A DNA stretch of 64,000 nt from an uncultured Acidobacteriota bacterium (GTDB lineage Bacteria > Acidobacteriota > Thermoanaerobaculia > UBA5066 > Gp7-AA6): positions 145,554-209,553 of the forward strand of contig CAVPRN010000001.1 of assembly GCA_963707935.1 (NCBI GenBank). The letters are read 5' to 3'. The stretch's first letter is position 1. Each line of letters starts with the position of its first letter. This document shows, in pieces, positions 1 through 64,000 of the stretch. The translations under genes and the position numbers were made by a program. The notes beneath the pieces were generated by a model. That model did no database searches and was not told the DNA's origin. It saw nothing but the letters and a program-made list of their open reading frames with translations.

Positions 1-2356
1 TCTCCCGACGCGCCTCGGGCACGCACGCTCGGATACGCCGTCCCGAGCAGTTTCCAGAAAGCGTTCTGGACCCTCCAGAGCCGGACCGGAAAAGGGAATC
101 GGCGGGCGAGCTCGACGGCCTGCCGGAGTGTCGAGAGACGCTCCGGGTCCTCGGGCTCGGCGGCGACCGCGAGGCAGAGCCTCTCGAGCCGCGCCCGCAA
201 CAGGTACTCGAGCGTCTCGGAGTCGAGCGGCATTTTTGCCCGAGCGGCTTCCTCGAGAAGAAGTCGGATCTTTTCCTCGTCGAGAGCGTCGGCCTCCAGG
301 GCGTGGCGCAGGCCCGAGTTCAAGACGAATCCGGCGGTCGCGCGGAAGACGCGCGGTGCGGGAGTGCCGAGGTCCGCCAAAAAGCGGAGCAGCGGCAGAT
401 TGCGCTCGTGCACCCGACGCAGCGTCTCCTCAGCCTCCTCCCGGGTGGCCTCGAGGATGATGTGCAGGATCCGGCGCTGCTCATCGCGAAAGAGATCCTT
501 CAGAGAGAGGACGTGCTCTCCGAAGCCGGTGTCCAGAAGGCGCAGGACCTCCGGCACGTCGGCGCGCGAGAAAGCCTGGAGCACGCCGGCCGCGAGACTC
601 TCGGTGTCGGTGTCCCGGGACGTCCGCCGAACGCCTCCGTGGATGTTGTGGTCTCCGAGGTGCAGCGCGCCGAAGGCGACGCGCTCCGACTCTCCGGTGA
701 TCTCCGAGGCGATCCGCGCGCCGCCGACGACGAGCTTCATCCGGCCCTCTTCGGCCGTCCGAAAGTCCTCCCGCTCGACGTCGTAGCAATACACGCGCGA
801 CCGCGGGCCGTCGGTTTCGAAGAGGGCGGAAACGGCGTAGTGGCCTCCGACCCGCGCGAGGTCCACCCGCTTGCCGCGGACGTGGCGGTCGTAAACGCGC
901 TGTCCGTCCCCTTCCTCGAGCTTGTTGCTCGACGCGGCCTCGAGATCGCGCACGAAGGGCTCCTCGAACGAGCCCCCGAAGAGCTCTTCGGCGAGTTGAA
1001 CGACTCTCCCGGCATACCTCATTACCTGCACCGTCTCGATGCCGGCGAGATCGTGGAAAAACCAGCCGCAGCTCGTGTACTGGAGCAGGGCGTGGCGCTC
1101 GAGCTCGAGAAGCTTCCGCGCCCGGATCCGTTCCTCGGGCGAGAGTGGGCGGGCGGCCTGCCTCTCGAAAAAGCGCGCCAGGCTCTCCGGCGATCGGTCG
1201 AGCACGACCTCGACGTACGCGTCCCGCGCGCCCCACGGGTCGGAGAGTAGGGCCGCGGCCTCTCGCTCGTACAGCGGGTCCACGCGGTCGCGCAGCCGGT
1301 CGAGCGCCCGCCGCAGCGGCGCGCGCCAGGACTGATTCCACGACGGCTGGGAGCCGGTCGAGCAGCCGCAGTCGCTCCGCCACCGCTCGACGCCGTGGGC
1401 GCAGCTCCAGGACGTGTTCTCGCGGATCTCGACCTCCGCCGACGGCGGGTATTTCTCGAGGTGCTCGCCGTAGTTGGTCAGCACGACGTCGCCGCTCGCG
1501 GCGATCGAGCGCAGGGCGTACGCGAGCGCCATATCGCCGTGGGGATGGTGATGGCCGTACGTCTCGCCGTCCGTCGCGATGTTGACGAGGCGCGGTCGGT
1601 CCTCGTCCGCCGGAAAGGCCCGAGTCAGGCGTGCGGCGAGGTCCCGCCCGCTGTGGAGGAGGCCGCCGAAGGCGACCTCGCGCGAGATCGGGCCGTCATA
1701 GAAGAAGAGCTCGATCGTCCGGCCGGAGGGGAGCGCGAGCCGATACGGCCGGGTCGGGTCGATTCCGCCCAGCCCGACTTCCCGCCAGGCGCTCTCTCCG
1801 TCGGCCCGCCACCGCAGCGCCTGCGCGGGATCGAGCAGAGTGAAGCGGATGCCCGCCGCCGCCAGGGCCTCGAGGCTCGGAAGATCCACCGCGGTCTCGG
1901 GCAGCCACATCCCCTCGGGCTCCCGCCCGAAGCGGTGGCGGAAATCGGCGATTCCCCAGAGCACCTGGGTCCGCCGGTCGCGCGCGCTCGCGAGCGGCAG
2001 GATGACGTGGTTGTACGCCTGCGCGAAGGCCGAGCCGTGCCCCGAGAAGCGCCCGCGGCTCTCCCGGTCGGCGTCGAGCACCGCCGCGTAGACGTCGGGC
2101 GCGCGGGGCTCGAGCCAGGAGAGGAGTGTCGGCCCGAAGTCGAAGCTGATGCGCGAGTAGTTGTTGACGATCTCGACGATTCGGTCCTGCTCGTCCAGGA
2201 TCCGGGAAGCGGCGTTGGCCGCGTAGCACTGGTCGGTGATGCGCTCGTTCCAGTCGTGATACGGGTAGGCGGAGTCCTGGACCTCGATCGCTTCGAGCCA
2301 GGGACTCTCGCGGGGCGGTTGGTAGAAGTGGCCGTGGATGCAGACGAAGCGCGGCA

Positions 2357-2357
<1 letters not shown>
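1..2357 (-). CDS. Glycoside hydrolase family 57 protein (alpha-amylase/branching-enzyme-like, long C-terminal extension). The 3-prime end runs off the window.
   Basis: My own translation from the ATG at 2357..2355 gives MPRFVCIHGHFYQPPRESPWLEAIEVQDSAYPYHDWNERITDQCY...AYNHVILPLAS...MWLPETAV...NIATDGETYGHHH, which are typical GH57 motifs. The frame stays open to position 1, which explains why it is missing from the complete-ORF track. The ATG overlaps the glgB stop (ATGA). Confidence 0.8.
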
Positions 2358-4417
<2,060 letters not shown>

Positions 4418-4454
4418 GCGGAGCCCCTTCCGCCGAGCCCGATCGCCCGGCGGC

Positions 4455-4676
4455 TCAGTCCTTCTTCCCGGGAAGGAGGACGAAGACGAGGCCGATGACG
4501 CCGGCGCCGAGACAGAGCCAGCGCGTCGTCTCCCAGCCCTCTTTCTTGCTCCGTTCGGAGCTCGAGAACGTGGACTTCAACGCCCCTTCCACAGAGTCGT
4601 AACCCTTGCGCTGGCTCGACGAAATCACGAATCCGACGATGCCGAGCACGAGAAGTATCAGTCCGATGCGCCGCAT
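4455..4676 (-). CDS. Small two-TM membrane protein (DUF3185-like)
   Basis: 73 aa with two hydrophobic helices (IGLILLVLGIVGFVI and WLCLGAGVIGLVFVLL) flanking a polar loop. The family assignment is from memory only. Confidence 0.5.
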   Translation of the reverse strand: MRRIGLILLVLGIVGFVISSSQRKGYDSVEGALKSTFSSSERSKKEGWETTRWLCLGAGVIGLVFVLLPGKKD

Positions 4677-4695
4677 GGGTTCCCTCCTCCCGTCC

Positions 4696-5022
4696 TCAGT
4701 ACTTCCGCATCGACCGGTCGACTCGCTCCGCCCAGGCGTTGACGCCGCCGTCGAGATTCACGGCCTTGTCGTATCCCATCTGCTGGAGAAACTGTACGGC
4801 GCTGGCGCTGCGCCCGCCCGAGCGGCAGTACACGACGAGGTCCCGGTCTTTCGGAATCTTGTCGAGGCTCTTCGGCAGCGACTGGAGCGGCACCTTGATC
4901 GCGTCCGGCAGGTCCGAGAGCGCGTACTCGTGCGGCTCCCGGACGTCGAGCAGGGCCGGCGACTCTCCCCGATCGCGTTTCGCTTTGAGATCCTCGACGC
5001 TGATCTGCGGAATCCCCGCCAT
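4696..5022 (-). CDS. Single-domain rhodanese (sulfurtransferase)
   Basis: 108 aa. Active-site loop VVYCRSGGRSA and a LLDVREPHEY motif. The C-terminus is similar to the rhodanese module of the E1 fusion upstream. Confidence 0.85.
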   Translation of the reverse strand: MAGIPQISVEDLKAKRDRGESPALLDVREPHEYALSDLPDAIKVPLQSLPKSLDKIPKDRDLVVYCRSGGRSASAVQFLQQMGYDKAVNLDGGVNAWAERVDRSMRKY

Positions 5023-5114
5023 GGAGGAAAGATAGCACCGAGCACGTCGCTTCGGCTTGCTCGACTCATGCCGCGAAGTTGGAAACTCGGTGGGCGAAAA
5101 CCTCCACCATCTTG

Positions 5115-5197
5115 GTAGGGGCGGGCCCTCGCGGCCGCCCGGCGTCGCAGTCGTGGCACGTCAGAAGCCGGCGGGCGGGGACGAGCCCCGCCCCTAC
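5115..5197. repeat. GC-rich palindromic (REP-like) element
   Basis: GTAGGGGCGGG at 5115-5125 pairs with CCCGCCCCTAC at 5187-5197. The inner hairpin GCGGGCGGGGACGAGCCCCGCCC recurs in the opposite orientation at 49894-49920. Confidence 0.5.
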
Positions 5198-5439
5198 ACG
5201 AGGAGGGCGACTCGTTGGAGTTGGCGGAACAACCGCTCGCAACGCGACCAAGCTTCGCGAAGTTCACCGAGCGAAGCGACTCGCGTTGCGGGAGCCGGAG
5301 CGCAGCGAGCGAATCAGGCGAGCGGTCGAGCGCGCATCCGCGCGAGCCGCGAGCCGGTGGCGGCCGCCGCCGCTTCATTTGGACGAATGCTGCGTTGACT
5401 GCGGCGGCCGCCAGATTCGCGAGCAAGCGAAGGCGACGG

Positions 5440-6879
5440 CTAGTACTTCGGCATCCTCGGATCGATCCGCTCCGCCCAGGCCAGGATGCCGCCGGCGAGG
5501 TTCCGGACGCGGCGAAATCCGGCCTCCCGAAGCTGCGCCACGGCCTTGGCGCTCCGGGAGCCCGTTCGGCAGTGCACGACGATGTCGTCCGCCGTCGAGA
5601 GCCGGTGGAGATTCGCGGTCAGGTGTCCGAGCGGGATCTTCACGGAGTCCGGGAGTGCGCAGATCGCGATCTCGTGCGGCTCGCGCACGTCCACGAGGAC
5701 GAAAGCGTCGCCCCGCTTCCGCATCGCCGAGAGCTCTTCGACCGAGATCTCGGGCACGCCGCTCCCGGCGGACGCGTCTTCCTCCCCGACGCCGCAGAAG
5801 GCCTCGTAATCGATGAGCTTCGTGACGCTCGGGTTCGGGCCGCAGACGACGCACTGCGGGTTCTTCCGGAGCTTCAACTCCCGGAACTTCATCGAGAGCG
5901 CGTCGACCAAGAGAAGCCTCCCGACGAGCGGGTCGCCGCCGCCGAGGATCAACTTGATCGTCTCGGTCGCCTGGATCACGCCGAGCAGCCCCGGCAGGAT
6001 CCCGAGAACGCCCCCTTCGGCGCAGGAGGGGACGAGGCCGGGCGGCGGCGGCTCGGAGTAGAGGCAGCGGTAGCAGGGGCCCTTCTCCGCCCAGAAGACC
6101 GAGGCCTGCCCCTCGAAACGGAAGATCGAGGCGTAGACGTTGGGCTTGCCCGAGAGCACGCAGGCGTCGTTCACGAGATAGCGGGTCGGGAAGTTGTCCG
6201 TGCCGTCGGCGACGACGTCGAAGTCGCGCACGATCTCGAGCGCGTTCTCGGAGGTCAGCCGCTCCTCGAACGGAACGACCTCGACGTTCGGGTTCAGATC
6301 GCGCAAGCGCCGAACGGCGGCCGGGAGCTTGGGCTTGCCGACGTCCGAAGTGCCGAAGAGGATCTGGCGGTGGAGGTTCGAGTCGTCCACGACGTCGAAG
6401 TCCACGAGGCCGATCGTTCCGACTCCGGCGGCGGCGAGGTAGACGGCGAGCGGCGAGCCGAGCCCGCCGGTTCCGACCGCGAGCACCCGCGCCGCCTTCA
6501 GCTTCTTCTGCCCCTCGAGCCCCACCTCCGGCATGATCAAGTGGCGCGAGTACCGGCGGATCTCCTCGTTCGAGAGCGCGGCGGGTTCGATCGCCGCCGG
6601 CGGCGCGGCGCCTCCCGCGATCGACGGGATGATCGAGAGCGAGTCCTGCGGCGCGAGCGCTGTCGCCCCCTTCTCGAGGTAGCGCACGTCCTCGTCGTTC
6701 CGATAGACGTTCACGAAGGAGCGCAGGCGCCCCGTCTCGTCGAAGAGGTGCCGCTCGAGCGCCGCGTGGCGGGAGACGAGCGAGGCGAGCGCCTCTTCGA
6801 CCGTCGCGCCGGTGACCTCCACACTCGCTTCTCCGCCGGCGTAGGGTCGAAGCGGGGTCGGCAGAAGGATCTTCGGCAT
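5440..6879 (-). CDS. Tri-domain fusion: CysO/MoaD/ThiS-like ubiquitin-fold sulfur carrier + MoeZ/MoeB-type E1 adenylyltransferase + rhodanese
   Basis: I take the start as the ATG at 6879 (GAGGAG RBS), not the 7005 start in the track.
- aa 1-90 end in SIIPSIAGG (Gly-Gly codons at 6615..6610).
- E1 core: LAVGTGGLGSP, CYRC...CVVC zinc motifs and the SCAEGGVLG catalytic Cys loop.
- C-terminal rhodanese: VVHCRTGSRSA. Confidence 0.85.
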   Translation of the reverse strand: MPKILLPTPLRPYAGGEASVEVTGATVEEALASLVSRHAALERHLFDETGRLRSFVNVYRNDEDVRYLEKGATALAPQDSLSIIPSIAGGAAPPAAIEPAALSNEEIRRYSRHLIMPEVGLEGQKKLKAARVLAVGTGGLGSPLAVYLAAAGVGTIGLVDFDVVDDSNLHRQILFGTSDVGKPKLPAAVRRLRDLNPNVEVVPFEERLTSENALEIVRDFDVVADGTDNFPTRYLVNDACVLSGKPNVYASIFRFEGQASVFWAEKGPCYRCLYSEPPPPGLVPSCAEGGVLGILPGLLGVIQATETIKLILGGGDPLVGRLLLVDALSMKFRELKLRKNPQCVVCGPNPSVTKLIDYEAFCGVGEEDASAGSGVPEISVEELSAMRKRGDAFVLVDVREPHEIAICALPDSVKIPLGHLTANLHRLSTADDIVVHCRTGSRSAKAVAQLREAGFRRVRNLAGGILAWAERIDPRMPKY

Positions 6880-6889
6880 CGGAACTCCT

Positions 6890-7321
6890 CTAGTCCGAAC
6901 CCTCGGCCGGGAGCAGTTCCTCCCGCGCGAAGGCCCCGCGGTCCTCCGAGAGAACGAAGGAGCCCATTTCCCTCGGTTCTCCCGAAGCGACCGCCAGGAC
7001 AACATAATGGAAGAACGGGAGCGCGTGTTCCCGGTCGTAATCGGACGGCACGGCCGGGTGGTCCGGGTGGGAGTGGTAGAAGCCGAGGAGGTCCCGTCCC
7101 CGCTTCCGCGCCAGGGACTCGAGTCTCCGGTATTCCCCCGGCTCGATCGAGAACCGGCGCCGGCGCTCGACGCGCCGCGAGTTCTCGACCGGTTCGGCCT
7201 CGGCCACGAAGGCTTCCTCCCCTTCCGCGCCGCCGAAAAGCGCCCCGCAGCACTCCTCCGGATAGGCGGTCCGCCCGTGCTCGCGGATGGCGGCCTCGGC
7301 CGATCGCGAGATGCGAATCAC
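6890..7321 (-). CDS. JAMM/MPN+ metalloprotease (Mec+-like)
   Basis: GTG start at 7321 overlaps the cysM stop (GTGA). The Arg-rich upstream extension in the track (to 7630) lies inside cysM and is spurious. Motifs: EECCGAL (Glu) and HSHPDHPAVPSDYD (HxHx7Sx2D). Confidence 0.8.
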   Translation of the reverse strand: MIRISRSAEAAIREHGRTAYPEECCGALFGGAEGEEAFVAEAEPVENSRRVERRRRFSIEPGEYRRLESLARKRGRDLLGFYHSHPDHPAVPSDYDREHALPFFHYVVLAVASGEPREMGSFVLSEDRGAFAREELLPAEGSD

Positions 7322-8277
7322 GGCGCGCTCCAGAAATCGTGCGAGAGGTAGCGTCCCCCGCCGTCGCCGAGCACGGTCACGATCGCGGCGGGAAGCGAGG
7401 TCTCCCGGGCGACCGAGAGCGCCGCGGCGACGTTGGCCCCCGACGAAGGGCCGACGAAGATCCCCTCCTCGCGCGCGAGTCGGCGGCACATCGCGTACGC
7501 GTCTTCCGTCGGGACCGCGACGCGAAGATCCGGGGCCGACGGATCCCAGATCGCCGGCACGAGGGCCGACGGCAGATGTTTCATCCCCTCGAGGCCGTGG
7601 AGCGGCCCGTCCGGCTCGACGGCGACGCACCGGATCGAGAGCGCCCGCCGCTTCAAGTACCGGGTCACGCCCACGAACGTCCCGGAGGTCCCGATTCCCG
7701 CGACGAAGTGCGTCAGGCGGCCGCCGGTCTGCTCCCAGATCTCCGGCCCCGTCGTGTCGAAGTGCGCCCGCCAGTTCGCGGGATTCGAGTACTGGTCCGG
7801 GTAGAAGTAGCGGCCGGGGTGCTTCGCCACGAGCTCGCGCGCCTTGCGGATCGCGCCGTCGGTCCCTTCGAGCGGATCGGTCCGCACGATCTCGGCGCCG
7901 AAAGCGCTCAGGATCCCCTGCCGCTCGGCCGAGGCGTTCGCGGGAAGACAGATCGTGACCGGGAAGCCCAGGGCGCGCCCGAGCATCGCGTCGGCGATGC
8001 CGGTGTTCCCGGAGGTCGCCTCGAGAATCGTGCGGCCGGGGCGCAGGAGCCCCGAGACGAGCCCGTCTCGGAGCATCGCGCGCGCCGGGCGGTCCTTGAC
8101 GCTGCCGCCGGGGTTCAAGAATTCCGCCTTCGCGTAGAGCGAGAGACCGCGCACGTCGGCCGCGATGCGGCGGAGCTCGAGGAGCGGCGTTCCGCCGACG
8201 GCGTCGAGGAGCCGGACCGCGCGCGGATCGATCTCCGGCCGCAGGACCGGCGTCTCGATCTCCGCCGTTACCATCAT
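7318..8277 (-). CDS. cysM: PLP-dependent cysteine synthase, CysM-type (probably uses the thiocarboxylated carrier)
   Basis: 319 aa. Motifs NPGGSVKDR (PLP lysine), TSGNTG and GIGTSGT. The operon context (JAMM plus Ubl-E1) matches the mycobacterial CysO/CysM/Mec logic. Confidence 0.85.
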   Translation of the reverse strand: MMVTAEIETPVLRPEIDPRAVRLLDAVGGTPLLELRRIAADVRGLSLYAKAEFLNPGGSVKDRPARAMLRDGLVSGLLRPGRTILEATSGNTGIADAMLGRALGFPVTICLPANASAERQGILSAFGAEIVRTDPLEGTDGAIRKARELVAKHPGRYFYPDQYSNPANWRAHFDTTGPEIWEQTGGRLTHFVAGIGTSGTFVGVTRYLKRRALSIRCVAVEPDGPLHGLEGMKHLPSALVPAIWDPSAPDLRVAVPTEDAYAMCRRLAREEGIFVGPSSGANVAAALSVARETSLPAAIVTVLGDGGGRYLSHDFWSAP

Positions 8278-8470
8278 GACTTGCCCTCGAACTTCATCTG
8301 TGGCTCCGAACCTCCGGAAAACAAAAAAGCCCGCCGTCCGGCGGGCTCGGTGGTTGTCTCTGTTTTGCTGACTAGGGCGTACCGAGTCCTGCCGGACCCC
8401 GCGGGGTCGCGCAACGACAACAGCAGCCGGCCACCCGATCCGCCATCGAGTCTCTTTTAGCGCCGGCGCG
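8278..8470 (-). promoter_or_regulatory. Structured 5-prime leader of the cysM operon (candidate attenuator or riboswitch, class unknown)
   Basis: About 190 nt of untranslated GC-rich sequence containing hairpins (for example GACCCCGCGGGGTC). It ends in an intrinsic terminator about 40 nt before the cysM ATG. A 7-codon uORF (8297..8274, MKFEGKS) has its stop overlapping the cysM ATG. Confidence 0.35.
8318..8346 (-). terminator. Rho-independent terminator
   Basis: The minus strand reads GCCCGCC-GGAC-GGCGGGC followed by TTTTTTGTTTT: a 7-bp GC stem, a 4-nt loop and a U-tract. Confidence 0.6.
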
Positions 8471-8482
8471 GGCGGGTGTCAA

Positions 8483-8576
8483 GTGAGCGCAGGATTCAGG
8501 AATCCGGATTCAGGATTCAGGAAGGTTGGTATTCACCCCAACTCCTGAATCCTGAATCCCGAATCCTTCTCTCACG
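8483..8576. repeat. Long palindromic element built from GGATTC(A/C)GG octamer repeats
   Basis: Left arm AGGATTCAGGAATCCGGATTCAGGATTCAGGAAGGTTGG; right arm CCAACTCCTGAATCCTGAATCCCGAATCCT. It overlaps the stop of the methyltransferase gene. A related copy lies at 58494-58558. Confidence 0.6.
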
Positions 8577-9222
8577 CCTTGTCGAGCTCGAGCCGCCAGG
8601 TCGAGCCGCGGCGCGTCGCCTGGAGCTCGCCGAAGGGGGTCTCCCGGACGATCGGCCGCACCTTCTCGTCGATCTCCCCCTCCGAGAGCCCGTGGGTGCG
8701 CGCCATCAGGCGCTGGAAGTAGGCGGGCACGCGCAGCCAGCCCCAGAGCGGCGCGTGGTCCTGATGGATCTCGACGTCCGCGGCCTCGGCGTCGGGCTCG
8801 TAGATCCAGAAGCGTCCGCCGGGAGAAAGCAGCGTGTGCACCGCCTCGAGCCCCATCCGCGGCTCCTCCCAGTGATGAAACGACAGGACCGAAACCGCGA
8901 AGTCGAAACGCCGATCGAAGAAGGGTTCTTCGACTTTCCCCTCTCGAAACTCGAGGTTCGGCAGTAAGGGCCCGCGGCGCGCCTGCTCGAGCATCGCCGG
9001 CGAAGAATCGAGTCCCACGACATGCAGCTTCGGGTTCGCCGCTGCGAGCAGCCGCGCGAGCTTGCCCGGCCCGCAGCCGACGTCGAGCAGCCTCCCCTCT
9101 TCGATCGGAATCTCCGCCCCCACCCGACGGTAGAGCGGCGAGAGCGCGGGCTCGGCCCAGCGCCGATAGAAGAAGGACGCGATCGCGCCGAAGCGCTCGG
9201 GGTGGGCCCCCTTGAGGTTCAT
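8572..9222 (-). CDS. Class I SAM-dependent methyltransferase
   Basis: ATG at 9222 (MNLKGAHPERF...). Motif I is LLDVGCGPGKL. The remainder of the 625-aa track ORF is antisense to pruA. Confidence 0.85.
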   Translation of the reverse strand: MNLKGAHPERFGAIASFFYRRWAEPALSPLYRRVGAEIPIEEGRLLDVGCGPGKLARLLAAANPKLHVVGLDSSPAMLEQARRGPLLPNLEFREGKVEEPFFDRRFDFAVSVLSFHHWEEPRMGLEAVHTLLSPGGRFWIYEPDAEAADVEIHQDHAPLWGWLRVPAYFQRLMARTHGLSEGEIDEKVRPIVRETPFGELQATRRGSTWRLELDKA

Positions 9223-9357
9223 TCGGTTGCTGCGCGTAATGATACCGGCGAGCGCGCCTCTTTCATCCACGATCGGATCTCCCGTCCGCCGCGTCGGCCG
9301 GGGGGCCCCCGAGGCGCTTGCGCGATCTGGTACATTTCGGCATTCGGAGGTACGCCC

Positions 9358-10940
9358 TTGCTTCCGGAGTTTCGAAACGAGCCCTTCACGGACTTCGCCC
9401 AGGAGGCCAATCGCAAGGCCTTCGCCGAGGCCCTGAAGACCGTCCAGGCGCGCCTCCCGATCTCCGGCAAGAACCGGATCGGCGGAAAGCCGGTCGGTTC
9501 GGCGAAGACGTTCGAGTCGGTCAACCCGTGCGATCCCAAGCAGGTCATCGGCCGCTTCGCCGCCGGCTCGGCCCAGGACGCGCGCCGCGCGATCGACGCC
9601 GCCGCGAAGGCGTTCCCCGCCTGGAGCGCGCTGCCCGCCTCGGAGCGCGTGGCCGCGATTCTGCGCATCTCCGCGATCCTGCGCCGGCGCAAGCACGAGT
9701 TCTCCGCCATGATGGTGCTCGAGGAGTCGAAGTCCTGGGCCGAGGCCGACGGCGACACCGCCGAGGCGATCGACTTCTGCGAGTTCTACGCGCGCGAGGC
9801 GGAGCGCCTGGCCGAGCCGCAGCCCCTGACGCCCTATCCCGGCGAGCGGAACGAGCTCGAGTTCATTCCGCTCGGCGTCTGCGCCGTCATCCCGCCCTGG
9901 AACTTCCCGCTCGCCATCCTGACCGGCATGACGACGGCCGCGCTCGTCACCGGCAACACCGTCGTGTTCAAGCCCTCCTCCGACGCCGCGGGCATCGCGA
10001 CGATGTTCGTCGAGGCGTGCGAGGAGGCCGGGCTTCCCGACGGGGTCCTGAACTTCGTCACGGGCGGCGGCTCGACGGTCGGCAACGCGCTCGTCGAGAG
10101 CCCGAAGACGCGGCTCATCGCCTTCACCGGCTCGCGCGAGGTCGGCGTCGAGATCTCCGAGAAGGCCGGCAAGGTCGTCCCCGGGCAGATCTGGATCAAG
10201 CGCGCCATTCTCGAGATGGGGGGCAAGGACTTCATCTTCGTGGACGAGACGGCCGACCTCGAGGACGCCGCCAACGGCGTGGTCGCCGCGGCTTTCGGTT
10301 TCCAGGGCCAGAAGTGCTCGGCCTGCTCGCGGCTGATCGTGCACCAGAAGGTGCACAAGACCGCTCCTCGCGAAGATCGTCGCGAAGACAAAGGCGCTCA
10401 CCGTCGGGGACGTGCGCGACCCGAAGAACACGGTCGGCGCCGTCATCAACGCCGCGCGCGCAGAAGAAGATCCTCGACTACGTCGCGATCGGGAAGAAGG
10501 AAGGCCGCATCGTCGCGGGCGGCAAGGCCGGCCCGAAGTCGGGATACTTCGTGATGCCGACGATCGTGGACGGCATCAAGCCGCGCCACCGGCTGGCCCA
10601 GGAGGAGATCTTCGGGCCGGTGCTCGCGGTGCATGCCGGTCAAGAGCTTCGAGGAGGGGATCGCGGTCGCCAACGGCACCGAGTACGGGCTGACCGGCTC
10701 GCTCTACTCGAACGACCGCAAGCGCCTCGAGCGCGGCAAGCGCGAGCTCTTCATGTCGGCAACCTGTACCTGAACCGCAAGTGCACGGGCGCGCTCGTCG
10801 GCGTCCACCCCTTCGGCGGCTTCAACATGTCCGGCACGGACTCCAAGGCCGGCGGCCGCGAGTACCTCTATCTCTTCACGCAGGCAAAGCCGATCGTCGG
10901 AGAAGCTCTGACGGAGCCGCTTTCCGGTGTCTGGAGGAAT
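9358..10940 (+). pseudogene. pruA: 1-pyrroline-5-carboxylate (L-glutamate gamma-semialdehyde) dehydrogenase, disrupted by at least 4 frameshifts
   Basis: TTG start at 9358 after a GGAGG RBS (LPEFRNEPFTDF...). ALDH motifs are present: FTGSREVG, EMGGKD, FGFQGQKCSACSR.
The reading frame switches near 10358, 10455, 10632 and 10757. At the last site the expected FHVGNLY reads ttcatgtc, which looks like one missing c.
No stop separates the C-terminus from the next small ORF, so the 3-prime end is uncertain. Confidence 0.8.
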
Positions 10941-10943
10941 GCC

Positions 10944-11123
10944 ATGTTCCGACTGATCTGGCTCGCCGTCCTGATCCTCGATCTCGTGGCGCTCGTCTCC
11001 CTCCTGAAGAGCGGCGCCGACACCGGGACGAAGATCCTCTGGGTCCTGCTGATCGTGCTGCTGCCGCTCGTCGGGATGATCCTCTACTTCCTGATGGGCC
11101 CGGGCCGGAAGACGGCCGTCTAG
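10944..11123 (+). CDS. PLDc_N-type small membrane protein
   Basis: ATG at 10944 with a GGAGGA RBS. 59 aa, two TM helices: MFRLIWLAVLILDLVALVSLLKSGADTGTKILWVLLIVLLPLVGMILYFLMGPG. Confidence 0.6.
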   Translation: MFRLIWLAVLILDLVALVSLLKSGADTGTKILWVLLIVLLPLVGMILYFLMGPGRKTAV

Positions 11124-11130
11124 ACCGCAG

Positions 11131-12330
11131 ATGACGCGCGGCGCCTTTCCCGCGCCGGCCGAGCCGCTTCACTTCGGTCGGCTTTTCGGAGATCGTCAAG
11201 GTCCGTAATCGCGTGCTCGAACTGCTCGCCGCCGGCGAGAAGGTCTGGCGTTTCGAGGGGGGCGAGCCGTACATGCCGACCCCCCCTCCGATCAAGGAGG
11301 CGATGACCGCGGGCGCTCCAGCGCGGGGAGACGCGCTACGCGCCCTCGTCGGGCCTGCCGGAGCTGCGCACGGCGATCGTCGCCAAGGTCGCGCGCCGCA
11401 ACCGAATCCCGGCCGATCGGGAAGGCCCGATCGTCGTCAACGGCGGGATGCACGGCCTCTTCGCCGCTTTCGCGACCCTCGTGAACCCCGGGGACGAAGT
11501 CCTGGTCTTCTCCCCCTACTGGACGCCGATCGTGGACGTCATCGCCTACCACGGCGGCGTGCCCGTGCTCGTCTCGACCGCGACCGCGAGGCAGGAGGGG
11601 TTCTTTCGGACGCTCGAGCGAGCCGTCGACGGCGAAGACGAAGGTCCTCTACTGGAACTCGCCGACGAACCCGACCGGCGAGGTCTTCTCGCGCACCGAG
11701 GTCGAGGAGATGTCCCGCTTCGTCTTCGAGCGCGGGCTGGCGGTCATTTCCGACGAGGCCTACGAGGACTTGATCTACGAGGGCGAGGGCCACGTCTCGC
11801 CCGCCTCGCTTCCGGGCATGGAGGAGCGCACGTTCTCGGTCTTCACGTTCTCGAAGACCTACTCGATGACCGGCTGGCGCGCGGGCTACGTGATCGTGCC
11901 CGAGCGCTACCGCGCCGCCATGCGCACGGTCGTGCTCTACACGATCAACGGCGTCTCGACCCCGACCCAGTGGGCGGCGCTCGAGGCCCTGACGCTGCCC
12001 GGACGAATACCTCGCGCGAGGCGCGCGAGGGGTACCGGCGGCGCCGCGACCGGCTCGTCGCCGGGCTCACCGCGGCCGGTTTCGAGCTCGAGAAGCCCCG
12101 CGCCGCGCTCTATCTCTTCCCGAAGATCCCCTCCTTCCTCGGCGCCGACTCCCGGAAAGCGGCGCGAGCACCTGCTCGACTCGGCGAAGGTCGCGACCGT
12201 GCCCGGGATGGTCTTCGGGCCCGAGGGAGAGGCGCACCTGCGCTTCTCCTTCTCGGTGGCCGAAGAGATGATCGCGGGGGGCGTCGAGGCGCTCGCGACG
12301 TTCTCGGCCAAAGAGCTGCAGGCACGCTAG
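11131..12330 (+). pseudogene. Class I/II PLP aminotransferase (aspartate aminotransferase-like), disrupted by at least 5 frameshifts
   Basis: The coherent protein is spread over three frames: ...EKVWRFEGGEPYMPTPPPIKEAM / ALQRGETRYAPSSGLPELR...NGGMHGLF...VFSPYWTP / KTKVLYWNSPTNPTGEVF...FSKTYSMTGWRAGY / ...REGYRRRRDRLV...ALYLFPKIP / ...VATVPGMVFGPEGEAHLRFSF. Frame switches fall near 11185, 11313, 11633, 12000-12025 and 12165. Confidence 0.8.
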
Positions 12331-12356
12331 ACGCTCGTCCGCGAGGGCCCTCCGTC

Positions 12357-12623
12357 TAGCAGGTTGCTGAAAAACGGTGTGGGATGGCGTTACGAGCGCC
12401 GCGGGGTCAGATCCGAGGAAGCGCGACGACGGCGATGCCATCGCATCGGCGAGGAGCGATGACGACGGAGATGGCCCCGCGCCGCCGTAACCCGTAGGGT
12501 GGACGGCACTTTGCCGGCGCCCGCCAATGAGATTGAGAGAACCTCCAAGAAAGCTTCCTCACGGGCGCCGACTGCAAAGTGCCGGACACGACGCCCGCAT
12601 CCATTTTTCAGCAGCCTGCTAGG
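12357..12623. repeat. 267-bp intergenic element bounded by 21-bp imperfect terminal inverted repeats (MITE-like or structured RNA)
   Basis: TAGCAGGTTGCTGAAAAACGG at 12357-12377 matches the reverse complement of 12601-12623 (CCTAGCAGGCTGCTGAAAAATGG). There is an internal long hairpin: GGCACTTTGCCGGCGCCC at 12505-12522 pairs with GGGCGCCGACTGCAAAGTGCC at 12563-12583. Confidence 0.45.
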
Positions 12624-14553
12624 GTCTCCGGACGTCGACGCGCCCGCCCGCCCAGTCTTCCGCGAAGACGGCGCCCACCGAAGCCGGCGCCTCGCGCGGT
12701 ACCAGCGCGATTGCCGCGCACGGGCGGAAGGTCGAGAACGGCGCGCGGCCGGCAAGCGCGCCCGAACGGTTCCCGACCGCGAGGTGCTCGAGTCGTGGGA
12801 GAGGCCCCGTCTGCGCGAAGGCGACCCACACCAGATATTCCGGATCGTCCGGCCCGATCTCGAGCCCGACGGCGGCGCATCGCGGCTCCATCGCCCGGCC
12901 AGCCGCCGAAAGGAGCGGCCTCTCGAGGCCGGGCCGCGAGACGAAATACTGGTCGAGCCGCGGAACCCGGAGAACGCTCTCGGGGCCGACGAGCGGCCGG
13001 GTGGCGTTCAGAAGCGCCCAGGGCGGGGAGAGGAGCAGCAGGAGCGCCGCGACGCGGCGCGTCCAGGCCGGCGACTCGTCGGCGGCGAGCGCCGCCGCCG
13101 CCGCGGGTGCCGCCAGGAGAAAGAGCGGGAGCTGCAGCCGCGCATTCCACGGCTGCCACTTGAGGACGGCGCAGAAGAGGAAGCCTCCCGCCGCGACGGC
13201 CGCGAGATACCGAGCCGCGTCGGGATGCCGCCGCCGCCCGGCCGCCGCGGCGACGAGGGCCGCGGCGAGGATCAGAAAGTGGAGCGGGTTGCCCGCGTGG
13301 TCCTCGTGCAGCATGAGGTAGACCGTCTCCTCCTCGTCCGGACGCTCGCTGCCACGCAGGGCCGGCGGCACGTGGAACTCGGCGCCTTTCCAGGTCGTGC
13401 GAGGATCGTTCGGGTCGATCCCGAGCGCCGAAAGCAGGCCGCCGACGGCCCGCTCGACCGCCCGGTTCCAGCCGGAGGACGGCGCCGCGAAGTGGAGGGC
13501 CGCGTTCCGGAGAACTCCGGAGGCGATCGCCCCCGGCGAGCGCGTCTCGCTGACGGCGCCGTAGCCCTCTCCGAACGGCGATCCGAAGAGCGAGACGTTG
13601 CGAGAGAAGTATCCGACGTTGACGGCGAGTACCACGGCGGCGATCGCGAGCAGCGGCGCCGCGGCGCGGGCCCGGGATCGCCGGAAGAGCGAGACCGCGA
13701 GCCAGACGGCGAAGGGAAAGCAGAAGAGAGAGGCGGTCGCCTTGGTCAGGAGGGCGAGTCCGAGGCTGGCTCCGGTCAGGAAGACGTCGAGCGCCCGGAT
13801 CGGAGCCGCCCGCAGGCGGAGCGCGAAAGCGACGAAGGTCAGCGACCAGAAGGACACGACGAGATCGTTCTGAGTGCTCGAGCCCTGCAGGATCGCCATG
13901 GGAAGCGTCGCGGCGAAGATCGCCGCCGCGAGTCTTCCGACGCGGCCCGCCCCGAGCCGGCCCGCGACGGCCGACGCCGCAACGAAGCAGCCGAGCCAGG
14001 CCGCAAACTGGAGAAGGGCGAGCGGCCGATCGGAGCCGGCGAGGAGACGCAGATGGGTGAGCAGGAGCTCGGCGCCCGGCGGGAGAGTCAGCTGGCGGAG
14101 CACCGGCGTCGGATACGGCTCGAGCCCGCGGTCCTGGATCCAGTGCATCACTCGGGGCAGGTGATAGGTCAGCGAGTCCCAGTTGTTGGGCGCCGCCGCG
14201 ACGGCGACGATCCCGACCGCCGCCGCGAGCGCGGCGAGCCCGATCCAAAGCGCGCGGTCCCCCGGGTCCCGCGCCGGAGTCTCCGGCGCGCGCCTCGGAT
14301 TCGCGGGCGCCCGCCGAAGCGCGAGCGCACCCGCGGCCGCCGCGAGGACGGCCCAGAAGCCCGCCGCTGCGGCGGGGGTCAGCGCGTAGAGGAGGCCGAG
14401 GATCTCGGCGCCCGCCACCCCGGCGAGCCCCAGGAGTGTCGCGGCCGCGAGCACCGACTCCCGGCCGTCGAGTCCCCCCTCCCGCGCCGCTTCCCGGCGC
14501 CGGAGAGCCGCCGCGAGCAGGACCGCGGCGGCGAGCGGAAGAAGGCCCGGCAT
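12619..14553 (-). CDS. Polytopic GT-C-fold membrane glycosyltransferase (family 39 / ArnT-PMT-like)
   Basis: 644 aa, many TM helices, and an early periplasmic-loop motif NNWDSLTYHLPRVMHWIQ. The sequence is coherent over its full length, so the gene is intact. Confidence 0.6.
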   Translation of the reverse strand: MPGLLPLAAAVLLAAALRRREAAREGGLDGRESVLAAATLLGLAGVAGAEILGLLYALTPAAAAGFWAVLAAAAGALALRRAPANPRRAPETPARDPGDRALWIGLAALAAAVGIVAVAAAPNNWDSLTYHLPRVMHWIQDRGLEPYPTPVLRQLTLPPGAELLLTHLRLLAGSDRPLALLQFAAWLGCFVAASAVAGRLGAGRVGRLAAAIFAATLPMAILQGSSTQNDLVVSFWSLTFVAFALRLRAAPIRALDVFLTGASLGLALLTKATASLFCFPFAVWLAVSLFRRSRARAAAPLLAIAAVVLAVNVGYFSRNVSLFGSPFGEGYGAVSETRSPGAIASGVLRNAALHFAAPSSGWNRAVERAVGGLLSALGIDPNDPRTTWKGAEFHVPPALRGSERPDEEETVYLMLHEDHAGNPLHFLILAAALVAAAAGRRRHPDAARYLAAVAAGGFLFCAVLKWQPWNARLQLPLFLLAAPAAAAALAADESPAWTRRVAALLLLLSPPWALLNATRPLVGPESVLRVPRLDQYFVSRPGLERPLLSAAGRAMEPRCAAVGLEIGPDDPEYLVWVAFAQTGPLPRLEHLAVGNRSGALAGRAPFSTFRPCAAIALVPREAPASVGAVFAEDWAGGRVDVRRP

Positions 14554-14573
14554 CGCGCTCGTGACGGTCCGCC

Positions 14574-15731
14574 CTAGGGGCGCAGCTTCTCCAGCCGCCG
14601 CACCGCCTCCCGGAGCGTCGCCTCCCGCTTGCAGAAGGCGAAGCGGACGTAGCCGCGGGCCTGTTCCTTGTGGTCGTAGAAGGAGGAGGGCGGAATCGCG
14701 GCGACGCCGATCTCCTCGACGAGGTGGCGGCAGAAAGCGACGTCGTCCTCGAAGCCGAAGGCGGTGAAGTCGGCGCAGACGAAATACGTTCCGGCCGGCG
14801 CCCGCACGCCGAACCCGAGGCGGGCGAGCTCGCCGCAGAGCAGGTCGCGCCGGTCGCGGTACTCCGCGGCGAGCGCGCGATAGTACTCGGGGCCGGCCGA
14901 GAGCGCCGCGGCGGCGCCGTGCTGCAGCGGCGTCGCGGTCGCGAAGGTGATGAACTGGTGGGCGGCTCGCACCGCGGCCGTGAGCTCGGGCGGCGCGGCC
15001 GCCCAGCCGATCTTCCAGCCCGTCAGGGAAAAGGTCTTCCCGAAGGAGGAGATCGTGATCGTGCGCTCGCGCATCCCCGGCAGCGTCGCCATCGGAACGT
15101 GCGCTCCGTCGTAGACGAGGTGCTCGTAGACCTCGTCGGTGATGCAGAGCAGGTCCCGCTCGCGGCAGAGCGCGGCGAGAAACTCGAGCTCGTCCGGCGA
15201 GAAGACCTTGCCGGTCGGGTTGTGCGGCGTGTTGACGAGGATCGCGCGCGTCGCGGGCGTCACGGCGCGTGCACCTCGTCGCGGTCGAAGCTCCAGTCCG
15301 GAGCGCGGAGCGTCACGACGCGCGCCCCGGCTCCCGCCATCGCGACGCTCGGCTTGTAGGAGTCGTAGTACGGCTCGAAGAGGACCACCTCGTCCCCCGC
15401 CCCGCACGTCCCCTGGATCGGCGGCGAAGATCGCTTCGGTCGCGCCGGAGGTCACGGTCAGCTCGGTGTCCGGCGCGTAGTCGAGGCCGTAGTCCCTCCG
15501 ATACTTCGCCGACAGCGCCGCGTGGACCTCCGGAATCCCGCTCATGCGCGCGTACTGGCCGCGGCCCGCGCGCACCGCGTCGATCGCCGCCTCCTTCACG
15601 AACTCCGGCCCGTCGAAGTCGGGGAAGCCCTGCGCCAGGTTGACCGCGCCCCGTTCCTGCGCCAGGCGCGTCATCTCCGTGAAGATCGTCGTGCCGAAGC
15701 CCTCGAGCTTGCGGGCGAGCGCCGGGCGCAC
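14574..15731 (-). pseudogene. YbdL/kynurenine-type PLP aminotransferase with a compensated frameshift pair (ORF stays open but about 50 codons are scrambled)
   Basis: GTG start at 15731 (RPALARKLEGFGTTIFTEMTRLAQ...NLAQGFPDFDGP). Between about 15420 and 15265 the track frame reads an Arg/Gly-rich nonsense stretch. The +1 frame there reads IQGTCGAGDEVVLFEPYYDSYKPSVAMAGAGARVVTLRAPDWSFDRDEV. The rest is coherent (NTPHNPTGKVF, SSFGKTFSLTGWKIGW). Confidence 0.7.
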
Positions 15732-15788
15732 GGTCGGGATGATAACCGGGCGACCCGCTGATATCCTGCGGCGCCGACGGAGACACGA

Positions 15789-16741
<953 letters not shown>

Positions 16742-16920
16742 CGGACGGCCGGCCGCGGCAAGCCCGGGAAGACGACGACCCGCGCCGGACCCCTTTCCTC
16801 TCGATCCTCGCCTACGTCTTCTCCTTCGTCCTGGTCCTCGCGCTTCTCGCCTATCTCCTCGCCGCGCTCGCTGCGGCGCTGAAACACCGCGCCGCGCGTC
16901 CCGTACGATACGAGCGAAGC

Positions 16921-18197
16921 ATGCGCTCGAGCTGGTGGGATCGCGTCAACCCGTGGCGGGGGCTCGCCGGCCTGCCGCGCGAGCTGTGGGTGCTCTTCGT
17001 CGCGACGCTCGTCAACAAGGCGGGCTCGATGGTCCTCCCCTTCTTCGTCCTCTACCTGACGCGGGAGGCCGGCCTTTCGGTGCAGACGGCGAGCCTCATG
17101 GTGCTGCTCTACGGGGCGGGCGCCCTGGTCGCGGCTCCGGTGGCGGGGCGGCTCTCCGACCGCCTCGGGCCGATCCGGATCATGCGGGGATCGCTTCTCT
17201 CTTCGGGCGTCGTCATGCTCGCTTTTCCCTTCGATGCGGGGCGTGCCGGCGATCGTCGCGATGACCCTCGCTCTGTCGGTGACCTCGGAGTCCTTTCGCC
17301 CCGCGAACATGACGATCATGGGCGACCTCGTTCGCCCGGAGCGGCGCAAGACGGCGTTCGCGCTGAACCGGCTCGCGATCAACCTCGGCATGAGCATCGG
17401 GCCCGCGCTCGGCGGCTTCCTCGCCACGGTCTCCTTCCGCTGGCTCTTCCTCGTGGACGGCGGCACGGCGCTCGCCGCGGGCGCGATCCTCGCGGCCTCG
17501 CGTTTCCCGCCGCATCGCCACCGCCCGGCGAGCGCCAGATCGAGGAGGCCGTCTCCCCGCACCTGCGCCTGCCGCCGGCGCCCACCGGGATCCGCGGCTT
17601 CTCTACTTCCTCGCCGCGATGTTCCCGGTCGCCTTCGTCTTCTTCCAGCACATCTCGTCGATGCCGCTCTACATGGTGCAGGACCTGAAGCTCTCCGCGG
17701 CCGCCTACGGGCTCCTCTTCACGCGTGAACACGCTCCTGATCGTCTTCCTGGAGGTCGGGATCAACACGGCGACGGCGCACTGGCCGCACCGCCGCACGC
17801 TCGCCGCTCGGCTCGATCCTCTGCGGACTCGGGTTCGGGGCGCTCGCGCTGGGCGCAGCGACATCTGGCAGGTCGGCGGCGACCGTCGTCGTCTGGACGT
17901 TCGGGGAGATGTTCCTCTTCCCCGGGATGGCGGACTACCTGACCGACATCGCGCCCGCGGCGCGCCGCGGCGAGTACATGGGGCTTTCGCAGATGATGAT
18001 GGGACTCGCGTTCATGCTCGGGCCCTGGGCGGGCCTCCAGGTCCTGGCGCTCTACGGCGGCCGCGCCCTCTGGATCTCGATGCTGGTCGCTCGGGATCGG
18101 CGCGGCGGCGATGATGGCGCGCCTCAAGGGCTCGGGCCACGCGGCCCGCACGACGGCCCTGCCACTCCCGACGACCGCGCCTTCGACGGAGCCGTGA
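16921..18197 (+). pseudogene. MFS transporter, disrupted by at least 6 frameshifts
   Basis: Hydrophobic 12-TM-type segments are scattered over all three + frames, for example [86 protein letters not shown] and FLFPGMADYLTDIAPAARRGEYMGLSQMMMGLAFMLGPW. Confidence 0.75.
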
Positions 18198-18648
18198 GCC
18201 GCCGCCGGCGCGACACCGTCAACCGACCGAGGAATTCCTCCAGTCGGCGCCGTAGCAGCTCTGCGAGGAGCTCGGCGCTCTTCGCCGGAGGGAGGTCCTT
18301 CATCCGACGCTCGCCGTCCCGAATCAGGCGGACCTCCCGAATGCGGCTCGTCACGACCCGGTTGCCGAACTCGAGGCGCAGCCCGCACGCGGCGACGATG
18401 TCGCACTTGATGACGCTGCCGCCCCAGGTGCACCCGGCGATCGAGATCCGGGCCGGCGAGAGCCCCTGGAGGTCGAACCATCCGCCGGAGATCGAGTAGG
18501 TCGCGTCCCCGTGGACGCGGATCGTATAGACCGAGTTCTCCGTCGAGACGACCAGGCGGTCTCCGATGCGCAGCTCGTTCTTGCGGACGGTGTCGATCCG
18601 GCCGACCTGGTCGAGAAGCAGATTGACGGTCCGCGCGATCGCGAGCAA
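18124..18648 (-). CDS. Hypothetical protein (3-prime end uncertain; overlaps the MFS tail)
   Basis: 174-aa ORF with non-degenerate composition (MLAIARTVNLLLDQVGRIDTVRKNELRIGDRLVVSTENSVYTIRVHGD...). I do not recognise a family. Confidence 0.4.
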   Translation of the reverse strand: MLAIARTVNLLLDQVGRIDTVRKNELRIGDRLVVSTENSVYTIRVHGDATYSISGGWFDLQGLSPARISIAGCTWGGSVIKCDIVAACGLRLEFGNRVVTSRIREVRLIRDGERRMKDLPPAKSAELLAELLRRRLEEFLGRLTVSRRRRLTAPSKARSSGVAGPSCGPRGPSP

Positions 18649-18683
18649 CGTTCGGTTCTCCGACTCCCGGCGTCAATTTTCCC

Positions 18684-19769
18684 CTACTTCGCCTCCGCCG
18701 GCGAGCCGGAGGCCACGACCCCGATGTTGGCAATCGTCTCGCCTTTCTTCATGGACGGCACGGCGCAGACGTACAGGACGACGCCGGCCGCCGGCGACCG
18801 GGCCTCGAACACCGTTCGTCCCAGGTAGTCCGTCACGTACCCCAACTTCATGCCTTCGGCACACGTAAGTGCCTCGGGCACACCAGCGGATAGAAGATCG
18901 CCGGTCTGCTCCGCTCGCGACGGTCCGGACCGCCTCGATCCAGACCGGGCGCTCGACCGGCGGCCGGCGCTCCCGGACAGCATGCTGCAGCTACCGCATG
19001 ACGCGAGAACGTCCCGTCGACGAGCGCCGCGACGTCCTCCGGCTCGACCGTTCCGGCGTGCCCGGCCTCGACCGTGACGGAGGGTTTGCCGCGCGTCGCG
19101 GCGGTGCTGTCGAGATAGCGCGAGGCGGCCGGATCCTTCGGCCGATCCGCCGCGATGATGATCATCGGGAGCCCGAACGCGAGGACCATCTCGTCGCGAG
19201 ATCGCGTCCTGCTTCTCGTTGCCCGTCTTCAACCAGTAGCTGTAGGGCACGAGGCTCTCGTCGAGGTCGCCGCCGTGATAGTCGATCAGGTAGTCGCAGC
19301 GCTCGACGACCTGCCGCGTGATGGCGTACAGCGCGCGCTCGGTCTGCGTGCCGTCCGCTTTCCCCGGATAGAAGCGGTTCATGCTCTTGCCGTCCACCGG
19401 GTTGACGTGCGGCACCTTCTGCTCGAAGGACGGGACGTTGACGAGCGGGACGAGGATCACGGTGCCCCGAGATCTCGGCCGGGTCGAGTCTGCTCGATCA
19501 GCTTCTCCAGCGCGATGATCGAGGCGTACTCGGTCCCGTGCGCGCCGGCGACGAGCGCCAGCACCGGGCCGGGCCGCGCGCCGTGCGACGACCGCGACCG
19601 GAATGTCGAGCGCGGCATCCACGCCGGCCGGCACGGAGAGGACTCCCGTTCCCTTCTGTCCGCGGGCCGCGGCGGCCGTCCCCACCACGAAGGGCGCGTC
19701 CGCCGGCTCCGCGAGAGCCGGCGCGAAACCCGCCAGGAGCGCGGCGACCATGATCAGGAATCTCGGCAT
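18684..19769 (-). pseudogene. Succinylglutamate desuccinylase/aspartoacylase (M14-like) family protein with signal peptide, disrupted by at least 5 frameshifts
   Basis: Coherent blocks (GTVILVPLVNVPSFEQKVPHVNPVDGKSMNRFYPGK..., MVLAFGLPMIIIAADRPKDPAASRYLDSTAATRGKPSVTVEAGHAG, GMKLGYVTDYLGRTVFEARSPAAGVVLYV) lie in different frames, separated by Arg-rich out-of-frame stretches. Confidence 0.7.
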
Positions 19770-19796
19770 GACGTTCCTCCTTCCGATGCCTTCGCC

Positions 19797-21320
19797 TTAC
19801 CTCGGTTCGTCCCGGTCCGCCTCGCGCCCCTTCGGGCCCGCCGGCGCCGCCATCCAACGCTCGAGGACCGAGCGGACATCGACGCCGGCCTCGGTCGATA
19901 GGAGCGCCGGAAGCTCCGCAAGGCGAAACGCCCGCTTCTCCCGGGCGCTCCAGGCGATCAATCCGCGCAGCGCGTCCCGCAGGCTCTTGCGTCCCCCGGT
20001 CTTCGCGAGAATCAGATCGTCCATCTCGGCCGCCATGAGGCCGCCGCGCGAGAAGCTGTTCGAGCCGGTGCGAAAGTCGCTCGCGTATCGGGTCGACGCC
20101 ACGCGCGAAAGCTCGACGGTCGAGAGGCGCCTCAGGAACTCCGGCGCTTCGGCCAGCGTCGAGCGAAAGCGCCGCTCGAGCATCCGATCCCGCCAGGCGG
20201 CTGCGTCCGGGCGCCCCGCCGCGAGCGCCGCGATCGCGGCGTACTGGGCGAAGCCCTCCGAGAACCAGATCGTATCGATCACGGGGGCGACCTCCCAGGA
20301 GAACGGGTAGTAGCCCTCGCCGTAGCAGCGCTTCGGGATCCAGGCGTGCGCCATGTGATGCGCCAGGTTGTAGCGCTCCCGCGCGAGATCCTCCTCCGGA
20401 GAGTCGGAGCGCAGGGCCCGCTCGACGCCGAAGAAGAGGGTCGAGCTTTCCAGGTGCTCCATGCTGAATCCGTACCGGTGGCTCTCGTCGATCGGTCGGA
20501 GGAGCTCCTCGAGAACGGAGTAGCGGGCGAAAGGGACCGACCCGAAGTAGTCGGCCACGGCTTCCAGGGCCTCGCGTGCGACGCGGCCGGCCGGCGCCGG
20601 GTCGGAGGGCCCTTCCGCGTAGATCGCGAGATAGAGCGGGACGCGCGCTTCGAGCCGCGCGACCGAGAGCCCCGGGCCCATGGCGATCTGCGAGTCGGCG
20701 AGGGCGTAGAAGTCCGGGGCGGCCGCTTCGAGCCCGCCCTTCGGCGGCGGAGCCGACGGGGCGAGGGTCGAGAAGACGGCCCACTCCTCCGGCGCGCGCA
20801 CCGTCAACTTCGCCGGCCGGCCCTCCTCGCCCTCGAGGTAACCGAGCACGGAGTAGCCGAGGATCCCGACGTAGTCGGGGCGGGACTTGGAGGAGTCCGA
20901 GGCGGCGGCGAGCTCCTTCTCCATCCGCGCGAGATCGACTTCCCACGCGATCCTCCGGACCGGCGTCACGCCCTCGATCCGCCAGCGCGGCCCCTCCGGC
21001 TCCTTCCGCACGGAAAGCGCGGCGCCGCCCTCGCCGGCCGCCTCGACGCCGGAGACGAAACGGTCGTACGGAGCTTCCCCGTAGCCCATCGGGATCGCGC
21101 GAGGGACGACGAGGATGCGCGACCGCGAGCCGGCCGGGACGAGCATCTCGACGCGCACCCGCGCTTGCGAGGTGCCGGGACAGGTCAGGCGGTACTCGAC
21201 CGCGAGGCTCTCCGCGCGCGCCTGCGGGAGGAGCACGCCGATCGCAGCCGCGCAGGCCAGAGCCGCGCGGAGCAGACGACGGCGCCGGTCCCGGTCGAAG
21301 TCTTTCAAGGCCAGTGGCAC
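19797..21320 (-). CDS. M61 (glycyl aminopeptidase)-like peptidase-fold protein with a variant HHMAH site
   Basis: GTG at 21320 (or TTG at 21308) followed by a signal-like RRRRLLRAALACAAAIGVLL. The M61-type pair is NLAHHMAHAW (codons 20346-20360) plus WFSEGFAQY. The part of the 757-aa track ORF upstream of this start is spurious. Confidence 0.65.
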   Translation of the reverse strand: MPLALKDFDRDRRRRLLRAALACAAAIGVLLPQARAESLAVEYRLTCPGTSQARVRVEMLVPAGSRSRILVVPRAIPMGYGEAPYDRFVSGVEAAGEGGAALSVRKEPEGPRWRIEGVTPVRRIAWEVDLARMEKELAAASDSSKSRPDYVGILGYSVLGYLEGEEGRPAKLTVRAPEEWAVFSTLAPSAPPPKGGLEAAAPDFYALADSQIAMGPGLSVARLEARVPLYLAIYAEGPSDPAPAGRVAREALEAVADYFGSVPFARYSVLEELLRPIDESHRYGFSMEHLESSTLFFGVERALRSDSPEEDLARERYNLAHHMAHAWIPKRCYGEGYYPFSWEVAPVIDTIWFSEGFAQYAAIAALAAGRPDAAAWRDRMLERRFRSTLAEAPEFLRRLSTVELSRVASTRYASDFRTGSNSFSRGGLMAAEMDDLILAKTGGRKSLRDALRGLIAWSAREKRAFRLAELPALLSTEAGVDVRSVLERWMAAPAGPKGREADRDEPR

Positions 21321-21341
21321 AATCCTATCGGGAGACGGGAG

Positions 21342-22133
21342 ATGCCCGAGGCGATCTGCGAGGGACGGAAGGTCCGCTACGACGTCGCGGGGAGCGGGGA
21401 GCCGGCCCTGCTTCTGCTGCACGGCTGGTGCGACAACCGCACGCAGTACCACCGTCTCTTGCCGCTCCTCGCCCAGAAGCGCCGGGTCCTCGCGGTCGAC
21501 CTGCCGGGCCACGGCGGCTCGGAATCCCCTCCGGGGGACTTCGGATACCGGGAGCTCGTGGCCGGCGCGGTCGCCGTCGTCGAAGAGAGCGGCGCGCCGC
21601 GAGTGGTGCCGGTCGCGATGGCGCACGCCGGATGGGTGGCCCTCGGGCTGCGCCGCCGGCTCGGCCCGGAGCGGATCGTGAAGCTCGTGTTTCTCGACTG
21701 GCTCGTGATCGAGCCGGCCCGCCCGTTTCTCGAAGCGCTCCAGAGTCTCCAGGACGCCGATCGCTGGAAGTCGACGCGCGCGAAGCTCTTCGCGGACTGG
21801 CTCGAAGACGCCGAGCCCTTCATCTCGCAGCACGTGAACCGCACGATGGGGGACTTCTCGTTCGGGATGTGGGCGCGGGCCGGCCGGGAAGTCGCGGCCG
21901 CGTACGCTCGCGAAGGAAGCCCGCTCGACGCGCTTTCCGCACTCGACCCTCCCACGCCGGCGCTTCACCTCTACGCCCTGCCGAAGGAGGAGGAGTTCCA
22001 GGCGGCGCAGGAACGCTTCTCGAAGAAGCACCCCTGGTTCGCCTCGAAACGGCTCGATGGGAAGACGCACTTCCCGCCGCTCGAGACGCCCGAGGCAGTG
22101 GCGGCGGCGATCGAGGACTTCGTCTCGGCCTGA
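21342..22133 (+). CDS. Alpha/beta-hydrolase-fold protein of the HOD/QDO cofactor-independent dioxygenase family
   Basis: ATG at 21342. ALLLLHGWCDN, DLPGHGGS..PGDFGY, PVAMAHAGWV, FLDWLV, HPWFASKRLDGKTHFPPLE resemble, block by block, the HOD/QDO sequences as I recall them. The nucleophile-elbow Ser is Ala here. Confidence 0.65.
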   Translation: MPEAICEGRKVRYDVAGSGEPALLLLHGWCDNRTQYHRLLPLLAQKRRVLAVDLPGHGGSESPPGDFGYRELVAGAVAVVEESGAPRVVPVAMAHAGWVALGLRRRLGPERIVKLVFLDWLVIEPARPFLEALQSLQDADRWKSTRAKLFADWLEDAEPFISQHVNRTMGDFSFGMWARAGREVAAAYAREGSPLDALSALDPPTPALHLYALPKEEEFQAAQERFSKKHPWFASKRLDGKTHFPPLETPEAVAAAIEDFVSA

Positions 22134-22145
22134 TCGGGCGGCTGG

Positions 22146-23771
22146 TTACGAGCCGGCCGGCGACGCCCGGCGCGCTTCGGCCAGACCGGCCACGCCGGCG
22201 TCGGCGCGGGCCCAGACTTCGCGCAGCTTCGCATACGCCTGCCGAGCCGTCCCCGGATCGCCCGCGGCGGAGGCGGCGCGCGCGAGGCCGAGGAGCGACT
22301 GCGCCCGGCCGGGGGCCCGGGCGAGCGAGGCCTCGAACTCCTTCTGCGCCTCGGCGGGGCGGCCGGTGGCCGCGAGCATTTCGCCCAGAAGCTCGTGCGA
22401 GGGCTTGACGACGTCCGGCGGGCCGAACTCGTAGCTCGTCGCGTCCTCCCGCGCCGCGGCCTCTCTTGCGAGCGCGATCGCCGCGTCCCTCTTCCCCTTC
22501 GCGAAGAGGATCTTCGCCTCGAGGAGCCGCCGCAGGACGGCGTCGGTCGAGGGCCAGCCGGAGGCGTAGGCGCTCGCCGCGCCGCCGTGGGCGTGCGCGG
22601 CGGCGGGCGCGGCGTCGCGCGTCCCCTCGGACATCCGCGCGACCGCCTTTTCCGCGCCGGCCCGGTCTCCGTTCTCGAGCGCCGCGAGCCCGACGGCGAA
22701 GAGATCGAGGTTCCGCGAGAGGAGGTCGTCCGACGAGATCCGGAGGGCCGCCGCGTCCCCCTTCCACCGGCCGGTCTCGACGAGGTAAGCGGCGCGCATG
22801 GTCACCAGGTGCGTGCGCGCGCGGATCGAGCCGCCCTTCCCGGCGTCCGCTTCCATCAGGGCGAGCATGCGCCGCGCCTCTTCGTACCGCCCCTGCTGCA
22901 GGTACGCGTAGCCGAGCCAGGAGAGCGCATGGAAACTGTGGGCGTCGGGGCCGAGCGACTTTCGTTCTGCCCGATCGACGGAGGCCTTCCACGACGCCTC
23001 GTTCGAGGAGGCGACCTCCTCCCACATCCCGGAGGCCAGAAAGATGTGCGACGGCATGTGGAGCGCGTGCGTGGCCGCCGGCGCGATCTTCGCGTAGACC
23101 CGCGCGGCGCGCATGCCGAGCGGCGCGTGGACCGGGTCGTCGTAGGAGTGGATCAGGTAGTGGGCGGCGCCGGGATGCTCCGGGTTCTTCGCGAAGACTT
23201 CCTCGACGCGGGCCGCGGCCTTCATGTACGTCGCCGGGTCCCGTACGCCCTCGCAGGTCCCGAGGAGCGCGAGTGCGTAGAGGCTCTCCGCGTCGAGGTC
23301 GTCGGGGAATTCTTCGGACAGGCGCCGCATCGCCTCGGCGTAGGCGCGGTCGCGTTCCTTCTTCTCGCCGTCGGCGTAGAGCTCCTCGACCGCCGCGAGA
23401 TAAGCCTTCTCGCGCGCAGTCGGGGCTTTCGCCAGGCGTTCCTCCCGAGTCGGAGCGAGCCGCTCGAGCGCCTGCCGCGCAGCGTCGCGATCCCGCTCCA
23501 TCCAGAGCGGATGGTTGTAGGTCATCGCCTCGCCCCAGTACGCCATCGCGAAGCCGGGCTCGATCTCCTCGGCCTTCCGGAATTCCTCGGCGGCGTCCTC
23601 GTACTCGAAGCTGTGGAGGAGGAGCGCCCCGCGCAGGAAGCGCTCCTGCGCGGCCGGGGAACCGGACGTCGGGAAGTCGATCCGCCCGAGGTCGGCCCCC
23701 GGAGAAATGCTCGAAACGGCCGCCGTCAGGCCGAGGGCCAGGATCCACGTCGAAAGCGGCGTTCGGGTCAT
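22146..23771 (-). CDS. Secreted TPR-like helical-repeat protein (conserved hypothetical)
   Basis: 541 aa. Signal peptide MTRTPLSTWILALGLTAAV. Contains LLLHSFEYEDAAEEFRKA and AMAYWGEAMTYNHPLW, and is helical-repeat-rich throughout. Confidence 0.6.
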   Translation of the reverse strand: MTRTPLSTWILALGLTAAVSSISPGADLGRIDFPTSGSPAAQERFLRGALLLHSFEYEDAAEEFRKAEEIEPGFAMAYWGEAMTYNHPLWMERDRDAARQALERLAPTREERLAKAPTAREKAYLAAVEELYADGEKKERDRAYAEAMRRLSEEFPDDLDAESLYALALLGTCEGVRDPATYMKAAARVEEVFAKNPEHPGAAHYLIHSYDDPVHAPLGMRAARVYAKIAPAATHALHMPSHIFLASGMWEEVASSNEASWKASVDRAERKSLGPDAHSFHALSWLGYAYLQQGRYEEARRMLALMEADAGKGGSIRARTHLVTMRAAYLVETGRWKGDAAALRISSDDLLSRNLDLFAVGLAALENGDRAGAEKAVARMSEGTRDAAPAAAHAHGGAASAYASGWPSTDAVLRRLLEAKILFAKGKRDAAIALAREAAAREDATSYEFGPPDVVKPSHELLGEMLAATGRPAEAQKEFEASLARAPGRAQSLLGLARAASAAGDPGTARQAYAKLREVWARADAGVAGLAEARRASPAGS

Positions 23772-24295
23772 TTCCCTTCGATGCGCCGCGTGAGGGCCGG
23801 CACGCGGCCGATCAACCGCGCGTAGAGCGCGAGCTGACCCCGGTGGTACTCCTCGTGCGAAATGCCGTGGCTCATCCAGGCGAAGCGCGAGCCCATCTTT
23901 CCGTCGAACCGGCGGATGAACTGAAACATGTGCAGCTCACCGACCTCCCGGAACCGGCGCTGTCCCTCGGTGTGCGTCTTCTTCAGGGCGTCCAGGAGCT
24001 GGGCTTTCGTGCGCTTGGCCGAAATGCCGCGGCCGTACTCGTGCAGGAATCCCTCGTAGGACTTGCGCTGGAAGTCGCCGTCGGTGCGCGCCAGCTCGCC
24101 GACCATGAGCGTGCCGGATTCGACGATGTGCTGGACGAGCTCGATGACCGTGCGGCTCTTCTCCGACGGCTGGAAGCCGAGATCTTTTTCGGGAAGGGCC
24201 TGGAACTCGTCGATGACCCCTTCCCGCGTGTACTCCCAGGCCTCCAGGGCTTCTTCCAGAAGCGTTGCGTATTCCTTCATGCTCCTCCACTCCAT
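23768..24295 (-). CDS. DinB-family metalloenzyme-fold protein
   Basis: 175 aa. Four-helix-bundle His motifs (LVQHIVES..., HEEYHRGQL). Its stop overlaps the start of the TPR gene (ATGA). Confidence 0.8.
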   Translation of the reverse strand: MEWRSMKEYATLLEEALEAWEYTREGVIDEFQALPEKDLGFQPSEKSRTVIELVQHIVESGTLMVGELARTDGDFQRKSYEGFLHEYGRGISAKRTKAQLLDALKKTHTEGQRRFREVGELHMFQFIRRFDGKMGSRFAWMSHGISHEEYHRGQLALYARLIGRVPALTRRIEGK

Positions 24296-24526
24296 GCGCC
24301 CATTCGCGTTGCCGGGACCCCGGAGCGGGCCGGCCGGCCTTTTGGGCGGCGCAATAGCTTAGTTGACGTCCCCCCAACCGCGAAACGATTCCGGACAACC
24401 GCCGGCGCGTGAATAGAATGGCCCTCCCCCGGGCGGGCGCCAGGCCATGGACGAAAGCCTCCGTCCACGCGATCGGGTTTCTCTACTCGCTCGGCTACCG
24501 GTTCTAGAAACCTTCCCCGGGGCCGG

Positions 24527-27500
24527 CTATTCGTCGGGAGGACCCCAGTCGTCGGCGACGTCCTCCTCCTCTTCCTCTTTCTCCTCCCGCGGGCCCTCCG
24601 GCTCGGAGACCGTCATGAGCCGCACGTAGCCCTTGGCGCCCATGCGATCGTTGAACGCGGGGATCGTCTTCGCGTAGAGCTCCTCGAAATCGCGGCGCGC
24701 CGTCGTCAGGCGCTCCGAGAGGAGCGCGTAGACCTCGAGCTCCGCTTTCGTCGGCGGGAAATCGGCGTTGCCCGAGACGTCGGCTCCGCCGGAGCCGGCC
24801 TCGGCCTGCAGCCAGAGAAGCTGCATGTAGAGACGGAGCGGCCCCCGGAACGACTTCAAGTCCGCTTCCGCGAGCGTGGGCTGCAGGAGCTGGTCCTCGA
24901 CCGCGCGCGCCTGCTTCTCGAGCTCGTCCGCCGCATCGACGTCGGACCGGTCGGCTCGGCCCGCCGAGAGCATCTTTCGGAAATCCTGGAGTTGCTTTCT
25001 CGTCCACTCGAGCCGGTTGATCATGGCCGCGACCGCGTTGGTGTCCCGATAGATCGCGAGAGACAGCTTGGCCGACGCCGCCACGTCCGCGTCCGTCCCG
25101 GAGGAATTGGGATCCTTGCGCACGGCCAGCGTCCGGGCGAGCTCCTGGCCGCCGGCCCGGACCTTCACCGTGTAGGCGCCCGGCTCGACGAGCGGGCCGC
25201 GCATGATGGTCGGCGTGCCGTAGTAGTAGACGTCCCGCCGGTCTTTTCCGCGGAAGCGCTTCTCCTCCCACACGTGCGGGTTTCCGGAGGGCGTCGTGCG
25301 CAGCCGAACTTCGGCCGTCGGCTCGTAGCCGCAGATCCCAGACCACCCGATTCATTCCGGCCTTGTTCGTGCCCTTCAGGGTGCGCACCTTCTCGCCCGC
25401 GGAATCGAAGATCACGAGCTCGACCGCCGGGGTCTTCTTCTCGTCCGTCTTCTCGCCCGCGTCCTTTTTCTCCTCCGGGAGCGGCTTCTCGAGCCAGTAG
25501 TTCACGATCGCGCCGTAGGGAGCGTTCTGGCCGGCGTTGGGACCCGGGCGCGCCAGGTTGGGGCGCGAAACCGACCGGAACCGGTAGGCGGGGCGCGGCT
25601 CGAAGACGTGCAGGCTCGAGGCGCGAACCGCGTCGGAGATCTGCTCGAGCGGCGACACGTCGTCCAGGATGTAGAAGCCGCGCCCGTAGGTCCCCACGAC
25701 GAGGTCCCGGAAGTGTTCCTGGATCGTCAGCCAGTAGACGGGCGCGTGCGGCAGCTTCGACTGGAGCGGCTCCCACCGCGCGCCGTCGTCGAAGGAGACG
25801 TAGAGACCGTTCTCCGTGCCGGCGTAGAGAAGCCCGCGCCGGAAGGGATCTTCGCGCACCACGTGCGCGTAGGAGAGCGGGCTCTTCGGGATACCTCCGG
25901 AGATCGGCTTCCAGGTCTTGCCGAAGTCCGCGGTCCGGTAGAGGAACGGATCCCGGTTGTCCACCTGGTGCAGGTCGACCGAGACGTAGCAGGTGCCGGC
26001 GTCGAAGCGCGACGGCTCGACGCTGCCCACGGTTCCCTTCGGCGGCAGGCCCGGAATGCCCCGTGTCACGTTCTCCCAGTGGGCGCCGCCGTCGCGGGTG
26101 ACCTGGACCTGACCGTCGTTCGTTCCGGCCCAGATCAACCCCTTCTGGATCGGCGATTCCGCGATCGAGAACACGACCCCGGCGTATTCGACGGAGAGGT
26201 TGTCCATCGTGAGGCCCCCGGAATCGCCCATCATCGAGGGGTCGTTCGTCGTCAGGTCCGGGCTGATCGTTTCCCAGCTCTGTCCGCCGTCGGAGGTGCG
26301 GTGCACGAACTGGCTTCCGACGTAGACGGTCTGGTGGTCGTGCGGGGAGATCGCGATCGGAAACGTCCAGTTCATCCGCAGCTTGACCTGCCCCGCATTC
26401 GATCCCATCGTCCGGTCGGGCCACGGGCTGACCGACCGCGTCATCCCCGTCCGGGCGTCGAAGCGCTCGACGACGCCGGCGTAGCAGCCGCCCCAGACGA
26501 CGTTCGGGTCGACCGGGTCGGGAGTGGCCCAGCCGGTCTCGCATCCGGCGGTCGAGGTCCACTGCGCGGGAGAGATCGAGCCGGCGCCCGGCACGTGGCT
26601 CGGGCCGCGGATCGAGCCGTCGTCCTGCATCTGCCCGTACACGAAGTAGGGAATCCGGTTGTCCGTCGCCACGTGGTACATCTGGCCGATCGGGAGGCGC
26701 GTGAAGTTCCACTGCCTTCCCCGGGTCGTCGAGATCATCACGCCGCCGTCGTTGCCGATCATCATCCGGCGCGCGTCCTTCGGGTCGGCCCACATGTCGT
26801 GGTTGTCGCCGCCCCAACCGATCTGCTCGGCCGTCTCGCCGCCGTCGCGCGTGACCCCCATTCCATTGGAGGGGAAATAGACCTCGTTGGCGTTGTCCGG
26901 CATGACGAGCATCCGCGTGTAGTAGTGGGGGCGCTCGTTCAACAGGCGGCTGTGGTTCACGAGCTTCCACTTCTCGCCCGCGTCGTCGGAGCGCCAGAGG
27001 GAGCCCCGGTCTCCGGTCTCGATCAGGGCATAGACGCGGCGGGAATCGCTTTGCGCCACGGCGACCGCGATCTTGCCGAGCGGCGGGTCCGGCAGACCTT
27101 CCGTCAGACGCTTCCAGACCGTTCCGCCGTCGCGGGAAACGAAGACGCCGCTTCCCGGCCCGCCGCTCTTGCGGCCCCAGGTCTTGATGTCGATCTGCCA
27201 GGTCCCCGCGTAGAGGATCCTCGGGTTGTCTGCGTCCATCGCGAGATCGGATGCGCCGGTGTTCTCGTCCACGAAGAGGACCCGTTCCCAGCTCTTCCCG
27301 CCGTCGGTGGTGCGATAGACGCCCCGTTCCGCCTGCGGCCCGTAGCCGGTGCCGAGCGCGGCGGCGAAAACGACGTCGGGATTCCGGGGATCGATGACGA
27401 CGCGGGCGATCCGCCCGGTCTTCTCGAGGCCCATGTGGGTCCAGGTCTTCCCGGCGTCGAGCGACCTGTAGATGCCGTTGCCGAGTGACACGTTGCTCCG

Positions 27501-27872
27501 GATGAACGGCTCGCCGGTCCCGACCCAGACGACGTTCGGATCCGACGGCGCGATCGCGATTGCGCCGATCGATTGCGCCGGCTGGTCGTCGAACACCGGC
27601 TTCCAGTGGATCCCGCCGTCGATCGACTTCCAGACTCCTCCCGACGCGGCGCCGACGTAGCAGGTATTCGGATCTCCCGGCACGCCGACGACGGCGCTCA
27701 CGCGATTTCCGGGAGGGCCGAGGAAACGGTATTTCAGCGCGTCGGTGGAGGCCGCCGGAGGCTTCGCGGCTTTCTCCGGCTCGACAGCCGCGGCCGCGAG
27801 CGGAAGGGCGAGGAGCAGCGCTCCGATCGCTCGCCAGGCGGCCGCCGATCCGAACGGCGTTCTCTTCCTCAC
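24527..27872 (-). pseudogene. Large secreted BNR/Asp-box, sortilin-VPS10-type beta-propeller glycosidase-like protein with one frameshift
   Basis: GTG at 27872 followed by a signal peptide. Repeated S/T-x-D-x-G-x-T/S-W Asp-boxes (SIDGGIHW, SLDAGKTW, TTDGGKSW, SRDGGTVW, SDDAGEKW, TSDGGQSW, TRDGGAHW, TADFGKTW, FDDGARW). The frame shifts near 25325-25333: ...NRVVWDLR / YEPTAEVRLRTTPSGNPHVWEEKRF... continues in the 24527..25273 ORF. Confidence 0.75.
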
Positions 27873-27913
27873 GATCTCACCCCTCTTTCGCTCTCTTCCG
27901 AAACCGCTTTTTG

Positions 27914-29386
27914 TCAGCGCGCCGGCGCACCCGCGGCGGGCGGGAACTTCTGGACGATCCCTCCGGCGCCGCCGCCGCCGACCGCCCGCTCGATCGCATC
28001 GAGCTCGGCCGGAAGGAAGGCCGTGAAGTTCTCGACACCCGACGGCGTGACGACCACGACGTCCTCGTACCGCAGGTAGATGTTCTCCTCCGGCACCCGC
28101 AGCTGCGGATCGACCGAGAACACGACCCCGGGCACGAGCGGCCGGTCGGCGTAGGAGCCGTCGTCGTGGACCGCGAGGCCCACCGGGTGCGAGAAGACGC
28201 CGCCTCCCGTCTCGACGAGCTTCCGCGCGGCCTGCTCGTAGATCGGCGTGGAGAAGCGGGTCCGCGCGAAGACCGGCTCCATCGCCGCCTTCGCCTCCTC
28301 CTGGATCGCCTTCGCGAGGACGCCCGGCCGGATCCGCGAAAGGATCGCGTTCCGGTACGCCAGCACGAAGCCGAGGAGCTCCCGCTGCATGGCGCCGTAT
28401 TTCCCCGAGACCGGCCACACCCGCGCGATGTCGCTCGTGTAGTAGCGATAGTCGGGTGCGTAGTCCATGAGCACGAGGTCGCCGGCCCGGAGCTCGGAGC
28501 CGTTCCGGTAGTAGTGCATGTTCCCGATGTTCTCGGTGCCGGCGGCGGTGATCGAGCGGTAGCCTTCGAGGCGCGCCCCGTTGACGAGGAAGACGTAGCG
28601 CGCCGCGGCGTCGAGCTCGTACTCGAAGACGCCCGGGCGCGTGCTCCGCATGGCTTCGAGAAGGCCCATCCCCGCGAGCTGCGAAGCCCGCCGGATGAGC
28701 GCGACTTCCCGCGGGCTCTTCACGCTCCGCAGCTCGTCCAGGACGGGAGTCAGGTCGCGCACCGTCCCGGACACGGCTCCCTTCGCCGTGCGCGCGCGCA
28801 GGAGCTCCGCCAACCTCGACTCCCGGGAGAGCCTCCCGTCCCACGGGTCGGCCGCGATCGCCGCGTTTCGCGCGAGGAGCTCCCAGCGCTGCTCCGCCGA
28901 GTGCTCGGCCGGCGCGAAAGGCGTCCAGACCGATTCCGGCAGACCGTTCGGCGCGGCTCCGAGCCATTCGCCGCGCATGGACTCCGTCGAAGCGACCGCG
29001 TCGGCCCCCGTCAGCCGCCGCGCGAGGTCCGCGTCGTCGGCCGAGAGGACTTTCCCCTCGGCCGCCTCGAGCTTCGCGTTTCGGGGAGGGAGAAAGAGCG
29101 TCGCCTTGCGGCTCCGCCCGTCGAGCAGAATGTAGGAGCCGGGGGTCTCGATCCCGCAGAGGTAGTAGAAGTCGTTCGCCTGCCGTGGGAAGGCGAAGCC
29201 GCCTCCCGGCGGAGCCCCGGCCACGAGCGCGACTCCCTTCTCGCCGATCTTCTCGAACACCCTCTCCCAGCGCGCGCGGAACTCCTCGGGCGGGAAGTCG
29301 GACTGATACCAGGGCGAGGCCTCGCCCCGCGCGAGCGGTGGGACGATGGCCAGCGCCGCGGCCAGAAGAACACCGAGAGTCCTCAT
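27914..29386 (-). CDS. Xaa-Pro aminopeptidase (M24B) with signal peptide
   Basis: ATG at 29386 after an AGGAGG RBS. MRTLGVLLAAALAIVPPLARG. M24 metal-ligand blocks are DLVLMDYAPDYRYYTSDIARVWP, HPVGLAVHD and LRYEDVVVV. The 1765-aa track ORF is an artefactual upstream extension. Confidence 0.85.
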   Translation of the reverse strand: MRTLGVLLAAALAIVPPLARGEASPWYQSDFPPEEFRARWERVFEKIGEKGVALVAGAPPGGGFAFPRQANDFYYLCGIETPGSYILLDGRSRKATLFLPPRNAKLEAAEGKVLSADDADLARRLTGADAVASTESMRGEWLGAAPNGLPESVWTPFAPAEHSAEQRWELLARNAAIAADPWDGRLSRESRLAELLRARTAKGAVSGTVRDLTPVLDELRSVKSPREVALIRRASQLAGMGLLEAMRSTRPGVFEYELDAAARYVFLVNGARLEGYRSITAAGTENIGNMHYYRNGSELRAGDLVLMDYAPDYRYYTSDIARVWPVSGKYGAMQRELLGFVLAYRNAILSRIRPGVLAKAIQEEAKAAMEPVFARTRFSTPIYEQAARKLVETGGGVFSHPVGLAVHDDGSYADRPLVPGVVFSVDPQLRVPEENIYLRYEDVVVVTPSGVENFTAFLPAELDAIERAVGGGGAGGIVQKFPPAAGAPAR

Positions 29387-29413
29387 TCGACCTCCTGAAA
29401 GCGCGCCGATTCT

Positions 29414-31036
29414 ATGCGCCGTCCCCCTTCCGGGCCCGCGGCGCCCGGTGATATCCTTCCCGGCGTGAGGGTGGTCCTGGTACACGTCCGCGACCCTCAG
29501 TTCTACGCGATTCCGGGAAGCGTGCGCGGCAAGAACGGCCGCCTGCAGGTCATGGGCTTCCCCCCCATCGGCATCATGGTTCTGTCTGCGGTCCTGAAGC
29601 GTGCCGGCCACGAAGTGCGCCTCTTCGACCAGGCGAACCCCGCGACCCCCAACGACGTCATCGTCGCGGATGTCGGCGCCTGGAAGCCGGATCTCGTCGG
29701 CATGAGCTTTCTCTCGACGACGAGCTACCCTCATGCCAAGATCCTCGCCCGTTCCCTCCGGGCGGCATACCCGGACTTGAAGCTCGCGTTCGGCGGCGTC
29801 TTCGCCACGCTGAACGCGGAGCTCGTCAAGAAGCAGGTCCACGAGGTGGATTTCGTGTGCCGCGGAGACGGCGAGCAGCTCCTCCTCGACCTCCTGGACA
29901 ATCTCGAGGACCCCTCCGGGGTCGCCGGCGTGACCTGGCAGGAGCCCGACGGCACGGTGCGCCAGAACCCGCCGCGCCCCCTCGACCGCAATCTCGATCA
30001 GTGGCCCTTCCCGGACCGCGAGAGCCTCGATCTCGACTTCGTCGAGTCCATGCCGCTCGACGTGCCCGTCGTGCTTTCGCGCGATCGTTACACCACCATG
30101 CAGACCTCGCGGGGGTGCCCCTGGCCCTGCGTCTTCTGCGACATCCCCATCTTCAACGAGGGGAAATGGCGCTCGCGCAGTCCCGAGCACGTCGTGGCCG
30201 AGCTCAAGCGGCTCGAAGAGGACGGCTACGGCTCGGTCTACTTCGTGGACGATCACTTTCTTCTCCAGCCCAAGCGCATCGAGGCGATCTGCAAGGGCAT
30301 CGAGCGAGAAGGACTCAAGATCAAATGGGGCTGCGAGGGGCGGGTGGACTCCGTCTGCATGGATCTCTTTCCGGCGATGGCCAGGGCCAACTGCCGCACC
30401 TTGATGTTCGGAATCGAGAGCGGCAGCCAGAAGATCCTCGACCGCCTGAAGAAGGAGCAGACGCTCGCCCAGACGGAAGCCGCGGTCCTCGCCGCGAAGA
30501 AGGCGGGCATCGAGATCGTCCACGGCTTCTTCGTCGTCGGGAACCCCGACGAGACGGAAGAGGACATGGTGGCGACCTTCCGGTTCGCGTCGCGGCTGCC
30601 GCTCGACACGTTCGCCTTCAACCGTCTGTGCGTCTACCGGGGAACGCCGCTCTGGCAGGAGTACCTGCAGCGCGGCCTCGTGAAGGACGAGACCGACTGG
30701 TACAAGTACTTCAAGTGCTCCTCGATCGATCCCACGGTTCTTCCGGGCCCGACGATCCACGCGATCCGCTCCCGCGAGCTGAAACGTCTGATCCTCTACA
30801 AGTTCGTGCGTTATCCTCGCCAGGCTTTCCGCCTCATGCGGCGATTGAGCCAGTCGATGCCGGTCGGCGACATCTTCTACATGCTCGTCAAGCCCTTCCT
30901 CGGAAAGAAGAGCGGCCAGACGAAGGCCGAGGTCCTTTCGCGCGCCGTCGAACACCACGAGTCGATGAGCGCGGCGGCCGAGCGCACGCAGGTCCCGGAG
31001 GAGGCGCTGGCGGGAGTTTTCGCTCCGCCGAGCTGA
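29414..31036 (+). CDS. B12-binding-domain radical SAM enzyme
   Basis: N-terminal cobalamin-binding-type domain (PPIGIMVLSAVLKRAGHEV..DLVGMS) and the radical SAM cluster motif SRGCPWPCVFCD. The start may instead be the GTG at 29465. Confidence 0.85.
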   Translation: MRRPPSGPAAPGDILPGVRVVLVHVRDPQFYAIPGSVRGKNGRLQVMGFPPIGIMVLSAVLKRAGHEVRLFDQANPATPNDVIVADVGAWKPDLVGMSFLSTTSYPHAKILARSLRAAYPDLKLAFGGVFATLNAELVKKQVHEVDFVCRGDGEQLLLDLLDNLEDPSGVAGVTWQEPDGTVRQNPPRPLDRNLDQWPFPDRESLDLDFVESMPLDVPVVLSRDRYTTMQTSRGCPWPCVFCDIPIFNEGKWRSRSPEHVVAELKRLEEDGYGSVYFVDDHFLLQPKRIEAICKGIEREGLKIKWGCEGRVDSVCMDLFPAMARANCRTLMFGIESGSQKILDRLKKEQTLAQTEAAVLAAKKAGIEIVHGFFVVGNPDETEEDMVATFRFASRLPLDTFAFNRLCVYRGTPLWQEYLQRGLVKDETDWYKYFKCSSIDPTVLPGPTIHAIRSRELKRLILYKFVRYPRQAFRLMRRLSQSMPVGDIFYMLVKPFLGKKSGQTKAEVLSRAVEHHESMSAAAERTQVPEEALAGVFAPPS

Positions 31037-31143
31037 TCCGCGGCGGCAGCGGCGGCGACCGACCGCCGCGCCCCCAAGTCCGCAGGCGCCTCCCGAACGG
31101 CGGGCCGACTCCACCCGGGAAAGAGCCGGCGGACCGGCGCGCT

Positions 31144-33858
31144 TCAGCGCGCCGGGCGCGCCGTATTTCCGAGCGACATCAGCCAGAGCGACGAGCCGCC
31201 GTTTTGGCGGCAATAGTAGAGATATCGGCCGTCGGGCGAGATGGCCGGCTCCTCCAGAAAGAGGCCCGCTTCGGGAAAGCGCGTGACGGGCTCGAGCGGC
31301 CCGCCCTCGGCCGGCACCCGGCCGATGTTGCGATGGCTCGGCTGGATGTAGATCCACTTTCCGTCGGGCGAGTAGAACGGATGCCGCATCCGCTCGAACC
31401 CGGTCGTCAGCTGCTGCATCGGCCCCCCCGCGGCGGGCATGCGGAAGAGCTGCAGCACTCCGTCCTGGATCGCCACGATCGCGATCCATCGTCCGTCCGG
31501 CGACCAGACCGCGTCGAACTTGTCGCCCGGGGTATGGGTCACGACCGTTCGCGTCCGCGGCACGATGTCGAGCCGCGTGAGCTGCTGAGACCCGTCGGCG
31601 ACTACGTCGGCGATCAGGACCGAGCGCCCGTCCGGAGAGGGACGGACGCTGATCGCGCCCCGGCTGCTCCCTCGAAAGAGCTCCTCGGCGCGACTGCCGT
31701 CCGGGGCCGCGATCCAGGTCGCTTCCTGCCCGGTCATGTATCGAACGACCAGGATCTCCTGGCCCCCGGGGATCCACGCCGGCGACGCCTGCGCCGTGTC
31801 CTCGCCCGGCAGTTGAAGGCGCTGGCGACCCCGGGTCGCGAGGTCCAGGATCCAGACTTCGCGGTGCCCGAGCGTATCGCTGACGACGGCGACCCGCTTC
31901 CCGTCGGGGGACACGTCGGGATAACTGTCGATGATGCGTCCCGTCGAGAGGGGCTCCTCGGGGCCGGCCGGAGCCCCTCCCCCCGGTGCGAGCGGCAGCC
32001 GCGTCAGGTTGAGCGAGGATTCTTCCTCCGCCACGACGATGCGCGTCGCGTCGCGCGAGACGGCGAGGTCGTTGAGGTACGCCGTCGAAAGATTGACCAT
32101 CTGCGGTCCGTGCGCGGCCGGATGTCCGTCCGTCGAGAGCGGCGTGACTTCGATCCGCGTCCCTCCCTCGGGATCGCGTTCGAGGGACCAGATCCGGGGC
32201 GAAGCATCCCAGGCGTGGCTGAATCCCGGGAGGATCTCGCGGGGCTTTCCCCCCTGGGCGGGCATCAGAAAGATCCTTTCCAGCTGGCTCTCGAAACTGA
32301 TCCAGCGCCCGTCCGGCGAGCATCCGATCGTGACGATCTCCCACGTGGACTGCTCGCTCGGGAGAACGGCGCGAGGAGCGCCGCCCTGGGCCGGCACCTC
32401 CATGATGGCGCGGCGGTTCTCCGGGCCCGTCACGAAGAGAACCGCCCGACCGTCCGGACGCCAGGCGGGATAGTTCGCATCGGAGGCGAGCCGATGCGGT
32501 GCGCCGCCCAGCGACGGAACGACCCACAGGTCTCCTCCGTAGGTCCGGCTGTTGCGGGAGAGCGTCCCGCCGACTTTGATCAGGCCGGTCTTCGAAGCGC
32601 GCGTCGAAACGAAGGCGAGGGAGCCGCCGTCCGGTGAGAACGCCGGCTGAACGTCCTGACCCGGATCGTTCGTGACGTTGACGTCCTGCCCCCCTTCGCT
32701 GCGGCGAACGTAGATCTCGAAGTTGCCGCTGCGGTCCGAGGCGTAGGCGAGAAGACTTCCGTCGGGAGACCAGGTCGGCCACTGCGAGTGCGCGGTCGCG
32801 GGCGTGATCCGGACGAGCCGCGTGATCTGGGGAGCGCGCGGGGCGGCGCCGCGGGGCGTCAGAACCCACGTGGCGAGCGCGGCGAGCGCCGCCGAGCCGA
32901 AGGCGAGCGCGAGAATTCTCCACGGCGGCGCGCGTCGGGCGGGCGAGGCGGGCGCTTCCGAACGCGTCGTTTCCGTCGCCGCCGGCTCCGCGGCCGCCTC
33001 CTCGATCTCGATGCGCGCGTCGGCGATGTCGTGCAGGCGCTTCTCCGGGTCCTTCCGCAGGCAGCGACGCAGCAGGTCCCGGACGCGGGCCGGCGTCGCC
33101 GGCGGAAGGGCCGCCCAGTCCGGCTCGCGCGTCAGGACCGATACCATGATGTCGGACACCGTCTCCCCGTCGAAAGCCCGCCGCCCGGTCAGGCACTCGT
33201 ACAGGACGCACCCGAACGACCAGATGTCCGAGCGCCGGTCCACCGCCTTGCCGCGCGCCTGCTCCGGCGACATGTACGCCGCCGTGCCCAGGATGACGCC
33301 TCCCCTGGTACCGCCCGAGGTGACCGTCGGCGAATGCGATATGTCTCGCCCCGCGGCGCCTTCCGCCCCGAACGCCTTGGCGAGCCCGAAGTCGAGGACC
33401 TTGACCTTCCCGGCAGGCGTCACCTTGACGTTGGCGGGCTTGAGATCCCGATGGACGATCCCCTTCTCGTGCGCGGCTTCGAGCGCTTCGGCGATCTGCC
33501 GGCAGACGCCGAGGGCTTCCTCGGGCGGCAGGGGTCCCGCGGCGAGCCGCTCGGCGAGGGTCTCGCCGTCCACGAGCTCGAGGACGAGCAGCCGGGTCCC
33601 GTCAGAATCCTCGAGGCCGTAGATCGACGCGATGCCGGCGTGGTTCAGCGAGGCGAGCGTCTTGGCCTCGCGGTCGAATCGCGCCAGCCGCTCGGGATCG
33701 CGGGAAAATTCCTCGGGCAGCGCCTTGATGGCGACCTCGCGGCCGAGCTTCGCGTCGCGGGCCCGCCAGACCTGCCCCATGCCTCCGGCTCCCAGGGGAG
33801 AAAGGACCTCGTAGGGTCCGAACCGGCTGCCCGCGCCGAGCGCCATCCGATCCTCCAA
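31144..33858 (-). CDS. K1: Ser/Thr protein kinase - TM - TolB/PD40 beta-propeller receptor
   Basis: GAGGMGQVW, VAIKAL, HRDLKPANV, DFGLAK and YMSPEQ. TM helix ILALAFGSAALAALATWVL. The C-terminal half has repeated WSPDG/SPDG blades. Confidence 0.9.
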   Translation of the reverse strand: MEDRMALGAGSRFGPYEVLSPLGAGGMGQVWRARDAKLGREVAIKALPEEFSRDPERLARFDREAKTLASLNHAGIASIYGLEDSDGTRLLVLELVDGETLAERLAAGPLPPEEALGVCRQIAEALEAAHEKGIVHRDLKPANVKVTPAGKVKVLDFGLAKAFGAEGAAGRDISHSPTVTSGGTRGGVILGTAAYMSPEQARGKAVDRRSDIWSFGCVLYECLTGRRAFDGETVSDIMVSVLTREPDWAALPPATPARVRDLLRRCLRKDPEKRLHDIADARIEIEEAAAEPAATETTRSEAPASPARRAPPWRILALAFGSAALAALATWVLTPRGAAPRAPQITRLVRITPATAHSQWPTWSPDGSLLAYASDRSGNFEIYVRRSEGGQDVNVTNDPGQDVQPAFSPDGGSLAFVSTRASKTGLIKVGGTLSRNSRTYGGDLWVVPSLGGAPHRLASDANYPAWRPDGRAVLFVTGPENRRAIMEVPAQGGAPRAVLPSEQSTWEIVTIGCSPDGRWISFESQLERIFLMPAQGGKPREILPGFSHAWDASPRIWSLERDPEGGTRIEVTPLSTDGHPAAHGPQMVNLSTAYLNDLAVSRDATRIVVAEEESSLNLTRLPLAPGGGAPAGPEEPLSTGRIIDSYPDVSPDGKRVAVVSDTLGHREVWILDLATRGRQRLQLPGEDTAQASPAWIPGGQEILVVRYMTGQEATWIAAPDGSRAEELFRGSSRGAISVRPSPDGRSVLIADVVADGSQQLTRLDIVPRTRTVVTHTPGDKFDAVWSPDGRWIAIVAIQDGVLQLFRMPAAGGPMQQLTTGFERMRHPFYSPDGKWIYIQPSHRNIGRVPAEGGPLEPVTRFPEAGLFLEEPAISPDGRYLYYCRQNGGSSLWLMSLGNTARPAR

Positions 33859-33955
33859 TGAAAGCGACGACCGCTTCTAAGGTGTGTCCTCGATTCTATC
33901 GGTGAAGGGCTCCCCTTTCCGGCGCGCGCCCGCCGCCTGTAGTAACGTCCGTGCC

Positions 33956-34507
33956 ATGAAATCCGTTCGAATGGCTCTCGCGACCCTCGTCGCGGTGGGG
34001 GTGTGCCTCGCCCTCTCCTGCACCAACCTGCCGCCTCCGCAGTCCTCCTGGGACCACGAAGCGACCTTCTCGAATCTCAAGACGTTCGACTGGTACGCCG
34101 ACCCGGGCGAGGACAAGACGGTCGGAAGCGCGATCGTGGACACGCGGTTCGTGGAAGACCACGTGAAGAAGGACACGACGGCGGCGCTCCAGAAGAAGGG
34201 GTACCAGCCCGCCGCCGGCGGAAACGCCGACTTCTTCGTCGACTACCACACGCGGGCGGCCGGGATCATCTCGCGCGACAAGTACGGCGCTTACGCCTGG
34301 TGGGGGATGCCGGTCTACATGGGAAGCCAGAACTACCGGGAGGTCATCCTCGCGCTCGACGTGCGCGACCGGGACAAGAAGCTCATCTGGCGCGGCTGGG
34401 TGACGAAGATCGGGGGATCGAGCCCGGAGGAGATCGGCCGGCAGATTCAGAAGGCGATCGATCAGATCCTCGCCATGTTCCCGCCGGGCGCCAAAAGCGC
34501 AGGTTGA
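33956..34507 (+). CDS. DUF4136-family lipoprotein
   Basis: ATG at 33956. Lipobox LALSC. ATFSNLKTFDWY... and the overall length match DUF4136 as I recall it. Confidence 0.65.
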   Translation: MKSVRMALATLVAVGVCLALSCTNLPPPQSSWDHEATFSNLKTFDWYADPGEDKTVGSAIVDTRFVEDHVKKDTTAALQKKGYQPAAGGNADFFVDYHTRAAGIISRDKYGAYAWWGMPVYMGSQNYREVILALDVRDRDKKLIWRGWVTKIGGSSPEEIGRQIQKAIDQILAMFPPGAKSAG

Positions 34508-34519
34508 GGGCGGCGAGCG

Positions 34520-34912
34520 CTACACCTGCCCCGCCGCGAGCTTGTCCACGAGGACGAGCCCGGCCTCGCAGATCGCGAGCGGCCGCGTCTGCGCCCGCAC
34601 CTGCACGACGATCTTGATCGTCGGAACGCCGTCCCGGTCCGAGAAGAACCCGAAGAAGACGACCCAGTCGGACCCGTCGCGGATCTCCCGAAACTCGAAG
34701 CGCCTCCGGAACCGCTCCAGCACGTCGTTCGCCGCGGCGTCGTCCGTCGAATAGCGCTTCAAGGGCTTCCAGGCTCCCGGCCCGTCGGGAAGCCCCGCCC
34801 CTTTGGACACCAGCCCCTCCGGAGTCTCTCTCACGACCAATCCGAAGACCGTGCGCGCGACGAGCGTGTCCGTCTCGGAGCCGGGCTTCAAAGCGCCGAC
34901 GCGCTCGGGCAT
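34520..34912 (-). CDS. Hypothetical protein (phage ABA-sandwich-domain-like)
   Basis: 130 aa. TDTLVARTVFGL...WKPLKRYSTDDAAANDVLERF resembles the LD.LVAEKVMGW...YSTDIAAAWEVVEK pattern of ABA-sandwich proteins. Weak, from memory. Confidence 0.4.
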   Translation of the reverse strand: MPERVGALKPGSETDTLVARTVFGLVVRETPEGLVSKGAGLPDGPGAWKPLKRYSTDDAAANDVLERFRRRFEFREIRDGSDWVVFFGFFSDRDGVPTIKIVVQVRAQTRPLAICEAGLVLVDKLAAGQV

Positions 34913-34991
34913 CAGGAGGCCTTCCGGGGCATCGGTTCATTGTAGCGGCCGAGCCGGCGCGGTCACGGCCGGCGAAACGGACCGGTCGGGC

Positions 34992-37610
34992 CTACTTTCG
35001 CGCGGCGGCCTCGCCCGGCTTCCAGTTGAGAAGGACGCGGAAGAGCTCCGAGTCGAAGTCGCGGGTCGGCACGACCATGAGGAAGCGCTGGCCGTCGGCC
35101 GAAACGACGTACTGGCGCGACGGGTTGTTGAGCCTCAGAGAGGCCTGGAACAGGGGCTGCGGAGCGCCCGAGGAGAACGTCGATCCGGCCGAGACCGGGA
35201 CCGCCATGAGGCGTCCGTCGAGCGCCGCGTAGAAGATCTCCTTCCCGTCGCGGCTCCAGATGGGCTGCAGCCCGCCCCCGTTCGAGATCGCCCATTTCTC
35301 GTCGGTCATCGGAAAACGCCGCACGAAGATCTCGTACTGCCCTGGCTCCGACGAGCTGTAGGTGAACCAGCGCGCGTCGGGCGAGAAGCCGGGAGAGCGC
35401 TCCTCGTACTCCGACGCGAGGAGAGGCTGCGGCCGGCGATCCCCCGAAAGTGGGACCACACCGATGTCCGTGTGGCCCCTCGTCACCGTGTAGAGAAGGA
35501 GGCGGCCGTCGGCCGAGACATCGTACGGAGTCGCGAAGTTGTCCGCGACGAGCGTCTCCTCGCGGCCGTCCCGCAACGACTTGCGCCGAAGCTCGAAGGC
35601 TTTCCCCTCAAAGCGGAACAGGATGCTACCGCCGTCCGGACTCCAGACCGGCATCCACGCCGCCTCCGCAAAGGGTGTCGCCACATTACTCTCGAGGTCG
35701 AGCGTCCAGACGCTCTGGCTGCCGGTCTCCACCTGTCGCAGCGTCATCGCCGCCATGCGGTCGTCCCAGGAGAGGCCCACGTTCATGATCACGCCGGCCG
35801 GCCCGACGGACTTGACGGCCGCTCCCCGCCGGTCCATCCAGACGAGCTGCCGCTCGGCGCTCCCCGGCCGGAACACGACGATCCCGGTGCGCGAGACGGA
35901 AAAGAGGTCCCGATAGGCGGAGACGTCCGCGCGCATCACCGGACGAGTCACCGATTGCGGATCGCCGCGAAGCTCGGCCCGTACCGGATCGAAGCGCTGC
36001 GCCAGAAGCGCCTCGCCCCGGACAAACAGCAGGATGTCGGGGGGGAGAAACAGTCCCGCGGCCCCGTTTCGCAGGAGCAGCTTTCGGCCGGGCGCGCCGA
36101 GCGAAGCCAGGTAGATTCCGGTCGCCTCCGCCTTCTCCGCCTTCACGAAGAAGAGGAATCGGCGCCCCTCGAGGAGCATCTGCGGCCAGCGGTGGATGAC
36201 GTCTCCCGGCTCGAGCCGCGTCGCCGGCTCGGGCTGCCCTCCCGACGCCGCGATGCGGTAGATCGATCCGACGGACTTCTGGGTGAAGAGCAGGTCGCCC
36301 TTCGATCCCCAGCTTCCGCCGCGGCCGAGCTCGGCGTCGCAGAGGACGTCGATGGAGCCGGTCGAGAGCTCGATGCGCCGGAGCTTCCCTCGAGAGTAGA
36401 AGGCGAGAAAGCGTCCGTCGGGAGACCAGAAGGGAGACTCCGCGGTCTCGGTTCCCGAGAGAGCCCGGGCGTCGTCGGATCCGAGGTCCCGGATTCGGAG
36501 CATCGACTTCCCCTCCGCGATGCCAACGAAGGCGAGCCTCCGCCCGTCCGGCGAGATCTCGAAGGAGTCCGTGAGCACGGTCCGCTGCGGGGGAACGATC
36601 GACAGGAGCATGGGCTCGGAAGACGCGGCCGCCGGCGGGCGCGGCCGGCTCAAGAGCGCGGCGGCGGCGAGGAGTGTTGCGAGAGCCGCCACCGCCCAGG
36701 GCAGCCAAGGGAGGCGCCCGCGCGGCGGAGTCGAGGGCACGACGCCGGATTGCGACCCTTCCGTGACCCAGCGCAGCTCCCGCCTGACGTCCGCGGCGCT
36801 CTGCCAGCGCTCCTCCGGGTCCTTGGCGAGACAGGTCTTGACGATCCGATCGAACGCCGGAGGCGTCATCGGCGCGACCGCGGAGATCGGCGCCGGCTCC
36901 GTGTGGAGTATCGCCCCGATCAGAGACGCCTGGGTCGCCCCCGAGAAGGCCTTCTGCCCCGTCGCCATCTCGTAGAGCGTCGCGCCGAGCGCGAAGATGT
37001 CCGTTCGCGGGTCGGCCTCTTTTCCCTCGAGCTGCTCGGGCGCCATGTACTGGAACGTCCCGAGGATCGTGCCCTCCTGCGTCAGCCCCTGCTGCGTCGG
37101 AAGCGACGTCAGGCTCCCCCTCGCCTTCGGACCCTCGAACCCCTTCGCCAGACCGAAGTCCAGCAGCTTCACCCCCGACTTGGTCAGCATCACGTTGCCA
37201 GGCTTCAGGTCCCGGTGCACGATCCCCTGCCGGTGCGCCTTGTCCAGAGCGTCAGCGATCTGCTGCCCGTAGCGCAGGGTCTGGTCGAGCGGCAACGCTC
37301 CCTTCGCGAGACGCTCCGTCAGCGTCTCGCCTTCCAGGAGCTCCATGACGAGGTACTCGACATCGCCCTCGCGCCCGACGTCGTAGAGCGCGCAGATGTG
37401 CGGGTGCGAGAGCTGCGAGATCATCTTCGCCTCGCGCTCGAAACGCTGGCGGACCTCGGGAGAGGAGGACACACCCGACGGAAGAACCTTCACTGCAACC
37501 GTGCGGTCCAGCCGGGTGTCCCGGGCGCGGTAGACTTCCCCCATGCCTCCCGCTCCGAGCGGCGACTGGACCTCGTAAGGGCCGAGCTTCGTTCCAGCCG
37601 CGAGCGCCAT
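34992..37610 (-). CDS. K2: Ser/Thr protein kinase - TM - TolB/PD40 beta-propeller receptor
   Basis: GAGGMGEVY, VAVKVL, HRDLKPGNVMLT, DFGLAK, GTFQYMAPEQ. TM helix LPWAVAALATLLAAAALL. PD40-type blades. The ATG directly abuts the K3 stop. Confidence 0.92.
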   Translation of the reverse strand: MALAAGTKLGPYEVQSPLGAGGMGEVYRARDTRLDRTVAVKVLPSGVSSSPEVRQRFEREAKMISQLSHPHICALYDVGREGDVEYLVMELLEGETLTERLAKGALPLDQTLRYGQQIADALDKAHRQGIVHRDLKPGNVMLTKSGVKLLDFGLAKGFEGPKARGSLTSLPTQQGLTQEGTILGTFQYMAPEQLEGKEADPRTDIFALGATLYEMATGQKAFSGATQASLIGAILHTEPAPISAVAPMTPPAFDRIVKTCLAKDPEERWQSAADVRRELRWVTEGSQSGVVPSTPPRGRLPWLPWAVAALATLLAAAALLSRPRPPAAASSEPMLLSIVPPQRTVLTDSFEISPDGRRLAFVGIAEGKSMLRIRDLGSDDARALSGTETAESPFWSPDGRFLAFYSRGKLRRIELSTGSIDVLCDAELGRGGSWGSKGDLLFTQKSVGSIYRIAASGGQPEPATRLEPGDVIHRWPQMLLEGRRFLFFVKAEKAEATGIYLASLGAPGRKLLLRNGAAGLFLPPDILLFVRGEALLAQRFDPVRAELRGDPQSVTRPVMRADVSAYRDLFSVSRTGIVVFRPGSAERQLVWMDRRGAAVKSVGPAGVIMNVGLSWDDRMAAMTLRQVETGSQSVWTLDLESNVATPFAEAAWMPVWSPDGGSILFRFEGKAFELRRKSLRDGREETLVADNFATPYDVSADGRLLLYTVTRGHTDIGVVPLSGDRRPQPLLASEYEERSPGFSPDARWFTYSSSEPGQYEIFVRRFPMTDEKWAISNGGGLQPIWSRDGKEIFYAALDGRLMAVPVSAGSTFSSGAPQPLFQASLRLNNPSRQYVVSADGQRFLMVVPTRDFDSELFRVLLNWKPGEAAARK

Positions 37611-40277
37611 CTACTTCTTCAACTCCGCCGTCCAGTTCAGTACGACAGTCAGCGGCGGCGAGGTCACCTCGCCGACGTCGGTGTTGACGAGGAATCGTTG
37701 GCCGTCGGCGGAGACGTCGTAGCTGAACAGGTCGGCGGTGGCGACGTGCTCCCGCCGCCGGACCTGAAAGAGAGATCTCGCCACACTCGCTTCGAATGTC
37801 GAGCCTGTCTTCACGTCGACCGCCATCACCTTTCCATCGGGATCACGGTAAAAGAGCTCTTTTCCGTCCCGCCGCCACCTCGGCTCGGAACCTCCGGTGC
37901 TGGAGACCTTCCAGTTGCCGCCCGGCGCCGGAAACGGAGCGACAAAGACTTCCCACCTCCCCGACTCGTTCGAAGCGTACGCCACCCACCGCCCGTCCGG
38001 AGAGAACTGTCCCTGGTCCACGCCGAAGGCCCCCTTCAGATACGGTGTCGGCCTCCGGTCGCTGTCGACCGGCACCGCAAACAGCTCGAGGTTCGTCTTC
38101 GCGTCGAAGGCCCGATAGAGAATGAATCGCCCGTCCGGCGACCAGTCGGTCAGGTACTTGGATCTGTCCGATTCGTGGATCGCCTCCTCGCTCCCGGAGC
38201 CGCGCGAGCTCTTCTGAAAGGTGTCGGCATGCCCCCTGCGGAGCGACATGAAAGCGATCCGGCTTCCGTCGGGCGACCAGACCGCCTGGGCGTCGTATGC
38301 CGGATCGGACGTCAATCGCGTGGGGATGCCGCCGGCGGATTCGTAGATCCAGACGTCGTTGTTCCCCGTCTGAGGATCGTTGATGTCCACGGCGACCCTC
38401 TTCCCGTCGGGCGAGATGCGCGGGTTGGACTGGTCGGCCGGGGTACCGAGAGAGCCGATCGGCGCGCCGCCGCGGTCGAACCAGACGAGCTGCCCGACGC
38501 CCGCGGGCGATCGAGGCTGATAGAGGAGCACGCCGCTCTCGGACACCGCGAACAGCGTGTTGTAGTTCTGAGGAAAGTACTGGATCTGCTCGGTGACGGA
38601 CACACGATCACCCATGATCCGAGCTCTCTTCCAGTCGAAGGGTTGCGCGAGCAACGTCCTATCGCGAGCGAACAGGAGATATCCGGGAGGCGCGTAGGCC
38701 ACTCTCGAGTTGGCGCCTACGAGAAATGTCTCCTCTTTCGAATCGAGCGACCCGACGTAGACACCGATTTTCTCCTTCCGCCCGCCGAAACTTGCTACGA
38801 CATAGAGGAAGCGCCGGCCGTCCGGCAGGAAGGAAGGCCACCGATGAGAGGACTCGCCTCGCACCGGGTCGAAGCGCGTGAGCGCGGCCGGAGAACCGCC
38901 GGAGGCGGACACGCGGTAGAGCGGGCCATCGGCAGCGGGCGCGAAGACGATGATCCCCTCTCGACCCCAGGCCCCGCCTCGGTTTGCCGGCGCGTCGCAA
39001 AGCGTCTGGGCAGGTCCGCCCGAGGCGTCGATCTTCTTGAGCTTTCCGTCCGCGAAGAAGGCGATGGAGCGGCTGTCGGGCGACCAGAAGGGGAAGGAAG
39101 GATTCTCGGTGCCTGGAAGCTCCTGCACGGAAAGCGAATCCAACGGCCGGATCCAGAGCCGATTCTTGCCAGAAGTATCCCTCGCGACGACGACCAGCCG
39201 GCGGCCATCCGGTGAGATGGCGAGGCCCCGCACGGCGGTCTTGTCGGGCAGGACGATGGAGGATCGCATCGGACGCGACAGTTGCGCGGCCCGATCGGCA
39301 GAGCGCTTCGCTGTCACGACGGCCGCCAGGGCTGCGAGACACGCCACCGCCGCCAGGCCCCAGGCGAGCCGCCCGCCGGTTCGGCGGCCGGCAACGACGG
39401 GCGCCGCCATCCCGGCTTGCGCGCCTTCGCCGATCCAGCGCAGCTCCCGTTTCAGATCGCTCGCGGACTGCCATCGCTCCTCGGGGTCCTTGGCGAGGCA
39501 GGTCTTCACGACACGGTCGAGTGCGGGCGGCGCGGTGGCTCGCACGGTTGAGATCGGCGCCGGCTCGCTCGACATGATCGCCGTGATCAAGGATGCCTGG
39601 CTCGACGCCGAGAAGGCCTTCCTGCCCGTCGCCATCTCGTAGAGCGTCGCGCCGAACGCGAAGATGTCCGTCCGCGGGTCGGCCTCCTTCCCCTCCAGCT
39701 GCTCGGGCGCCATGTACTGGAACGTTCCCAGGATCGTGCCCTCCTGCGTCAAGCCCTGCTGTGTCGGCAGGGCCGTTAGGCTCGACGGCGGCGCGGCCGG
39801 CGCCACCGCCTTGGCCAGCCCGAAGTCCAGCAGCTTCACGCCGGACTTCGTCAGCATCACGTTGCCGGGCTTCAGGTCCCGGTGCACGATCCCCTGCCGG
39901 TGCGCTTTGTCCAGGGCGTCTGCGATCTCGACCCCGCACCGCAGTGTCTGCTCGAGCGGCAACGCTCCCGTGCCCAGACGCTCCGTGAGGGTCTCCCCTT
40001 CCAGGTACTCCATGACCAGGTAGTCGGTCTCGCCTTCACGCCCCACGTCGTAGAGCGCGCAGATGTGAGGATGCGAGAGCTGCGAGATCGTCCGCGCCTC
40101 CCGCTCGAACCGCTGACGGACCTCGGGAGTCGAGGCCATCCCCGACGGAAGCACCTTGATCGCCACCGTGCGATCGAGCCGAGTGTCCCGCGCCCGGTAC
40201 ACCTCGCCCATCCCTCCCGCGCCCAGGGGCGACAGGATCTCGTAGGGGCCGAGACGCGAGCCGGTGGCGAGCGTCAT
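37611..40277 (-). CDS. K3: Ser/Thr protein kinase - TM - TolB/PD40 beta-propeller receptor
   Basis: Same kinase motifs as K2. TM helix AWGLAAVACLAALAAVV. Blades with SPDG+/WSPDG. Ends ...VVLNWTAELKK. Confidence 0.92.
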   Translation of the reverse strand: MTLATGSRLGPYEILSPLGAGGMGEVYRARDTRLDRTVAIKVLPSGMASTPEVRQRFEREARTISQLSHPHICALYDVGREGETDYLVMEYLEGETLTERLGTGALPLEQTLRCGVEIADALDKAHRQGIVHRDLKPGNVMLTKSGVKLLDFGLAKAVAPAAPPSSLTALPTQQGLTQEGTILGTFQYMAPEQLEGKEADPRTDIFAFGATLYEMATGRKAFSASSQASLITAIMSSEPAPISTVRATAPPALDRVVKTCLAKDPEERWQSASDLKRELRWIGEGAQAGMAAPVVAGRRTGGRLAWGLAAVACLAALAAVVTAKRSADRAAQLSRPMRSSIVLPDKTAVRGLAISPDGRRLVVVARDTSGKNRLWIRPLDSLSVQELPGTENPSFPFWSPDSRSIAFFADGKLKKIDASGGPAQTLCDAPANRGGAWGREGIIVFAPAADGPLYRVSASGGSPAALTRFDPVRGESSHRWPSFLPDGRRFLYVVASFGGRKEKIGVYVGSLDSKEETFLVGANSRVAYAPPGYLLFARDRTLLAQPFDWKRARIMGDRVSVTEQIQYFPQNYNTLFAVSESGVLLYQPRSPAGVGQLVWFDRGGAPIGSLGTPADQSNPRISPDGKRVAVDINDPQTGNNDVWIYESAGGIPTRLTSDPAYDAQAVWSPDGSRIAFMSLRRGHADTFQKSSRGSGSEEAIHESDRSKYLTDWSPDGRFILYRAFDAKTNLELFAVPVDSDRRPTPYLKGAFGVDQGQFSPDGRWVAYASNESGRWEVFVAPFPAPGGNWKVSSTGGSEPRWRRDGKELFYRDPDGKVMAVDVKTGSTFEASVARSLFQVRRREHVATADLFSYDVSADGQRFLVNTDVGEVTSPPLTVVLNWTAELKK

Positions 40278-40284
40278 CGGCGTT

Positions 40285-40710
40285 TCACAACGGATCGTGA
40301 ATTCGCAGACCGGGAAAGACGACGAATCCCTTGTCGTGAGTCCAGATTTCGGCTGCCCCGTTGTCGAAGGCGGTCAACGCAATTTGAAGATCGAAGATCC
40401 TCGTCCCCTGGACGCCGAGCTGTCCCGCAACCTGGACGAGGCGGCCGGCAAAGCCGTCACCGGGCCCCCAGACGTGACCCCCGGCCTGCCACAGGGCGCG
40501 GAGGAATTTTCCCGCCTGTTCCGCCGTCGAGGGTCCTCCCACCGAGGCCGGATGCGTTACGACGCTCCAGAACTCGGCCACACTCGGCTGCGTGATTCCC
40601 CAGCCGCGCTCGTCCCGGCTGGCGAGCTCGATCGCCTGCCTGGCGGGGCGGTGTTCCGCGAGCCCCGAGCGGTGAGCGTAGACGAGCAGGTTCGTGTCGA
40701 TCGCGATCAT
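40285..40710 (-). CDS. vapC: PIN-domain toxin (VapC)
   Basis: 141 aa. Has IAIDTNLLVYA (Asp), VAEFWSV (Glu) and IFDLQIALTA...WTHDKGF (Asp residues). 4-nt overlap with the upstream antitoxin. Confidence 0.9.
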   Translation of the reverse strand: MIAIDTNLLVYAHRSGLAEHRPARQAIELASRDERGWGITQPSVAEFWSVVTHPASVGGPSTAEQAGKFLRALWQAGGHVWGPGDGFAGRLVQVAGQLGVQGTRIFDLQIALTAFDNGAAEIWTHDKGFVVFPGLRIHDPL

Positions 40711-40946
40711 CGGTGTCCGGCGAGCCAGTCGTGCATGGCCGCCCGATCGGATATGTCGAGCCCCTGCGGCAGACCTCCCTGCGCCGTGACCCAGTGGATC
40801 GGCCTCCGGCGCACGCGGCCTCCGCCGCGAGACAGCTCCCGGCGCAGGCTCCGCTCGAAGATCTGACGCAGAGTCTCGCGTGATTCCGCGGCCTTCTTCT
40901 TCGCGGCGATCAGAAGATCATCCGGCAGGTCGATCGTCGTCTTCAT
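40707..40946 (-). CDS. vapB: VapB-type antitoxin
   Basis: ATG at 40946 (MKTTIDLPDDLLIAAKKKAAESRETLRQIFERSL...). 79 aa. Typical VapB N-terminus. ATGA overlap with vapC. Confidence 0.8.
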   Translation of the reverse strand: MKTTIDLPDDLLIAAKKKAAESRETLRQIFERSLRRELSRGGGRVRRRPIHWVTAQGGLPQGLDISDRAAMHDWLAGHR

Positions 40947-40975
40947 ATGGGAAACAATATTACCATAAATATGGG
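40947..40975 (-). promoter_or_regulatory. AT-rich -10-like box immediately upstream of vapB (possible leaderless transcript)
   Basis: The minus strand reads CCCATATTTATGGTAATATTGTTTCCCAT-ATG. TAATAT (40962..40957) lies 10 nt before the ATG, which is a striking AT island in GC-rich DNA. Confidence 0.35.
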
Positions 40976-41004
40976 AGAGCATTCGCCGTCTCCGCCTCGA
41001 GCTC

Positions 41005-41034
41005 GGAGCGCCGGCGAACGACGGTCAGCGTCAT
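41005..41034 (-). pseudogene. Short decayed kinase 5-prime stub overlapping the K4 stop
   Basis: ATGACGCTGACCGTCGTTCGC... begins at 41034 in an ATGA overlap with the K4 TGA. It resembles the K3 5-prime end ATGACGCTCGCCACCGGCTCGCG for about 25 nt only. Confidence 0.35.
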
Positions 41035-43637
41035 CGCATCACCCCTCGCCAATTCAAGAGGACCCGGAATCGCTCGGAGTCGAAATCCCGAGTCGGCACG
41101 ACCATCAGAAACCGCTGCCCATCCGCCGACACCGCGTACTGCAGGCTCACGTTCGTGAGCGTCACGGACGTCCGGAACAGGGGCTGCGGCGGTCCAGCGG
41201 AAAAAGAAGATCCGGTTGTGACCGGCACGGCCATGAGCCTGCCGTCGAGCGCCACGAAGAAGATCTCCTTGCCGTCCCTGCTCCAGAGAGGCTGCTGCCC
41301 GCCCGAATCCGAGATCCGCCACTTTTCGTCCGTCATCGGAAACCGCCTTACGAAGATCTCGGACTGGCCGGTTTCATCCGAGCCGTAAACGAACCATCGG
41401 GCATCCGGTGAGAAGTGCGGCGTGCGCTCGCTGAATTCGGTCGAGAGAAGAAGCTCCGGCTTTGCGTCACTCTGCAGGTCCTTCACTCCGATGTCGAAGT
41501 CGCGCGCCACCCTCGTGTAAAGCATGTAGCGGCCGTCGGAAGAGATGTCGTGAGGCGTGACGAAGCTGTCGACGACAACGATTTGCTCTTCTCTGGAACC
41601 GCCTCGAACGGTCCTCCGGCGGATTTCGTACCGTTCCCCTTCATACCGGTAGAAGACGGTTCCCCCGTCCGGCGCCCAGATCGGCAGGAACGCCGGCTCG
41701 GCAAAGGGCGCCGTCACGCCGCGCTCGATGTCCACCATGCCGATTGCCCGCATGCCCGTCTCCACCGAGAGATAGCTCAACCCGGCGGTCCGGTCGTCGG
41801 GGGAGAGCCTCACGCCCAGGACCTCGCCCACGGAGCCGACCGTCCCGACCGGGTTACCCCGGCGATCGAACCAGGTCAGCCGCCGCTCCGCGCTGTTCGC
41901 CCGAAAGACGAGGATCCTGGAGTCGGAAACGGCGAAGAGGTCGCGGTACGATCCCAGGTCCCCTCGCATGATTGGGCGCGTTATGGTTTGCGGTTGACCC
42001 CCGAGTTCCCCGCGGTCGAGGTCGACGTGCTGCGCGAGGAGCGCCCCGCCTCGAACGAACAGGAGGGAGTCAGGCGGCACGAAAACGCCGGTGCCCGAGT
42101 TGCGAAGCAGGAGCCTGCGGCCGCGCGCGGCCAGGGACGCCATGTAGGTGCCCGTCGTTTCCGCCTTCCCCGTCTTGACGAAGAAGAGAAAGCGCCGGCC
42201 ATCGGGGAGAAACTGGGGCCAGCGATGCAGGAGGTCGCCCTTCTCGAGCTCCGTCACGGGCTCGGCCGGCCCGCCCGAAGCCGGAACGCGGGAAATGACC
42301 CCCACAGCCTTCTGCGTGAAGAGAATGTCGCCGTTCGCTCCCCAGCATCCGCCGCGCCCGAGCTCGGCGTCGGACAGGTTTTCGACCGAGCCCGTCGCCA
42401 GGTCGATCCTCCGGAGCTTGCCCCGCGCCACGAAGCCGAGCGACCGGCCGTCCGGCGACCAGAACACCGTTTCCGCCGAGTCCGTGCCCGCAAGAGTGCG
42501 GACCTCCTCGGAACCGAGCTCGCGGATGCGCAGGAGCGACTTGCCTCCGGAGATGCCGACGAATGCGAGCGTTCGGCCGTCCGGCGAAAGGGCAAAGAAT
42601 TCCGTGAGCACGGTTCGCTCCGGCGGAACGATCGAGAGCTGCATACGCTCCGGGGAAGCAAGAGCGGGGCGCCTTGCGCGAAGGGTGATGTCCGCAGCGA
42701 CCAGGAACGCAAGGGCCAGCGCCGCCCACGACAGCCACGATCGGCGAATCGGCGGGCCGGAAGCGGCGACGCCGGTCTGCGGCCCGTCGGATATCCAGTG
42801 CAATTCCCGTTTGATGTCGGCGGCGCTCTGCCAGCGGTCTTCGGGATCCTTGGCGAGGCAGGTCTTGATCACCCTTTCCAGAGCGGGCGGGTTGGTGGGT
42901 TGGATCGTCGAGATCGGCGCCGGCTCCTCCTTCATGATCGCGGAGATCAGCGACGCCTGGGACGCGCCCGAGAACGCCTTCCGCCCCGTCGCCATCTCGT
43001 AGAGCACCGCGCCGAAGGCGAAGATGTCGGTCCTCGCGTCCGCTTCCTTGCCCTCGAGCTGCTCGGGCGCCATGTACTGGAACGTTCCGAGAATCGTCCC
43101 TTCCTGGGTGAGTCCCTGCTGCGTCGGGAGCGAGGTCAGGGTTCCCTTTCCCTTCGGCCCCTCGAATCCCTTCGCCAGGCCGAAGTCGAGAAGCTTGACC
43201 CCCGTCTTCGTCAGCATGACGTTGCCGGGCTTCAGGTCCCGGTGCACGATCCCCTGCCGGTGCGCCTTGTCCAGAGCCTCGGCGATCTCCTGTCCGTAGC
43301 GCAGCGTCTGCTCGAGCGGCAGGGCGCCTTTGGCCAGACGCTCCGAAAGCGTCTCGCCTTCGAGAAGCTCCATGACCAGGTACTCGGTCTCGCCCTCGCG
43401 GCCGACGTCATAGAGCGCGCAGATGTGCGGATGGGAGAGCTGCGAAATCGTTCTCGCCTCCCGCTCGAAGCGCTGGCGCACTTCGTCGGACGAGGCCATC
43501 GAGGACGGAAGCACCTTGACCGCCACCGTTCGCTCCAGACGCGTGTCCCGAGCCTTGTACACTTCGCCCATTCCCCCGGCGCCGAGAGGCGTGAGGATCT
43601 CGTAGGGCCCGAGGCGCGTGCCGGCCGCGAGCGTCAT
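41031..43637 (-). CDS. K4: Ser/Thr protein kinase - TM - TolB/PD40 beta-propeller receptor
   Basis: I take the start as the ATG at 43637 (MTLAAGTRLGPYEIL), which overlaps the PIN gene stop (ATGA). The track start at 43739 lies inside the PIN gene. Kinase motifs as in K2, to which it is closely related along its whole length. Confidence 0.92.
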   Translation of the reverse strand: MTLAAGTRLGPYEILTPLGAGGMGEVYKARDTRLERTVAVKVLPSSMASSDEVRQRFEREARTISQLSHPHICALYDVGREGETEYLVMELLEGETLSERLAKGALPLEQTLRYGQEIAEALDKAHRQGIVHRDLKPGNVMLTKTGVKLLDFGLAKGFEGPKGKGTLTSLPTQQGLTQEGTILGTFQYMAPEQLEGKEADARTDIFAFGAVLYEMATGRKAFSGASQASLISAIMKEEPAPISTIQPTNPPALERVIKTCLAKDPEDRWQSAADIKRELHWISDGPQTGVAASGPPIRRSWLSWAALALAFLVAADITLRARRPALASPERMQLSIVPPERTVLTEFFALSPDGRTLAFVGISGGKSLLRIRELGSEEVRTLAGTDSAETVFWSPDGRSLGFVARGKLRRIDLATGSVENLSDAELGRGGCWGANGDILFTQKAVGVISRVPASGGPAEPVTELEKGDLLHRWPQFLPDGRRFLFFVKTGKAETTGTYMASLAARGRRLLLRNSGTGVFVPPDSLLFVRGGALLAQHVDLDRGELGGQPQTITRPIMRGDLGSYRDLFAVSDSRILVFRANSAERRLTWFDRRGNPVGTVGSVGEVLGVRLSPDDRTAGLSYLSVETGMRAIGMVDIERGVTAPFAEPAFLPIWAPDGGTVFYRYEGERYEIRRRTVRGGSREEQIVVVDSFVTPHDISSDGRYMLYTRVARDFDIGVKDLQSDAKPELLLSTEFSERTPHFSPDARWFVYGSDETGQSEIFVRRFPMTDEKWRISDSGGQQPLWSRDGKEIFFVALDGRLMAVPVTTGSSFSAGPPQPLFRTSVTLTNVSLQYAVSADGQRFLMVVPTRDFDSERFRVLLNWRGVMR

Positions 43638-44074
43638 GGCCCCTCCGGAGTCCGGACGGCTGGCTCGTCCTCGAGGAACCGCTCGAAAGCCTCGCGATCC
43701 CAGGTCACCAGTGTGGCCGCGCGCGCCTTGCGGGCGCACGCCCCGATGAGAGCGTCATAGACCGCGCCGCCCCCGATCCCGGCGTCCCGGCTGCGGCGCA
43801 AGGTGGCACGATAGTCGCCGGCAGCCAGCGCGACCAGCCGCGTCTGCCCCCAGTTGGCTTCGATCAGCGCCAGGGCGTCGTCGGGACGCAGCCGGTGAGG
43901 CTCGGGGAGCCGCGTCAGGACCGAAAAGGCTTCGGCCAGCGAGTGCGCCGCCAGGACCAGCTCTTCCCCGGCCGCGTCGCGGCGCTCGATCTCGCGGCGG
44001 GTGGCGTCGTGATGACGGTGCCACGTGCACACGGCCGCGACCAGGCAGGTCGTGTCGAGCAGGTACGAGCTCAC
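43634..44074 (-). CDS. vapC: PIN-domain toxin (VapC-like)
   Basis: 146 aa. Has YLLDTTCLVAAV (Asp), SLAEAFSVLTR (Glu) and VYDALIGACA...LVTWDREAF (Asp residues). Overlaps the AbrB-type antitoxin by 4 nt. Confidence 0.85.
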   Translation of the reverse strand: MSSYLLDTTCLVAAVCTWHRHHDATRREIERRDAAGEELVLAAHSLAEAFSVLTRLPEPHRLRPDDALALIEANWGQTRLVALAAGDYRATLRRSRDAGIGGGAVYDALIGACARKARAATLVTWDREAFERFLEDEPAVRTPEGP

Positions 44075-44337
44075 TCGCCCTCGTCCGAGCCTCGCCGGCG
44101 GAGGGAGTCGAGCGTCCGCGCGACCGCCTCCCCGGTCAGGGACGGCACGCGCCTGCGAGGGACGGCAACCGTCAGCGATCCCCGCTTGACGAGCTTCACG
44201 TCGAGCGGCTCGGGCTCGATCTCGATCCGGCCGTCTGTGACTCGAATCGTCAGCGTCGCCCCCGGCCGGATTCCCGCTTCCTCCCGAATCCGTTTGGGCA
44301 CGACGAGCCTCCCGGCCCGGTCAATGGTTGTTTTCAT
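44071..44337 (-). CDS. AbrB/SpoVT/MazE-fold antitoxin
   Basis: 88 aa. MKTTIDRAGRLVVPKRIREEAGIRPGATLTIRVTDGRIEIEP is a swapped-hairpin AbrB-type DNA-binding domain. Confidence 0.85.
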   Translation of the reverse strand: MKTTIDRAGRLVVPKRIREEAGIRPGATLTIRVTDGRIEIEPEPLDVKLVKRGSLTVAVPRRRVPSLTGEAVARTLDSLRRRGSDEGE

Positions 44338-44365
44338 GGTACCGATACTACCATTTCATATGGGT
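44338..44365 (-). promoter_or_regulatory. AT-rich -10-like box / palindrome immediately upstream of the AbrB-type antitoxin (possible leaderless transcript)
   Basis: The minus strand reads CCCATATGAAATGGTAGTATCGGTACC-ATG. TAGTAT (44350..44345) lies 7 nt before the ATG. There is an ATGGTA...TACCAT inverted repeat. The sequence is similar to the vapB upstream box. Confidence 0.35.
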
Positions 44366-44389
44366 CTCGCCGCGCCATGGCCGCTCGAG

Positions 44390-44465
44390 AAGGTCCTTCC
44401 TCTTCCCCGCGAGAAGCTCTGAGCGGACCGCAGGGGCCGAGGCGCGTGCCCGCGGCCAGCGTCAT
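44390..44465 (-). pseudogene. Decayed kinase 5-prime fragment between K5 and the AbrB/PIN cassette
   Basis: ATGACGCTGGCCGCGGGCACGCGCCTCGGCCCC (MTLAAGTRLGP) starts at 44465 in an ATGA overlap with the K5 stop. Its first 33 nt match the K4 5-prime end at all but 4 positions, and weaker similarity continues for about 40 nt more. No kinase body follows. Confidence 0.55.
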
Positions 44466-47134
44466 CTCTTTTTCAACTCCGTGAACCAGTTCAAGACGAC
44501 CGTGATCGGTGCGGCGTTGCTCTCTTCGGTAGGAGTGTCGACGAGAAAGCGCTGGCCGTCGGCCGAAACGGTGTAGGGAATGACGGGAACCTCGGAAACA
44601 CGAAGCTCGAAGAGCGCCCGGGGTTGGCCGGCCTGAAGAGTGGAAGCGGTCTGGACCTCCACGGCCATGAGTTTTCGGTCCGCGGCGCGATAGAAGAGCT
44701 CCTTCCCGTCGCGCCGCCATCTCGGATAGGAGCCGCCCGCAGTCGAGATCTGCCACTTGCCGCCGGAAGCCGGAAAGGCCTGCACGTAGACCTCAACCCT
44801 CCCCGACTCATTCGAGGAATAGGCCATCCATCGCCCATCCGGAGAGAATTGTCCTTGACTCTCGTTGAACTCGGTTCGCAGGAACGGAGTCGGTTTGCGG
44901 TCTCCGGAAAGCGGCAACACCCAAAGATCCGTCCCTGTCCCCCGACCCTGGTCCTCATAGACGATGAATCGCCCGTCGGGAGACCAGTCCGTGACGAATT
45001 TCGACGTGTCGGAGGAAAGCAGCAGCTCCTCGCCGCCGGCCCCGTTCGAGAGCTTTTGATACAGGTTGCTCATGCCATCCTGATCGGAGGCGAAGGCGAT
45101 CCGACTTCCGTCGGGCGACCAGGTCGGATGCGTCTGGTTGGACGAATCGAATGTCAGGCGTGAGACCGTGGAGCGTGCGAGGTCGACGAGCCAGATGTCG
45201 TCGGTCCCTGTCTGGGGATCGCGGCGCTGCACGGCGATGAGTTTTTCGTCCGGTGAGAGCCTCGGGCGCACGTACAAGCCGGGCCCGCCCGCCGACCCGA
45301 TCCGCTTTCCTCCGCGATCGAACCAGACGAGCTCGCTCATCGGCACGCCCCCGGCGCTGCCCGTCCGATAGGCGATCACGCCGTTTTCCGAGGCGGACAA
45401 CGTGGTCCGGCCATTGCCCGGGTTGTAGGCCACTTGTTCGGCGACGCGAGCCGGCTCGCCCGAGAGCTGGAGGCGATTCGAATCGAACCGCTGGGCCATC
45501 AGCGTCCCCTGCTGGACGAAGAGCAGATAGCCCGGCGGCGTATACGTCGCCCTCACTTCGGTCCTCAGCACGAGGCCCGCCTCTTTGGAGGCGAGCGAAT
45601 GGACGTAGATGCCGCGGTTCTCTCGTCGGCCGCTCAGGGCGAGATAGAGGAAGTGACGGCCGTCCGGCAGAAACTGAGGCCATAAGTGGCCCGTCTCCTG
45701 CCGCGATCGGTCGAGCGCCGTCACGTCGGCCGGGACGCCACCGGTCGCGGAGACGCGTGCCAGCGCGCCGACGCGATTCGGTGCGAAGACGATCACTCCG
45801 TCGCGGTTCCACGTGCCGCCATTCCCTTCGGGCGCATCGCACAGCGCTTGCGGGGGACCGCCGAATGCGTCGATCTTCTTCAACTTTCCCGGGGTGAAAA
45901 ATCCGAGGAAGCGACTGTCCGGAGACCAGAACGGAAAGGAGGCATCTTCCGTGCCCGCCAGTTTCTGTGCGGCGAGCGAGTCGAGAGGACGAACCCAGAG
46001 CTGACTGGTCCGATCCAACGTCGTGGCCACGAAGGCAAGGTAACGGCCATCGGGTGAAAGAGCGGCCTGAGGAGCCGCTGGCCCCCCGCCGTGGGTCGTT
46101 TGTTCCGGAGGAAAAACGGAAAAGCGAATCGGACGCGGTTCGAGGGGCGACTCTCGAAAGTGAACGAAGGCGATTGCCAGCGCCGCGAGCAGGGAAGCAC
46201 CCATGAGGACCCAGGCCAGCCGCTCGAGATTCCGTCGAGTCGGGCCGACGGCCATTGGTGCGGCGAGGCTAGCGGCCGAGGCCTCCGAGATCCACTGAAG
46301 CTCTCGCCTGATGTCGGCGGCGCTCTGCCAGCGCTCCTCCGGGTCCCTGGCAAGGCAGGTCTTCACGACGCGGTCGAGCGCCGGAGGACTCGCCGGCTGC
46401 TCCGCAGAGATCGGCTCCGGCTCGGTGTGCAGGATGGCGCCGATCAGCGACGCCTGGGTCGTTCCGGTGAAGGCTTTCTTGCCTGTCGCCATCTCGTAGA
46501 GCGTCGCGCCGAAGGCGAAGATGTCCGTGCGCGCGTCCGCTTCCTTTCCCTCGAGCTGCTCCGGCGCCATGTACTGGAAAGTCCCCAGGATCGTGCCCTC
46601 CTGTGTGAGTCCCTGCTGCGTCGGAAGCGAGGTCAGACTCCCCTTTTCCTTCGGCAACTCGAACCCCTTCGCGAGGCCGAAGTCGAGCAGCTTCACCCCC
46701 GACTTCGTCAGCATCACGTTGCCGGGCTTCAGGTCCCGGTGCACGATCCCCTGCCGGTGGGCCTTGTCGAGCGCCCCGGCGATCTCCTGCCCGTAACGCA
46801 GCGTCTGCTCGAGCGGCAGCGCCCCCTTCGCCAGCCGATCCGTCAGCGTCTCGCCTTCGAGAAGCTCCATGACGAGGTACTCGGTCTCCCCTTCCCGCCC
46901 CACGTCGTAGAGCGCGCAGATGTGGGGGTGCGAGAGCTGGGAGATCGTTTTCGCCTCACGCTCGAACCGCTGGCGGACCTCGGGAGACGAGGACATCGCC
47001 GCCGGAAGGACCTTCACCGCGACCGTCCGCTCCAGGCGGGTGTCCCGCGCCCGGTACACCTCCCCCATCCCTCCCGCGCCGAGCGGCGACAGGATCTCGT
47101 AGGGGCCGAGGCGGGAGCCGGCGGCAAGAGCCAT
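44462..47134 (-). CDS. K5: Ser/Thr protein kinase - TM - TolB/PD40 beta-propeller receptor
   Basis: Kinase motifs as in K2. TM helix LAWVLMGASLLAALAIAFV. PD40 blades. The ATG directly abuts the K6 stop. Confidence 0.92.
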   Translation of the reverse strand: MALAAGSRLGPYEILSPLGAGGMGEVYRARDTRLERTVAVKVLPAAMSSSPEVRQRFEREAKTISQLSHPHICALYDVGREGETEYLVMELLEGETLTDRLAKGALPLEQTLRYGQEIAGALDKAHRQGIVHRDLKPGNVMLTKSGVKLLDFGLAKGFELPKEKGSLTSLPTQQGLTQEGTILGTFQYMAPEQLEGKEADARTDIFAFGATLYEMATGKKAFTGTTQASLIGAILHTEPEPISAEQPASPPALDRVVKTCLARDPEERWQSAADIRRELQWISEASAASLAAPMAVGPTRRNLERLAWVLMGASLLAALAIAFVHFRESPLEPRPIRFSVFPPEQTTHGGGPAAPQAALSPDGRYLAFVATTLDRTSQLWVRPLDSLAAQKLAGTEDASFPFWSPDSRFLGFFTPGKLKKIDAFGGPPQALCDAPEGNGGTWNRDGVIVFAPNRVGALARVSATGGVPADVTALDRSRQETGHLWPQFLPDGRHFLYLALSGRRENRGIYVHSLASKEAGLVLRTEVRATYTPPGYLLFVQQGTLMAQRFDSNRLQLSGEPARVAEQVAYNPGNGRTTLSASENGVIAYRTGSAGGVPMSELVWFDRGGKRIGSAGGPGLYVRPRLSPDEKLIAVQRRDPQTGTDDIWLVDLARSTVSRLTFDSSNQTHPTWSPDGSRIAFASDQDGMSNLYQKLSNGAGGEELLLSSDTSKFVTDWSPDGRFIVYEDQGRGTGTDLWVLPLSGDRKPTPFLRTEFNESQGQFSPDGRWMAYSSNESGRVEVYVQAFPASGGKWQISTAGGSYPRWRRDGKELFYRAADRKLMAVEVQTASTLQAGQPRALFELRVSEVPVIPYTVSADGQRFLVDTPTEESNAAPITVVLNWFTELKKR

Positions 47135-49864
47135 CTACTTCTTCAGCCCCGCCGTCCAGTTCTGAACGACCGTGATGGCGCTCTGCTCCTCCGGTACGAT
47201 CGTGTTGATCAGGAATCGCTGCCCATCGGCGGATACGTCGTACTGGGACCCGGCGTCGGTCGAACGGATCTGCGTGCGGAAGAGGGGCTTCGGCGCGCCG
47301 ATCTCGAAGGCCGATCCCGCCTGGACCTCGACGGTCATGAGCGTCTTGTCGGGCGCAATGTAGAAGACTTCCCTGCCGTCGCGGCGCCATCTCGGATAGG
47401 AGCCGCCTCCGTTCGAGACCTGCCATTTGCCCGAAGAGCCCTGAAACGGCCGAACGTACACCTCCGGCCTCCCGGACTCGTCCGACGTGTAGGCAATCCA
47501 CCGGCCGTCGGGAGAAAACTGCGGGGACCACTCCTGGAACGGCGTGGCCAGAAAGGGCCTCTCCTTCCGATCTGTGAAGGAGAAGATCCAGAGATCGAGA
47601 CCGGTGTTCGCCTGGGCGGAGTTGGCCTGGAACGCGATGAGTCCGCCGTCCGGCGACCAATCGGTGGGAAACCGGAAAGTCGCCGCCGGGGGCAGCAGGA
47701 GTTCGTCGTCTCCGGACCCCGAGGTCGCCCGCTGATAGATGTTGTGCCTCCCCTTTCGATTCGAAGCGAACGCGATCCGGCCGCCGTCGGGCGACCAGAC
47801 CGGGAAGAGGTTGACGGCGGGCTCGAAAGTGAATCGCGTCGAAACGCGCCGCGGCAGATCGTAGAGCCACAGGTCCAGGAGGGCCGTTTGACCATCGAGC
47901 AGAGCGGACACGACCCGCCGGCCGTCGCGCGAGATGCGAGGGTGAGTGTGGGCGGCGACCTGTCCGATCGACTCGATCGCTTTCCCGGTGCGGTCGAACC
48001 ATTGGAGCCGCGACGGGTCCCCCTGCGCGCCCGTCTGGTAGGCGAGGAGGCCGTTGTCGGAGACGGAGAACGTTCCCGACCCCTGGGCCCCGAAATACAG
48101 GACGTTCTCCGCCACGGGCGCCGCCTCGCCCGTGAACTCCAGCCGCCCGGAGTCGAAAGGCCGCGCGAGAAGCGTCGAGCCGCGCATGAAGAGAAGATGC
48201 CCGCGGGAAAGGCTCGAGGAAGGGGAATACGCGGCGTTCCCCCGCCCGGACTGGAGGAGCTTCACCTCTTTCGAATCGAGCGATCCCACGTAGAGACCGT
48301 TGATTGAATCCGGCCTGGCTTCCGCGCCCAGGAAACCGACGTAGAGGAAGTGGCGGCCGTCCGGCAGGAAGACCGGCCAGACATGCTGGTACTCGCCCCT
48401 GCCCGGGCCCAGGGACGTGACGGCGGCGGCGCCACCGCCCGAAGCGGAGACGCGATAGACCGGATCCTGGAAGGCAGGAACGAAGAGGATCACGCCGTCG
48501 CGACTCCACGTCCCGCCCCGGCCGCTCGGAGCGGCCGCGAGCGTCTGAGGAGGACCTCCCGAGGCCTCGACCCTCTTCAACTTCCCGCCGGCGAAGAAGC
48601 CGATCGAGCGGCTGTCCGGAGACCAGAACGGGCGCGTAGCCCCCTCGGTACCCGGCAGGGCCTGGGCCGAGGCGGAAGCGAACGGCCGGACCCAGAGCCG
48701 TGTCACGCCTTCCGTGGACTCCGCCGTGAAGGCAATTCGGCGGCCGTCCGGAGAGACCGCCGGGGGAGATCCTCGAAAAACGAACTGGTTCTTTTCCGGC
48801 GGAAGGATCGAGGCCTCGAACCGGGCCTGCGGCGCGGGGCGCTGGCGCAGGAGCAGAAACCCCAGCACCAGTGCGGCCGACGCGGCGGCCGCGAAAGCGA
48901 GCAGGGCCAAACGCTCGCGTCCTTTTCGAGGAAGGACATGGGGCACCGGAAGGCCCGCCTCCGATCCTTCCGCGATCCCCTTGAGCTGTTTCCCGACGTC
49001 GCCGGCCGATTGCCAGCGATCTTCCGGGTCCTTGGCGAGGCAGCCTCGGACGACGCGGTCGAGCGACGGCGGCGTCGTGGGCTGCACCTGCGAGATCGAT
49101 TGCGGCTCGTCCCGCAGGATCGCCGATATGAGACTCGCCTGGCTGTTCCCCGAGAACGCCTTCCGCCCCGTCGCCATCTCGTAGAGCGTCGCGCCGAGAG
49201 CGAAGATGTCCGTCCGCGCGTTGGCGTCCCTGCCCTCGAGCTGTTCGGGCGCCATGTACTGGAAGGTGCCGAGGATCGTGCCTTCCTGAGTGAGCCCCTG
49301 CACCGTCGGAAGAGCCGTAAGGCTGTACTTCGCCATGGGATGTTGCCCTGCGGCCGCTTGCTCTCTCCCGGCCGCGTCGAGCGGCCGCTCAAATGTCTTC
49401 GCGAGCCCGAAGTCGAGGAGCTTCACCCCCGACTTCGTCAGCATCACGTTGCCGGGTTTGAGATCCCGGTGCACGATCCCCTGACGGTGTGCCTTGTCCA
49501 GCGCGTCGGCGATCTCCTGGCCGTAGCGCAGCGTTTGTTCGAGCGGCAGCGCTCCCTTCGCCAGACGCTCCGTCAGCGTCTCGCCTTCCAGGAGCTCCAT
49601 GACGAGGTATTCCGTCTCGCCTTCGCGGCCGACGTCGTAGAGCGCGCAGATGTGCGGATGGGAGAGCTGGGAGATCGTCTTCGCCTCGCGTTCGAAGCGC
49701 TGGCGCACCTCCGGGGACGAGGACATCGCGGAGGGGAGCACCTTGATCGCCACCGCGCGATCGAGCCGCGTATCCCGCGCCCTGTAGACTTCCCCCATCC
49801 CTCCCGCGCCCAGAGGCGACTGGATCTCGTAAGGGCCGAGTTTCGTTCCAGCGATGAGCGTCAT
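47135..49864 (-). CDS. K6: Ser/Thr protein kinase - TM - TolB/PD40 beta-propeller receptor (extra insert after DFG)
   Basis: I take the start as the ATG at 49864 (MTLIAGTKLGPYEIQ). The track start at 49933 reads through a REP hairpin. Between DFGLAK and the GTFQYMAPEQ segment there is an insert, FERPLDAAGREQAAAGQHPMAKYS, that is absent from the other paralogs. Confidence 0.9.
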   Translation of the reverse strand: MTLIAGTKLGPYEIQSPLGAGGMGEVYRARDTRLDRAVAIKVLPSAMSSSPEVRQRFEREAKTISQLSHPHICALYDVGREGETEYLVMELLEGETLTERLAKGALPLEQTLRYGQEIADALDKAHRQGIVHRDLKPGNVMLTKSGVKLLDFGLAKTFERPLDAAGREQAAAGQHPMAKYSLTALPTVQGLTQEGTILGTFQYMAPEQLEGRDANARTDIFALGATLYEMATGRKAFSGNSQASLISAILRDEPQSISQVQPTTPPSLDRVVRGCLAKDPEDRWQSAGDVGKQLKGIAEGSEAGLPVPHVLPRKGRERLALLAFAAAASAALVLGFLLLRQRPAPQARFEASILPPEKNQFVFRGSPPAVSPDGRRIAFTAESTEGVTRLWVRPFASASAQALPGTEGATRPFWSPDSRSIGFFAGGKLKRVEASGGPPQTLAAAPSGRGGTWSRDGVILFVPAFQDPVYRVSASGGGAAAVTSLGPGRGEYQHVWPVFLPDGRHFLYVGFLGAEARPDSINGLYVGSLDSKEVKLLQSGRGNAAYSPSSSLSRGHLLFMRGSTLLARPFDSGRLEFTGEAAPVAENVLYFGAQGSGTFSVSDNGLLAYQTGAQGDPSRLQWFDRTGKAIESIGQVAAHTHPRISRDGRRVVSALLDGQTALLDLWLYDLPRRVSTRFTFEPAVNLFPVWSPDGGRIAFASNRKGRHNIYQRATSGSGDDELLLPPAATFRFPTDWSPDGGLIAFQANSAQANTGLDLWIFSFTDRKERPFLATPFQEWSPQFSPDGRWIAYTSDESGRPEVYVRPFQGSSGKWQVSNGGGSYPRWRRDGREVFYIAPDKTLMTVEVQAGSAFEIGAPKPLFRTQIRSTDAGSQYDVSADGQRFLINTIVPEEQSAITVVQNWTAGLKK

Positions 49865-49893
49865 GGTCGTTCGCGGCGCGACCGAATTTCGCG

Positions 49894-49920
49894 GTAGGGG
49901 CGGGGCTTGTCCCCGCCCGC
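49894..49920. repeat. GC-rich hairpin (REP-like), same family as 5171-5197
   Basis: GTAGGGGCGGGGCTTGTCCCCGCCCGC, located 30 nt upstream of the K6 ATG. Confidence 0.5.
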
Positions 49921-49979
49921 GTTCACCGACCAAAAACGACTCGCGCCGCCGAGACTCGTGCCTACCGGGAGCACCCCGA

Positions 49980-50001
49980 CCCTCTCCCCGCGGGGAGAGG
50001 G
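49980..50001. repeat. GC-rich perfect palindrome
   Basis: CCCTCTCCCCGCGGGGAGAGGG, in the 278-nt spacer between DinB and K6. Confidence 0.45.
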
Positions 50002-50142
50002 GAAGACGAGCAACCGAAGGCGACGGGAGAGACCCAGACGGAGTCCAGGCGAGAGTGTCATGCGAGGTACGCCAACCCCGATTCTAGTTCGACGGTCGCG
50101 TCGATCGGGCGGCGCTTCCCCGCGCGGGGGAGCCCGAGCGCG

Positions 50143-50661
50143 CTACTTCACGCCCCTGGAGGGGTCCCAGGAGCCCTGCTGCTTTCGGATGTAGAGGATC
50201 TGGCCCGTGTGGTACGCGTTATGCGTGCTGATGTGCGCGATCGTGCCGTACCAGGACTTCAACTTCGTCTCGTCCGCGGCCTCGATCAGCTTCTCCAACT
50301 CGGTCATCACGGCATCGAGTCGCTTGACCGCAGCCTCCCAGCTCGCCTTGTCGGAGATCGGCACGAACGTCGCATCGTTGTCGGTGTAGGCGGGCGGCTT
50401 CTCCCCCTTGAACTTGGCCAGGTTTGCCGTGTCCCAGTACACGAGATGGCTGACCAACTGCGCGATCGAGTGATTCGCCGTTCCCTCCTTCCACGTCGCC
50501 TGCTCGAAAGTGAGTCCATCGACAGCTTTGCTGGCGGGGACGAACCAGTCCTGGTTGTTGTGCGTGGTCTTCAGCTGCTCGAGCAGGATGGACTTCAGGG
50601 TCGGCGCGGGCGCGGAGGGCGTCTGGGCGAGCAGGAGAACGGCCATAAGGATCGTGTTCAT
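50143..50661 (-). CDS. DinB-family protein with N-terminal signal-like segment
   Basis: ATG at 50661 (GGAG RBS). MNTILMAVLLLAQTPSAPAP. DinB His motifs HSIAQLVSHLVYW and HNAYHTGQILYIRK. Confidence 0.75.
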   Translation of the reverse strand: MNTILMAVLLLAQTPSAPAPTLKSILLEQLKTTHNNQDWFVPASKAVDGLTFEQATWKEGTANHSIAQLVSHLVYWDTANLAKFKGEKPPAYTDNDATFVPISDKASWEAAVKRLDAVMTELEKLIEAADETKLKSWYGTIAHISTHNAYHTGQILYIRKQQGSWDPSRGVK

Positions 50662-50786
50662 GAAGGCTCCTTCACATGGGTGTCGTGCTTCCTCTCCGGC
50701 GGAGCGTCCCTTCGCACCCACGAACTTTCAATATCCACCTCGGGAGGAACACGCATGACCACTATGGGCTGCCGGAAAAACCCGGT

Positions 50787-53450
50787 TCACGGGCGTCCGG
50801 CCTCCGGGACGCGGCGCCGCAGCTCGCCCGAGAAATTGAGGACGACGTTCAAGTTCGTCGCAACCGACTCGAGGTTGCGTTGAACCATGACGAATCGCCG
50901 GTCGTCGGGCGATACGTCGTAGGCCGCCTCGCCACGCCGCGTCGGCACGAAGTGGCCTTGGAAGAGCACATGCGGAGTCTCCACGTCAAAGCCCCGGGTT
51001 GAAGCGACACGAACCGCCATCATCCTGTCGCCGATGCGATAGAAGATCTCGTTTCCGGCGTGAGACCAGACCGGCTCCGTCCCGCCCGACACCGAAATCT
51101 GCCACTTGCCTCCCGGGCCGGGGAAAGGCTGCACGTACACTTCGTCGCGTCCCGACTCGTTGGAAACGTAGGCGAGCCAGCGGCCGTCGGGGGAGAAGCG
51201 GGCTCCTCGCTCGTGGAAAAGAGTGCGCAGCCACGGGCGCCGTTCGGCCTTCTCGCCGAGCGTCAACACCCAGATGTCGCCGGAGAAGGCGGGATCGTAG
51301 TCGTTGTACGCGAGCGTTCGGCCGTCGGGAGACCAGGAGCTGACGTGGGGATGCGTCTCGCTCTCCAGGATCCGCTCCTCGGAGCCGCTGCCGTCGTAGG
51401 GCTTCCAGTAGATGGCGCGAGCGTGGCCCCTGCGGTCGGCGCTGTAGGTCACCCGGGCGCCGTCGGGTGTCCAGACCGCCGTCTCGTCTTCCCCCGCCTC
51501 GAAGGTCAGTCGCGCCGACGTGGCTCGAGCGATGTCCAGGATCCAGATGTCCGGGTTGTCCCCCCGAAGCGAATAGGCGACTCGCTTCCCGTCGGGCGAA
51601 AAGCGGGGCTCCTCGTAGGCGCGCGGCTCGGAGGGAAGCGGCTCGACCCTGCCCTGCCGGTCCACCGAGACCAGGGTTGCTCTCGGCGGAGATCCGGGAA
51701 CGTAGGCGAGGGCCCCTCCCGCCGAGAGGCCAAACTGAGGGCTGGTGAACGGAGAGAGGGTCATCACGCCATCGAGAACGGAGACGGCGGGCCCGGTCAG
51801 CTTCTGGCTCTTCAGGTCGAAGGGCGCGGCGAAGAGCGAGCCCCCACGAGTGAAGACGAGGTAGCCCGATGGGGAGTAACGCGCGCCGTTTCCTTCCGTC
51901 AGATCGCGCCGTGCTCCCGTCTTGAGGGAGACGACGGATGCCCGCTGCGTGCCGAACAACGTGGTGAACAGGACCGCCTCGTTCCCCGGCAGGATTTCGG
52001 GCCAGAGAAAGCCGGTCTCGCCGCGCTTGACGTCCGGAACGATGAGGCCTTGAGACGTCCCGCCCGAGGCGGAAACGCGCCGGAGTCCGGAGGTGCCCGT
52101 GGCGAATACGATGGTGCCGTCCGAGCCCCAGCTCGCTCCCCGAACCTCGGCCGCCTCGCAGATCATCTGGGGGACTCCTCCTTCGACCGGGACCTTCATG
52201 AGCCTGTTTCCGACGAAGAAACCGAGCCACCGAGAGTCGGGGGAGAAGAAGGCGCTCGAAGCGCCTTCGCTTTCTCGAACGGGCGTCGCGTCGAGACGGT
52301 CGAGGGAGCGCATGTAGAGCTGAACCGTCCCGCCGTGTTCCGCGGCGTAGACCAGCCGAGTTCCATCGGGGGCGAACGCCACCGTCTGCGCGCCGTAGGA
52401 GGCAAGCGGCGCGTCGGGGGGAACGAGCATCGAAAGCCAGGCCGGCTTCGAACTCTCGCGAGCCGGCTTGATTCCCTGCCACAGCCAAAAGCCGAGCCCG
52501 GTCAGCAGGGCCCCCAGCGCGACGCCCGAGATTGCAGCCGCGACCCCCCGCCGCCCGCGGCGGCGCGAGACGGCCGGCGCCGAAACACCCGCCTGGGATC
52601 CTTCGGCGATCCACTTCAACTCGCTGCCGAGATCCGCGGCGCTCTGCCAGCGATCCTCCGGGTCCTTGGCGAGACACTTGCGCACGACGCGGTCGAGCGC
52701 GAGGGGCAGAAGCGGCGCGATCGTCGAGATCGGAGCCGGGTCCTCCTTCATGATCGCCGAGATGAGGGAGGCCTGGCTCACCCCGACGAACGCCTTCCGT
52801 CCCGTGGCCATCTCGTAGAGGACCGCGCCCAGCGCGAAGAGGTCGGTCCGCCCGTCGGCCTCTCTTCCTTCGAGCTGCTCGGGTGACATGTACTGGAACG
52901 TTCCGAGGATCGACCCTTCCTGCGTCAATCCCGCCTTCGTCGGCAGCGACGTCAGGCTCCCCTTCGGCGCCGCCGGCTCGAACGCCTTCGCGAGGCCGAA
53001 GTCGAGCAGCTTCACGCCCGACTTCGTCAGCATCACGTTGCCGGGCTTCAGGTCCCGGTGCACGATCCCCTGCCGGTGTGCCTTGTCGAGGGCCTCCGCG
53101 ATCTCCTGCCCGTATCGGAGCGTCTGCTCGAGCGGCAGCGCTCCCTTCGTCAGACGCTCCGTCAGCGTCTCGCCTTCGAGGAGCTCCATCACCAGGTACT
53201 CGGTCTCGCCCTCCCGGCCGACGTCGTAGAGGGCGCAGATGTGCGCGTGCGAGAGCTGCGAGATCGTCTTCGCCTCCCGCTCGAAACGCTGGCGCGCTTC
53301 GGGCGACGAGAGCCGGTCGGGCAGGACCTTGACCGCCACCGTCCGGTCGAGCCTCGTGTCCCGCGCCTTGTAGACCTCCCCCATCCCTCCTGCGCCGAGA
53401 GGCGCGAGGATCTCGTAGGGGCCGAGGCGAGCGCCCGCCGCCAGTGTCAT
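50787..53450 (-). CDS. K7: Ser/Thr protein kinase - TM - TolB/PD40 beta-propeller receptor
   Basis: GAGGMGEVY, VAVKVL, HRDLKPGNVMLT, DFGLAK, YMSPEQ. TM helix VAAAISGVALGALLTGLGFWLW. PD40 blades. Confidence 0.92.
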   Translation of the reverse strand: MTLAAGARLGPYEILAPLGAGGMGEVYKARDTRLDRTVAVKVLPDRLSSPEARQRFEREAKTISQLSHAHICALYDVGREGETEYLVMELLEGETLTERLTKGALPLEQTLRYGQEIAEALDKAHRQGIVHRDLKPGNVMLTKSGVKLLDFGLAKAFEPAAPKGSLTSLPTKAGLTQEGSILGTFQYMSPEQLEGREADGRTDLFALGAVLYEMATGRKAFVGVSQASLISAIMKEDPAPISTIAPLLPLALDRVVRKCLAKDPEDRWQSAADLGSELKWIAEGSQAGVSAPAVSRRRGRRGVAAAISGVALGALLTGLGFWLWQGIKPARESSKPAWLSMLVPPDAPLASYGAQTVAFAPDGTRLVYAAEHGGTVQLYMRSLDRLDATPVRESEGASSAFFSPDSRWLGFFVGNRLMKVPVEGGVPQMICEAAEVRGASWGSDGTIVFATGTSGLRRVSASGGTSQGLIVPDVKRGETGFLWPEILPGNEAVLFTTLFGTQRASVVSLKTGARRDLTEGNGARYSPSGYLVFTRGGSLFAAPFDLKSQKLTGPAVSVLDGVMTLSPFTSPQFGLSAGGALAYVPGSPPRATLVSVDRQGRVEPLPSEPRAYEEPRFSPDGKRVAYSLRGDNPDIWILDIARATSARLTFEAGEDETAVWTPDGARVTYSADRRGHARAIYWKPYDGSGSEERILESETHPHVSSWSPDGRTLAYNDYDPAFSGDIWVLTLGEKAERRPWLRTLFHERGARFSPDGRWLAYVSNESGRDEVYVQPFPGPGGKWQISVSGGTEPVWSHAGNEIFYRIGDRMMAVRVASTRGFDVETPHVLFQGHFVPTRRGEAAYDVSPDDRRFVMVQRNLESVATNLNVVLNFSGELRRRVPEAGRP

Positions 53451-53506
53451 GGAACCTCTGGCGGGATTCTATGGGAGCCGGGCGGACGCCCGGAGAAAGC
53501 GCGGCG

Positions 53507-53986
53507 TCAGGCGGAGCGGCGGGCCCTCTCGGCGGTGGGGGGCTTGGCGACCATGTGGATCTCGGTGCCGCCCTTCTCGAAGCGGACCTCGTCCATCAAC
53601 TGGTTGATGAGGTAGATGCCGCGGCCGCCGGTCGAGAACAGGTTCTGGCCGACGATGGGACTCGGGATCTGCGCCGGATCGAAGCCCGGGCCCGGGTCGC
53701 GCACGACGATCAACATCCCGCGCGCGTGGTCGCAGGCCACACAGCACTGGACTTCCTTGGAGGGGTCGTGGCCGCTGCCGTGCTCGATCGCGTTGGCCAG
53801 GGCCTCGCGCAGCGCCAGTTCGATCTCGAACTCCTTGCCCGCGGCGCAGCCCATGTCGGTGACGATCCGCATCACGCTCTCGACGACCGGAGAGATCGCG
53901 TTGACGTCTCCGGGGAGCTTCAAGTCGACCTTGACGAGCAGGTCCTCGCTGTTGAAGTCGCAGCGCGTCAGCGGCTGGTCGGACAT
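53507..53986 (-). CDS. RsbW/SpoIIAB-like anti-sigma-factor serine kinase (HATPase_c_2)
   Basis: 159 aa. N-box EALANAIEHG, G1 box VRDPGPGFD, G2 box GGRGIYLINQLMDEV. Confidence 0.8.
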   Translation of the reverse strand: MSDQPLTRCDFNSEDLLVKVDLKLPGDVNAISPVVESVMRIVTDMGCAAGKEFEIELALREALANAIEHGSGHDPSKEVQCCVACDHARGMLIVVRDPGPGFDPAQIPSPIVGQNLFSTGGRGIYLINQLMDEVRFEKGGTEIHMVAKPPTAERARRSA

Positions 53987-54058
53987 GGCGTCCCTCCGTC
54001 GGCTGGAAGGATTCTATGACCTCGAGACCCGGAAGGATCTAGCACTTTCTGGCCAAAT

Positions 54059-56731
54059 TCAGCGGCCGAGGTCGGCGAACCAGTTCAGGACGACCGTGGT
54101 CGGGGTCATGGCTTCTTTCCCGAGGGGTGCGACGATCAGGAAACGCTGGCCGTCGGGCGCCGGAAGGTACTTGTTCCGGGCGATTCCCGACTCGAAGCGT
54201 CCCACAAAGAGTGGTTTCGGGACGCCGGCCTGAAAACCCCCGTCGGCCCGAATCTCGACGGCCATGATCCTCTGGTCGGGTGCGCGATAGAAGAGCTCCT
54301 TGCCGTCGGCTCGCCAGTGCGGCTCGCCGCCGCCAGCCGTCGAGATCTGCCACTTCCCCCCGGGACCGGGGAAACTCTGAACATAGACTTCGTTGCGACC
54401 CGACTCACTCGACACGTATGCGAGAGAGCGGCTGTCCGGCGAGAAGACCGGGATGAGCTCGGGAAACGGTGTCTTCACGAACGGCGTCGCCTTGCCTTCG
54501 CCCACCGCGGGCAAGATCCAGATGTCCCAGCCCGTCTCCTTTCCGCGGCTCATGAAAGCGATGGACTTCCCGTCACGCGACCAGTCGCACATGACCTTCG
54601 TCTCCTCCGTTTTCAACAGGAGCTTCTCCTCTCCCTGCCCATCGGCCGCCTTTTCGTAGATATCGGCCGAGCCTTCGCGATCGACCGTGTAGGCGATCCG
54701 CTTCCCGTCGGGGGACCAGACCGGACAGTAGGCGTCCCCCTTGCCGAAAGTGAACCGGGAGTTGACGCCCCGTGCCAGGTCCCGGACCCAGATGTCGCCC
54801 TTCCCGCTGCGCGGGTCCGAGAGGTCGAAAGCGAGCCGATCGCCGCTCGGCGAAACGTTGGGGTTGTGGTACTCGCCCGGATCGCCAAGCGTGGCCTGCT
54901 CTTTTCCGTTCCGGTCCATCCAGACCAGCCGGTCCCCCGACTCCCCGGTGCGATAGACGAGAGTGCCCTCGCGGGAGACGGAGAAGCGCGCCAGGCCGAC
55001 CGAGTTCGTGCCGACCTGCTCGGCCAATGGGACCGGCTCTCCGGTCGTCTTTCCGCTCTTCGCATCGAAGGGCTGCGCCACGAGCGTCTTGTCCCTCACG
55101 AATAGAAGAGAGCCGGGTCGCGCAAACGTCACGAGCGTCTGCGCCGACGCGACCGCATGGGTCTCCTTCGAGTCGAGCGAGGCGAAGCGATAGACATTGT
55201 CCTCGGGCTTCTGGCCGCTCGCCATGTAGAGGAAGTGATGTCCGTCCGGAAGGAACTCGGGCCAGGCCACCGAGGTCTCTTTGCGGGTCGGATCGGCTTT
55301 CACGGCGGCGACCGGCGTTCCTCCGGCCGCCGAAACGCGGTAGATGGGATCGTTGCCCTGTCCGTCGAAGAGAATCACGCCTTCCGAGCTCCAGGTGCCG
55401 TCGGAGCCCGTTGGCGCGTCGCAGATCTTCTGCGGCGGCCCGCCGGAGACATCGATCTTCTTCAGCTTGCCCTCGGCCACGAAACCCAGGAACCGGCTGT
55501 CGGGCGACCAGAAGGGCCGTGTCGTTCCCTCCGTTCCGGCCAGCGGCTGGGCCGACAGGGCGCTCAAAGGCCGCACCCAGATTCGGCTCTTACCGGCCGC
55601 GTCGGTCGCATTGAACGCCAGGTAGCGCCCGTCCGGCGAGACCCGCGGAGTGTCGATCGAGGTGACTTCTTCCGGCGTGTTGATCTCGAACCGGACCGTG
55701 CGAGGCGCCTTCGGCGCGCGCTTCCAGAAACCGAATCCGAGCGCGGCCGCCGCCAGCAGCCCCGCCGCCGCGACGGCCCAGGCGAGTTTCTCGCGGCTCC
55801 TGCGGCGCGCGGCGACCGGCGCGGGCACCCCGGCCAGCGAGCCCCCCTCCGCGATCCACTGGAGCTGCATCATCACGTCGTGCGCGGTGTGCCAGCGCTC
55901 CTCGGGCTCCTTGGCGAGGCAGCCCTTGACGACGCGGTCGAGCGCGGGCGGCACCATCGGCTGGATGCTCGAGATCGCCGGCGGCTCGGAATTCATGATC
56001 GAGCCGATCAGGCTCGCCTGGCTCTTGCCGGAGAAGGCCTTGCGGCCCGTCAACATCTCGTAGAGCACGCAGCCGAAGGAGAAGAGGTCGCTCCGCGCGT
56101 CGGCCTCCCCGCCCTCGAGTTGCTCGGGGGACATGTACTGGAAGGTGCCGAGGATCGTTCCCCGGGTCGTCAGCGGCTGGCTCTCCTGAAGCGCGGTCGG
56201 AAGGCTCGTCGCCGCGGAGACGACGTCCTGCGCCGGGGCGGCCTGGAGCTTCGCGAGGCCGAAGTCGAGGAGCTTCACGCCCGACTTGGTCAGCATGATG
56301 TTGCCCGGCTTCAGGTCCCGGTGCACGATGCCGGCCTTGTGCGCGGCGTCGAGCGCGCCGGCGATCTCGATGCCGACCTTCAGGGCCTGCTCGACCGGCA
56401 GGGCTCCCCCCTTGCCGAGCCGATCCGCGAGCGTCTCTCCCTCGATCAGCTCCATGACCAGGTAGTCGGTCCCGTCCTGGTGCCCGACGTCGTGGAGCGT
56501 GCAGATGTGGGGGTGAGAGAGCTGCGAGATCGTCTTCGCCTCGCGCTCGAGCCGCTGGCGCAGCTCCGGGGAAGCGGCCATGCTTTGCGGCAGCACCTTG
56601 ACGGCGACGTCGCGGCCGAGCCGCGTGTCGCGCGCCCGGTAGACCTCTCCCATCCCTCCCGCGCCGAGCGGAGACACGATCTCGTAGGGTCCGAGACGGC
56701 TGCCGGCTTCGATCGTCATGTTCCCCTCCAC
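54059..56731 (-). CDS. K8: Ser/Thr protein kinase - TM - TolB/PD40 beta-propeller receptor (most divergent of the complete copies in the main block)
   Basis: GAGGMGEVY, VAVKVL, HRDLKPGNIMLT, DFGLAK, YMSPEQ. TM helix LAWAVAAAGLLAAAALGFGFW. PD40 blades. The start may be Met5 (56719). Confidence 0.9.
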   Translation of the reverse strand: MEGNMTIEAGSRLGPYEIVSPLGAGGMGEVYRARDTRLGRDVAVKVLPQSMAASPELRQRLEREAKTISQLSHPHICTLHDVGHQDGTDYLVMELIEGETLADRLGKGGALPVEQALKVGIEIAGALDAAHKAGIVHRDLKPGNIMLTKSGVKLLDFGLAKLQAAPAQDVVSAATSLPTALQESQPLTTRGTILGTFQYMSPEQLEGGEADARSDLFSFGCVLYEMLTGRKAFSGKSQASLIGSIMNSEPPAISSIQPMVPPALDRVVKGCLAKEPEERWHTAHDVMMQLQWIAEGGSLAGVPAPVAARRRSREKLAWAVAAAGLLAAAALGFGFWKRAPKAPRTVRFEINTPEEVTSIDTPRVSPDGRYLAFNATDAAGKSRIWVRPLSALSAQPLAGTEGTTRPFWSPDSRFLGFVAEGKLKKIDVSGGPPQKICDAPTGSDGTWSSEGVILFDGQGNDPIYRVSAAGGTPVAAVKADPTRKETSVAWPEFLPDGHHFLYMASGQKPEDNVYRFASLDSKETHAVASAQTLVTFARPGSLLFVRDKTLVAQPFDAKSGKTTGEPVPLAEQVGTNSVGLARFSVSREGTLVYRTGESGDRLVWMDRNGKEQATLGDPGEYHNPNVSPSGDRLAFDLSDPRSGKGDIWVRDLARGVNSRFTFGKGDAYCPVWSPDGKRIAYTVDREGSADIYEKAADGQGEEKLLLKTEETKVMCDWSRDGKSIAFMSRGKETGWDIWILPAVGEGKATPFVKTPFPELIPVFSPDSRSLAYVSSESGRNEVYVQSFPGPGGKWQISTAGGGEPHWRADGKELFYRAPDQRIMAVEIRADGGFQAGVPKPLFVGRFESGIARNKYLPAPDGQRFLIVAPLGKEAMTPTTVVLNWFADLGR

Positions 56732-56816
56732 CCGATCGCCGAGGTTCCGACCTCCCGTCCGATCGGGCGACGGCTCGAGGCGACCGCGGCTTTTCGAAGG
56801 CGATTCGGCGGAAAGA

Positions 56817-57275
56817 CTACCGCAACTCGGCCGAGGCGGAGCGCGCCGGCGAGCCGGGGAGGGCGGCGATCAGGAAGGCCAGGAAGGTCACGGCGACGCA
56901 GACGAGCGGGGGCAGGAAGAAGTAGGCGACGTTGATCGCGAGCAGCGAGCCCATCGCGGCCGCGTAGGCGAGTCGCAGGCGCCTCGACAGGACGGCGTCC
57001 TGCGGCGGCCGGGCGGCGAGGAGGAGCGCGATCACCCCGGCGAAGAGGAGGAAGAGGGAGAAAGACAGACTGAAGCCGTTCAAGAAGTCCATCGTCGTCC
57101 GGTGGAAGCCCGCCCCCCAGTCCTTCCGGTAGGTGGTCATGAGATCGAAGAGCGTCCGCTCGATCTCGTTCGCCGGGGCCGGCCTGGGAGCGAAGTGGCC
57201 GGCGAGATGGATTCCGGAAGTCGCGATACAGGCCCAGGCCCCGATGCGAAAGAACGTACCCTGGCGCTTCGTCAT
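56817..57275 (-). CDS. Hypothetical four-TM membrane protein
   Basis: 152 aa with four hydrophobic segments. No family recognised. Confidence 0.5.
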   Translation of the reverse strand: MTKRQGTFFRIGAWACIATSGIHLAGHFAPRPAPANEIERTLFDLMTTYRKDWGAGFHRTTMDFLNGFSLSFSLFLLFAGVIALLLAARPPQDAVLSRRLRLAYAAAMGSLLAINVAYFFLPPLVCVAVTFLAFLIAALPGSPARSASAELR

Positions 57276-57337
57276 GGCTCCGCCTTCCGTTTCCGGTCTA
57301 GAGTTGCGGCGAGGATATCGCTCGAAGAGGAGAGACC

Positions 57338-58477
57338 ATGCGAACCCCTTCCCTGTCGCGCCGCGGCTTCCTCGCCTCGTTCGGGGCCGCCGCGGGCACG
57401 GCGATCGTCGCCGAAGGCCTGCGGCCGGCCGTCGCGGAGGCGAGCCTCCCGCTCGGCGCGCCGGACGACCTCGTCCAGTTGAACTCGAACGAGAATCCGT
57501 ACGGGCTTTCGCGCAAGGTCCTGGAAGCGTTCAACCGCTCGGCCCGGGTCGGGTCGCGTTATCCCGACGGCTCCGAGGACGAGACGCGCAACGCGATTGC
57601 GGCCTCGCACGGCGTGCGGCCCGAGCAGATTGTGCTCGGATGCGGGTCGAGCGACATTCTGCGCATGGCGGACGCGGCGTACCTCTCCGGCGGCAAGGGC
57701 GTCGTCGCCGCCGAGCCGACCTTCGAGGCGGTGCTCCTCTACGCCGGGGTGATGCAGGCGGCCGCGACGAAAGTCCCGCTCACCGCCGACTTCCGCCACG
57801 ACCTGCCGAAGATGGCCGAGGCCTGCGGGCCGGCGACGGGCCTCGTGTACGTCTGCAACCCGAACAACCCGACCGGGACGTTCGCCGCCGGCGAGGAGAT
57901 GCGGACGTTTCTCGACGCCGTGCCGGCGACGACGACCGTCCTCGTGGACGAGGCGTACCACCACTTCGTCGAGGATCGCGCGTACGCCTCGGCGATCGGG
58001 CTCCTCGAGAGCCATCCCAATCTGATCGTGGCCCGGACCTTCTCGAAGATCTACGCCATGGCGGGCCTGCGCCTCGGCTACGCCGTGGCGTCGGAGCCGA
58101 CCGCCGCGGCGCTCTCGCGCCAGGCCGGATGGAACAACACCAACGCCGCGGGCCTGGCCGCGGCGCTCGCCGCGCTGCGCGACCCGGAGCTCGTTCCGTC
58201 GCAGCGGCGACTCTTCACACAGACGCGCACCTGGCTCTGCGACGCCCTGCGGCGCGAGGGCCGGCGCTACATCCCGTCGCAGACGAACTTCGTCATGATC
58301 CACGTCGGCTCGGACGTCGCCCCGATCATCCGCGCCTTCCGGGAGCGGAAGATCCTCGTCGGAAGGAAGTTCCCGTCGATGCCCGACTGGCTGCGCGTCT
58401 CGATCGGACGGCGCACCGAGATGGAGGCGTTTCTCGCGGCGCTGCGGGAGGTCGTTCCGGCCCGCGCGGCGGCGTGA
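57338..58477 (+). CDS. HisC-like class II PLP aminotransferase carrying a twin-arginine (Tat) signal
   Basis: MRTPSLSRRGFLASFGAAAGTAIVAEG is a Tat-type leader. The aminotransferase body includes NSNENPYG, YVCNPNNPTG and RTFSKIYAMAGLRLGY (PLP lysine). Confidence 0.8.
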   Translation: MRTPSLSRRGFLASFGAAAGTAIVAEGLRPAVAEASLPLGAPDDLVQLNSNENPYGLSRKVLEAFNRSARVGSRYPDGSEDETRNAIAASHGVRPEQIVLGCGSSDILRMADAAYLSGGKGVVAAEPTFEAVLLYAGVMQAAATKVPLTADFRHDLPKMAEACGPATGLVYVCNPNNPTGTFAAGEEMRTFLDAVPATTTVLVDEAYHHFVEDRAYASAIGLLESHPNLIVARTFSKIYAMAGLRLGYAVASEPTAAALSRQAGWNNTNAAGLAAALAALRDPELVPSQRRLFTQTRTWLCDALRREGRRYIPSQTNFVMIHVGSDVAPIIRAFRERKILVGRKFPSMPDWLRVSIGRRTEMEAFLAALREVVPARAAA

Positions 58478-58493
58478 GAGCAGGAGTCGGGAG

Positions 58494-58558
58494 CCAGGAT
58501 TCCGGATCCCGGGTCGAGAGGCACCGGTTCCCGTCCGGAATCCCGAATCCGGAATCTG
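58494..58558. repeat. GGATTC/GGAATC-octamer palindromic element (second copy)
   Basis: CAGGATTCCGGATCCCGG...CCGGAATCCCGAATCCGGAATCTG, directly after the aminotransferase stop. Related to 8483-8576. Confidence 0.45.
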
Positions 58559-58749
58559 CACTCCGAAGTCACCCGCACGCCGCGGCGAAACGCTCGACGA
58601 AGACGCCCTCCCATCCCTGGTCGTAGCCGTCGCGAGTCTCGCGAGCCGCTTCGTGGAGCCGCGCCCAGCCGCGGTGCTCGAGCTCGCCGCGTCAGCGTCC
58701 ACCGCGCGGTCATCTCCGAATCGTCTCCTTCCTCGAGGCCATTACGCAC

Positions 58750-59514
58750 CTACTGGTTGAGATGCGCATACGCATAGCGCAACGGATCCGCCGAGACCGT
58801 GAGCAAGCCGTCGAACGGCCCATCCATCTCCATGATCAGGAACACGGCACTCCCAACGGACAGTGCGCAAACGAAAAGGACCGCGAACACCGTTGCGTTT
58901 CGCGGGGCAAACAGCCCGAAGCTCGCGAAAGTGATCGTGAGCCAGAAGAGGAGGACCAGGAGAAACGGCAGGGGCACCGACGTCGCGCCGCCGGCATAGA
59001 CGAGCCACCGCGTCCGCAACAGCGCTTCGCCGAGGTCGAGTGCGCGGGACTGAAGCGAGCGCTGGGATTCGTCGCGCGGAGTGAGACCGCGAATCTCGTC
59101 CGCGAGTTTCTCGACTCCGGCGGCCGCTCCCGAACGGATCGGATCGACGGTGCGTCGGGATGATCCATGCGGCCAGATCACCTCGATCTGCCTCCCAACG
59201 GCGAGCTGCAAATTCATGCGAATCCCTTTGGACTCGGGCCCGTAGCGAACGAGCAGTCGGTCGAGTGCGAGTATGTCCATGGCCGTCTGCTTCACCGCTG
59301 TGTCCACTGCATCGAAGGAACTCTTGGCGGAGGCCGTGACGAGGCCGAGAACGAGCGCGGTCATTGTGGCGATCAGCCCGATGCCGACGTTGACGCTGTT
59401 TCTCGACTCGTCGTTGAGGTGATCCTGGGGCAAAGTCGTGCGCAACCAGCGCCCGATCAATACGCCCCCGAACGTGCAGACGAACACGATCGCGCCGACG
59501 ATCATGGGCTTCAT
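58750..59514 (-). CDS. DUF4239-like membrane protein
   Basis: 254 aa with N- and C-terminal TM helices around a helical middle. Family name from memory. Confidence 0.5.
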   Translation of the reverse strand: MKPMIVGAIVFVCTFGGVLIGRWLRTTLPQDHLNDESRNSVNVGIGLIATMTALVLGLVTASAKSSFDAVDTAVKQTAMDILALDRLLVRYGPESKGIRMNLQLAVGRQIEVIWPHGSSRRTVDPIRSGAAAGVEKLADEIRGLTPRDESQRSLQSRALDLGEALLRTRWLVYAGGATSVPLPFLLVLLFWLTITFASFGLFAPRNATVFAVLFVCALSVGSAVFLIMEMDGPFDGLLTVSADPLRYAYAHLNQ

Positions 59515-59559
59515 AGGGCCTCGTCCGACTCTCGCTCGCTTCGCAGGTTCCGGTTCCCG

Positions 59560-59918
59560 CTACGGCGCGCGATTGACTGGCGGCGGCGTCCAGGAGCCGT
59601 CGGGGATTGAGGGCGGGGCCTTCCGGGGCGCATAGATCCGCATGACCAGAACGAATTTCCCTTCGGCGACGGCAGCCAGTTGGCCTCCTTGTCCTTGCCC
59701 GGCGATTCCGCCGTCAGTGCCGAAGTTGCCGACAGCGGTCGTGAAGAACAGCCACCCGTTGCGAAGGTAACCAGGGGGTAGCCGTAGATGTAGGCATCCG
59801 TGGCGATGCCGACCGCCTCCTTGACGCGCAGGGATCGAGTCCGCTTCACATACAAGACTGCCGACAGCGCCAGCAGACCCAGGACCGCCGCGGCCACGAC
59901 TGCTGTTCGCGTTCTCAT
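59560..59918 (-). pseudogene. Remnant of a DUF1254/DUF1214-family secreted protein (large internal deletion plus frameshift)
   Basis: An N-terminal signal plus VGIATDAYIYGYPLVTF (the start of DUF1254) is joined after about 25 codons to ...SPGKDKEANWLPSP. After a 1-nt frameshift the sequence continues KFVLVMRIYAPRKAPPSIPDGSWTPPPVNRAP-stop (the end of DUF1214). About 350 codons are missing. Confidence 0.55.
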
Positions 59919-59946
59919 CGGTGCCGTCCGGCGAAGAGCCCGGTCG

Positions 59947-60280
59947 TCAACGCTTGCGGTTACCCGTGGCTCCCGGTTGATTCACGCCGGGATCTCTGCC
60001 CGTGTTCCCGACAGCCCCCGGCTGGTTGAGGCCGGGATCTCTACCCACGTTCCCGGCCGCCCCCGGCTGGTTGAAACCGGGGTCCCCCACCGCGCGGACC
60101 TGCCTCGCCGAGCCGCCGTAGCCGACAGGCGTCGCGGCAGGACGGTTGCCGGCGGCGCCGGGCTGGTTGAACCCGCGATCGCGCTGCGCCTCGGCGGCTG
60201 GGGGCGCCCAGAGGAGGCCCGCTGTCACGGCGACCGTCGCAATCCAGGCCGATGTTCTCGAGCCTCTGTTTCGCTCTCAT
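59947..60280 (-). pseudogene. Small secreted protein with tandem DPG-x-NQPGA-x-GN repeats; a frameshift sits between the signal peptide and the repeats
   Basis: ATG at 60280 with a GGAGG RBS gives MRAKQRLENI.. in one frame. The hydrophobic segment plus repeats (AWIATVAVTAGLLWAPPAAEAQRDRGFNQPGAAGN...) are in another frame. The length 334 nt is not a multiple of 3. Confidence 0.5.
59950..60090. repeat. Three tandem 45-bp (15-codon) repeats
   Basis: Units encode (R/G)DPG(F/L/V)NQPGA(A/V/T)GN(V/T/R)(G/K). A degenerate fourth copy lies near 60150-60197. Confidence 0.6.
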
Positions 60281-60306
60281 CCGTTTTCCTCCAACCCGTT
60301 CTTGTG

Positions 60307-61135
60307 TCATCGCGCCTCCGGGATCACGGAAGCCGATGGGCTCGACGCCGCAGGGCTTCCCGGCTCGCCACCGGAGAGCAACGCGCCCACGAACTGTTCG
60401 AAGGCGATTTGCTTGGTGGCCTCGCCCGGCCGGAAGAGTGAACGTGCCGTCGGCGATCTTTGGCGCGAGATCCCAGCTCTTGAAGTCGATGCGAGCCTTT
60501 GGCGCTCCCGGCACCTGCTTGTAGCCGAGCTCCACCCGCCAGGGCAGCGGCGGACCCGCCGAGGCGATCCAGACTCCCACGTCCACGAAGGCGTCGGCGT
60601 ACGTCATGTGCGCACACGCGACACCGTTGACCGTCTCGCGTCCCACGAACCCGCCTTTCGTGGTCCGGCCGATGAAGGCGTCGTAGGGCTTGCTGTAGAC
60701 CACGTCGGCGATGGGCACCGGGAGCGAGTACCGCCTGGCGACGTCATCCAGCATCCCGTCGAGCGTGCCGGGCACCGCCGTCTGTGTCCAGACCCCGTGT
60801 CGGTTGTCGCGAAGCGATACGGTCGAGCCGTCGTAGTAGGCGGACACGTCGGCCGGGGTGTCGCCCGAGCCATCCAGTTCGAAGACCATCGCGCTCGGCC
60901 GGCGAACCGTCACCGCGCGTGAAAAGCGCAGCAAGCGCCCTCCCGTGTTGGCGATCGGCTCGAGGCTCTCGGACGTCGTGAACCGGAACGCCGAGGCCCT
61001 GGCGAGCGTGTCGCTCATCTGGCGCATGAGGCGCTCGCCTTCGGCCGCCGCCGCCGGCGTACCCGGGCTGGGATCGCGCGAGCACGCCAGCGCACACAGC
61101 GCCAGCAGGGTCAGGGCCGATGCCGTCCCCCGCAT
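60307..61135 (-). pseudogene. DUF2092 (LolA-like) lipoprotein with a C-terminal frameshift
   Basis: ATG at 61135. Lipobox LALCALACS. Contains YYDGSTVSLRDNRHGVWTQTAVPGTLDGMLDDVARRYSLPVPIADVVY. Near 60425 the frame shifts, and the expected tail F(R)PGEATKQIAFEQF... ends at the TGA at 60309..60307. The length 829 nt is not a multiple of 3. Confidence 0.65.
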
Positions 61136-61158
61136 CGCCCGCCTCTCGCCGGACTCCT

Positions 61159-61595
61159 TCACTGTGACATCTGCGCGAGGATCTTGGCTTTCGCCGCGTT
61201 GTAGTCGCTTTCGGTGATCAGCCCCTGCTTGTAGAGCGACTGAAGCTCCTCGAGCTTCTGCTGCGGCGTCTTCTCGGCCTGCGCGGGCGCCTTGCTGGCA
61301 GCGGCCGCTGCCGCCGCGGCGGATGCTGCGGCAGCCTGCGACGCGGCCGCCGCGGACTGCGCCGCCGCGGTCTGCTGCGCCGCTGCTTGCTGCTGGGCCG
61401 CCGCCGACTGCTGAGCCGCAGCCGACTGCTGGGCGGTGGCCTCGCCCTTGGCCTCTGCCCGCCGATAGCCGCCACGACCGCCGTTCTGCGCCGGACGCCG
61501 AGAACGGCCGAGCTCGGAGCCGCGTACACGAGCACGACGAGAACGCCGAGAACGACCCTCACCAGGAAAGACTTTCGAAAGGGGTTTCGCATCAT
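61159..61595 (-). pseudogene. SHOCT-domain protein with signal/TM segment and Gln/Ala-rich linker; frameshifted
   Basis: ATGATG at 61595 (GGAGG RBS), MMRNPFRKSFLVRVVLGVLVVLVY. After a frame switch near 61500 the sequence reads ...AEAKGEATAQQSAAAQQ...QQKLEELQSLYKQGLITESDYNAAKAKILAQMSQ-stop (SHOCT motif). The length 437 nt is not a multiple of 3. Confidence 0.6.
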
Positions 61596-61618
61596 GACAA
61601 TCCTCCTTGTTGGCGGCC

Positions 61619-62221
61619 TCACGACTTCTTGCGCGTGTACTGGAGCTCCATGACCTTGGCCATCTTGCCGGCCGGGTCCCCCTCCCACAGCTCCGTGACG
61701 TGATCGCCGTTGGCCGCTATGCTGAGCCTCATCTCGAGGGTCTTGGGCTTGCCGGTGACTTCGTCGGCGATCGTTGCAGTCAATTTCGCGAGCTTGCCGT
61801 CCGCATCCATGCTTCCCGTGTACCACTCCATGCCCGTGCTGCCATCGTCCATGAAGGTCGCCACGTACTTCTTCGAAACGTTGTCGAACCCCGCATAGCC
61901 GATGCCGCTCCAGGGCTTGCCCGCAACGTGCCCCGCCAGCATCTGCTGCACATAGCGGTTGCCGAGGACCCAGGTGGCGACCGACGTCGCCGTCGATTCG
62001 AACGGGGGCTTGGAGGGATCGACCCAGGTCCGGACCTTCACGTCGAACGTGCCCACCAGGAAATCCAGCTTCTTCTGCGCCTCTCCCGGGGTCATCGCCT
62101 TTTCCATCGCGGCGGCGATCGCCGCATCATTCGGGGCTTTCGTCTTCTCCTGGCCGGCGGCGCTGACCGCAACACCCAAGACGACGACCATCGCCGCCGT
62201 GATTCGATAGAAACCTCTCAT
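61619..62221 (-). CDS. DUF1579-family secreted protein
   Basis: 200 aa with a signal peptide. KKLDFLVGTFDVKVRTW...LGNRYVQQ...GIGYAGFDNVSKKYVATFMDD pattern. Confidence 0.6.
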   Translation of the reverse strand: MRGFYRITAAMVVVLGVAVSAAGQEKTKAPNDAAIAAAMEKAMTPGEAQKKLDFLVGTFDVKVRTWVDPSKPPFESTATSVATWVLGNRYVQQMLAGHVAGKPWSGIGYAGFDNVSKKYVATFMDDGSTGMEWYTGSMDADGKLAKLTATIADEVTGKPKTLEMRLSIAANGDHVTELWEGDPAGKMAKVMELQYTRKKS

Positions 62222-62552
62222 CGCCTGACCTCCTTCGTCTGCAGAATCCTTTCTGCGCCGTCTCCCCGATTCCTCCCCTGGCCGAAACGGATGGATTCTC
62301 GAGAGAATCTTGTCACGCTATCGATTCGATCTTCCGCCCATCTGATTCGTTTGAATCGGTTTTCGGCTGGCGGCCGCGGGAACGAGACGCCGCAGACGGC
62401 GTCGACGTGAGACCTACGCCCCGCCGCCTCGCCGGAGGCTGGAGCTTCCCCTACGTCTCGCGCGAAGAGCGGAAATTCCTCCTCATGTATCGCAACATCG
62501 CGGTATCACGAGGTCGGGTGCGCTCCCGGGTCAATAAGCCGGGAGGCCCTCC

Positions 62553-63287
62553 TCAGCGCGGGTACCAGACGCGGCGGACGAGGTTGTCGCGGGTCTCGAA
62601 GACGGTCAGGGACTCGCCCGAGGCCGGTTCCGCGTCCATCGCTCCTCGGGACCGGTAGACGACCCAGGGCGAGAGCGACATGTGCTCGAGCACCTCGATC
62701 CGCAGCCGGGTCTCGCCTTCGAAGGCCTTCTCGAACCGGTCCCGTAGCGCGTCTTCGCCCGCCGCGAGACGCTCCCCGGAGGGCAGCTCCCAGAGGGAGG
62801 CGCCGTCCTCGAACGTCGCGATGAAGCGCGGCAGGTCCCGCTCGTTCCACTTCTCGACGAGGACGGACGCTCCGCCCTCGCCGCCGCCCTCCCCGTCGCC
62901 GTCCATCCTCCAGGCCCGGCGGATCTTCCCGTCGCGCACCTGGAAGAGAAAGAGCGTCTCCCGGGGCTTCTCGCCGCGCTCCATGAACGCGCGCTCGCGC
63001 GCGGCGACCCAGGGTCCCGCGGCGATCCGCTCCCCGACTTTGACCGACCAGTTCGGGAACTCCCGAAAGCGGCCGAGGAGAGATTCGACGACGGCGCCCG
63101 ATCCGGAAGCCAGAGGGCTCTCCTCGCCGAGCTTCCCGAGCGTCGCCTCGGAATGGAGGAGCGCCGCGGCCGCGGCGGCGTCCTTTTTTTCGAGGGCCTT
63201 GAAGAACCGCTCGACCGTCTCGCGGGGCGCCGGCTCTCCGCCCGCGAGCGCGAGGAGGGCGACCGCGGCCCCGACGAGTGCTTTCAC
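62553..63287 (-). CDS. Tandem NTF2/SnoaL-like domain protein
   Basis: GTG at 63287 overlaps the K9 stop (GTGA). Two repeats of the ETVERFFKALEKKD... / VLVEKWNERDLPRFIATFED... type, each about 110 aa. Domain call from general pattern only. Confidence 0.5.
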   Translation of the reverse strand: MKALVGAAVALLALAGGEPAPRETVERFFKALEKKDAAAAAALLHSEATLGKLGEESPLASGSGAVVESLLGRFREFPNWSVKVGERIAAGPWVAARERAFMERGEKPRETLFLFQVRDGKIRRAWRMDGDGEGGGEGGASVLVEKWNERDLPRFIATFEDGASLWELPSGERLAAGEDALRDRFEKAFEGETRLRIEVLEHMSLSPWVVYRSRGAMDAEPASGESLTVFETRDNLVRRVWYPR

Positions 63288-64000
63288 TTCTTCGGCTCCG
63301 GCTTCACCCTCGCCGTCCAGTGCACGTCCACCACGAAGGGATTGGGCGGCTCCTGGCTGACCGTCCTCACGACGAGGAAGCGCCCGTCGGGGGCGACGTC
63401 GTACGGCCGCGGATCGAAAGAGTTCAGGCCGGCGGGCTCCAGATCGAAGAGGGGCTGCGGCGGACCGAACGCGATTTCCGAATTGCCGCGAGAGACGGAG
63501 ACCGCCGTGAGCTTGCCGTCTCCGGCGAGGTAGTAGAGCTCCTTGCCGTCGCGGCTCCAGATGGGAGCGATGCCGCCTCGATCGGAGACCCGGCGTTTCG
63601 GGCCCGTCGGAAACGGCGCCACGAAGATGTCGGCCCGGCCCGGCTCGTCCGAGGAAAACGCGATCCATTTTCCGTCCGGCGAGAGGCGGGCGGATTTCTC
63701 GACGAAGCTCTTGGACTCGACGATCATCTTCGGGGTCCGGTCTCCGGCGAGCGGCACCGTCCAGATGTCTTCGTAGTTGCCTTCGGGCGATCCGCCGAAG
63801 ACGAGGCTGCCGCCGTCCGGCGTGACCTCGTTGATCGCCTTGTCCCAGTTCGTCCGCACGACGAGCTCTTCGGAGCCGCCGCCCGCGGGCCGGGAGTACA
63901 GATCGTAGAAGCCGTTCCGGTCCGTCACGTAGAAGATGCGCTGTCCGTCCGCAGACCAGACCGGGCTGAAGTCGTCGGACCGCTCCGACGAGAGGCGCGT
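63284..64000 (-). CDS. K9 (partial): C-terminal TolB/PD40 beta-propeller of a further paralog; the 5-prime end is outside the window
   Basis: ...SPVWSADGQRIFYVTDRNGFYDLY...LSPDGKWIAFSSDEPGRADIFVAPFP...WSRDGKELYYLAGDGKLTAVSV...YDVAPDGRFLVV. This is the same C-terminal architecture as K1-K8. Presence of a kinase domain cannot be seen in this window. Confidence 0.7.
   Translation of the reverse strand, partial: TRLSSERSDDFSPVWSADGQRIFYVTDRNGFYDLYSRPAGGGSEELVVRTNWDKAINEVTPDGGSLVFGGSPEGNYEDIWTVPLAGDRTPKMIVESKSFVEKSARLSPDGKWIAFSSDEPGRADIFVAPFPTGPKRRVSDRGGIAPIWSRDGKELYYLAGDGKLTAVSVSRGNSEIAFGPPQPLFDLEPAGLNSFDPRPYDVAPDGRFLVVRTVSQEPPNPFVVDVHWTARVKPEPKK

Follow-up and report, generated by a model that had tools for sequence, protein, structure and literature searches.

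Toxin-antitoxin cassettes at the starts of tandem receptor kinase genes in Acidobacteriota, and their possible spread by recombination

Why should a type II toxin-antitoxin (TA) pair lie directly in front of genes for receptor kinases? In the stretch of DNA analyzed here (the window, 64,000 nucleotides from an uncultured Acidobacteriota bacterium), a vapB-vapC cassette, TA1, is followed by a Ser/Thr kinase gene, K3, which runs without a gap into a second, K2 (Table 1). A sequence-only reading had taken these four genes as an apparent antitoxin-toxin-kinase-kinase operon, and had offered three meanings for it: that the kinase dose is tied to antitoxin turnover, that the kinases phosphorylate the TA components, or that the TA module stabilizes a recombination-prone tandem array. 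Re-reading the DNA bore out the gene boundaries, including the ATGA overlap of vapB and vapC (40710-40707), the vapC stop TGA (40287-40285) 7 nt ahead of the K3 ATG, and the TAGATG junction at which the K3 stop TAG (37613-37611) directly abuts the K2 ATG. The four genes are not a self-contained system, however: the array of kinase-TM-PD40 receptor kinases on the minus strand has eight tandem paralogous members, K2 and K3 among them, and a second, unrelated cassette, TA2, fronts K4. The layout looks more like cassette spread by recombination than a dedicated signalling system, and among the three meanings the stabilization of a recombination-prone tandem array fits best.

Table 1. Coordinates of the kinase array and its cassettes in the window.
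Feature	Position	Strand	Remarks
K1	31144..33846	-	own TAGAAT at -52
K2, paralogous receptor kinase	34992..37610	-	872 aa
K3, receptor Ser/Thr kinase	37611..40277	-	888 aa; kinase domain, one TM, PD40 beta-propeller
Spacer AACGCCG	40278..40284	-	7 nt, vapC stop to K3 ATG
vapC, PIN-domain toxin	40285..40710	-	141 aa
vapB-like antitoxin	40707..40946	-	79 aa, begins MKTTIDLPDDLL...
TA1 promoter/operator (putative)	40957..40974	-	from sequence reading and conservation
K4, paralogous receptor kinase	41031..43637	-	868 aa counted from ATG 43637
TA2 cassette (AbrB-type antitoxin + PIN)	43634-44337	-	overlaps K4 start by ATGA
PIN2 toxin	43634..44074	-	146 aa; Pfam PIN E=1.8e-12
AbrB/MazE-type antitoxin	44071..44337	-	88 aa
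TA2 promoter/operator (putative)	44336..44354	-	inverted repeat ATGGTA-N7-TACCAT
Kinase-start stub	44429..44465	-	37-nt copy (86%) of K4's first 37 nt
K5 (44462-47134) and K6 (47135-49864)	44462..49864	-	paralogous kinases
TAGAAT -10 (50086-50081) and probable kinase-start stub ORF (50061-49861)	49861..50086	-	MTLSPGLRLG...
K7 (50787-53450) and K8 (54059-56719)	50787..56719	-	kinases
RsbW-like gene	53507-53986		between K7 and K8

By its domain and acidic residues, VapC appears to be a type II VapBC PIN toxin. It matches Pfam PIN (E=1.4e-8) and the NCBIfam VapC family TIGR00028 (76 bits, cutoff 73.6), and D5, E46, and D126 among its acidic residues never vary across 31 homologues, with D107 almost as constant. 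The vapB start is ATG 40946 rather than the alternative ATG 40982, since homologues align from 40946. VapB is conserved alongside VapC in related loci (54-78% identity); it has no Pfam or NCBIfam match, even at E<=10, and its only PDB match, to M. tuberculosis VapB26, is weak (E=0.26). Upstream of vapB, the palindrome CCATAttTATGG (40974-40963) is overlapped by a -10-like TAATAT (40962-40957) that lies 10 nt 5' of the ATG and predicts a near-leaderless transcript. Eleven other loci keep the motif ACCATAnnTATGGTAATAT 5' of their vapB homologues, with unrelated DNA beyond it; the left junctions vary between loci.

The TA2 antitoxin matches Pfam MazE_antitoxin (PF04014, E=1.4e-9) and the NCBIfam AbrB domain, and thus probably carries a recognized DNA-binding antitoxin domain. 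In both cassettes the antitoxin gene lies directly 5' of the toxin gene and overlaps it, by ATGA in TA1 and by GTGA (44074-44071) in TA2. The acidic residues D7, E48, D107, and D125 of PIN2 are present by eye. At its other end, the PIN2 stop shares an ATGA (43637-43634) with the K4 start, with GGAGG 4 nt before the K4 ATG; the 7-nt spacer ahead of K3 contains no Shine-Dalgarno sequence. The TA2 inverted repeat spans a -10-like TAGTAT (44350-44345) 7 nt before the antitoxin ATG, which predicts a leaderless transcript; the repeat is kept in 5/6 relatives and is one base off in the sixth (locus L086). A putative palindromic operator overlapping the promoter, consistent with autoregulation, can therefore be read in front of each cassette. 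In these features (overlapping genes, retained acidic catalytic residues, a palindromic operator over the promoter), and in belonging to a very large, patchily distributed family, with 1729 VapC homologues at E<=1e-10, the cassettes resemble type II VapBC. Exact-protein look-up placed VapC in no other contig and PIN2 in one 1.6-kb contig. Canonical VapBC modules are bicistronic and self-contained. TA1 and TA2 depart from this, in that each toxin stop lies against or within the start of a large receptor kinase gene and no terminator intervenes; several PIN families in related genomes do likewise.

The kinases have the makings of Hanks-type receptor Ser/Thr kinases. K3 and K2 match Pkinase at E of about 1e-48 to 1e-51, carry PD40 repeats, and have a single hydrophobic segment near residue 300. 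All eight paralogues keep the VAIK, HRD, DFG, and APE motifs, and each has one strongly hydrophobic 19-mer within residues 301-344, with the PD40 repeats C-terminal of it. The topology predicted for K1-K8 is therefore a cytoplasmic kinase domain, a TM helix, and a PD40 propeller outside the cell. Within the window, the closest paralogue of K3 is K5 (61%), K2 and K4 are 69% identical, and K1 is the most divergent member (31-41% identity over partial alignments). The kinase domains of K2-K7 share exact runs of 29-62 nt. K6 and K5 are joined by TAGATG, as are K3 and K2, and the K4 stop lies 84 nt upstream of vapB. About 8000 kinase homologues are found at E<=1e-100, and Ser/Thr protein kinases also form a large paralogous family in the large genome of the acidobacterium Candidatus Solibacter usitatus (PMC3174227). 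A term search of that paper found toxins unmentioned and only incidental matches to 'PIN', and our literature searches found no description of a TA-kinase operon or of PIN/kinase adjacency in Acidobacteria. K2, K3, and K4 also match many PD-T4-6, mad6, and MkoA models of anti-phage defence, over the kinase domain only (residues about 5-340). Most Hanks-type kinases would be expected to give such matches, and we set these aside as non-specific; the toxins and antitoxins of TA1 and TA2 match no anti-phage defence model.

An insertion scar is demonstrated at TA2, at the level of sequence; we claim none for TA1. The scar is the kinase-start stub upstream of the TA2 antitoxin, which matches the K4 start in 11/11 amino acids by tblastn and with a local alignment score of 49 against a null maximum of 26, and the repeat search concurs. 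Its ATG overlaps the K5 stop (ATGA), a junction that resembles those of K3/K2 and K6/K5, and a 43-codon ORF (44465-44334) starts there, its stop overlapping the TA2 antitoxin ATG. The same flanking duplication of a kinase start is found at L086, and the TA2 operator lies about where homology between loci begins. A further ORF upstream of K6 is a probable kinase-start stub, judging from its peptide pattern and position: it ends with ATGA on the K6 ATG and contains a 20-nt perfect palindrome (49981-50000), and its DNA does not match the K6 start significantly (score 19, null 95th percentile 20). A candidate stub between the K4 stop and vapB was rejected, as it amounts to ATGACGCT(G), 8-9 nt, which is at chance level in both local alignment and repeat search.

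For the sequence-only reading, an adjacency confined to this genome would have counted as a refutation; a search of related genomes shows that it recurs in many. In other Acidobacteriota, kinase starts lie at -4 to +31 nt from relatives of both cassettes and from members of at least three further PIN families. Among VapC relatives, the kinase begins at +7 (L095), +1 (L001), +9 (L002), +12 (L103), or +29 nt (L007); at L096 a truncated kinase of 190 aa begins at +7, and at L014 only a kinase stub follows, at 0 nt. The 7-nt spacing is thus found, with different spacer sequences, in the two closest VapC relatives (L095, 87%; L096, 79%). All six close PIN2 relatives (80-91% identity) finish on, or a few nt from, a kinase start or stub; five keep the overlap with the kinase start, and L086 has a kinase-start fragment at about +5 nt. 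The kinases 3' of these relatives are 32-77% identical to K4, belong to another subfamily (as at L082, where the overlap is with its start), or are only stubs. Taking both cassette types together, bare stubs are found at L014, L083, and L094. Other PIN families adjoin kinases at L002, L081, L097, and L102. Conversely, K3 has homologues of orthologue grade, up to 83% identical, in other assemblies, and the closest of these (83%, 79%, and 76%) have no TA genes upstream; among loci collected with kinases as bait, a PIN gene lies directly upstream of 0/9 kinases.

We lean, if only modestly, towards the view that recombination places the cassettes in kinase arrays, each bringing a kinase 5' end with it, and that a deletion penalty possibly keeps them there. 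A cassette would travel jointly with the opening tens of bases of a kinase gene and be pasted before other kinase paralogues, with the conserved kinase 5' region supplying homology on the right side and the left side being joined illegitimately. Capture of this kind would account for the constant right and variable left junctions, the leftover stubs, and the non-orthologous or truncated downstream kinases. In an identity profile of the window against VapC relatives, homology begins about 50 nt before vapB; the general conservation of kinase 5' ends keeps the profile from placing a breakpoint on the right. Two loci, L084 and L085, are 100% identical from the end of the upstream kinase across the cassette to about 35-40 nt into the downstream kinase, and then diverge; this breakpoint could be a chimera of metagenome assembly. 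Site-specific recombination at a fixed point of the kinase start was considered and rejected, as stub lengths range from 31 to 285 nt. Pfam scanning of window ORFs found no integrase or transposase domain, and an Rfam scan of the whole window found no RNA family. At least five independent PIN families show near-zero spacing, more than would be expected from simple insertion, and selection for coupled expression could be the cause; the kinases all start ATGA or GTGA, so that a stop codon is at hand in one frame, which goes some way to explaining the overlaps.

Two kinds of known system help to place the capture model. In the Vibrio superintegron, a long array of recombination-prone units is interspersed with TA cassettes that carry their own promoters, and such cassettes in chromosomal integron arrays kill cells if excision is too frequent (PMC13108822). 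By analogy, a resident cassette here would penalize deletions arising from recombination between flanking paralogues, and in both settings cassettes are expected to drive downstream genes and to penalize the loss of array segments. The array does not appear to be an integron, however: no integrase was found in the ORFs scanned, the array is built of full-length paralogous kinase genes, kinase coding sequence flanks the cassettes, and the recombination substrate would be that conserved coding sequence rather than attC; all cassettes seen here are co-oriented with the array. Three-gene TA operons, such as toxin-antitoxin-chaperone (TAC) and mazEF-mazG, offer the other comparison, in that they add to a type II pair a co-transcribed third cistron, a dedicated partner conserved with the pair. 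The downstream kinase, in contrast, is interchangeable and sometimes truncated, and K3 orthologues occur without a cassette; this pattern argues against a dedicated third partner co-inherited with the TA pair. If capture is right, TA cassettes can spread and persist without an integrase or mobile element, by riding a conserved paralogue 5' end, and take over the transcription of receptor kinases, which bears on how TA modules multiply in large soil-bacterial genomes and how tandem paralogue arrays are kept from collapse.

The principal alternative, which we consider doubtful, is that the coupling was selected: the downstream kinase would phosphorylate the adjacent VapB/VapC (or AbrB/PIN2), releasing or restraining the toxin on a signal sensed by PD40, or the TA promoter would set kinase dose through antitoxin turnover. 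Selection would account for several unrelated PIN families lying at such short distances, all co-oriented with the kinase, and for a 7-nt spacing common to three VapC relatives despite differing spacers. It also fits the 13-residue C-terminal tail with which kinase-adjacent PIN2 relatives reach the kinase start; distant relatives (38-52% identity), which have no kinase downstream in the DNA examined, align only to about residue 133 in 4/5 cases. The tail Thr is not conserved among relatives, though, and no Ser/Thr specific to kinase-linked cassettes was found. Moreover, the antitoxin folds differ (AbrB, RHH_1, PF09957 VapB, and one unassigned), so that a kinase-substrate relation would have to evolve repeatedly; one cassette type abuts non-orthologous kinases, a truncated kinase, and bare stubs; the closest K3 orthologues do without a cassette; and in one clade a hairpin and TATAAT promoter separate toxin from kinase. 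We know of no M. tuberculosis kinase gene that is a cistron of a TA operon. As here, Hanks-type kinases of that species are linked with type II TA components including VapB: Ser/Thr kinase control has been reported for VapB27 and VapB46 and for the RelK-PknK pair (PMC11160731, PMC12239584), and phosphomimetic substitutions at the Ser/Thr phosphorylation sites of VapB weaken VapC and promoter binding (PMC11160731). The link described in the available text of these reports is biochemical, with no gene adjacency, whereas the present one is purely genomic. Were signalling to hold, the junctions would be a genomic counterpart to the kinase-VapB biochemistry and a tractable example of a VapC toxin under extracellular control. 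Its strongest form, in which PIN TA pairs and PD40 kinases are functional units, the co-transcribed kinase phosphorylating its neighbor and an extracellular cue switching the VapC RNase on or off, seems improbable to us; it would make the array a bank of signal-gated growth-arrest or defence switches.

Strong -10-like hexamers number only 7 in 26.6 kb of the array strand, each just 5' of a gene start: those of the RsbW-like gene, K7 (TAGAAT at -21), the K6 stub, abrB, vapB, the ABA_S gene, and K1. A scan for sigma-70-type consensus found no strong hexamer near the starts of K2-K5, and the transcripts vapB-vapC-K3-K2 and abrB-PIN2-K4 are predicted on that basis, probably with read-through from upstream. 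The absence of TANNNT upstream of K3 was dropped as evidence, since its background is just 0.9 per kb, which makes it weak, and the positions of strong hexamers were used instead. The earlier point that the vapC-K3-K2 junctions, with gaps of 7 and 0 nt, leave no space for a promoter or terminator holds, and no terminator-like site was found at any array junction. Its corollary, that both kinases are read from the TA promoter, gains from the conserved vapB promoter and from K3 and K2 having no hexamer of their own; co-transcription of the four genes is the simplest reading, though an inferred one. Kinase translation would proceed by reinitiation or coupling.

That the kinases are merely neighbors, transcribed independently, strikes us as unlikely. 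Unrecognized promoters (ECF-type or non-sigma-70) inside the toxin genes would then serve the kinases, the TA transcript would end or be processed before them, and the tight packing would reflect genome compaction. The promoter scan was confined to sigma-70-type consensus, so ECF or other sigma-type promoters could lie inside vapC or PIN2, and ECF sigma factors are known to be numerous in Acidobacteria (PMC3174227). In five related VapC loci, a conserved hairpin and a TATAAT precede the kinase start by 6-7 nt, and kinases of that clade may thus have a promoter of their own. Against independence, gaps of 7 and -4 nt leave a terminator no space, and array genes with free upstream DNA show a clear TAGAAT where K2-K5 have none. 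Four-base overlaps, moreover, are typical of co-transcribed, translationally coupled genes.

Under either capture or signalling, the recurrence of PIN-kinase junctions gives a concrete pattern to search for. A kinase start lies within 200 nt downstream in 8/78 species-level VapC-homologue loci, against roughly 0.2 expected from the kinase-start density in those 78 loci, a frequency biased by the use of TA toxins as bait. TA modules and kinases are both abundant in Acidobacteriota, with many of each per genome, yet adjacency by chance is very improbable and already contradicted by this recurrence, by the six close PIN2 relatives, by the window, where each of the only two TA modules found lies directly 5' of a kinase gene, and by L097, where three TA families precede kinases within 12 kb.

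The antitoxin-toxin-kinase-kinase operon proposed in the sequence-only reading was re-read in the sequence, and all of its coordinates hold on the minus strand. The vapB and vapC genes overlap by ATGA, as claimed, and AACGCCG is all that separates the vapC stop (TGA) from the ATG of K3 (40277), one of the eight paralogous receptor Ser/Thr kinase genes K1-K8. The ATG of K2 (37610) comes immediately after the K3 stop (TAG, 37613-37611). The vapC product matches Pfam PIN and NCBIfam TIGR00028 above cutoff, and 31 homologues all keep its acidic residues D5, E46 and D126, with D107 almost invariant. Its VapB-like partner matched no family model in Pfam or NCBIfam and M. tuberculosis VapB26 only weakly, and it accompanies VapC in all related loci. 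K3 and K2 encode Hanks-type kinases with intact VAIK, HRD, DFG and APE motifs; a single hydrophobic segment lies near residue 300, and PD40 repeats follow at the C-terminal end. A second cassette (TA2), consisting of abrB and the toxin gene PIN2, lies directly upstream of K4. At the sequence level both cassettes behave as type II VapBC-like modules, except that the antitoxin of the first (TA1, vapB-vapC) has no recognised domain.

The four-gene layout stands as proposed, but K3 and K2 are only two among eight co-oriented paralogues. Pairwise identity among K2-K8 is 45-69%, with K1 more distant, and the TAGATG that joins K3 to K2 also joins K6 to K5. The kinase domains of K2-K7 have identical stretches of 29-62 nt in common, a length sufficient for RecA-type recombination. 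Small unrelated genes occupy the other gaps of the array (DUF4136, a Phage_ABA_S-domain protein, DinB, an RsbW-like ATPase and LIC_13387); the RsbW-like gene has its own TAGAAT and Shine-Dalgarno sequence, and no partner anti-anti-sigma gene was seen adjoining it. Among the scanned ORFs of the window we found neither an integrase or transposase nor TA modules beyond TA1 and TA2. The GC content of the window is 65-73% (2-kb steps), and two very long ORFs (27914-33211, 1765 aa; 34803-39215, 1470 aa) share their DNA with real genes read in a different frame or from the other strand; they represent the usual high-GC artefact rather than genes.

Features of the kinase array and its surroundings (window positions)
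Feature	Position	Strand	Remarks
K1-K8 array	31144-56719	minus	eight co-oriented kinase paralogues
DUF4136 protein	33884-34507	plus	between K2 and K1
Phage_ABA_S (phage ABA sandwich) domain small protein	34520-34912	minus	between K2 and K1
vapC	40710-40285	minus	TA1; PIN protein
vapB	40946-40707	minus	TA1; 79-aa product; ATGA overlap with vapC
PIN toxin (PIN2)	44074-43634	minus	TA2; stop overlaps K4 ATG as ATGA
AbrB/MazE-type antitoxin (abrB)	44337-44071	minus	TA2, between K5 and K4
K6 upstream region	49861-50086	minus	TAGAAT -10, then ORF starting like a kinase (MTLSPGLRLG), ending as ATGA on K6 ATG
Perfect palindrome, 20 nt	49981-50000		CCTCTCCCCGCGGGGAGAGG; inside ORF 5' of K6
RsbW-like anti-sigma-factor kinase (HATPase_c_2)	53507-53986	minus	between K8 and K7
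PD40 C-terminal segment	63284-64000	minus	37% identity to K4 propeller; runs toward window edge

Adjacency of PIN genes and kinases within 10 nt was looked for in relatives and is present. In a VapC alignment scan (one genome per species, 80 loci), the gap from toxin stop to kinase start is 1 nt in L001, 9 nt in L002, 29 nt in L007 and 0 nt in L014, where only a stub, a short kinase-start fragment, follows. The closest VapC relatives found by protein look-up, L095 (87%) and L096 (79%), keep the same 7-nt spacing, and in L103 (72%) the order kinase, vapBC, kinase, kinase recurs, the gap being 12 nt. Further PIN families abut kinases as well (L002 and L081, both at -4). Three kinases in L097 are each preceded by a different TA family within 12 kb, and L102 carries four TA-type systems, AbiEi/AbiEii included, inside one kinase array. 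A PIN gene lies directly upstream of 5 of 30 non-bait kinases, a sample biased in that most loci were found via a toxin; in the three kinase-baited loci the count is 0 of 9.

The junctions around TA2 bear on how such arrangements arise. At the K5 stop lies a 37-nt copy of the first 37 nt of K4 (86% identity), its ATG overlapping that stop. This copy, together with the likeness of the K5/stub junction to K3/K2 and K6/K5, indicates that TA2 and a fresh kinase start were inserted into a pre-existing kinase-kinase junction. For TA1 no insertion scar is demonstrated: the DNA 5' of vapB gave only an 8-9 nt match to a kinase start, which is not significant. The ORF 5' of K6 is probably another stub, cut off from its gene by an insertion of about 200 nt, and its DNA-level match to a kinase start is not significant. 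Other array junctions, whether or not they hold a cassette, also have stubs (L014, L037, L093, L094); stub length ranges from 31 to 285 nt, and this variability argues against a fixed recombination site. Across loci the right junctions are constant and the left junctions variable, a pattern that one-sided homology joining would yield.

The kinases behind a given cassette are far from fixed. Five of six close relatives of PIN2 (80-91%, metagenome contigs) end on, or a few nucleotides from, a kinase start or stub; the sixth (L082) overlaps the start of a kinase from another subfamily. What follows these nearly identical cassettes is a kinase with 32-77% identity to K4, one of another subfamily (L082), or a bare stub (L083, L086). 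Distant PIN2 relatives (38-52%) have no kinase downstream within the DNA examined, and in four of five the alignment extends no further than about residue 133, without the 13-residue tail that reaches the kinase start. In L095 the downstream kinase matches K3 over some 30 residues, the remainder belonging to a different subfamily. Two metagenome contigs from one study (L084, 1-1000; L085, 4475-5475) are identical for about 1 kb, spanning 260 nt of the upstream kinase, the entire cassette and about the first 35-40 nt of the kinase that follows. Beyond this they differ, which marks either a true recombination breakpoint or a chimera produced by assembly.

We lean towards a capture model, in which TA cassettes would travel with a kinase 5' end, be pasted in front of other paralogues and come to supply the promoter for the kinases behind. 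Their retention may be explained if any recombination between flanking paralogues deletes the cassette and so leaves the cell exposed to the toxin's action; this behaviour has been demonstrated for promoter-bearing TA cassettes of chromosomal integrons (PMC13108822). Little selection is needed to account for the overlaps: 7 of 8 window kinases and most related kinases start with ATGA, ATGG or GTGA, and in ATGA and GTGA a TGA in one frame stops a reading frame that runs on from upstream.

The main rival, which we consider doubtful, is a functional unit: either the TA proteins are targets of the kinase, or kinase dose is set by the TA promoter. Near-zero spacing in several families, strict co-orientation of cassettes and kinases, and VapB phosphorylation in M. 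tuberculosis (PMC11160731) all speak for it. Against a functional unit stand the varied antitoxin folds, the interchangeable or broken downstream kinases, and K3 orthologues without TA; the closest of these (83%, 79% and 76%) have upstream an amidohydrolase gene, an opposite-strand gene or another kinase.

A scan for sigma-70-type elements found only seven strong -10-like hexamers (TAGAAT, TACAAT, TAATAT, TAGTAT) in the 31-57.6 kb stretch of the array strand (33898, 34944, 40962, 44350, 50086, 53471 and 54016, minus strand), each just 5' of a gene start; in the same order these are K1, the ABA_S gene, vapB, abrB, the K6 region, K7 and the RsbW-like gene. None lies near the starts of K2, K3, K4 or K5, and no array junction holds a terminator-like site. 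Since TANNNT occurs at only 0.9 per kb, finding none upstream of K3 says little taken alone. Four of the seven are (C/G/A)(A/T)TAGAAT, which looks like the local housekeeping -10 and could serve to map transcription units in this genome. At vapB, the palindrome CCATAttTATGG overlaps TAATAT 10 nt 5' of the ATG and is kept in 11 other loci, where the DNA further upstream is unrelated; at abrB, ATGGTA-N7-TACCAT surrounds TAGTAT 7 nt 5' of the ATG and is kept in five of six relatives, L086 being one base off. Transcription of K3 and K2 from the TA promoter, as first proposed, is thus still the simplest reading of the hexamer positions and terminator-free junctions, with two predicted TA-led units, vapB-vapC-K3-K2 and abrB-PIN2-K4, and possibly read-through from K6/K5. 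A second clade (L012, L024, L025, L026 and L075, five species) has about 105 nt between VapC stop and kinase, with a conserved hairpin (GTCG..N..CGAC type) and, 6-7 nt 5' of the kinase GTG, a TATAAT; here the kinase seems to have its own promoter right after the VapC gene, with a predicted leaderless kinase mRNA.

Independent transcription of the kinases appears less likely still than a functional unit. Chance adjacency is very improbable: in 8 of 78 loci the toxin is followed, at a distance of no more than 200 nt, by a kinase start, against about 0.2 expected from the kinase-start density in the same DNA.

The cassettes behave similarly to those TA cassettes that integron arrays contain, except that kinase coding sequence stands where attC sites would be. 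The ensemble is not itself an integron, as no integrase was found among the scanned window ORFs, and it falls outside three-component TA systems because the third gene is not co-inherited. Our literature searches found no description of PIN-kinase coupling in Acidobacteria.

Although of different families, the TA1 and TA2 antitoxins both start MKTTID (40946-40929; 44337-44320), and the 30 nt upstream of each look alike (CCCATAT..ATGGTA.TAT); this may reflect chance, shared promoter architecture or an exchanged 5' module. The PD40 segment at the window edge may mark the end of a ninth paralogue, with some 6 kb of unrelated genes lying between it and the array. The AbiEi/AbiEii pair (L102, 7961-9393) comes from the same assembly as the closest K3 orthologue, and a Y1-type (IS200-like) transposase (L092, 5719-6687) adjoins another K3 orthologue. 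It seems that addiction, defence and mobile genes accumulate in the kinase arrays.

Follow-up and report, generated by a model that had tools for sequence, protein, structure and literature searches.

A VapBC-like toxin-antitoxin cassette in an Acidobacteriota receptor-kinase array and its possible role as a promoter module

In the 64,000 nucleotides of uncultured Acidobacteriota DNA analysed here (the window), a toxin-antitoxin (TA) cassette is flanked by two genes of a tandem array that encodes receptor-type Hanks Ser/Thr kinases. To judge by sequence, the cassette is a genuine type II VapBC-like TA, composed of an AbrB-fold antitoxin and a PIN RNase with predicted toxicity and neutralisation, and with the kinase gene that follows it is a conserved AbrB-PIN-kinase unit in one Thermoanaerobaculia clade. 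The reading favoured here, at a probability of about 0.55, is that the cassette serves as a promoter module under its own regulation, at the head of a kinase sub-operon. The cassette would bring its own family-wide conserved promoter, in which an extended -10 element (TGGTAnnnT) lies 7 nt from the ATG of a leaderless transcript, and ATGGTA/TACCAT half-sites over this promoter are the likely binding sites of the antitoxin. Kinase K4 would most likely be transcribed from the TA promoter, possibly with read-through from the upstream kinase K5, and its translation would follow that of PIN through coupling or re-initiation. Antitoxin, PIN and K4 would then form one sub-operon whose output follows TA autoregulation. 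Gene order, the overlaps, the intact catalytic residues, purifying selection and the conservation of both the promoter motif and the TA-kinase linkage are seen in the sequences; co-transcription, translational coupling, autoregulation and any effect on the kinase are inferred.

The AbrB-PIN pair and its place in the array

The features of the region, in order along the minus strand, are as follows.

44462..47134, minus: kinase K5 (Pkinase, TM and PD40 propeller), upstream of the AbrB-PIN cassette
44429..44465, minus: relic kinase 5' end ATGACGCTGGCCGCGGGCACGCGCCTCGGCCCCTGCG, encoding MTLAAGTRLGP, the N-terminus of K4; repeat family D2
44336..44364, minus: putative promoter/operator of the AbrB-PIN cassette (TA2), with extended -10 TGGTAGTAT (44353-44345), 7 nt, then ATG 44337
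44071..44337, minus: AbrB/SpoVT (MazE-like) antitoxin, 88 aa; ATG 44337, stop TGA 44073-44071
43634..44074, minus: PIN (VapC-like) toxin, 146 aa; GTG 44074, stop TGA 43636-43634
43642..43646, minus: GGAGG, Shine-Dalgarno-like, within PIN tail codons (..PEGP), 4 nt 5' of the K4 ATG
43634..43637, minus: ATGA shared by the PIN stop and the K4 start
41031..43637, minus: kinase K4, Hanks-type Ser/Thr kinase; ATG 43637
41023..41034, minus: short relic kinase start ATGACGCTGACC, overlapping the K4 stop, ahead of cassette 1
40285..40965, minus: cassette 1, with putative promoter TGGTAATAT (40965-40957), antitoxin and VapC PIN
40946-40707, minus: cassette-1 antitoxin, candidate vapB, 79 aa, no Pfam match
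40710-40285, minus: cassette-1 VapC PIN; ATGA overlap with its antitoxin
40277-37611, minus: kinase K3, starting after a 7-nt gap 3' of the cassette-1 PIN; K2 abuts K3

The antitoxin matches PF04014 (MazE/AbrB, E=1.4e-9) and TIGR01439 (AbrB, 43.8 bits; cut-off 28.3), and these matches cover residues 2-44. The toxin matches the PIN family PF01850 (E=1.8e-12, 48.4 bits; cut-off 23.6). Its acidic tetrad, D7, E48, D107 and D126, is invariant among 33-34 sequences, one of which is the cassette-1 PIN, unrelated to this protein, and the loss of acidic residues on proper alignment that the first-pass annotation had considered as a sign of an inactive PIN gene is thus not seen, all four catalytic residues being kept. 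Purifying selection acts on both genes (dN/dS about 0.14 for PIN and about 0.17 for the antitoxin), and both look functional by sequence. The PIN protein falls short of the NCBIfam VapC cut-off (TIGR00028; 37.9 against 73.6 bits) and belongs to a divergent PIN-TA subfamily; the cassette-1 PIN passes the same model at 76 bits. An AlphaFold (AF2) model of PIN, built on a shallow alignment and of low confidence (pLDDT 58.5), lends weak support, since its Foldseek matches at E <= 0.001 are the VapC/PIN-domain proteins 3zvk and 7vwo and the next 40 are essentially all of this type, at a TM of about 0.6. A PDB sequence search with PIN and its profile returned no solved-structure relative, with spurious matches to the 'Pizza' designer propeller only, and neither the antitoxin nor PIN matched a PADLOC model.

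The antitoxin (44337..44071) and PIN overlap by 4 nt, as in the first-pass annotation, although the shared letters are GTGA rather than ATGA because PIN starts at GTG. The same 4-nt overlap is present at all 22 loci read, as GTGA except for ATGA in L019 and TTGA in L021. At the second junction, re-reading of the ORF coordinates returned the ATGA described there between the PIN stop and the K4 ATG (43637), so that the three-cistron unit with its two 4-nt overlaps is seen on the sequence. Translation from ATG 43637 gives the N-terminus MTLAAGTRLGPYEI, which matches that of the paralogous kinases, and a longer K4 ORF from GTG-43739 was for this reason rejected as the start. K4 matches Pkinase (E=4.7e-51) with a PD40/TolB-like propeller, contains one hydrophobic span, and carries the full set of Hanks motifs (GAGGMGEV, VAVK, HRDLKPGN, DFG and APE). 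There is no HipA family among its Pfam and NCBIfam matches, and its kinase domain matches the PADLOC models of the phage-defence kinase PD-T4-6 (E=3e-95) as a generic kinase domain only.

The array holds eight or more kinases in about 26 kb. Stop/start joining is found throughout it, including the kinase-to-kinase junctions K6|K5 and K3|K2 (both TAG|ATG), and the ATGA is for that reason no special signature of a TA-kinase junction. The stops of K5 (TGA 44464-44462) and K4 overlap the ATGs of relic kinases, and another relic start lies upstream of K6. Across its 11 codons shared with K4, the relic at 44429..44465 differs at four third-codon positions only (local alignment score 27, shuffle maximum 14), and because the differences are confined to these positions it seems to be what is left of a paralogue that once coded for protein rather than a fresh duplication. 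A kinase relic 5' of the antitoxin was rejected as a universal flank or target-site duplication, being significant in the window, L010 and L002 only. Also rejected was a bridging ORF that begins at the relic ATG (44465), ends in a TGA overlapping the antitoxin ATG and would link K5 with the antitoxin through coupling; it is attributed to chance because the same frame closes within 6-111 nt in most other loci.

The first-pass annotation described the same toxin-to-kinase arrangement twice within 4 kb with different antitoxins, the other instance being cassette 1 with the vapB at 40.9 kb. The two antitoxins are indeed unrelated beyond their first six residues (MKTTID), but the identity of the cassette-1 protein as VapB is that of a candidate, as it had no Pfam match even at E=5. 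Likewise, a kinase follows PIN both times, but the cassette-1 PIN and K3 are separated by the 7-nt gap and do not overlap. Close relatives of the cassette-1 PIN also sit within kinase arrays.

Promoter conservation and linkage to kinases

The TGGTA element with its 7-nt spacing to the ATG is invariant in 21 close loci and kept in most of about 70 distant homologous loci, and TGNTANNNT-N7-ATG has a single match in the window (0.03 expected). This putative promoter lies at a local GC minimum (0.48), and the two lowest-GC 60-nt windows between 40 and 45 kb lie just 5' of the two antitoxin genes. Candidate operator half-sites are CCCATA (44364-44359), ATGGTA (44354-44349) and TACCAT (44341-44336); the ATGGTA/ATGGCA/TACCAT half-sites are conserved and overlap both the -10 element and the start codon, forming a putative operator. 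Since the -10 element sits 7 nt from the ATG and no Shine-Dalgarno sequence precedes ATG 44337, the mRNA would be leaderless. Against the promoter-module model, the -35 region is not conserved and a generic sigma-70 scan made no call at either antitoxin gene. In support of the model, ATAGAATC heads other units of the window (K7, K1 and the HATPase gene), with 4 matches where 0.27 would be expected, every one of them on the minus strand, and is absent before K2-K5. The HATPase_c_2 gene (54013-53510) adjoins neither TA pair.

An independent internal promoter for K4, which the first-pass annotation had named as the finding that would undo the coupling, was sought within the PIN gene, and no promoter-like motif was found there. 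Because K4 lacks a promoter-like element of its own, starts within the PIN stop and is preceded by GGAGG, it is most likely transcribed from the TA promoter and translated through coupling or re-initiation. Among the 15 loci whose PIN-kinase junction is overlapped, 11 carry a GGAG-type motif in the PIN tail. The PIN-kinase gaps of separated loci hold TAGAAT (L020, L023) or TAATAT (L022), a type of motif that occurs in no locus with an overlapped junction. Terminator-like sites at the junctions are at chance level, and RNA folding of the K5-antitoxin spacer and of the PIN-K4 junction found neither more stable than shuffled sequence. It counts against the promoter-module model that transcription running on from K6-K5 could serve K4 with no need of the TA promoter, and that the overlap may reflect mere compaction of a recombining array whose kinase-kinase junctions are joined alike.

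Linkage was compared between a close set of 29 non-duplicate loci from Thermoanaerobaculia (Acidobacteriota), with PIN at least 72% identical, and a distant set of about 50 AbrB-PIN pairs with PIN at or below 57% identity. The window itself comes from a soil bacterium of the Thermoanaerobaculia. A co-oriented kinase start lies within about 820 nt 3' of PIN in 27 of the 29 close loci, and no kinase was found downstream of PIN in any of the about 50 distant ones. This contradicts the notion that the TA pair and the kinase are chance neighbours in a kinase-rich genome, which is scarcely credible despite the very high density of kinases, since the kinase is always co-oriented and overlaps PIN in 15 of the 27 kinase-linked loci. 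These overlaps make up about half of the close set. With the kinase 7-818 nt away from PIN in 12 of the 29 loci and no kinase in L021, PIN-kinase coupling is dispensable, which also weighs against the promoter-module model.

Possible roles: passengers, promoter modules or kinase-controlled toxins

The first-pass annotation argued from the repeated arrangement for a functional link rather than a chance neighbour. The non-random part of this claim stands, but at least five other TA types (PF09957 VapB, RHH_1, Phd/YefM, a further PIN, and an RHH + MazF-like pair) fill equivalent positions in related arrays, which argues against a specific biochemical partnership of toxin and kinase. Such variety is no less compatible with a generic role, whether promoter module or array stabiliser. 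It is also what would be expected if the cassettes were selfish or stabilising passengers captured at the kinase 5' ends of a recombining array, with no signalling link to the kinase, a proposal that is tentatively entertained as a less probable alternative. Loss of a cassette would kill the cell and thereby ensure its persistence, with the shielding of the array from deletions as a side effect; long, near-identical kinase 5' regions would recombine often, and co-orientation and tight joining would be what a polycistronic array tolerates. Consistent with this, K3 and K4 share 84% identity across 270 nt at their 5' ends, three cassettes are stacked in L007, relic kinase starts are found not only at 44465-44429, after K4 and upstream of K6 but also 3' of the PIN stop in L007, L014, L015 and L017, and a kinase fragment splits the PIN of L025. 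Moreover, the downstream kinases are not orthologous across loci (47-77% identical to K4, of two N-terminal types) while PIN is about 85% identical, which, like the many unrelated TA types in the slot, also counts against the promoter-module model. However, the PIN-tail GGAG motif goes with overlapped junctions, and homologous recombination alone fails to explain the placement, because the linkage is kept across the two kinase N-terminal types with their different 5' DNA. Capture of this kind is compatible with the promoter-module explanation, and both can hold.

It is less likely still that the kinase controls the toxin. Here the periplasmic propeller of K4 would sense a cue and its kinase would phosphorylate the co-encoded antitoxin (or PIN), weakening antitoxin-toxin and antitoxin-DNA binding and freeing the RNase, so that each unit would be a cue-specific growth-arrest sensor-effector. 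Besides the conserved TA-kinase linkage, there is precedent in Mycobacterium tuberculosis, where replacing the Ser/Thr phosphorylation sites of VapB27 and VapB46 with phosphomimetic residues lowers VapC and DNA binding (PMC11160731), and in a CapK/CapS-like kinase-substrate pair that activates a VapC-like toxin (PMC13373217). Two antitoxin residues also agree with the proposal: the kinase-linked clade keeps Thr56 at 96%, against Leu in the stand-alone clade, and Thr75 is found in 100% versus 47%. These clade-specific residues may equally reflect lineage history, and specific kinase-antitoxin recognition is hard to picture because the adjacent kinase changes between loci and the antitoxin folds in the slot are unrelated. 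The broader picture, in which Thermoanaerobaculia kinase arrays would be sensor-effector repertoires that run from propeller cue through antitoxin phosphorylation (candidate Thr56) and PIN RNase release to derepression of the leaderless promoter, shuffled at kinase 5' ends, is an improbable one. The cassette as an autoregulated promoter module is preferred over these readings.

Relation to known systems and significance

The closest known counterparts are AbrB/SpoVT-fold VapBC modules (Rickettsia felis VapBC2 and Shigella/plasmid VapBC, with Neisseria FitAB in the wider PIN-TA group). With VapBC the cassette shares the two-gene operon, the 4-nt overlap, the four-acid PIN, the DNA-binding antitoxin N-terminus and promoter-overlapping palindromic sites, here predicted operators. 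It differs in its third cistron, a receptor Hanks kinase joined to the toxin stop in a clade-conserved layout, as well as in a PIN below the NCBIfam VapC cut-off that has no solved-structure relative by sequence. A connection between Ser/Thr phosphorylation and VapBC, hypothetical in the present case, is shared with M. tuberculosis (PMC11160731). Here the kinase is the next cistron, whereas the kinases that phosphorylate M. tuberculosis VapB proteins are, to our knowledge, not described as encoded beside TA operons. In CapK/CapS (PMC13373217), as here, a kinase gene accompanies those for a VapC-like toxin and for a DNA-binding protein of repressor or antitoxin type, control of the toxin by the kinase being a feature of CapK; however, CapK is of the anti-sigma-factor (GHKL) kinase type and CapS is a STAS protein, whereas the present unit has a membrane Hanks kinase (Pkinase) with a PD40 propeller and an AbrB-fold antitoxin.

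Three-gene TA systems (HigBA-SecB TAC and HipBST) likewise carry a third gene with toxin and antitoxin, although co-transcription is predicted here and the third gene encodes neither a chaperone nor a toxin kinase of the HipA type, varying instead by locus within a large paralogous receptor-kinase family. TA cassettes of Vibrio chromosomal superintegrons stabilise repeated cassette arrays. The array described here resembles them in having several unrelated, co-oriented TA pairs interspersed in a recombination-prone repeat array, but no integrase or attC was seen, the repeats are paralogous kinase genes, and the TA pairs are joined stop-to-start to their neighbour. No account of TA-Hanks-kinase arrays from Acidobacteriota turned up in literature searches of incomplete coverage.

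VapBC modules, with few triggers known to date, rank among the most abundant TA systems. The clade that joins VapBC-like cassettes to receptor Ser/Thr kinases offers a natural system in which to ask whether TA autoregulation serves as a promoter module for signalling genes, and whether signals enter TA modules by way of membrane kinases. The TGGTAnnnT-N7-ATG element provides a clean example of a TA promoter that would be leaderless, with a putative embedded operator, and that is conserved from Acidobacteriota to Actinomycetota. Even if the cassettes were mere passengers, the arrays would still show TA pairs colonising, and perhaps stabilising, recombining paralogue arrays outside integrons.

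The kinase array and its AbrB-PIN cassette

The minus strand carries a run of paralogous Hanks-type kinase genes (K1-K8) of ~870-890 codons each, interrupted in the window by two small gene pairs. K1-K8 share an N-terminal Hanks kinase domain, a single hydrophobic span, and a PD40/TolB-like beta-propeller. A toxin-antitoxin (TA) cassette of an AbrB-type antitoxin and a PIN toxin lies directly 5' of K4, and another, cassette 1 (antitoxin1 and PIN1), lies ahead of K3.

Features of the array (window coordinates)
56731-54059 (-): K8, kinase paralogue
53510-54013 (-): HATPase_c_2 protein, 168 aa, anti-sigma-factor-type kinase (E=1.4e-27), between K8 and K7
53450-50787 (-): K7, kinase paralogue
50146-50727 (-): DinB_2 protein, between K7 and K6
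50030-50061 (-): relic kinase 5' end ATGACACTCTCGCCTGGACTCCGTCTGGG, ~170 nt 5' of the real K6 start
ATG 49864 to 47135 (-): K6, kinase paralogue
47134-44462 (-): K5, kinase paralogue
44465-44429 (-): 37-nt kinase relic after K5, 5' of the AbrB-PIN cassette, encoding MTLAAGTRLGP
44337-44071 (-): AbrB/SpoVT-type antitoxin, 88 aa (PF04014 E=1.4e-9; TIGR01439 43.8 bits, cut-off 28.3)
44074-43634 (-): PIN protein, 146 aa (PF01850 E=1.8e-12)
43637-41031 (-): K4, kinase paralogue
40277-37611 (-): K3, kinase paralogue
37610-34992 (-): K2, kinase paralogue
about 33846-31144 (-): K1, kinase paralogue
29408-29415, 33892-33899, 53465-53472, 54010-54017 (-): ATAGAATC, shortly 5' of the starts of K1, K7, and the HATPase gene, plus one more

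The first-pass annotation described antitoxin, PIN, and K4 as three cistrons joined by two ATGA overlaps. Both 4-nt overlaps are present and that of the PIN stop with the K4 ATG is ATGA as described, but the antitoxin/PIN overlap is GTGA, GTG being the PIN start codon. The predicted K4 start at 43637 is the correct one, since it yields MTLAAGTRLGPYEI, an N-terminus that lines up with those of all the paralogues. A DinB gene also closes the related array in locus L001.

As a TA, the cassette is unremarkable: it is VapBC-like, and its antitoxin has the AbrB fold. Since the PIN protein does not reach the NCBIfam VapC cut-off, it is classed by sequence as a divergent PIN-TA subfamily. Its AlphaFold model, from a shallow alignment, is poor (pLDDT 58.5), and the best Foldseek matches to this poor model are almost all VapC/PIN-domain proteins (TM ~0.6). 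Of its 483 relatives in the database, the top 120 share 76-92% identity with it, almost all of them 144-149 aa in length. The acidic tetrad (D7, E48, D107, D126) is invariant, even with the unrelated cassette-1 PIN in the alignment, and pairwise dN/dS across 13 loci is low (~0.14 for PIN, ~0.17 for the antitoxin; dS 0.4-1.1), which argues against the inactive PIN gene that the first reading had allowed for.

Expression signals of the cassette and of K4

When the upstream regions of 21 homologous loci were anchored at the antitoxin ATG, no gaps were required. All 21 carry, without exception, TGGTA at positions -17 to -13 and T at position -9; ~13 nt upstream of TGGTA there is a second ATGG(C/T)A, or its complement, and T(A/G)CC immediately precedes the ATG. 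Most of the distant stand-alone homologues share this architecture. TGGTAnnnT is a predicted extended -10 element (TGnTAnnnT), read here as the promoter. With the start codon 7 nt after it and no Shine-Dalgarno sequence, the antitoxin mRNA is predicted to be leaderless, and the ATGGTA/TACCAT repeats are operator candidates. Within the window, TGNTANNNT-N7-ATG occurs once (44353-44335; 0.03 expected) and TGGTANNNT three times, two of these being at the two antitoxin genes, where both lowest-GC 60-nt windows of 40-45 kb also fall. Antitoxins of other TA types in related arrays carry a -10-like hexamer 6-7 nt 5' of their ATG.

The two cassette promoters (40957-40985 and 44336-44364, minus strand) are alike (CCCATAT..ATGGTA(A/G)TAT), and both antitoxins start MKTTID. 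BLASTP aligns only their first 16 residues and the remainder is unrelated. An exchange of promoter and first codons between the cassettes could explain the likeness, as could convergence.

An internal promoter for K4, named at the outset as evidence against coupling, did not emerge: the PIN gene, at 68-78% GC throughout, contains no promoter-like motif of the kinds scanned for in the window. ATAGAATC, which is likely a -10 element of the source organism, has four exact matches in the window, all on the minus strand (0.27 expected). Units starting without a TA (K7, K1, and the HATPase gene) bear it, unlike TA-headed units, and no exact copy lies 5' of K2-K5 in the window; a one-mismatch copy, CTAGAATC, lies ahead of K6, preceding the relic kinase 5' end. 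In related loci with the two genes separated, the PIN-kinase gap contains TAGAAT in L020 and L023 and TAATAT in L022, and no such motif occurs at any overlapped PIN-kinase junction. GGAGG lies inside the last PIN codons (..CCG GAG GGG CCA TGA), 4 nt 5' of the K4 ATG, and a GGAG-type motif occurs at 11 of the 15 overlapped junctions. Neither the K5-antitoxin spacer nor the PIN-K4 junction holds terminator-like sites above chance level or unusual RNA structure. Taken together, these signals favour antitoxin-PIN-K4 as the most parsimonious transcription unit, with antitoxin1-PIN1-K3-K2 as its counterpart at cassette 1; K4 may also be reached by read-through from K6-K5.

Kinase linkage and variation across related arrays

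A species-level scan (one genome per species) yielded 20 close loci, all from Thermoanaerobaculia/Acidobacteriota metagenome-assembled genomes, and 13 distant loci (38-42% identity), almost all labelled Actinomycetota; a metagenome scan contributed 7 more close and about 70 distant loci. The window's own source is most likely a bacterium of Thermoanaerobaculia (Acidobacteriota). The close set after duplicate removal comprises 29 loci with PIN at least 72% identical. A co-oriented kinase start follows PIN in 27 of them, overlapping the PIN stop (ATGA, GTGA, or TGATG) in 15; spacing is 7-100 nt in nine and 309-818 nt, with other small genes in between, in three. The downstream kinase of L002 is in frameshifted pieces, and L021 has no kinase at the locus. 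A kinase 3' end also lies 5' of the antitoxin in almost every close locus having enough flank. In contrast, about 50 loci have PIN at most 57% identical and a downstream flank of 900 nt or more, and none of them shows a kinase there, which excludes chance adjacency. Since nearly all of these distant loci keep the AbrB antitoxin, the two-gene TA is read as the ancestral state, and kinase linkage as something derived that a single clade has conserved. The earlier argument holds as far as a chance neighbour is concerned, although the evidence weighs against a specific toxin-kinase partnership.

Stop/start joining is array-wide: K6|K5 and K3|K2 are TAG|ATG, and at the stops of both K5 and K4 there is an overlapping ATGACGCTG, with which a now-lost kinase once began. 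Within shared codons, the relic at 44465-44429 departs from K4 at just four positions, all of them third-codon (alignment score 27; shuffle maximum 14). It resembles what would be left of a formerly coding paralogue severed by rearrangement; comparable relics come after the PIN stop in L007, L014, L015, and L017. Partner kinases in close loci are 47-77% identical to K4, against about 85% for PIN, and are of two N-terminal types (…GxRLGPYEI… and …HYRILEKLGGGGMG…). Close relatives of the cassette-1 PIN (74-76%) are embedded in kinase arrays and a 63% relative lies outside any. Related arrays also hold PF09957 VapB+PIN, RHH_1+PIN (TTGA overlap to the kinase), and Phd/YefM+PIN, and L007 (4182-6100) stacks three cassettes before one kinase: a 139-aa PIN, the AbrB+PIN pair, and a MazF/PemK-like protein of 107 aa together with its RHH antitoxin. 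In L025 (5001-6560), the PIN gene is split: residues 1-101 come first, then a kinase fragment (kinase residues 86-285 with the beginning of the propeller region), then PIN 67-143, and finally an intact kinase overlapping the stop. Either the cassette was rearranged internally or the long-read assembly is at fault. The K3 and K4 5' ends are 84% identical over 270 nt. Together, these features point to a putatively recombination-prone array in which TA cassettes of any kind settle and persist at kinase gene heads.

A 43-codon ORF (44334-44465, minus strand), whose relic ATG overlaps the K5 stop and whose TGA overlaps the antitoxin ATG, would complete an unbroken overlapped chain from K5 to K4, but was rejected because other loci do not preserve it. 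A GC-rich hairpin, GCGGGCGGGGACAAGCCCCGCCC, occurs at 49898-49920 (-), at 5177-5189 (+), and just downstream of the PIN in the related genome of L021; it is a possible REP-like element. Near 49978-50000 there is another strong hairpin, CCCCTCTCCCCGCGGGGAGAGGG.

Proposed role of the cassettes

The cassette is proposed, with a probability of about 0.55, to be a functional VapBC-like TA with an autoregulated, leaderless promoter from which the joined kinase is expressed as well. Translation of the kinase would then rely on coupling or re-initiation through the GGAGG of the PIN tail. The main rival, in which the cassettes persist as passengers through addiction and stabilise the array with no regulatory meaning, is considered less likely; it is compatible with the TA-promoter reading. 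Array-wide joining, relics, non-conserved partner kinases, TA variety, and the split PIN speak against a specific toxin-kinase partnership. Control of the TA by the kinase is improbable; it has precedents in VapB phosphorylation in M. tuberculosis (PMC11160731) and a CapK/CapS-like VapC system (PMC13373217). The sole hint of it in the present data is the clade-specific antitoxin Thr56 (window about 44170-44172), kept in 96% of the kinase-linked clade and replaced by Leu in stand-alone relatives. Thr75 is found in 100% of that clade versus 47% of stand-alone relatives; both residues are candidate phosphorylation sites or merely lineage markers.

The searchable literature yielded no description of clade-wide stop/start joining of TA cassettes to receptor Hanks kinases, of one array slot used repeatedly by several TA families, or of a family-wide TGGTAnnnT-N7-ATG promoter. 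Kinase-joined TA arrays offer a well-defined natural system for probing the role of TA cassettes beside signalling genes.
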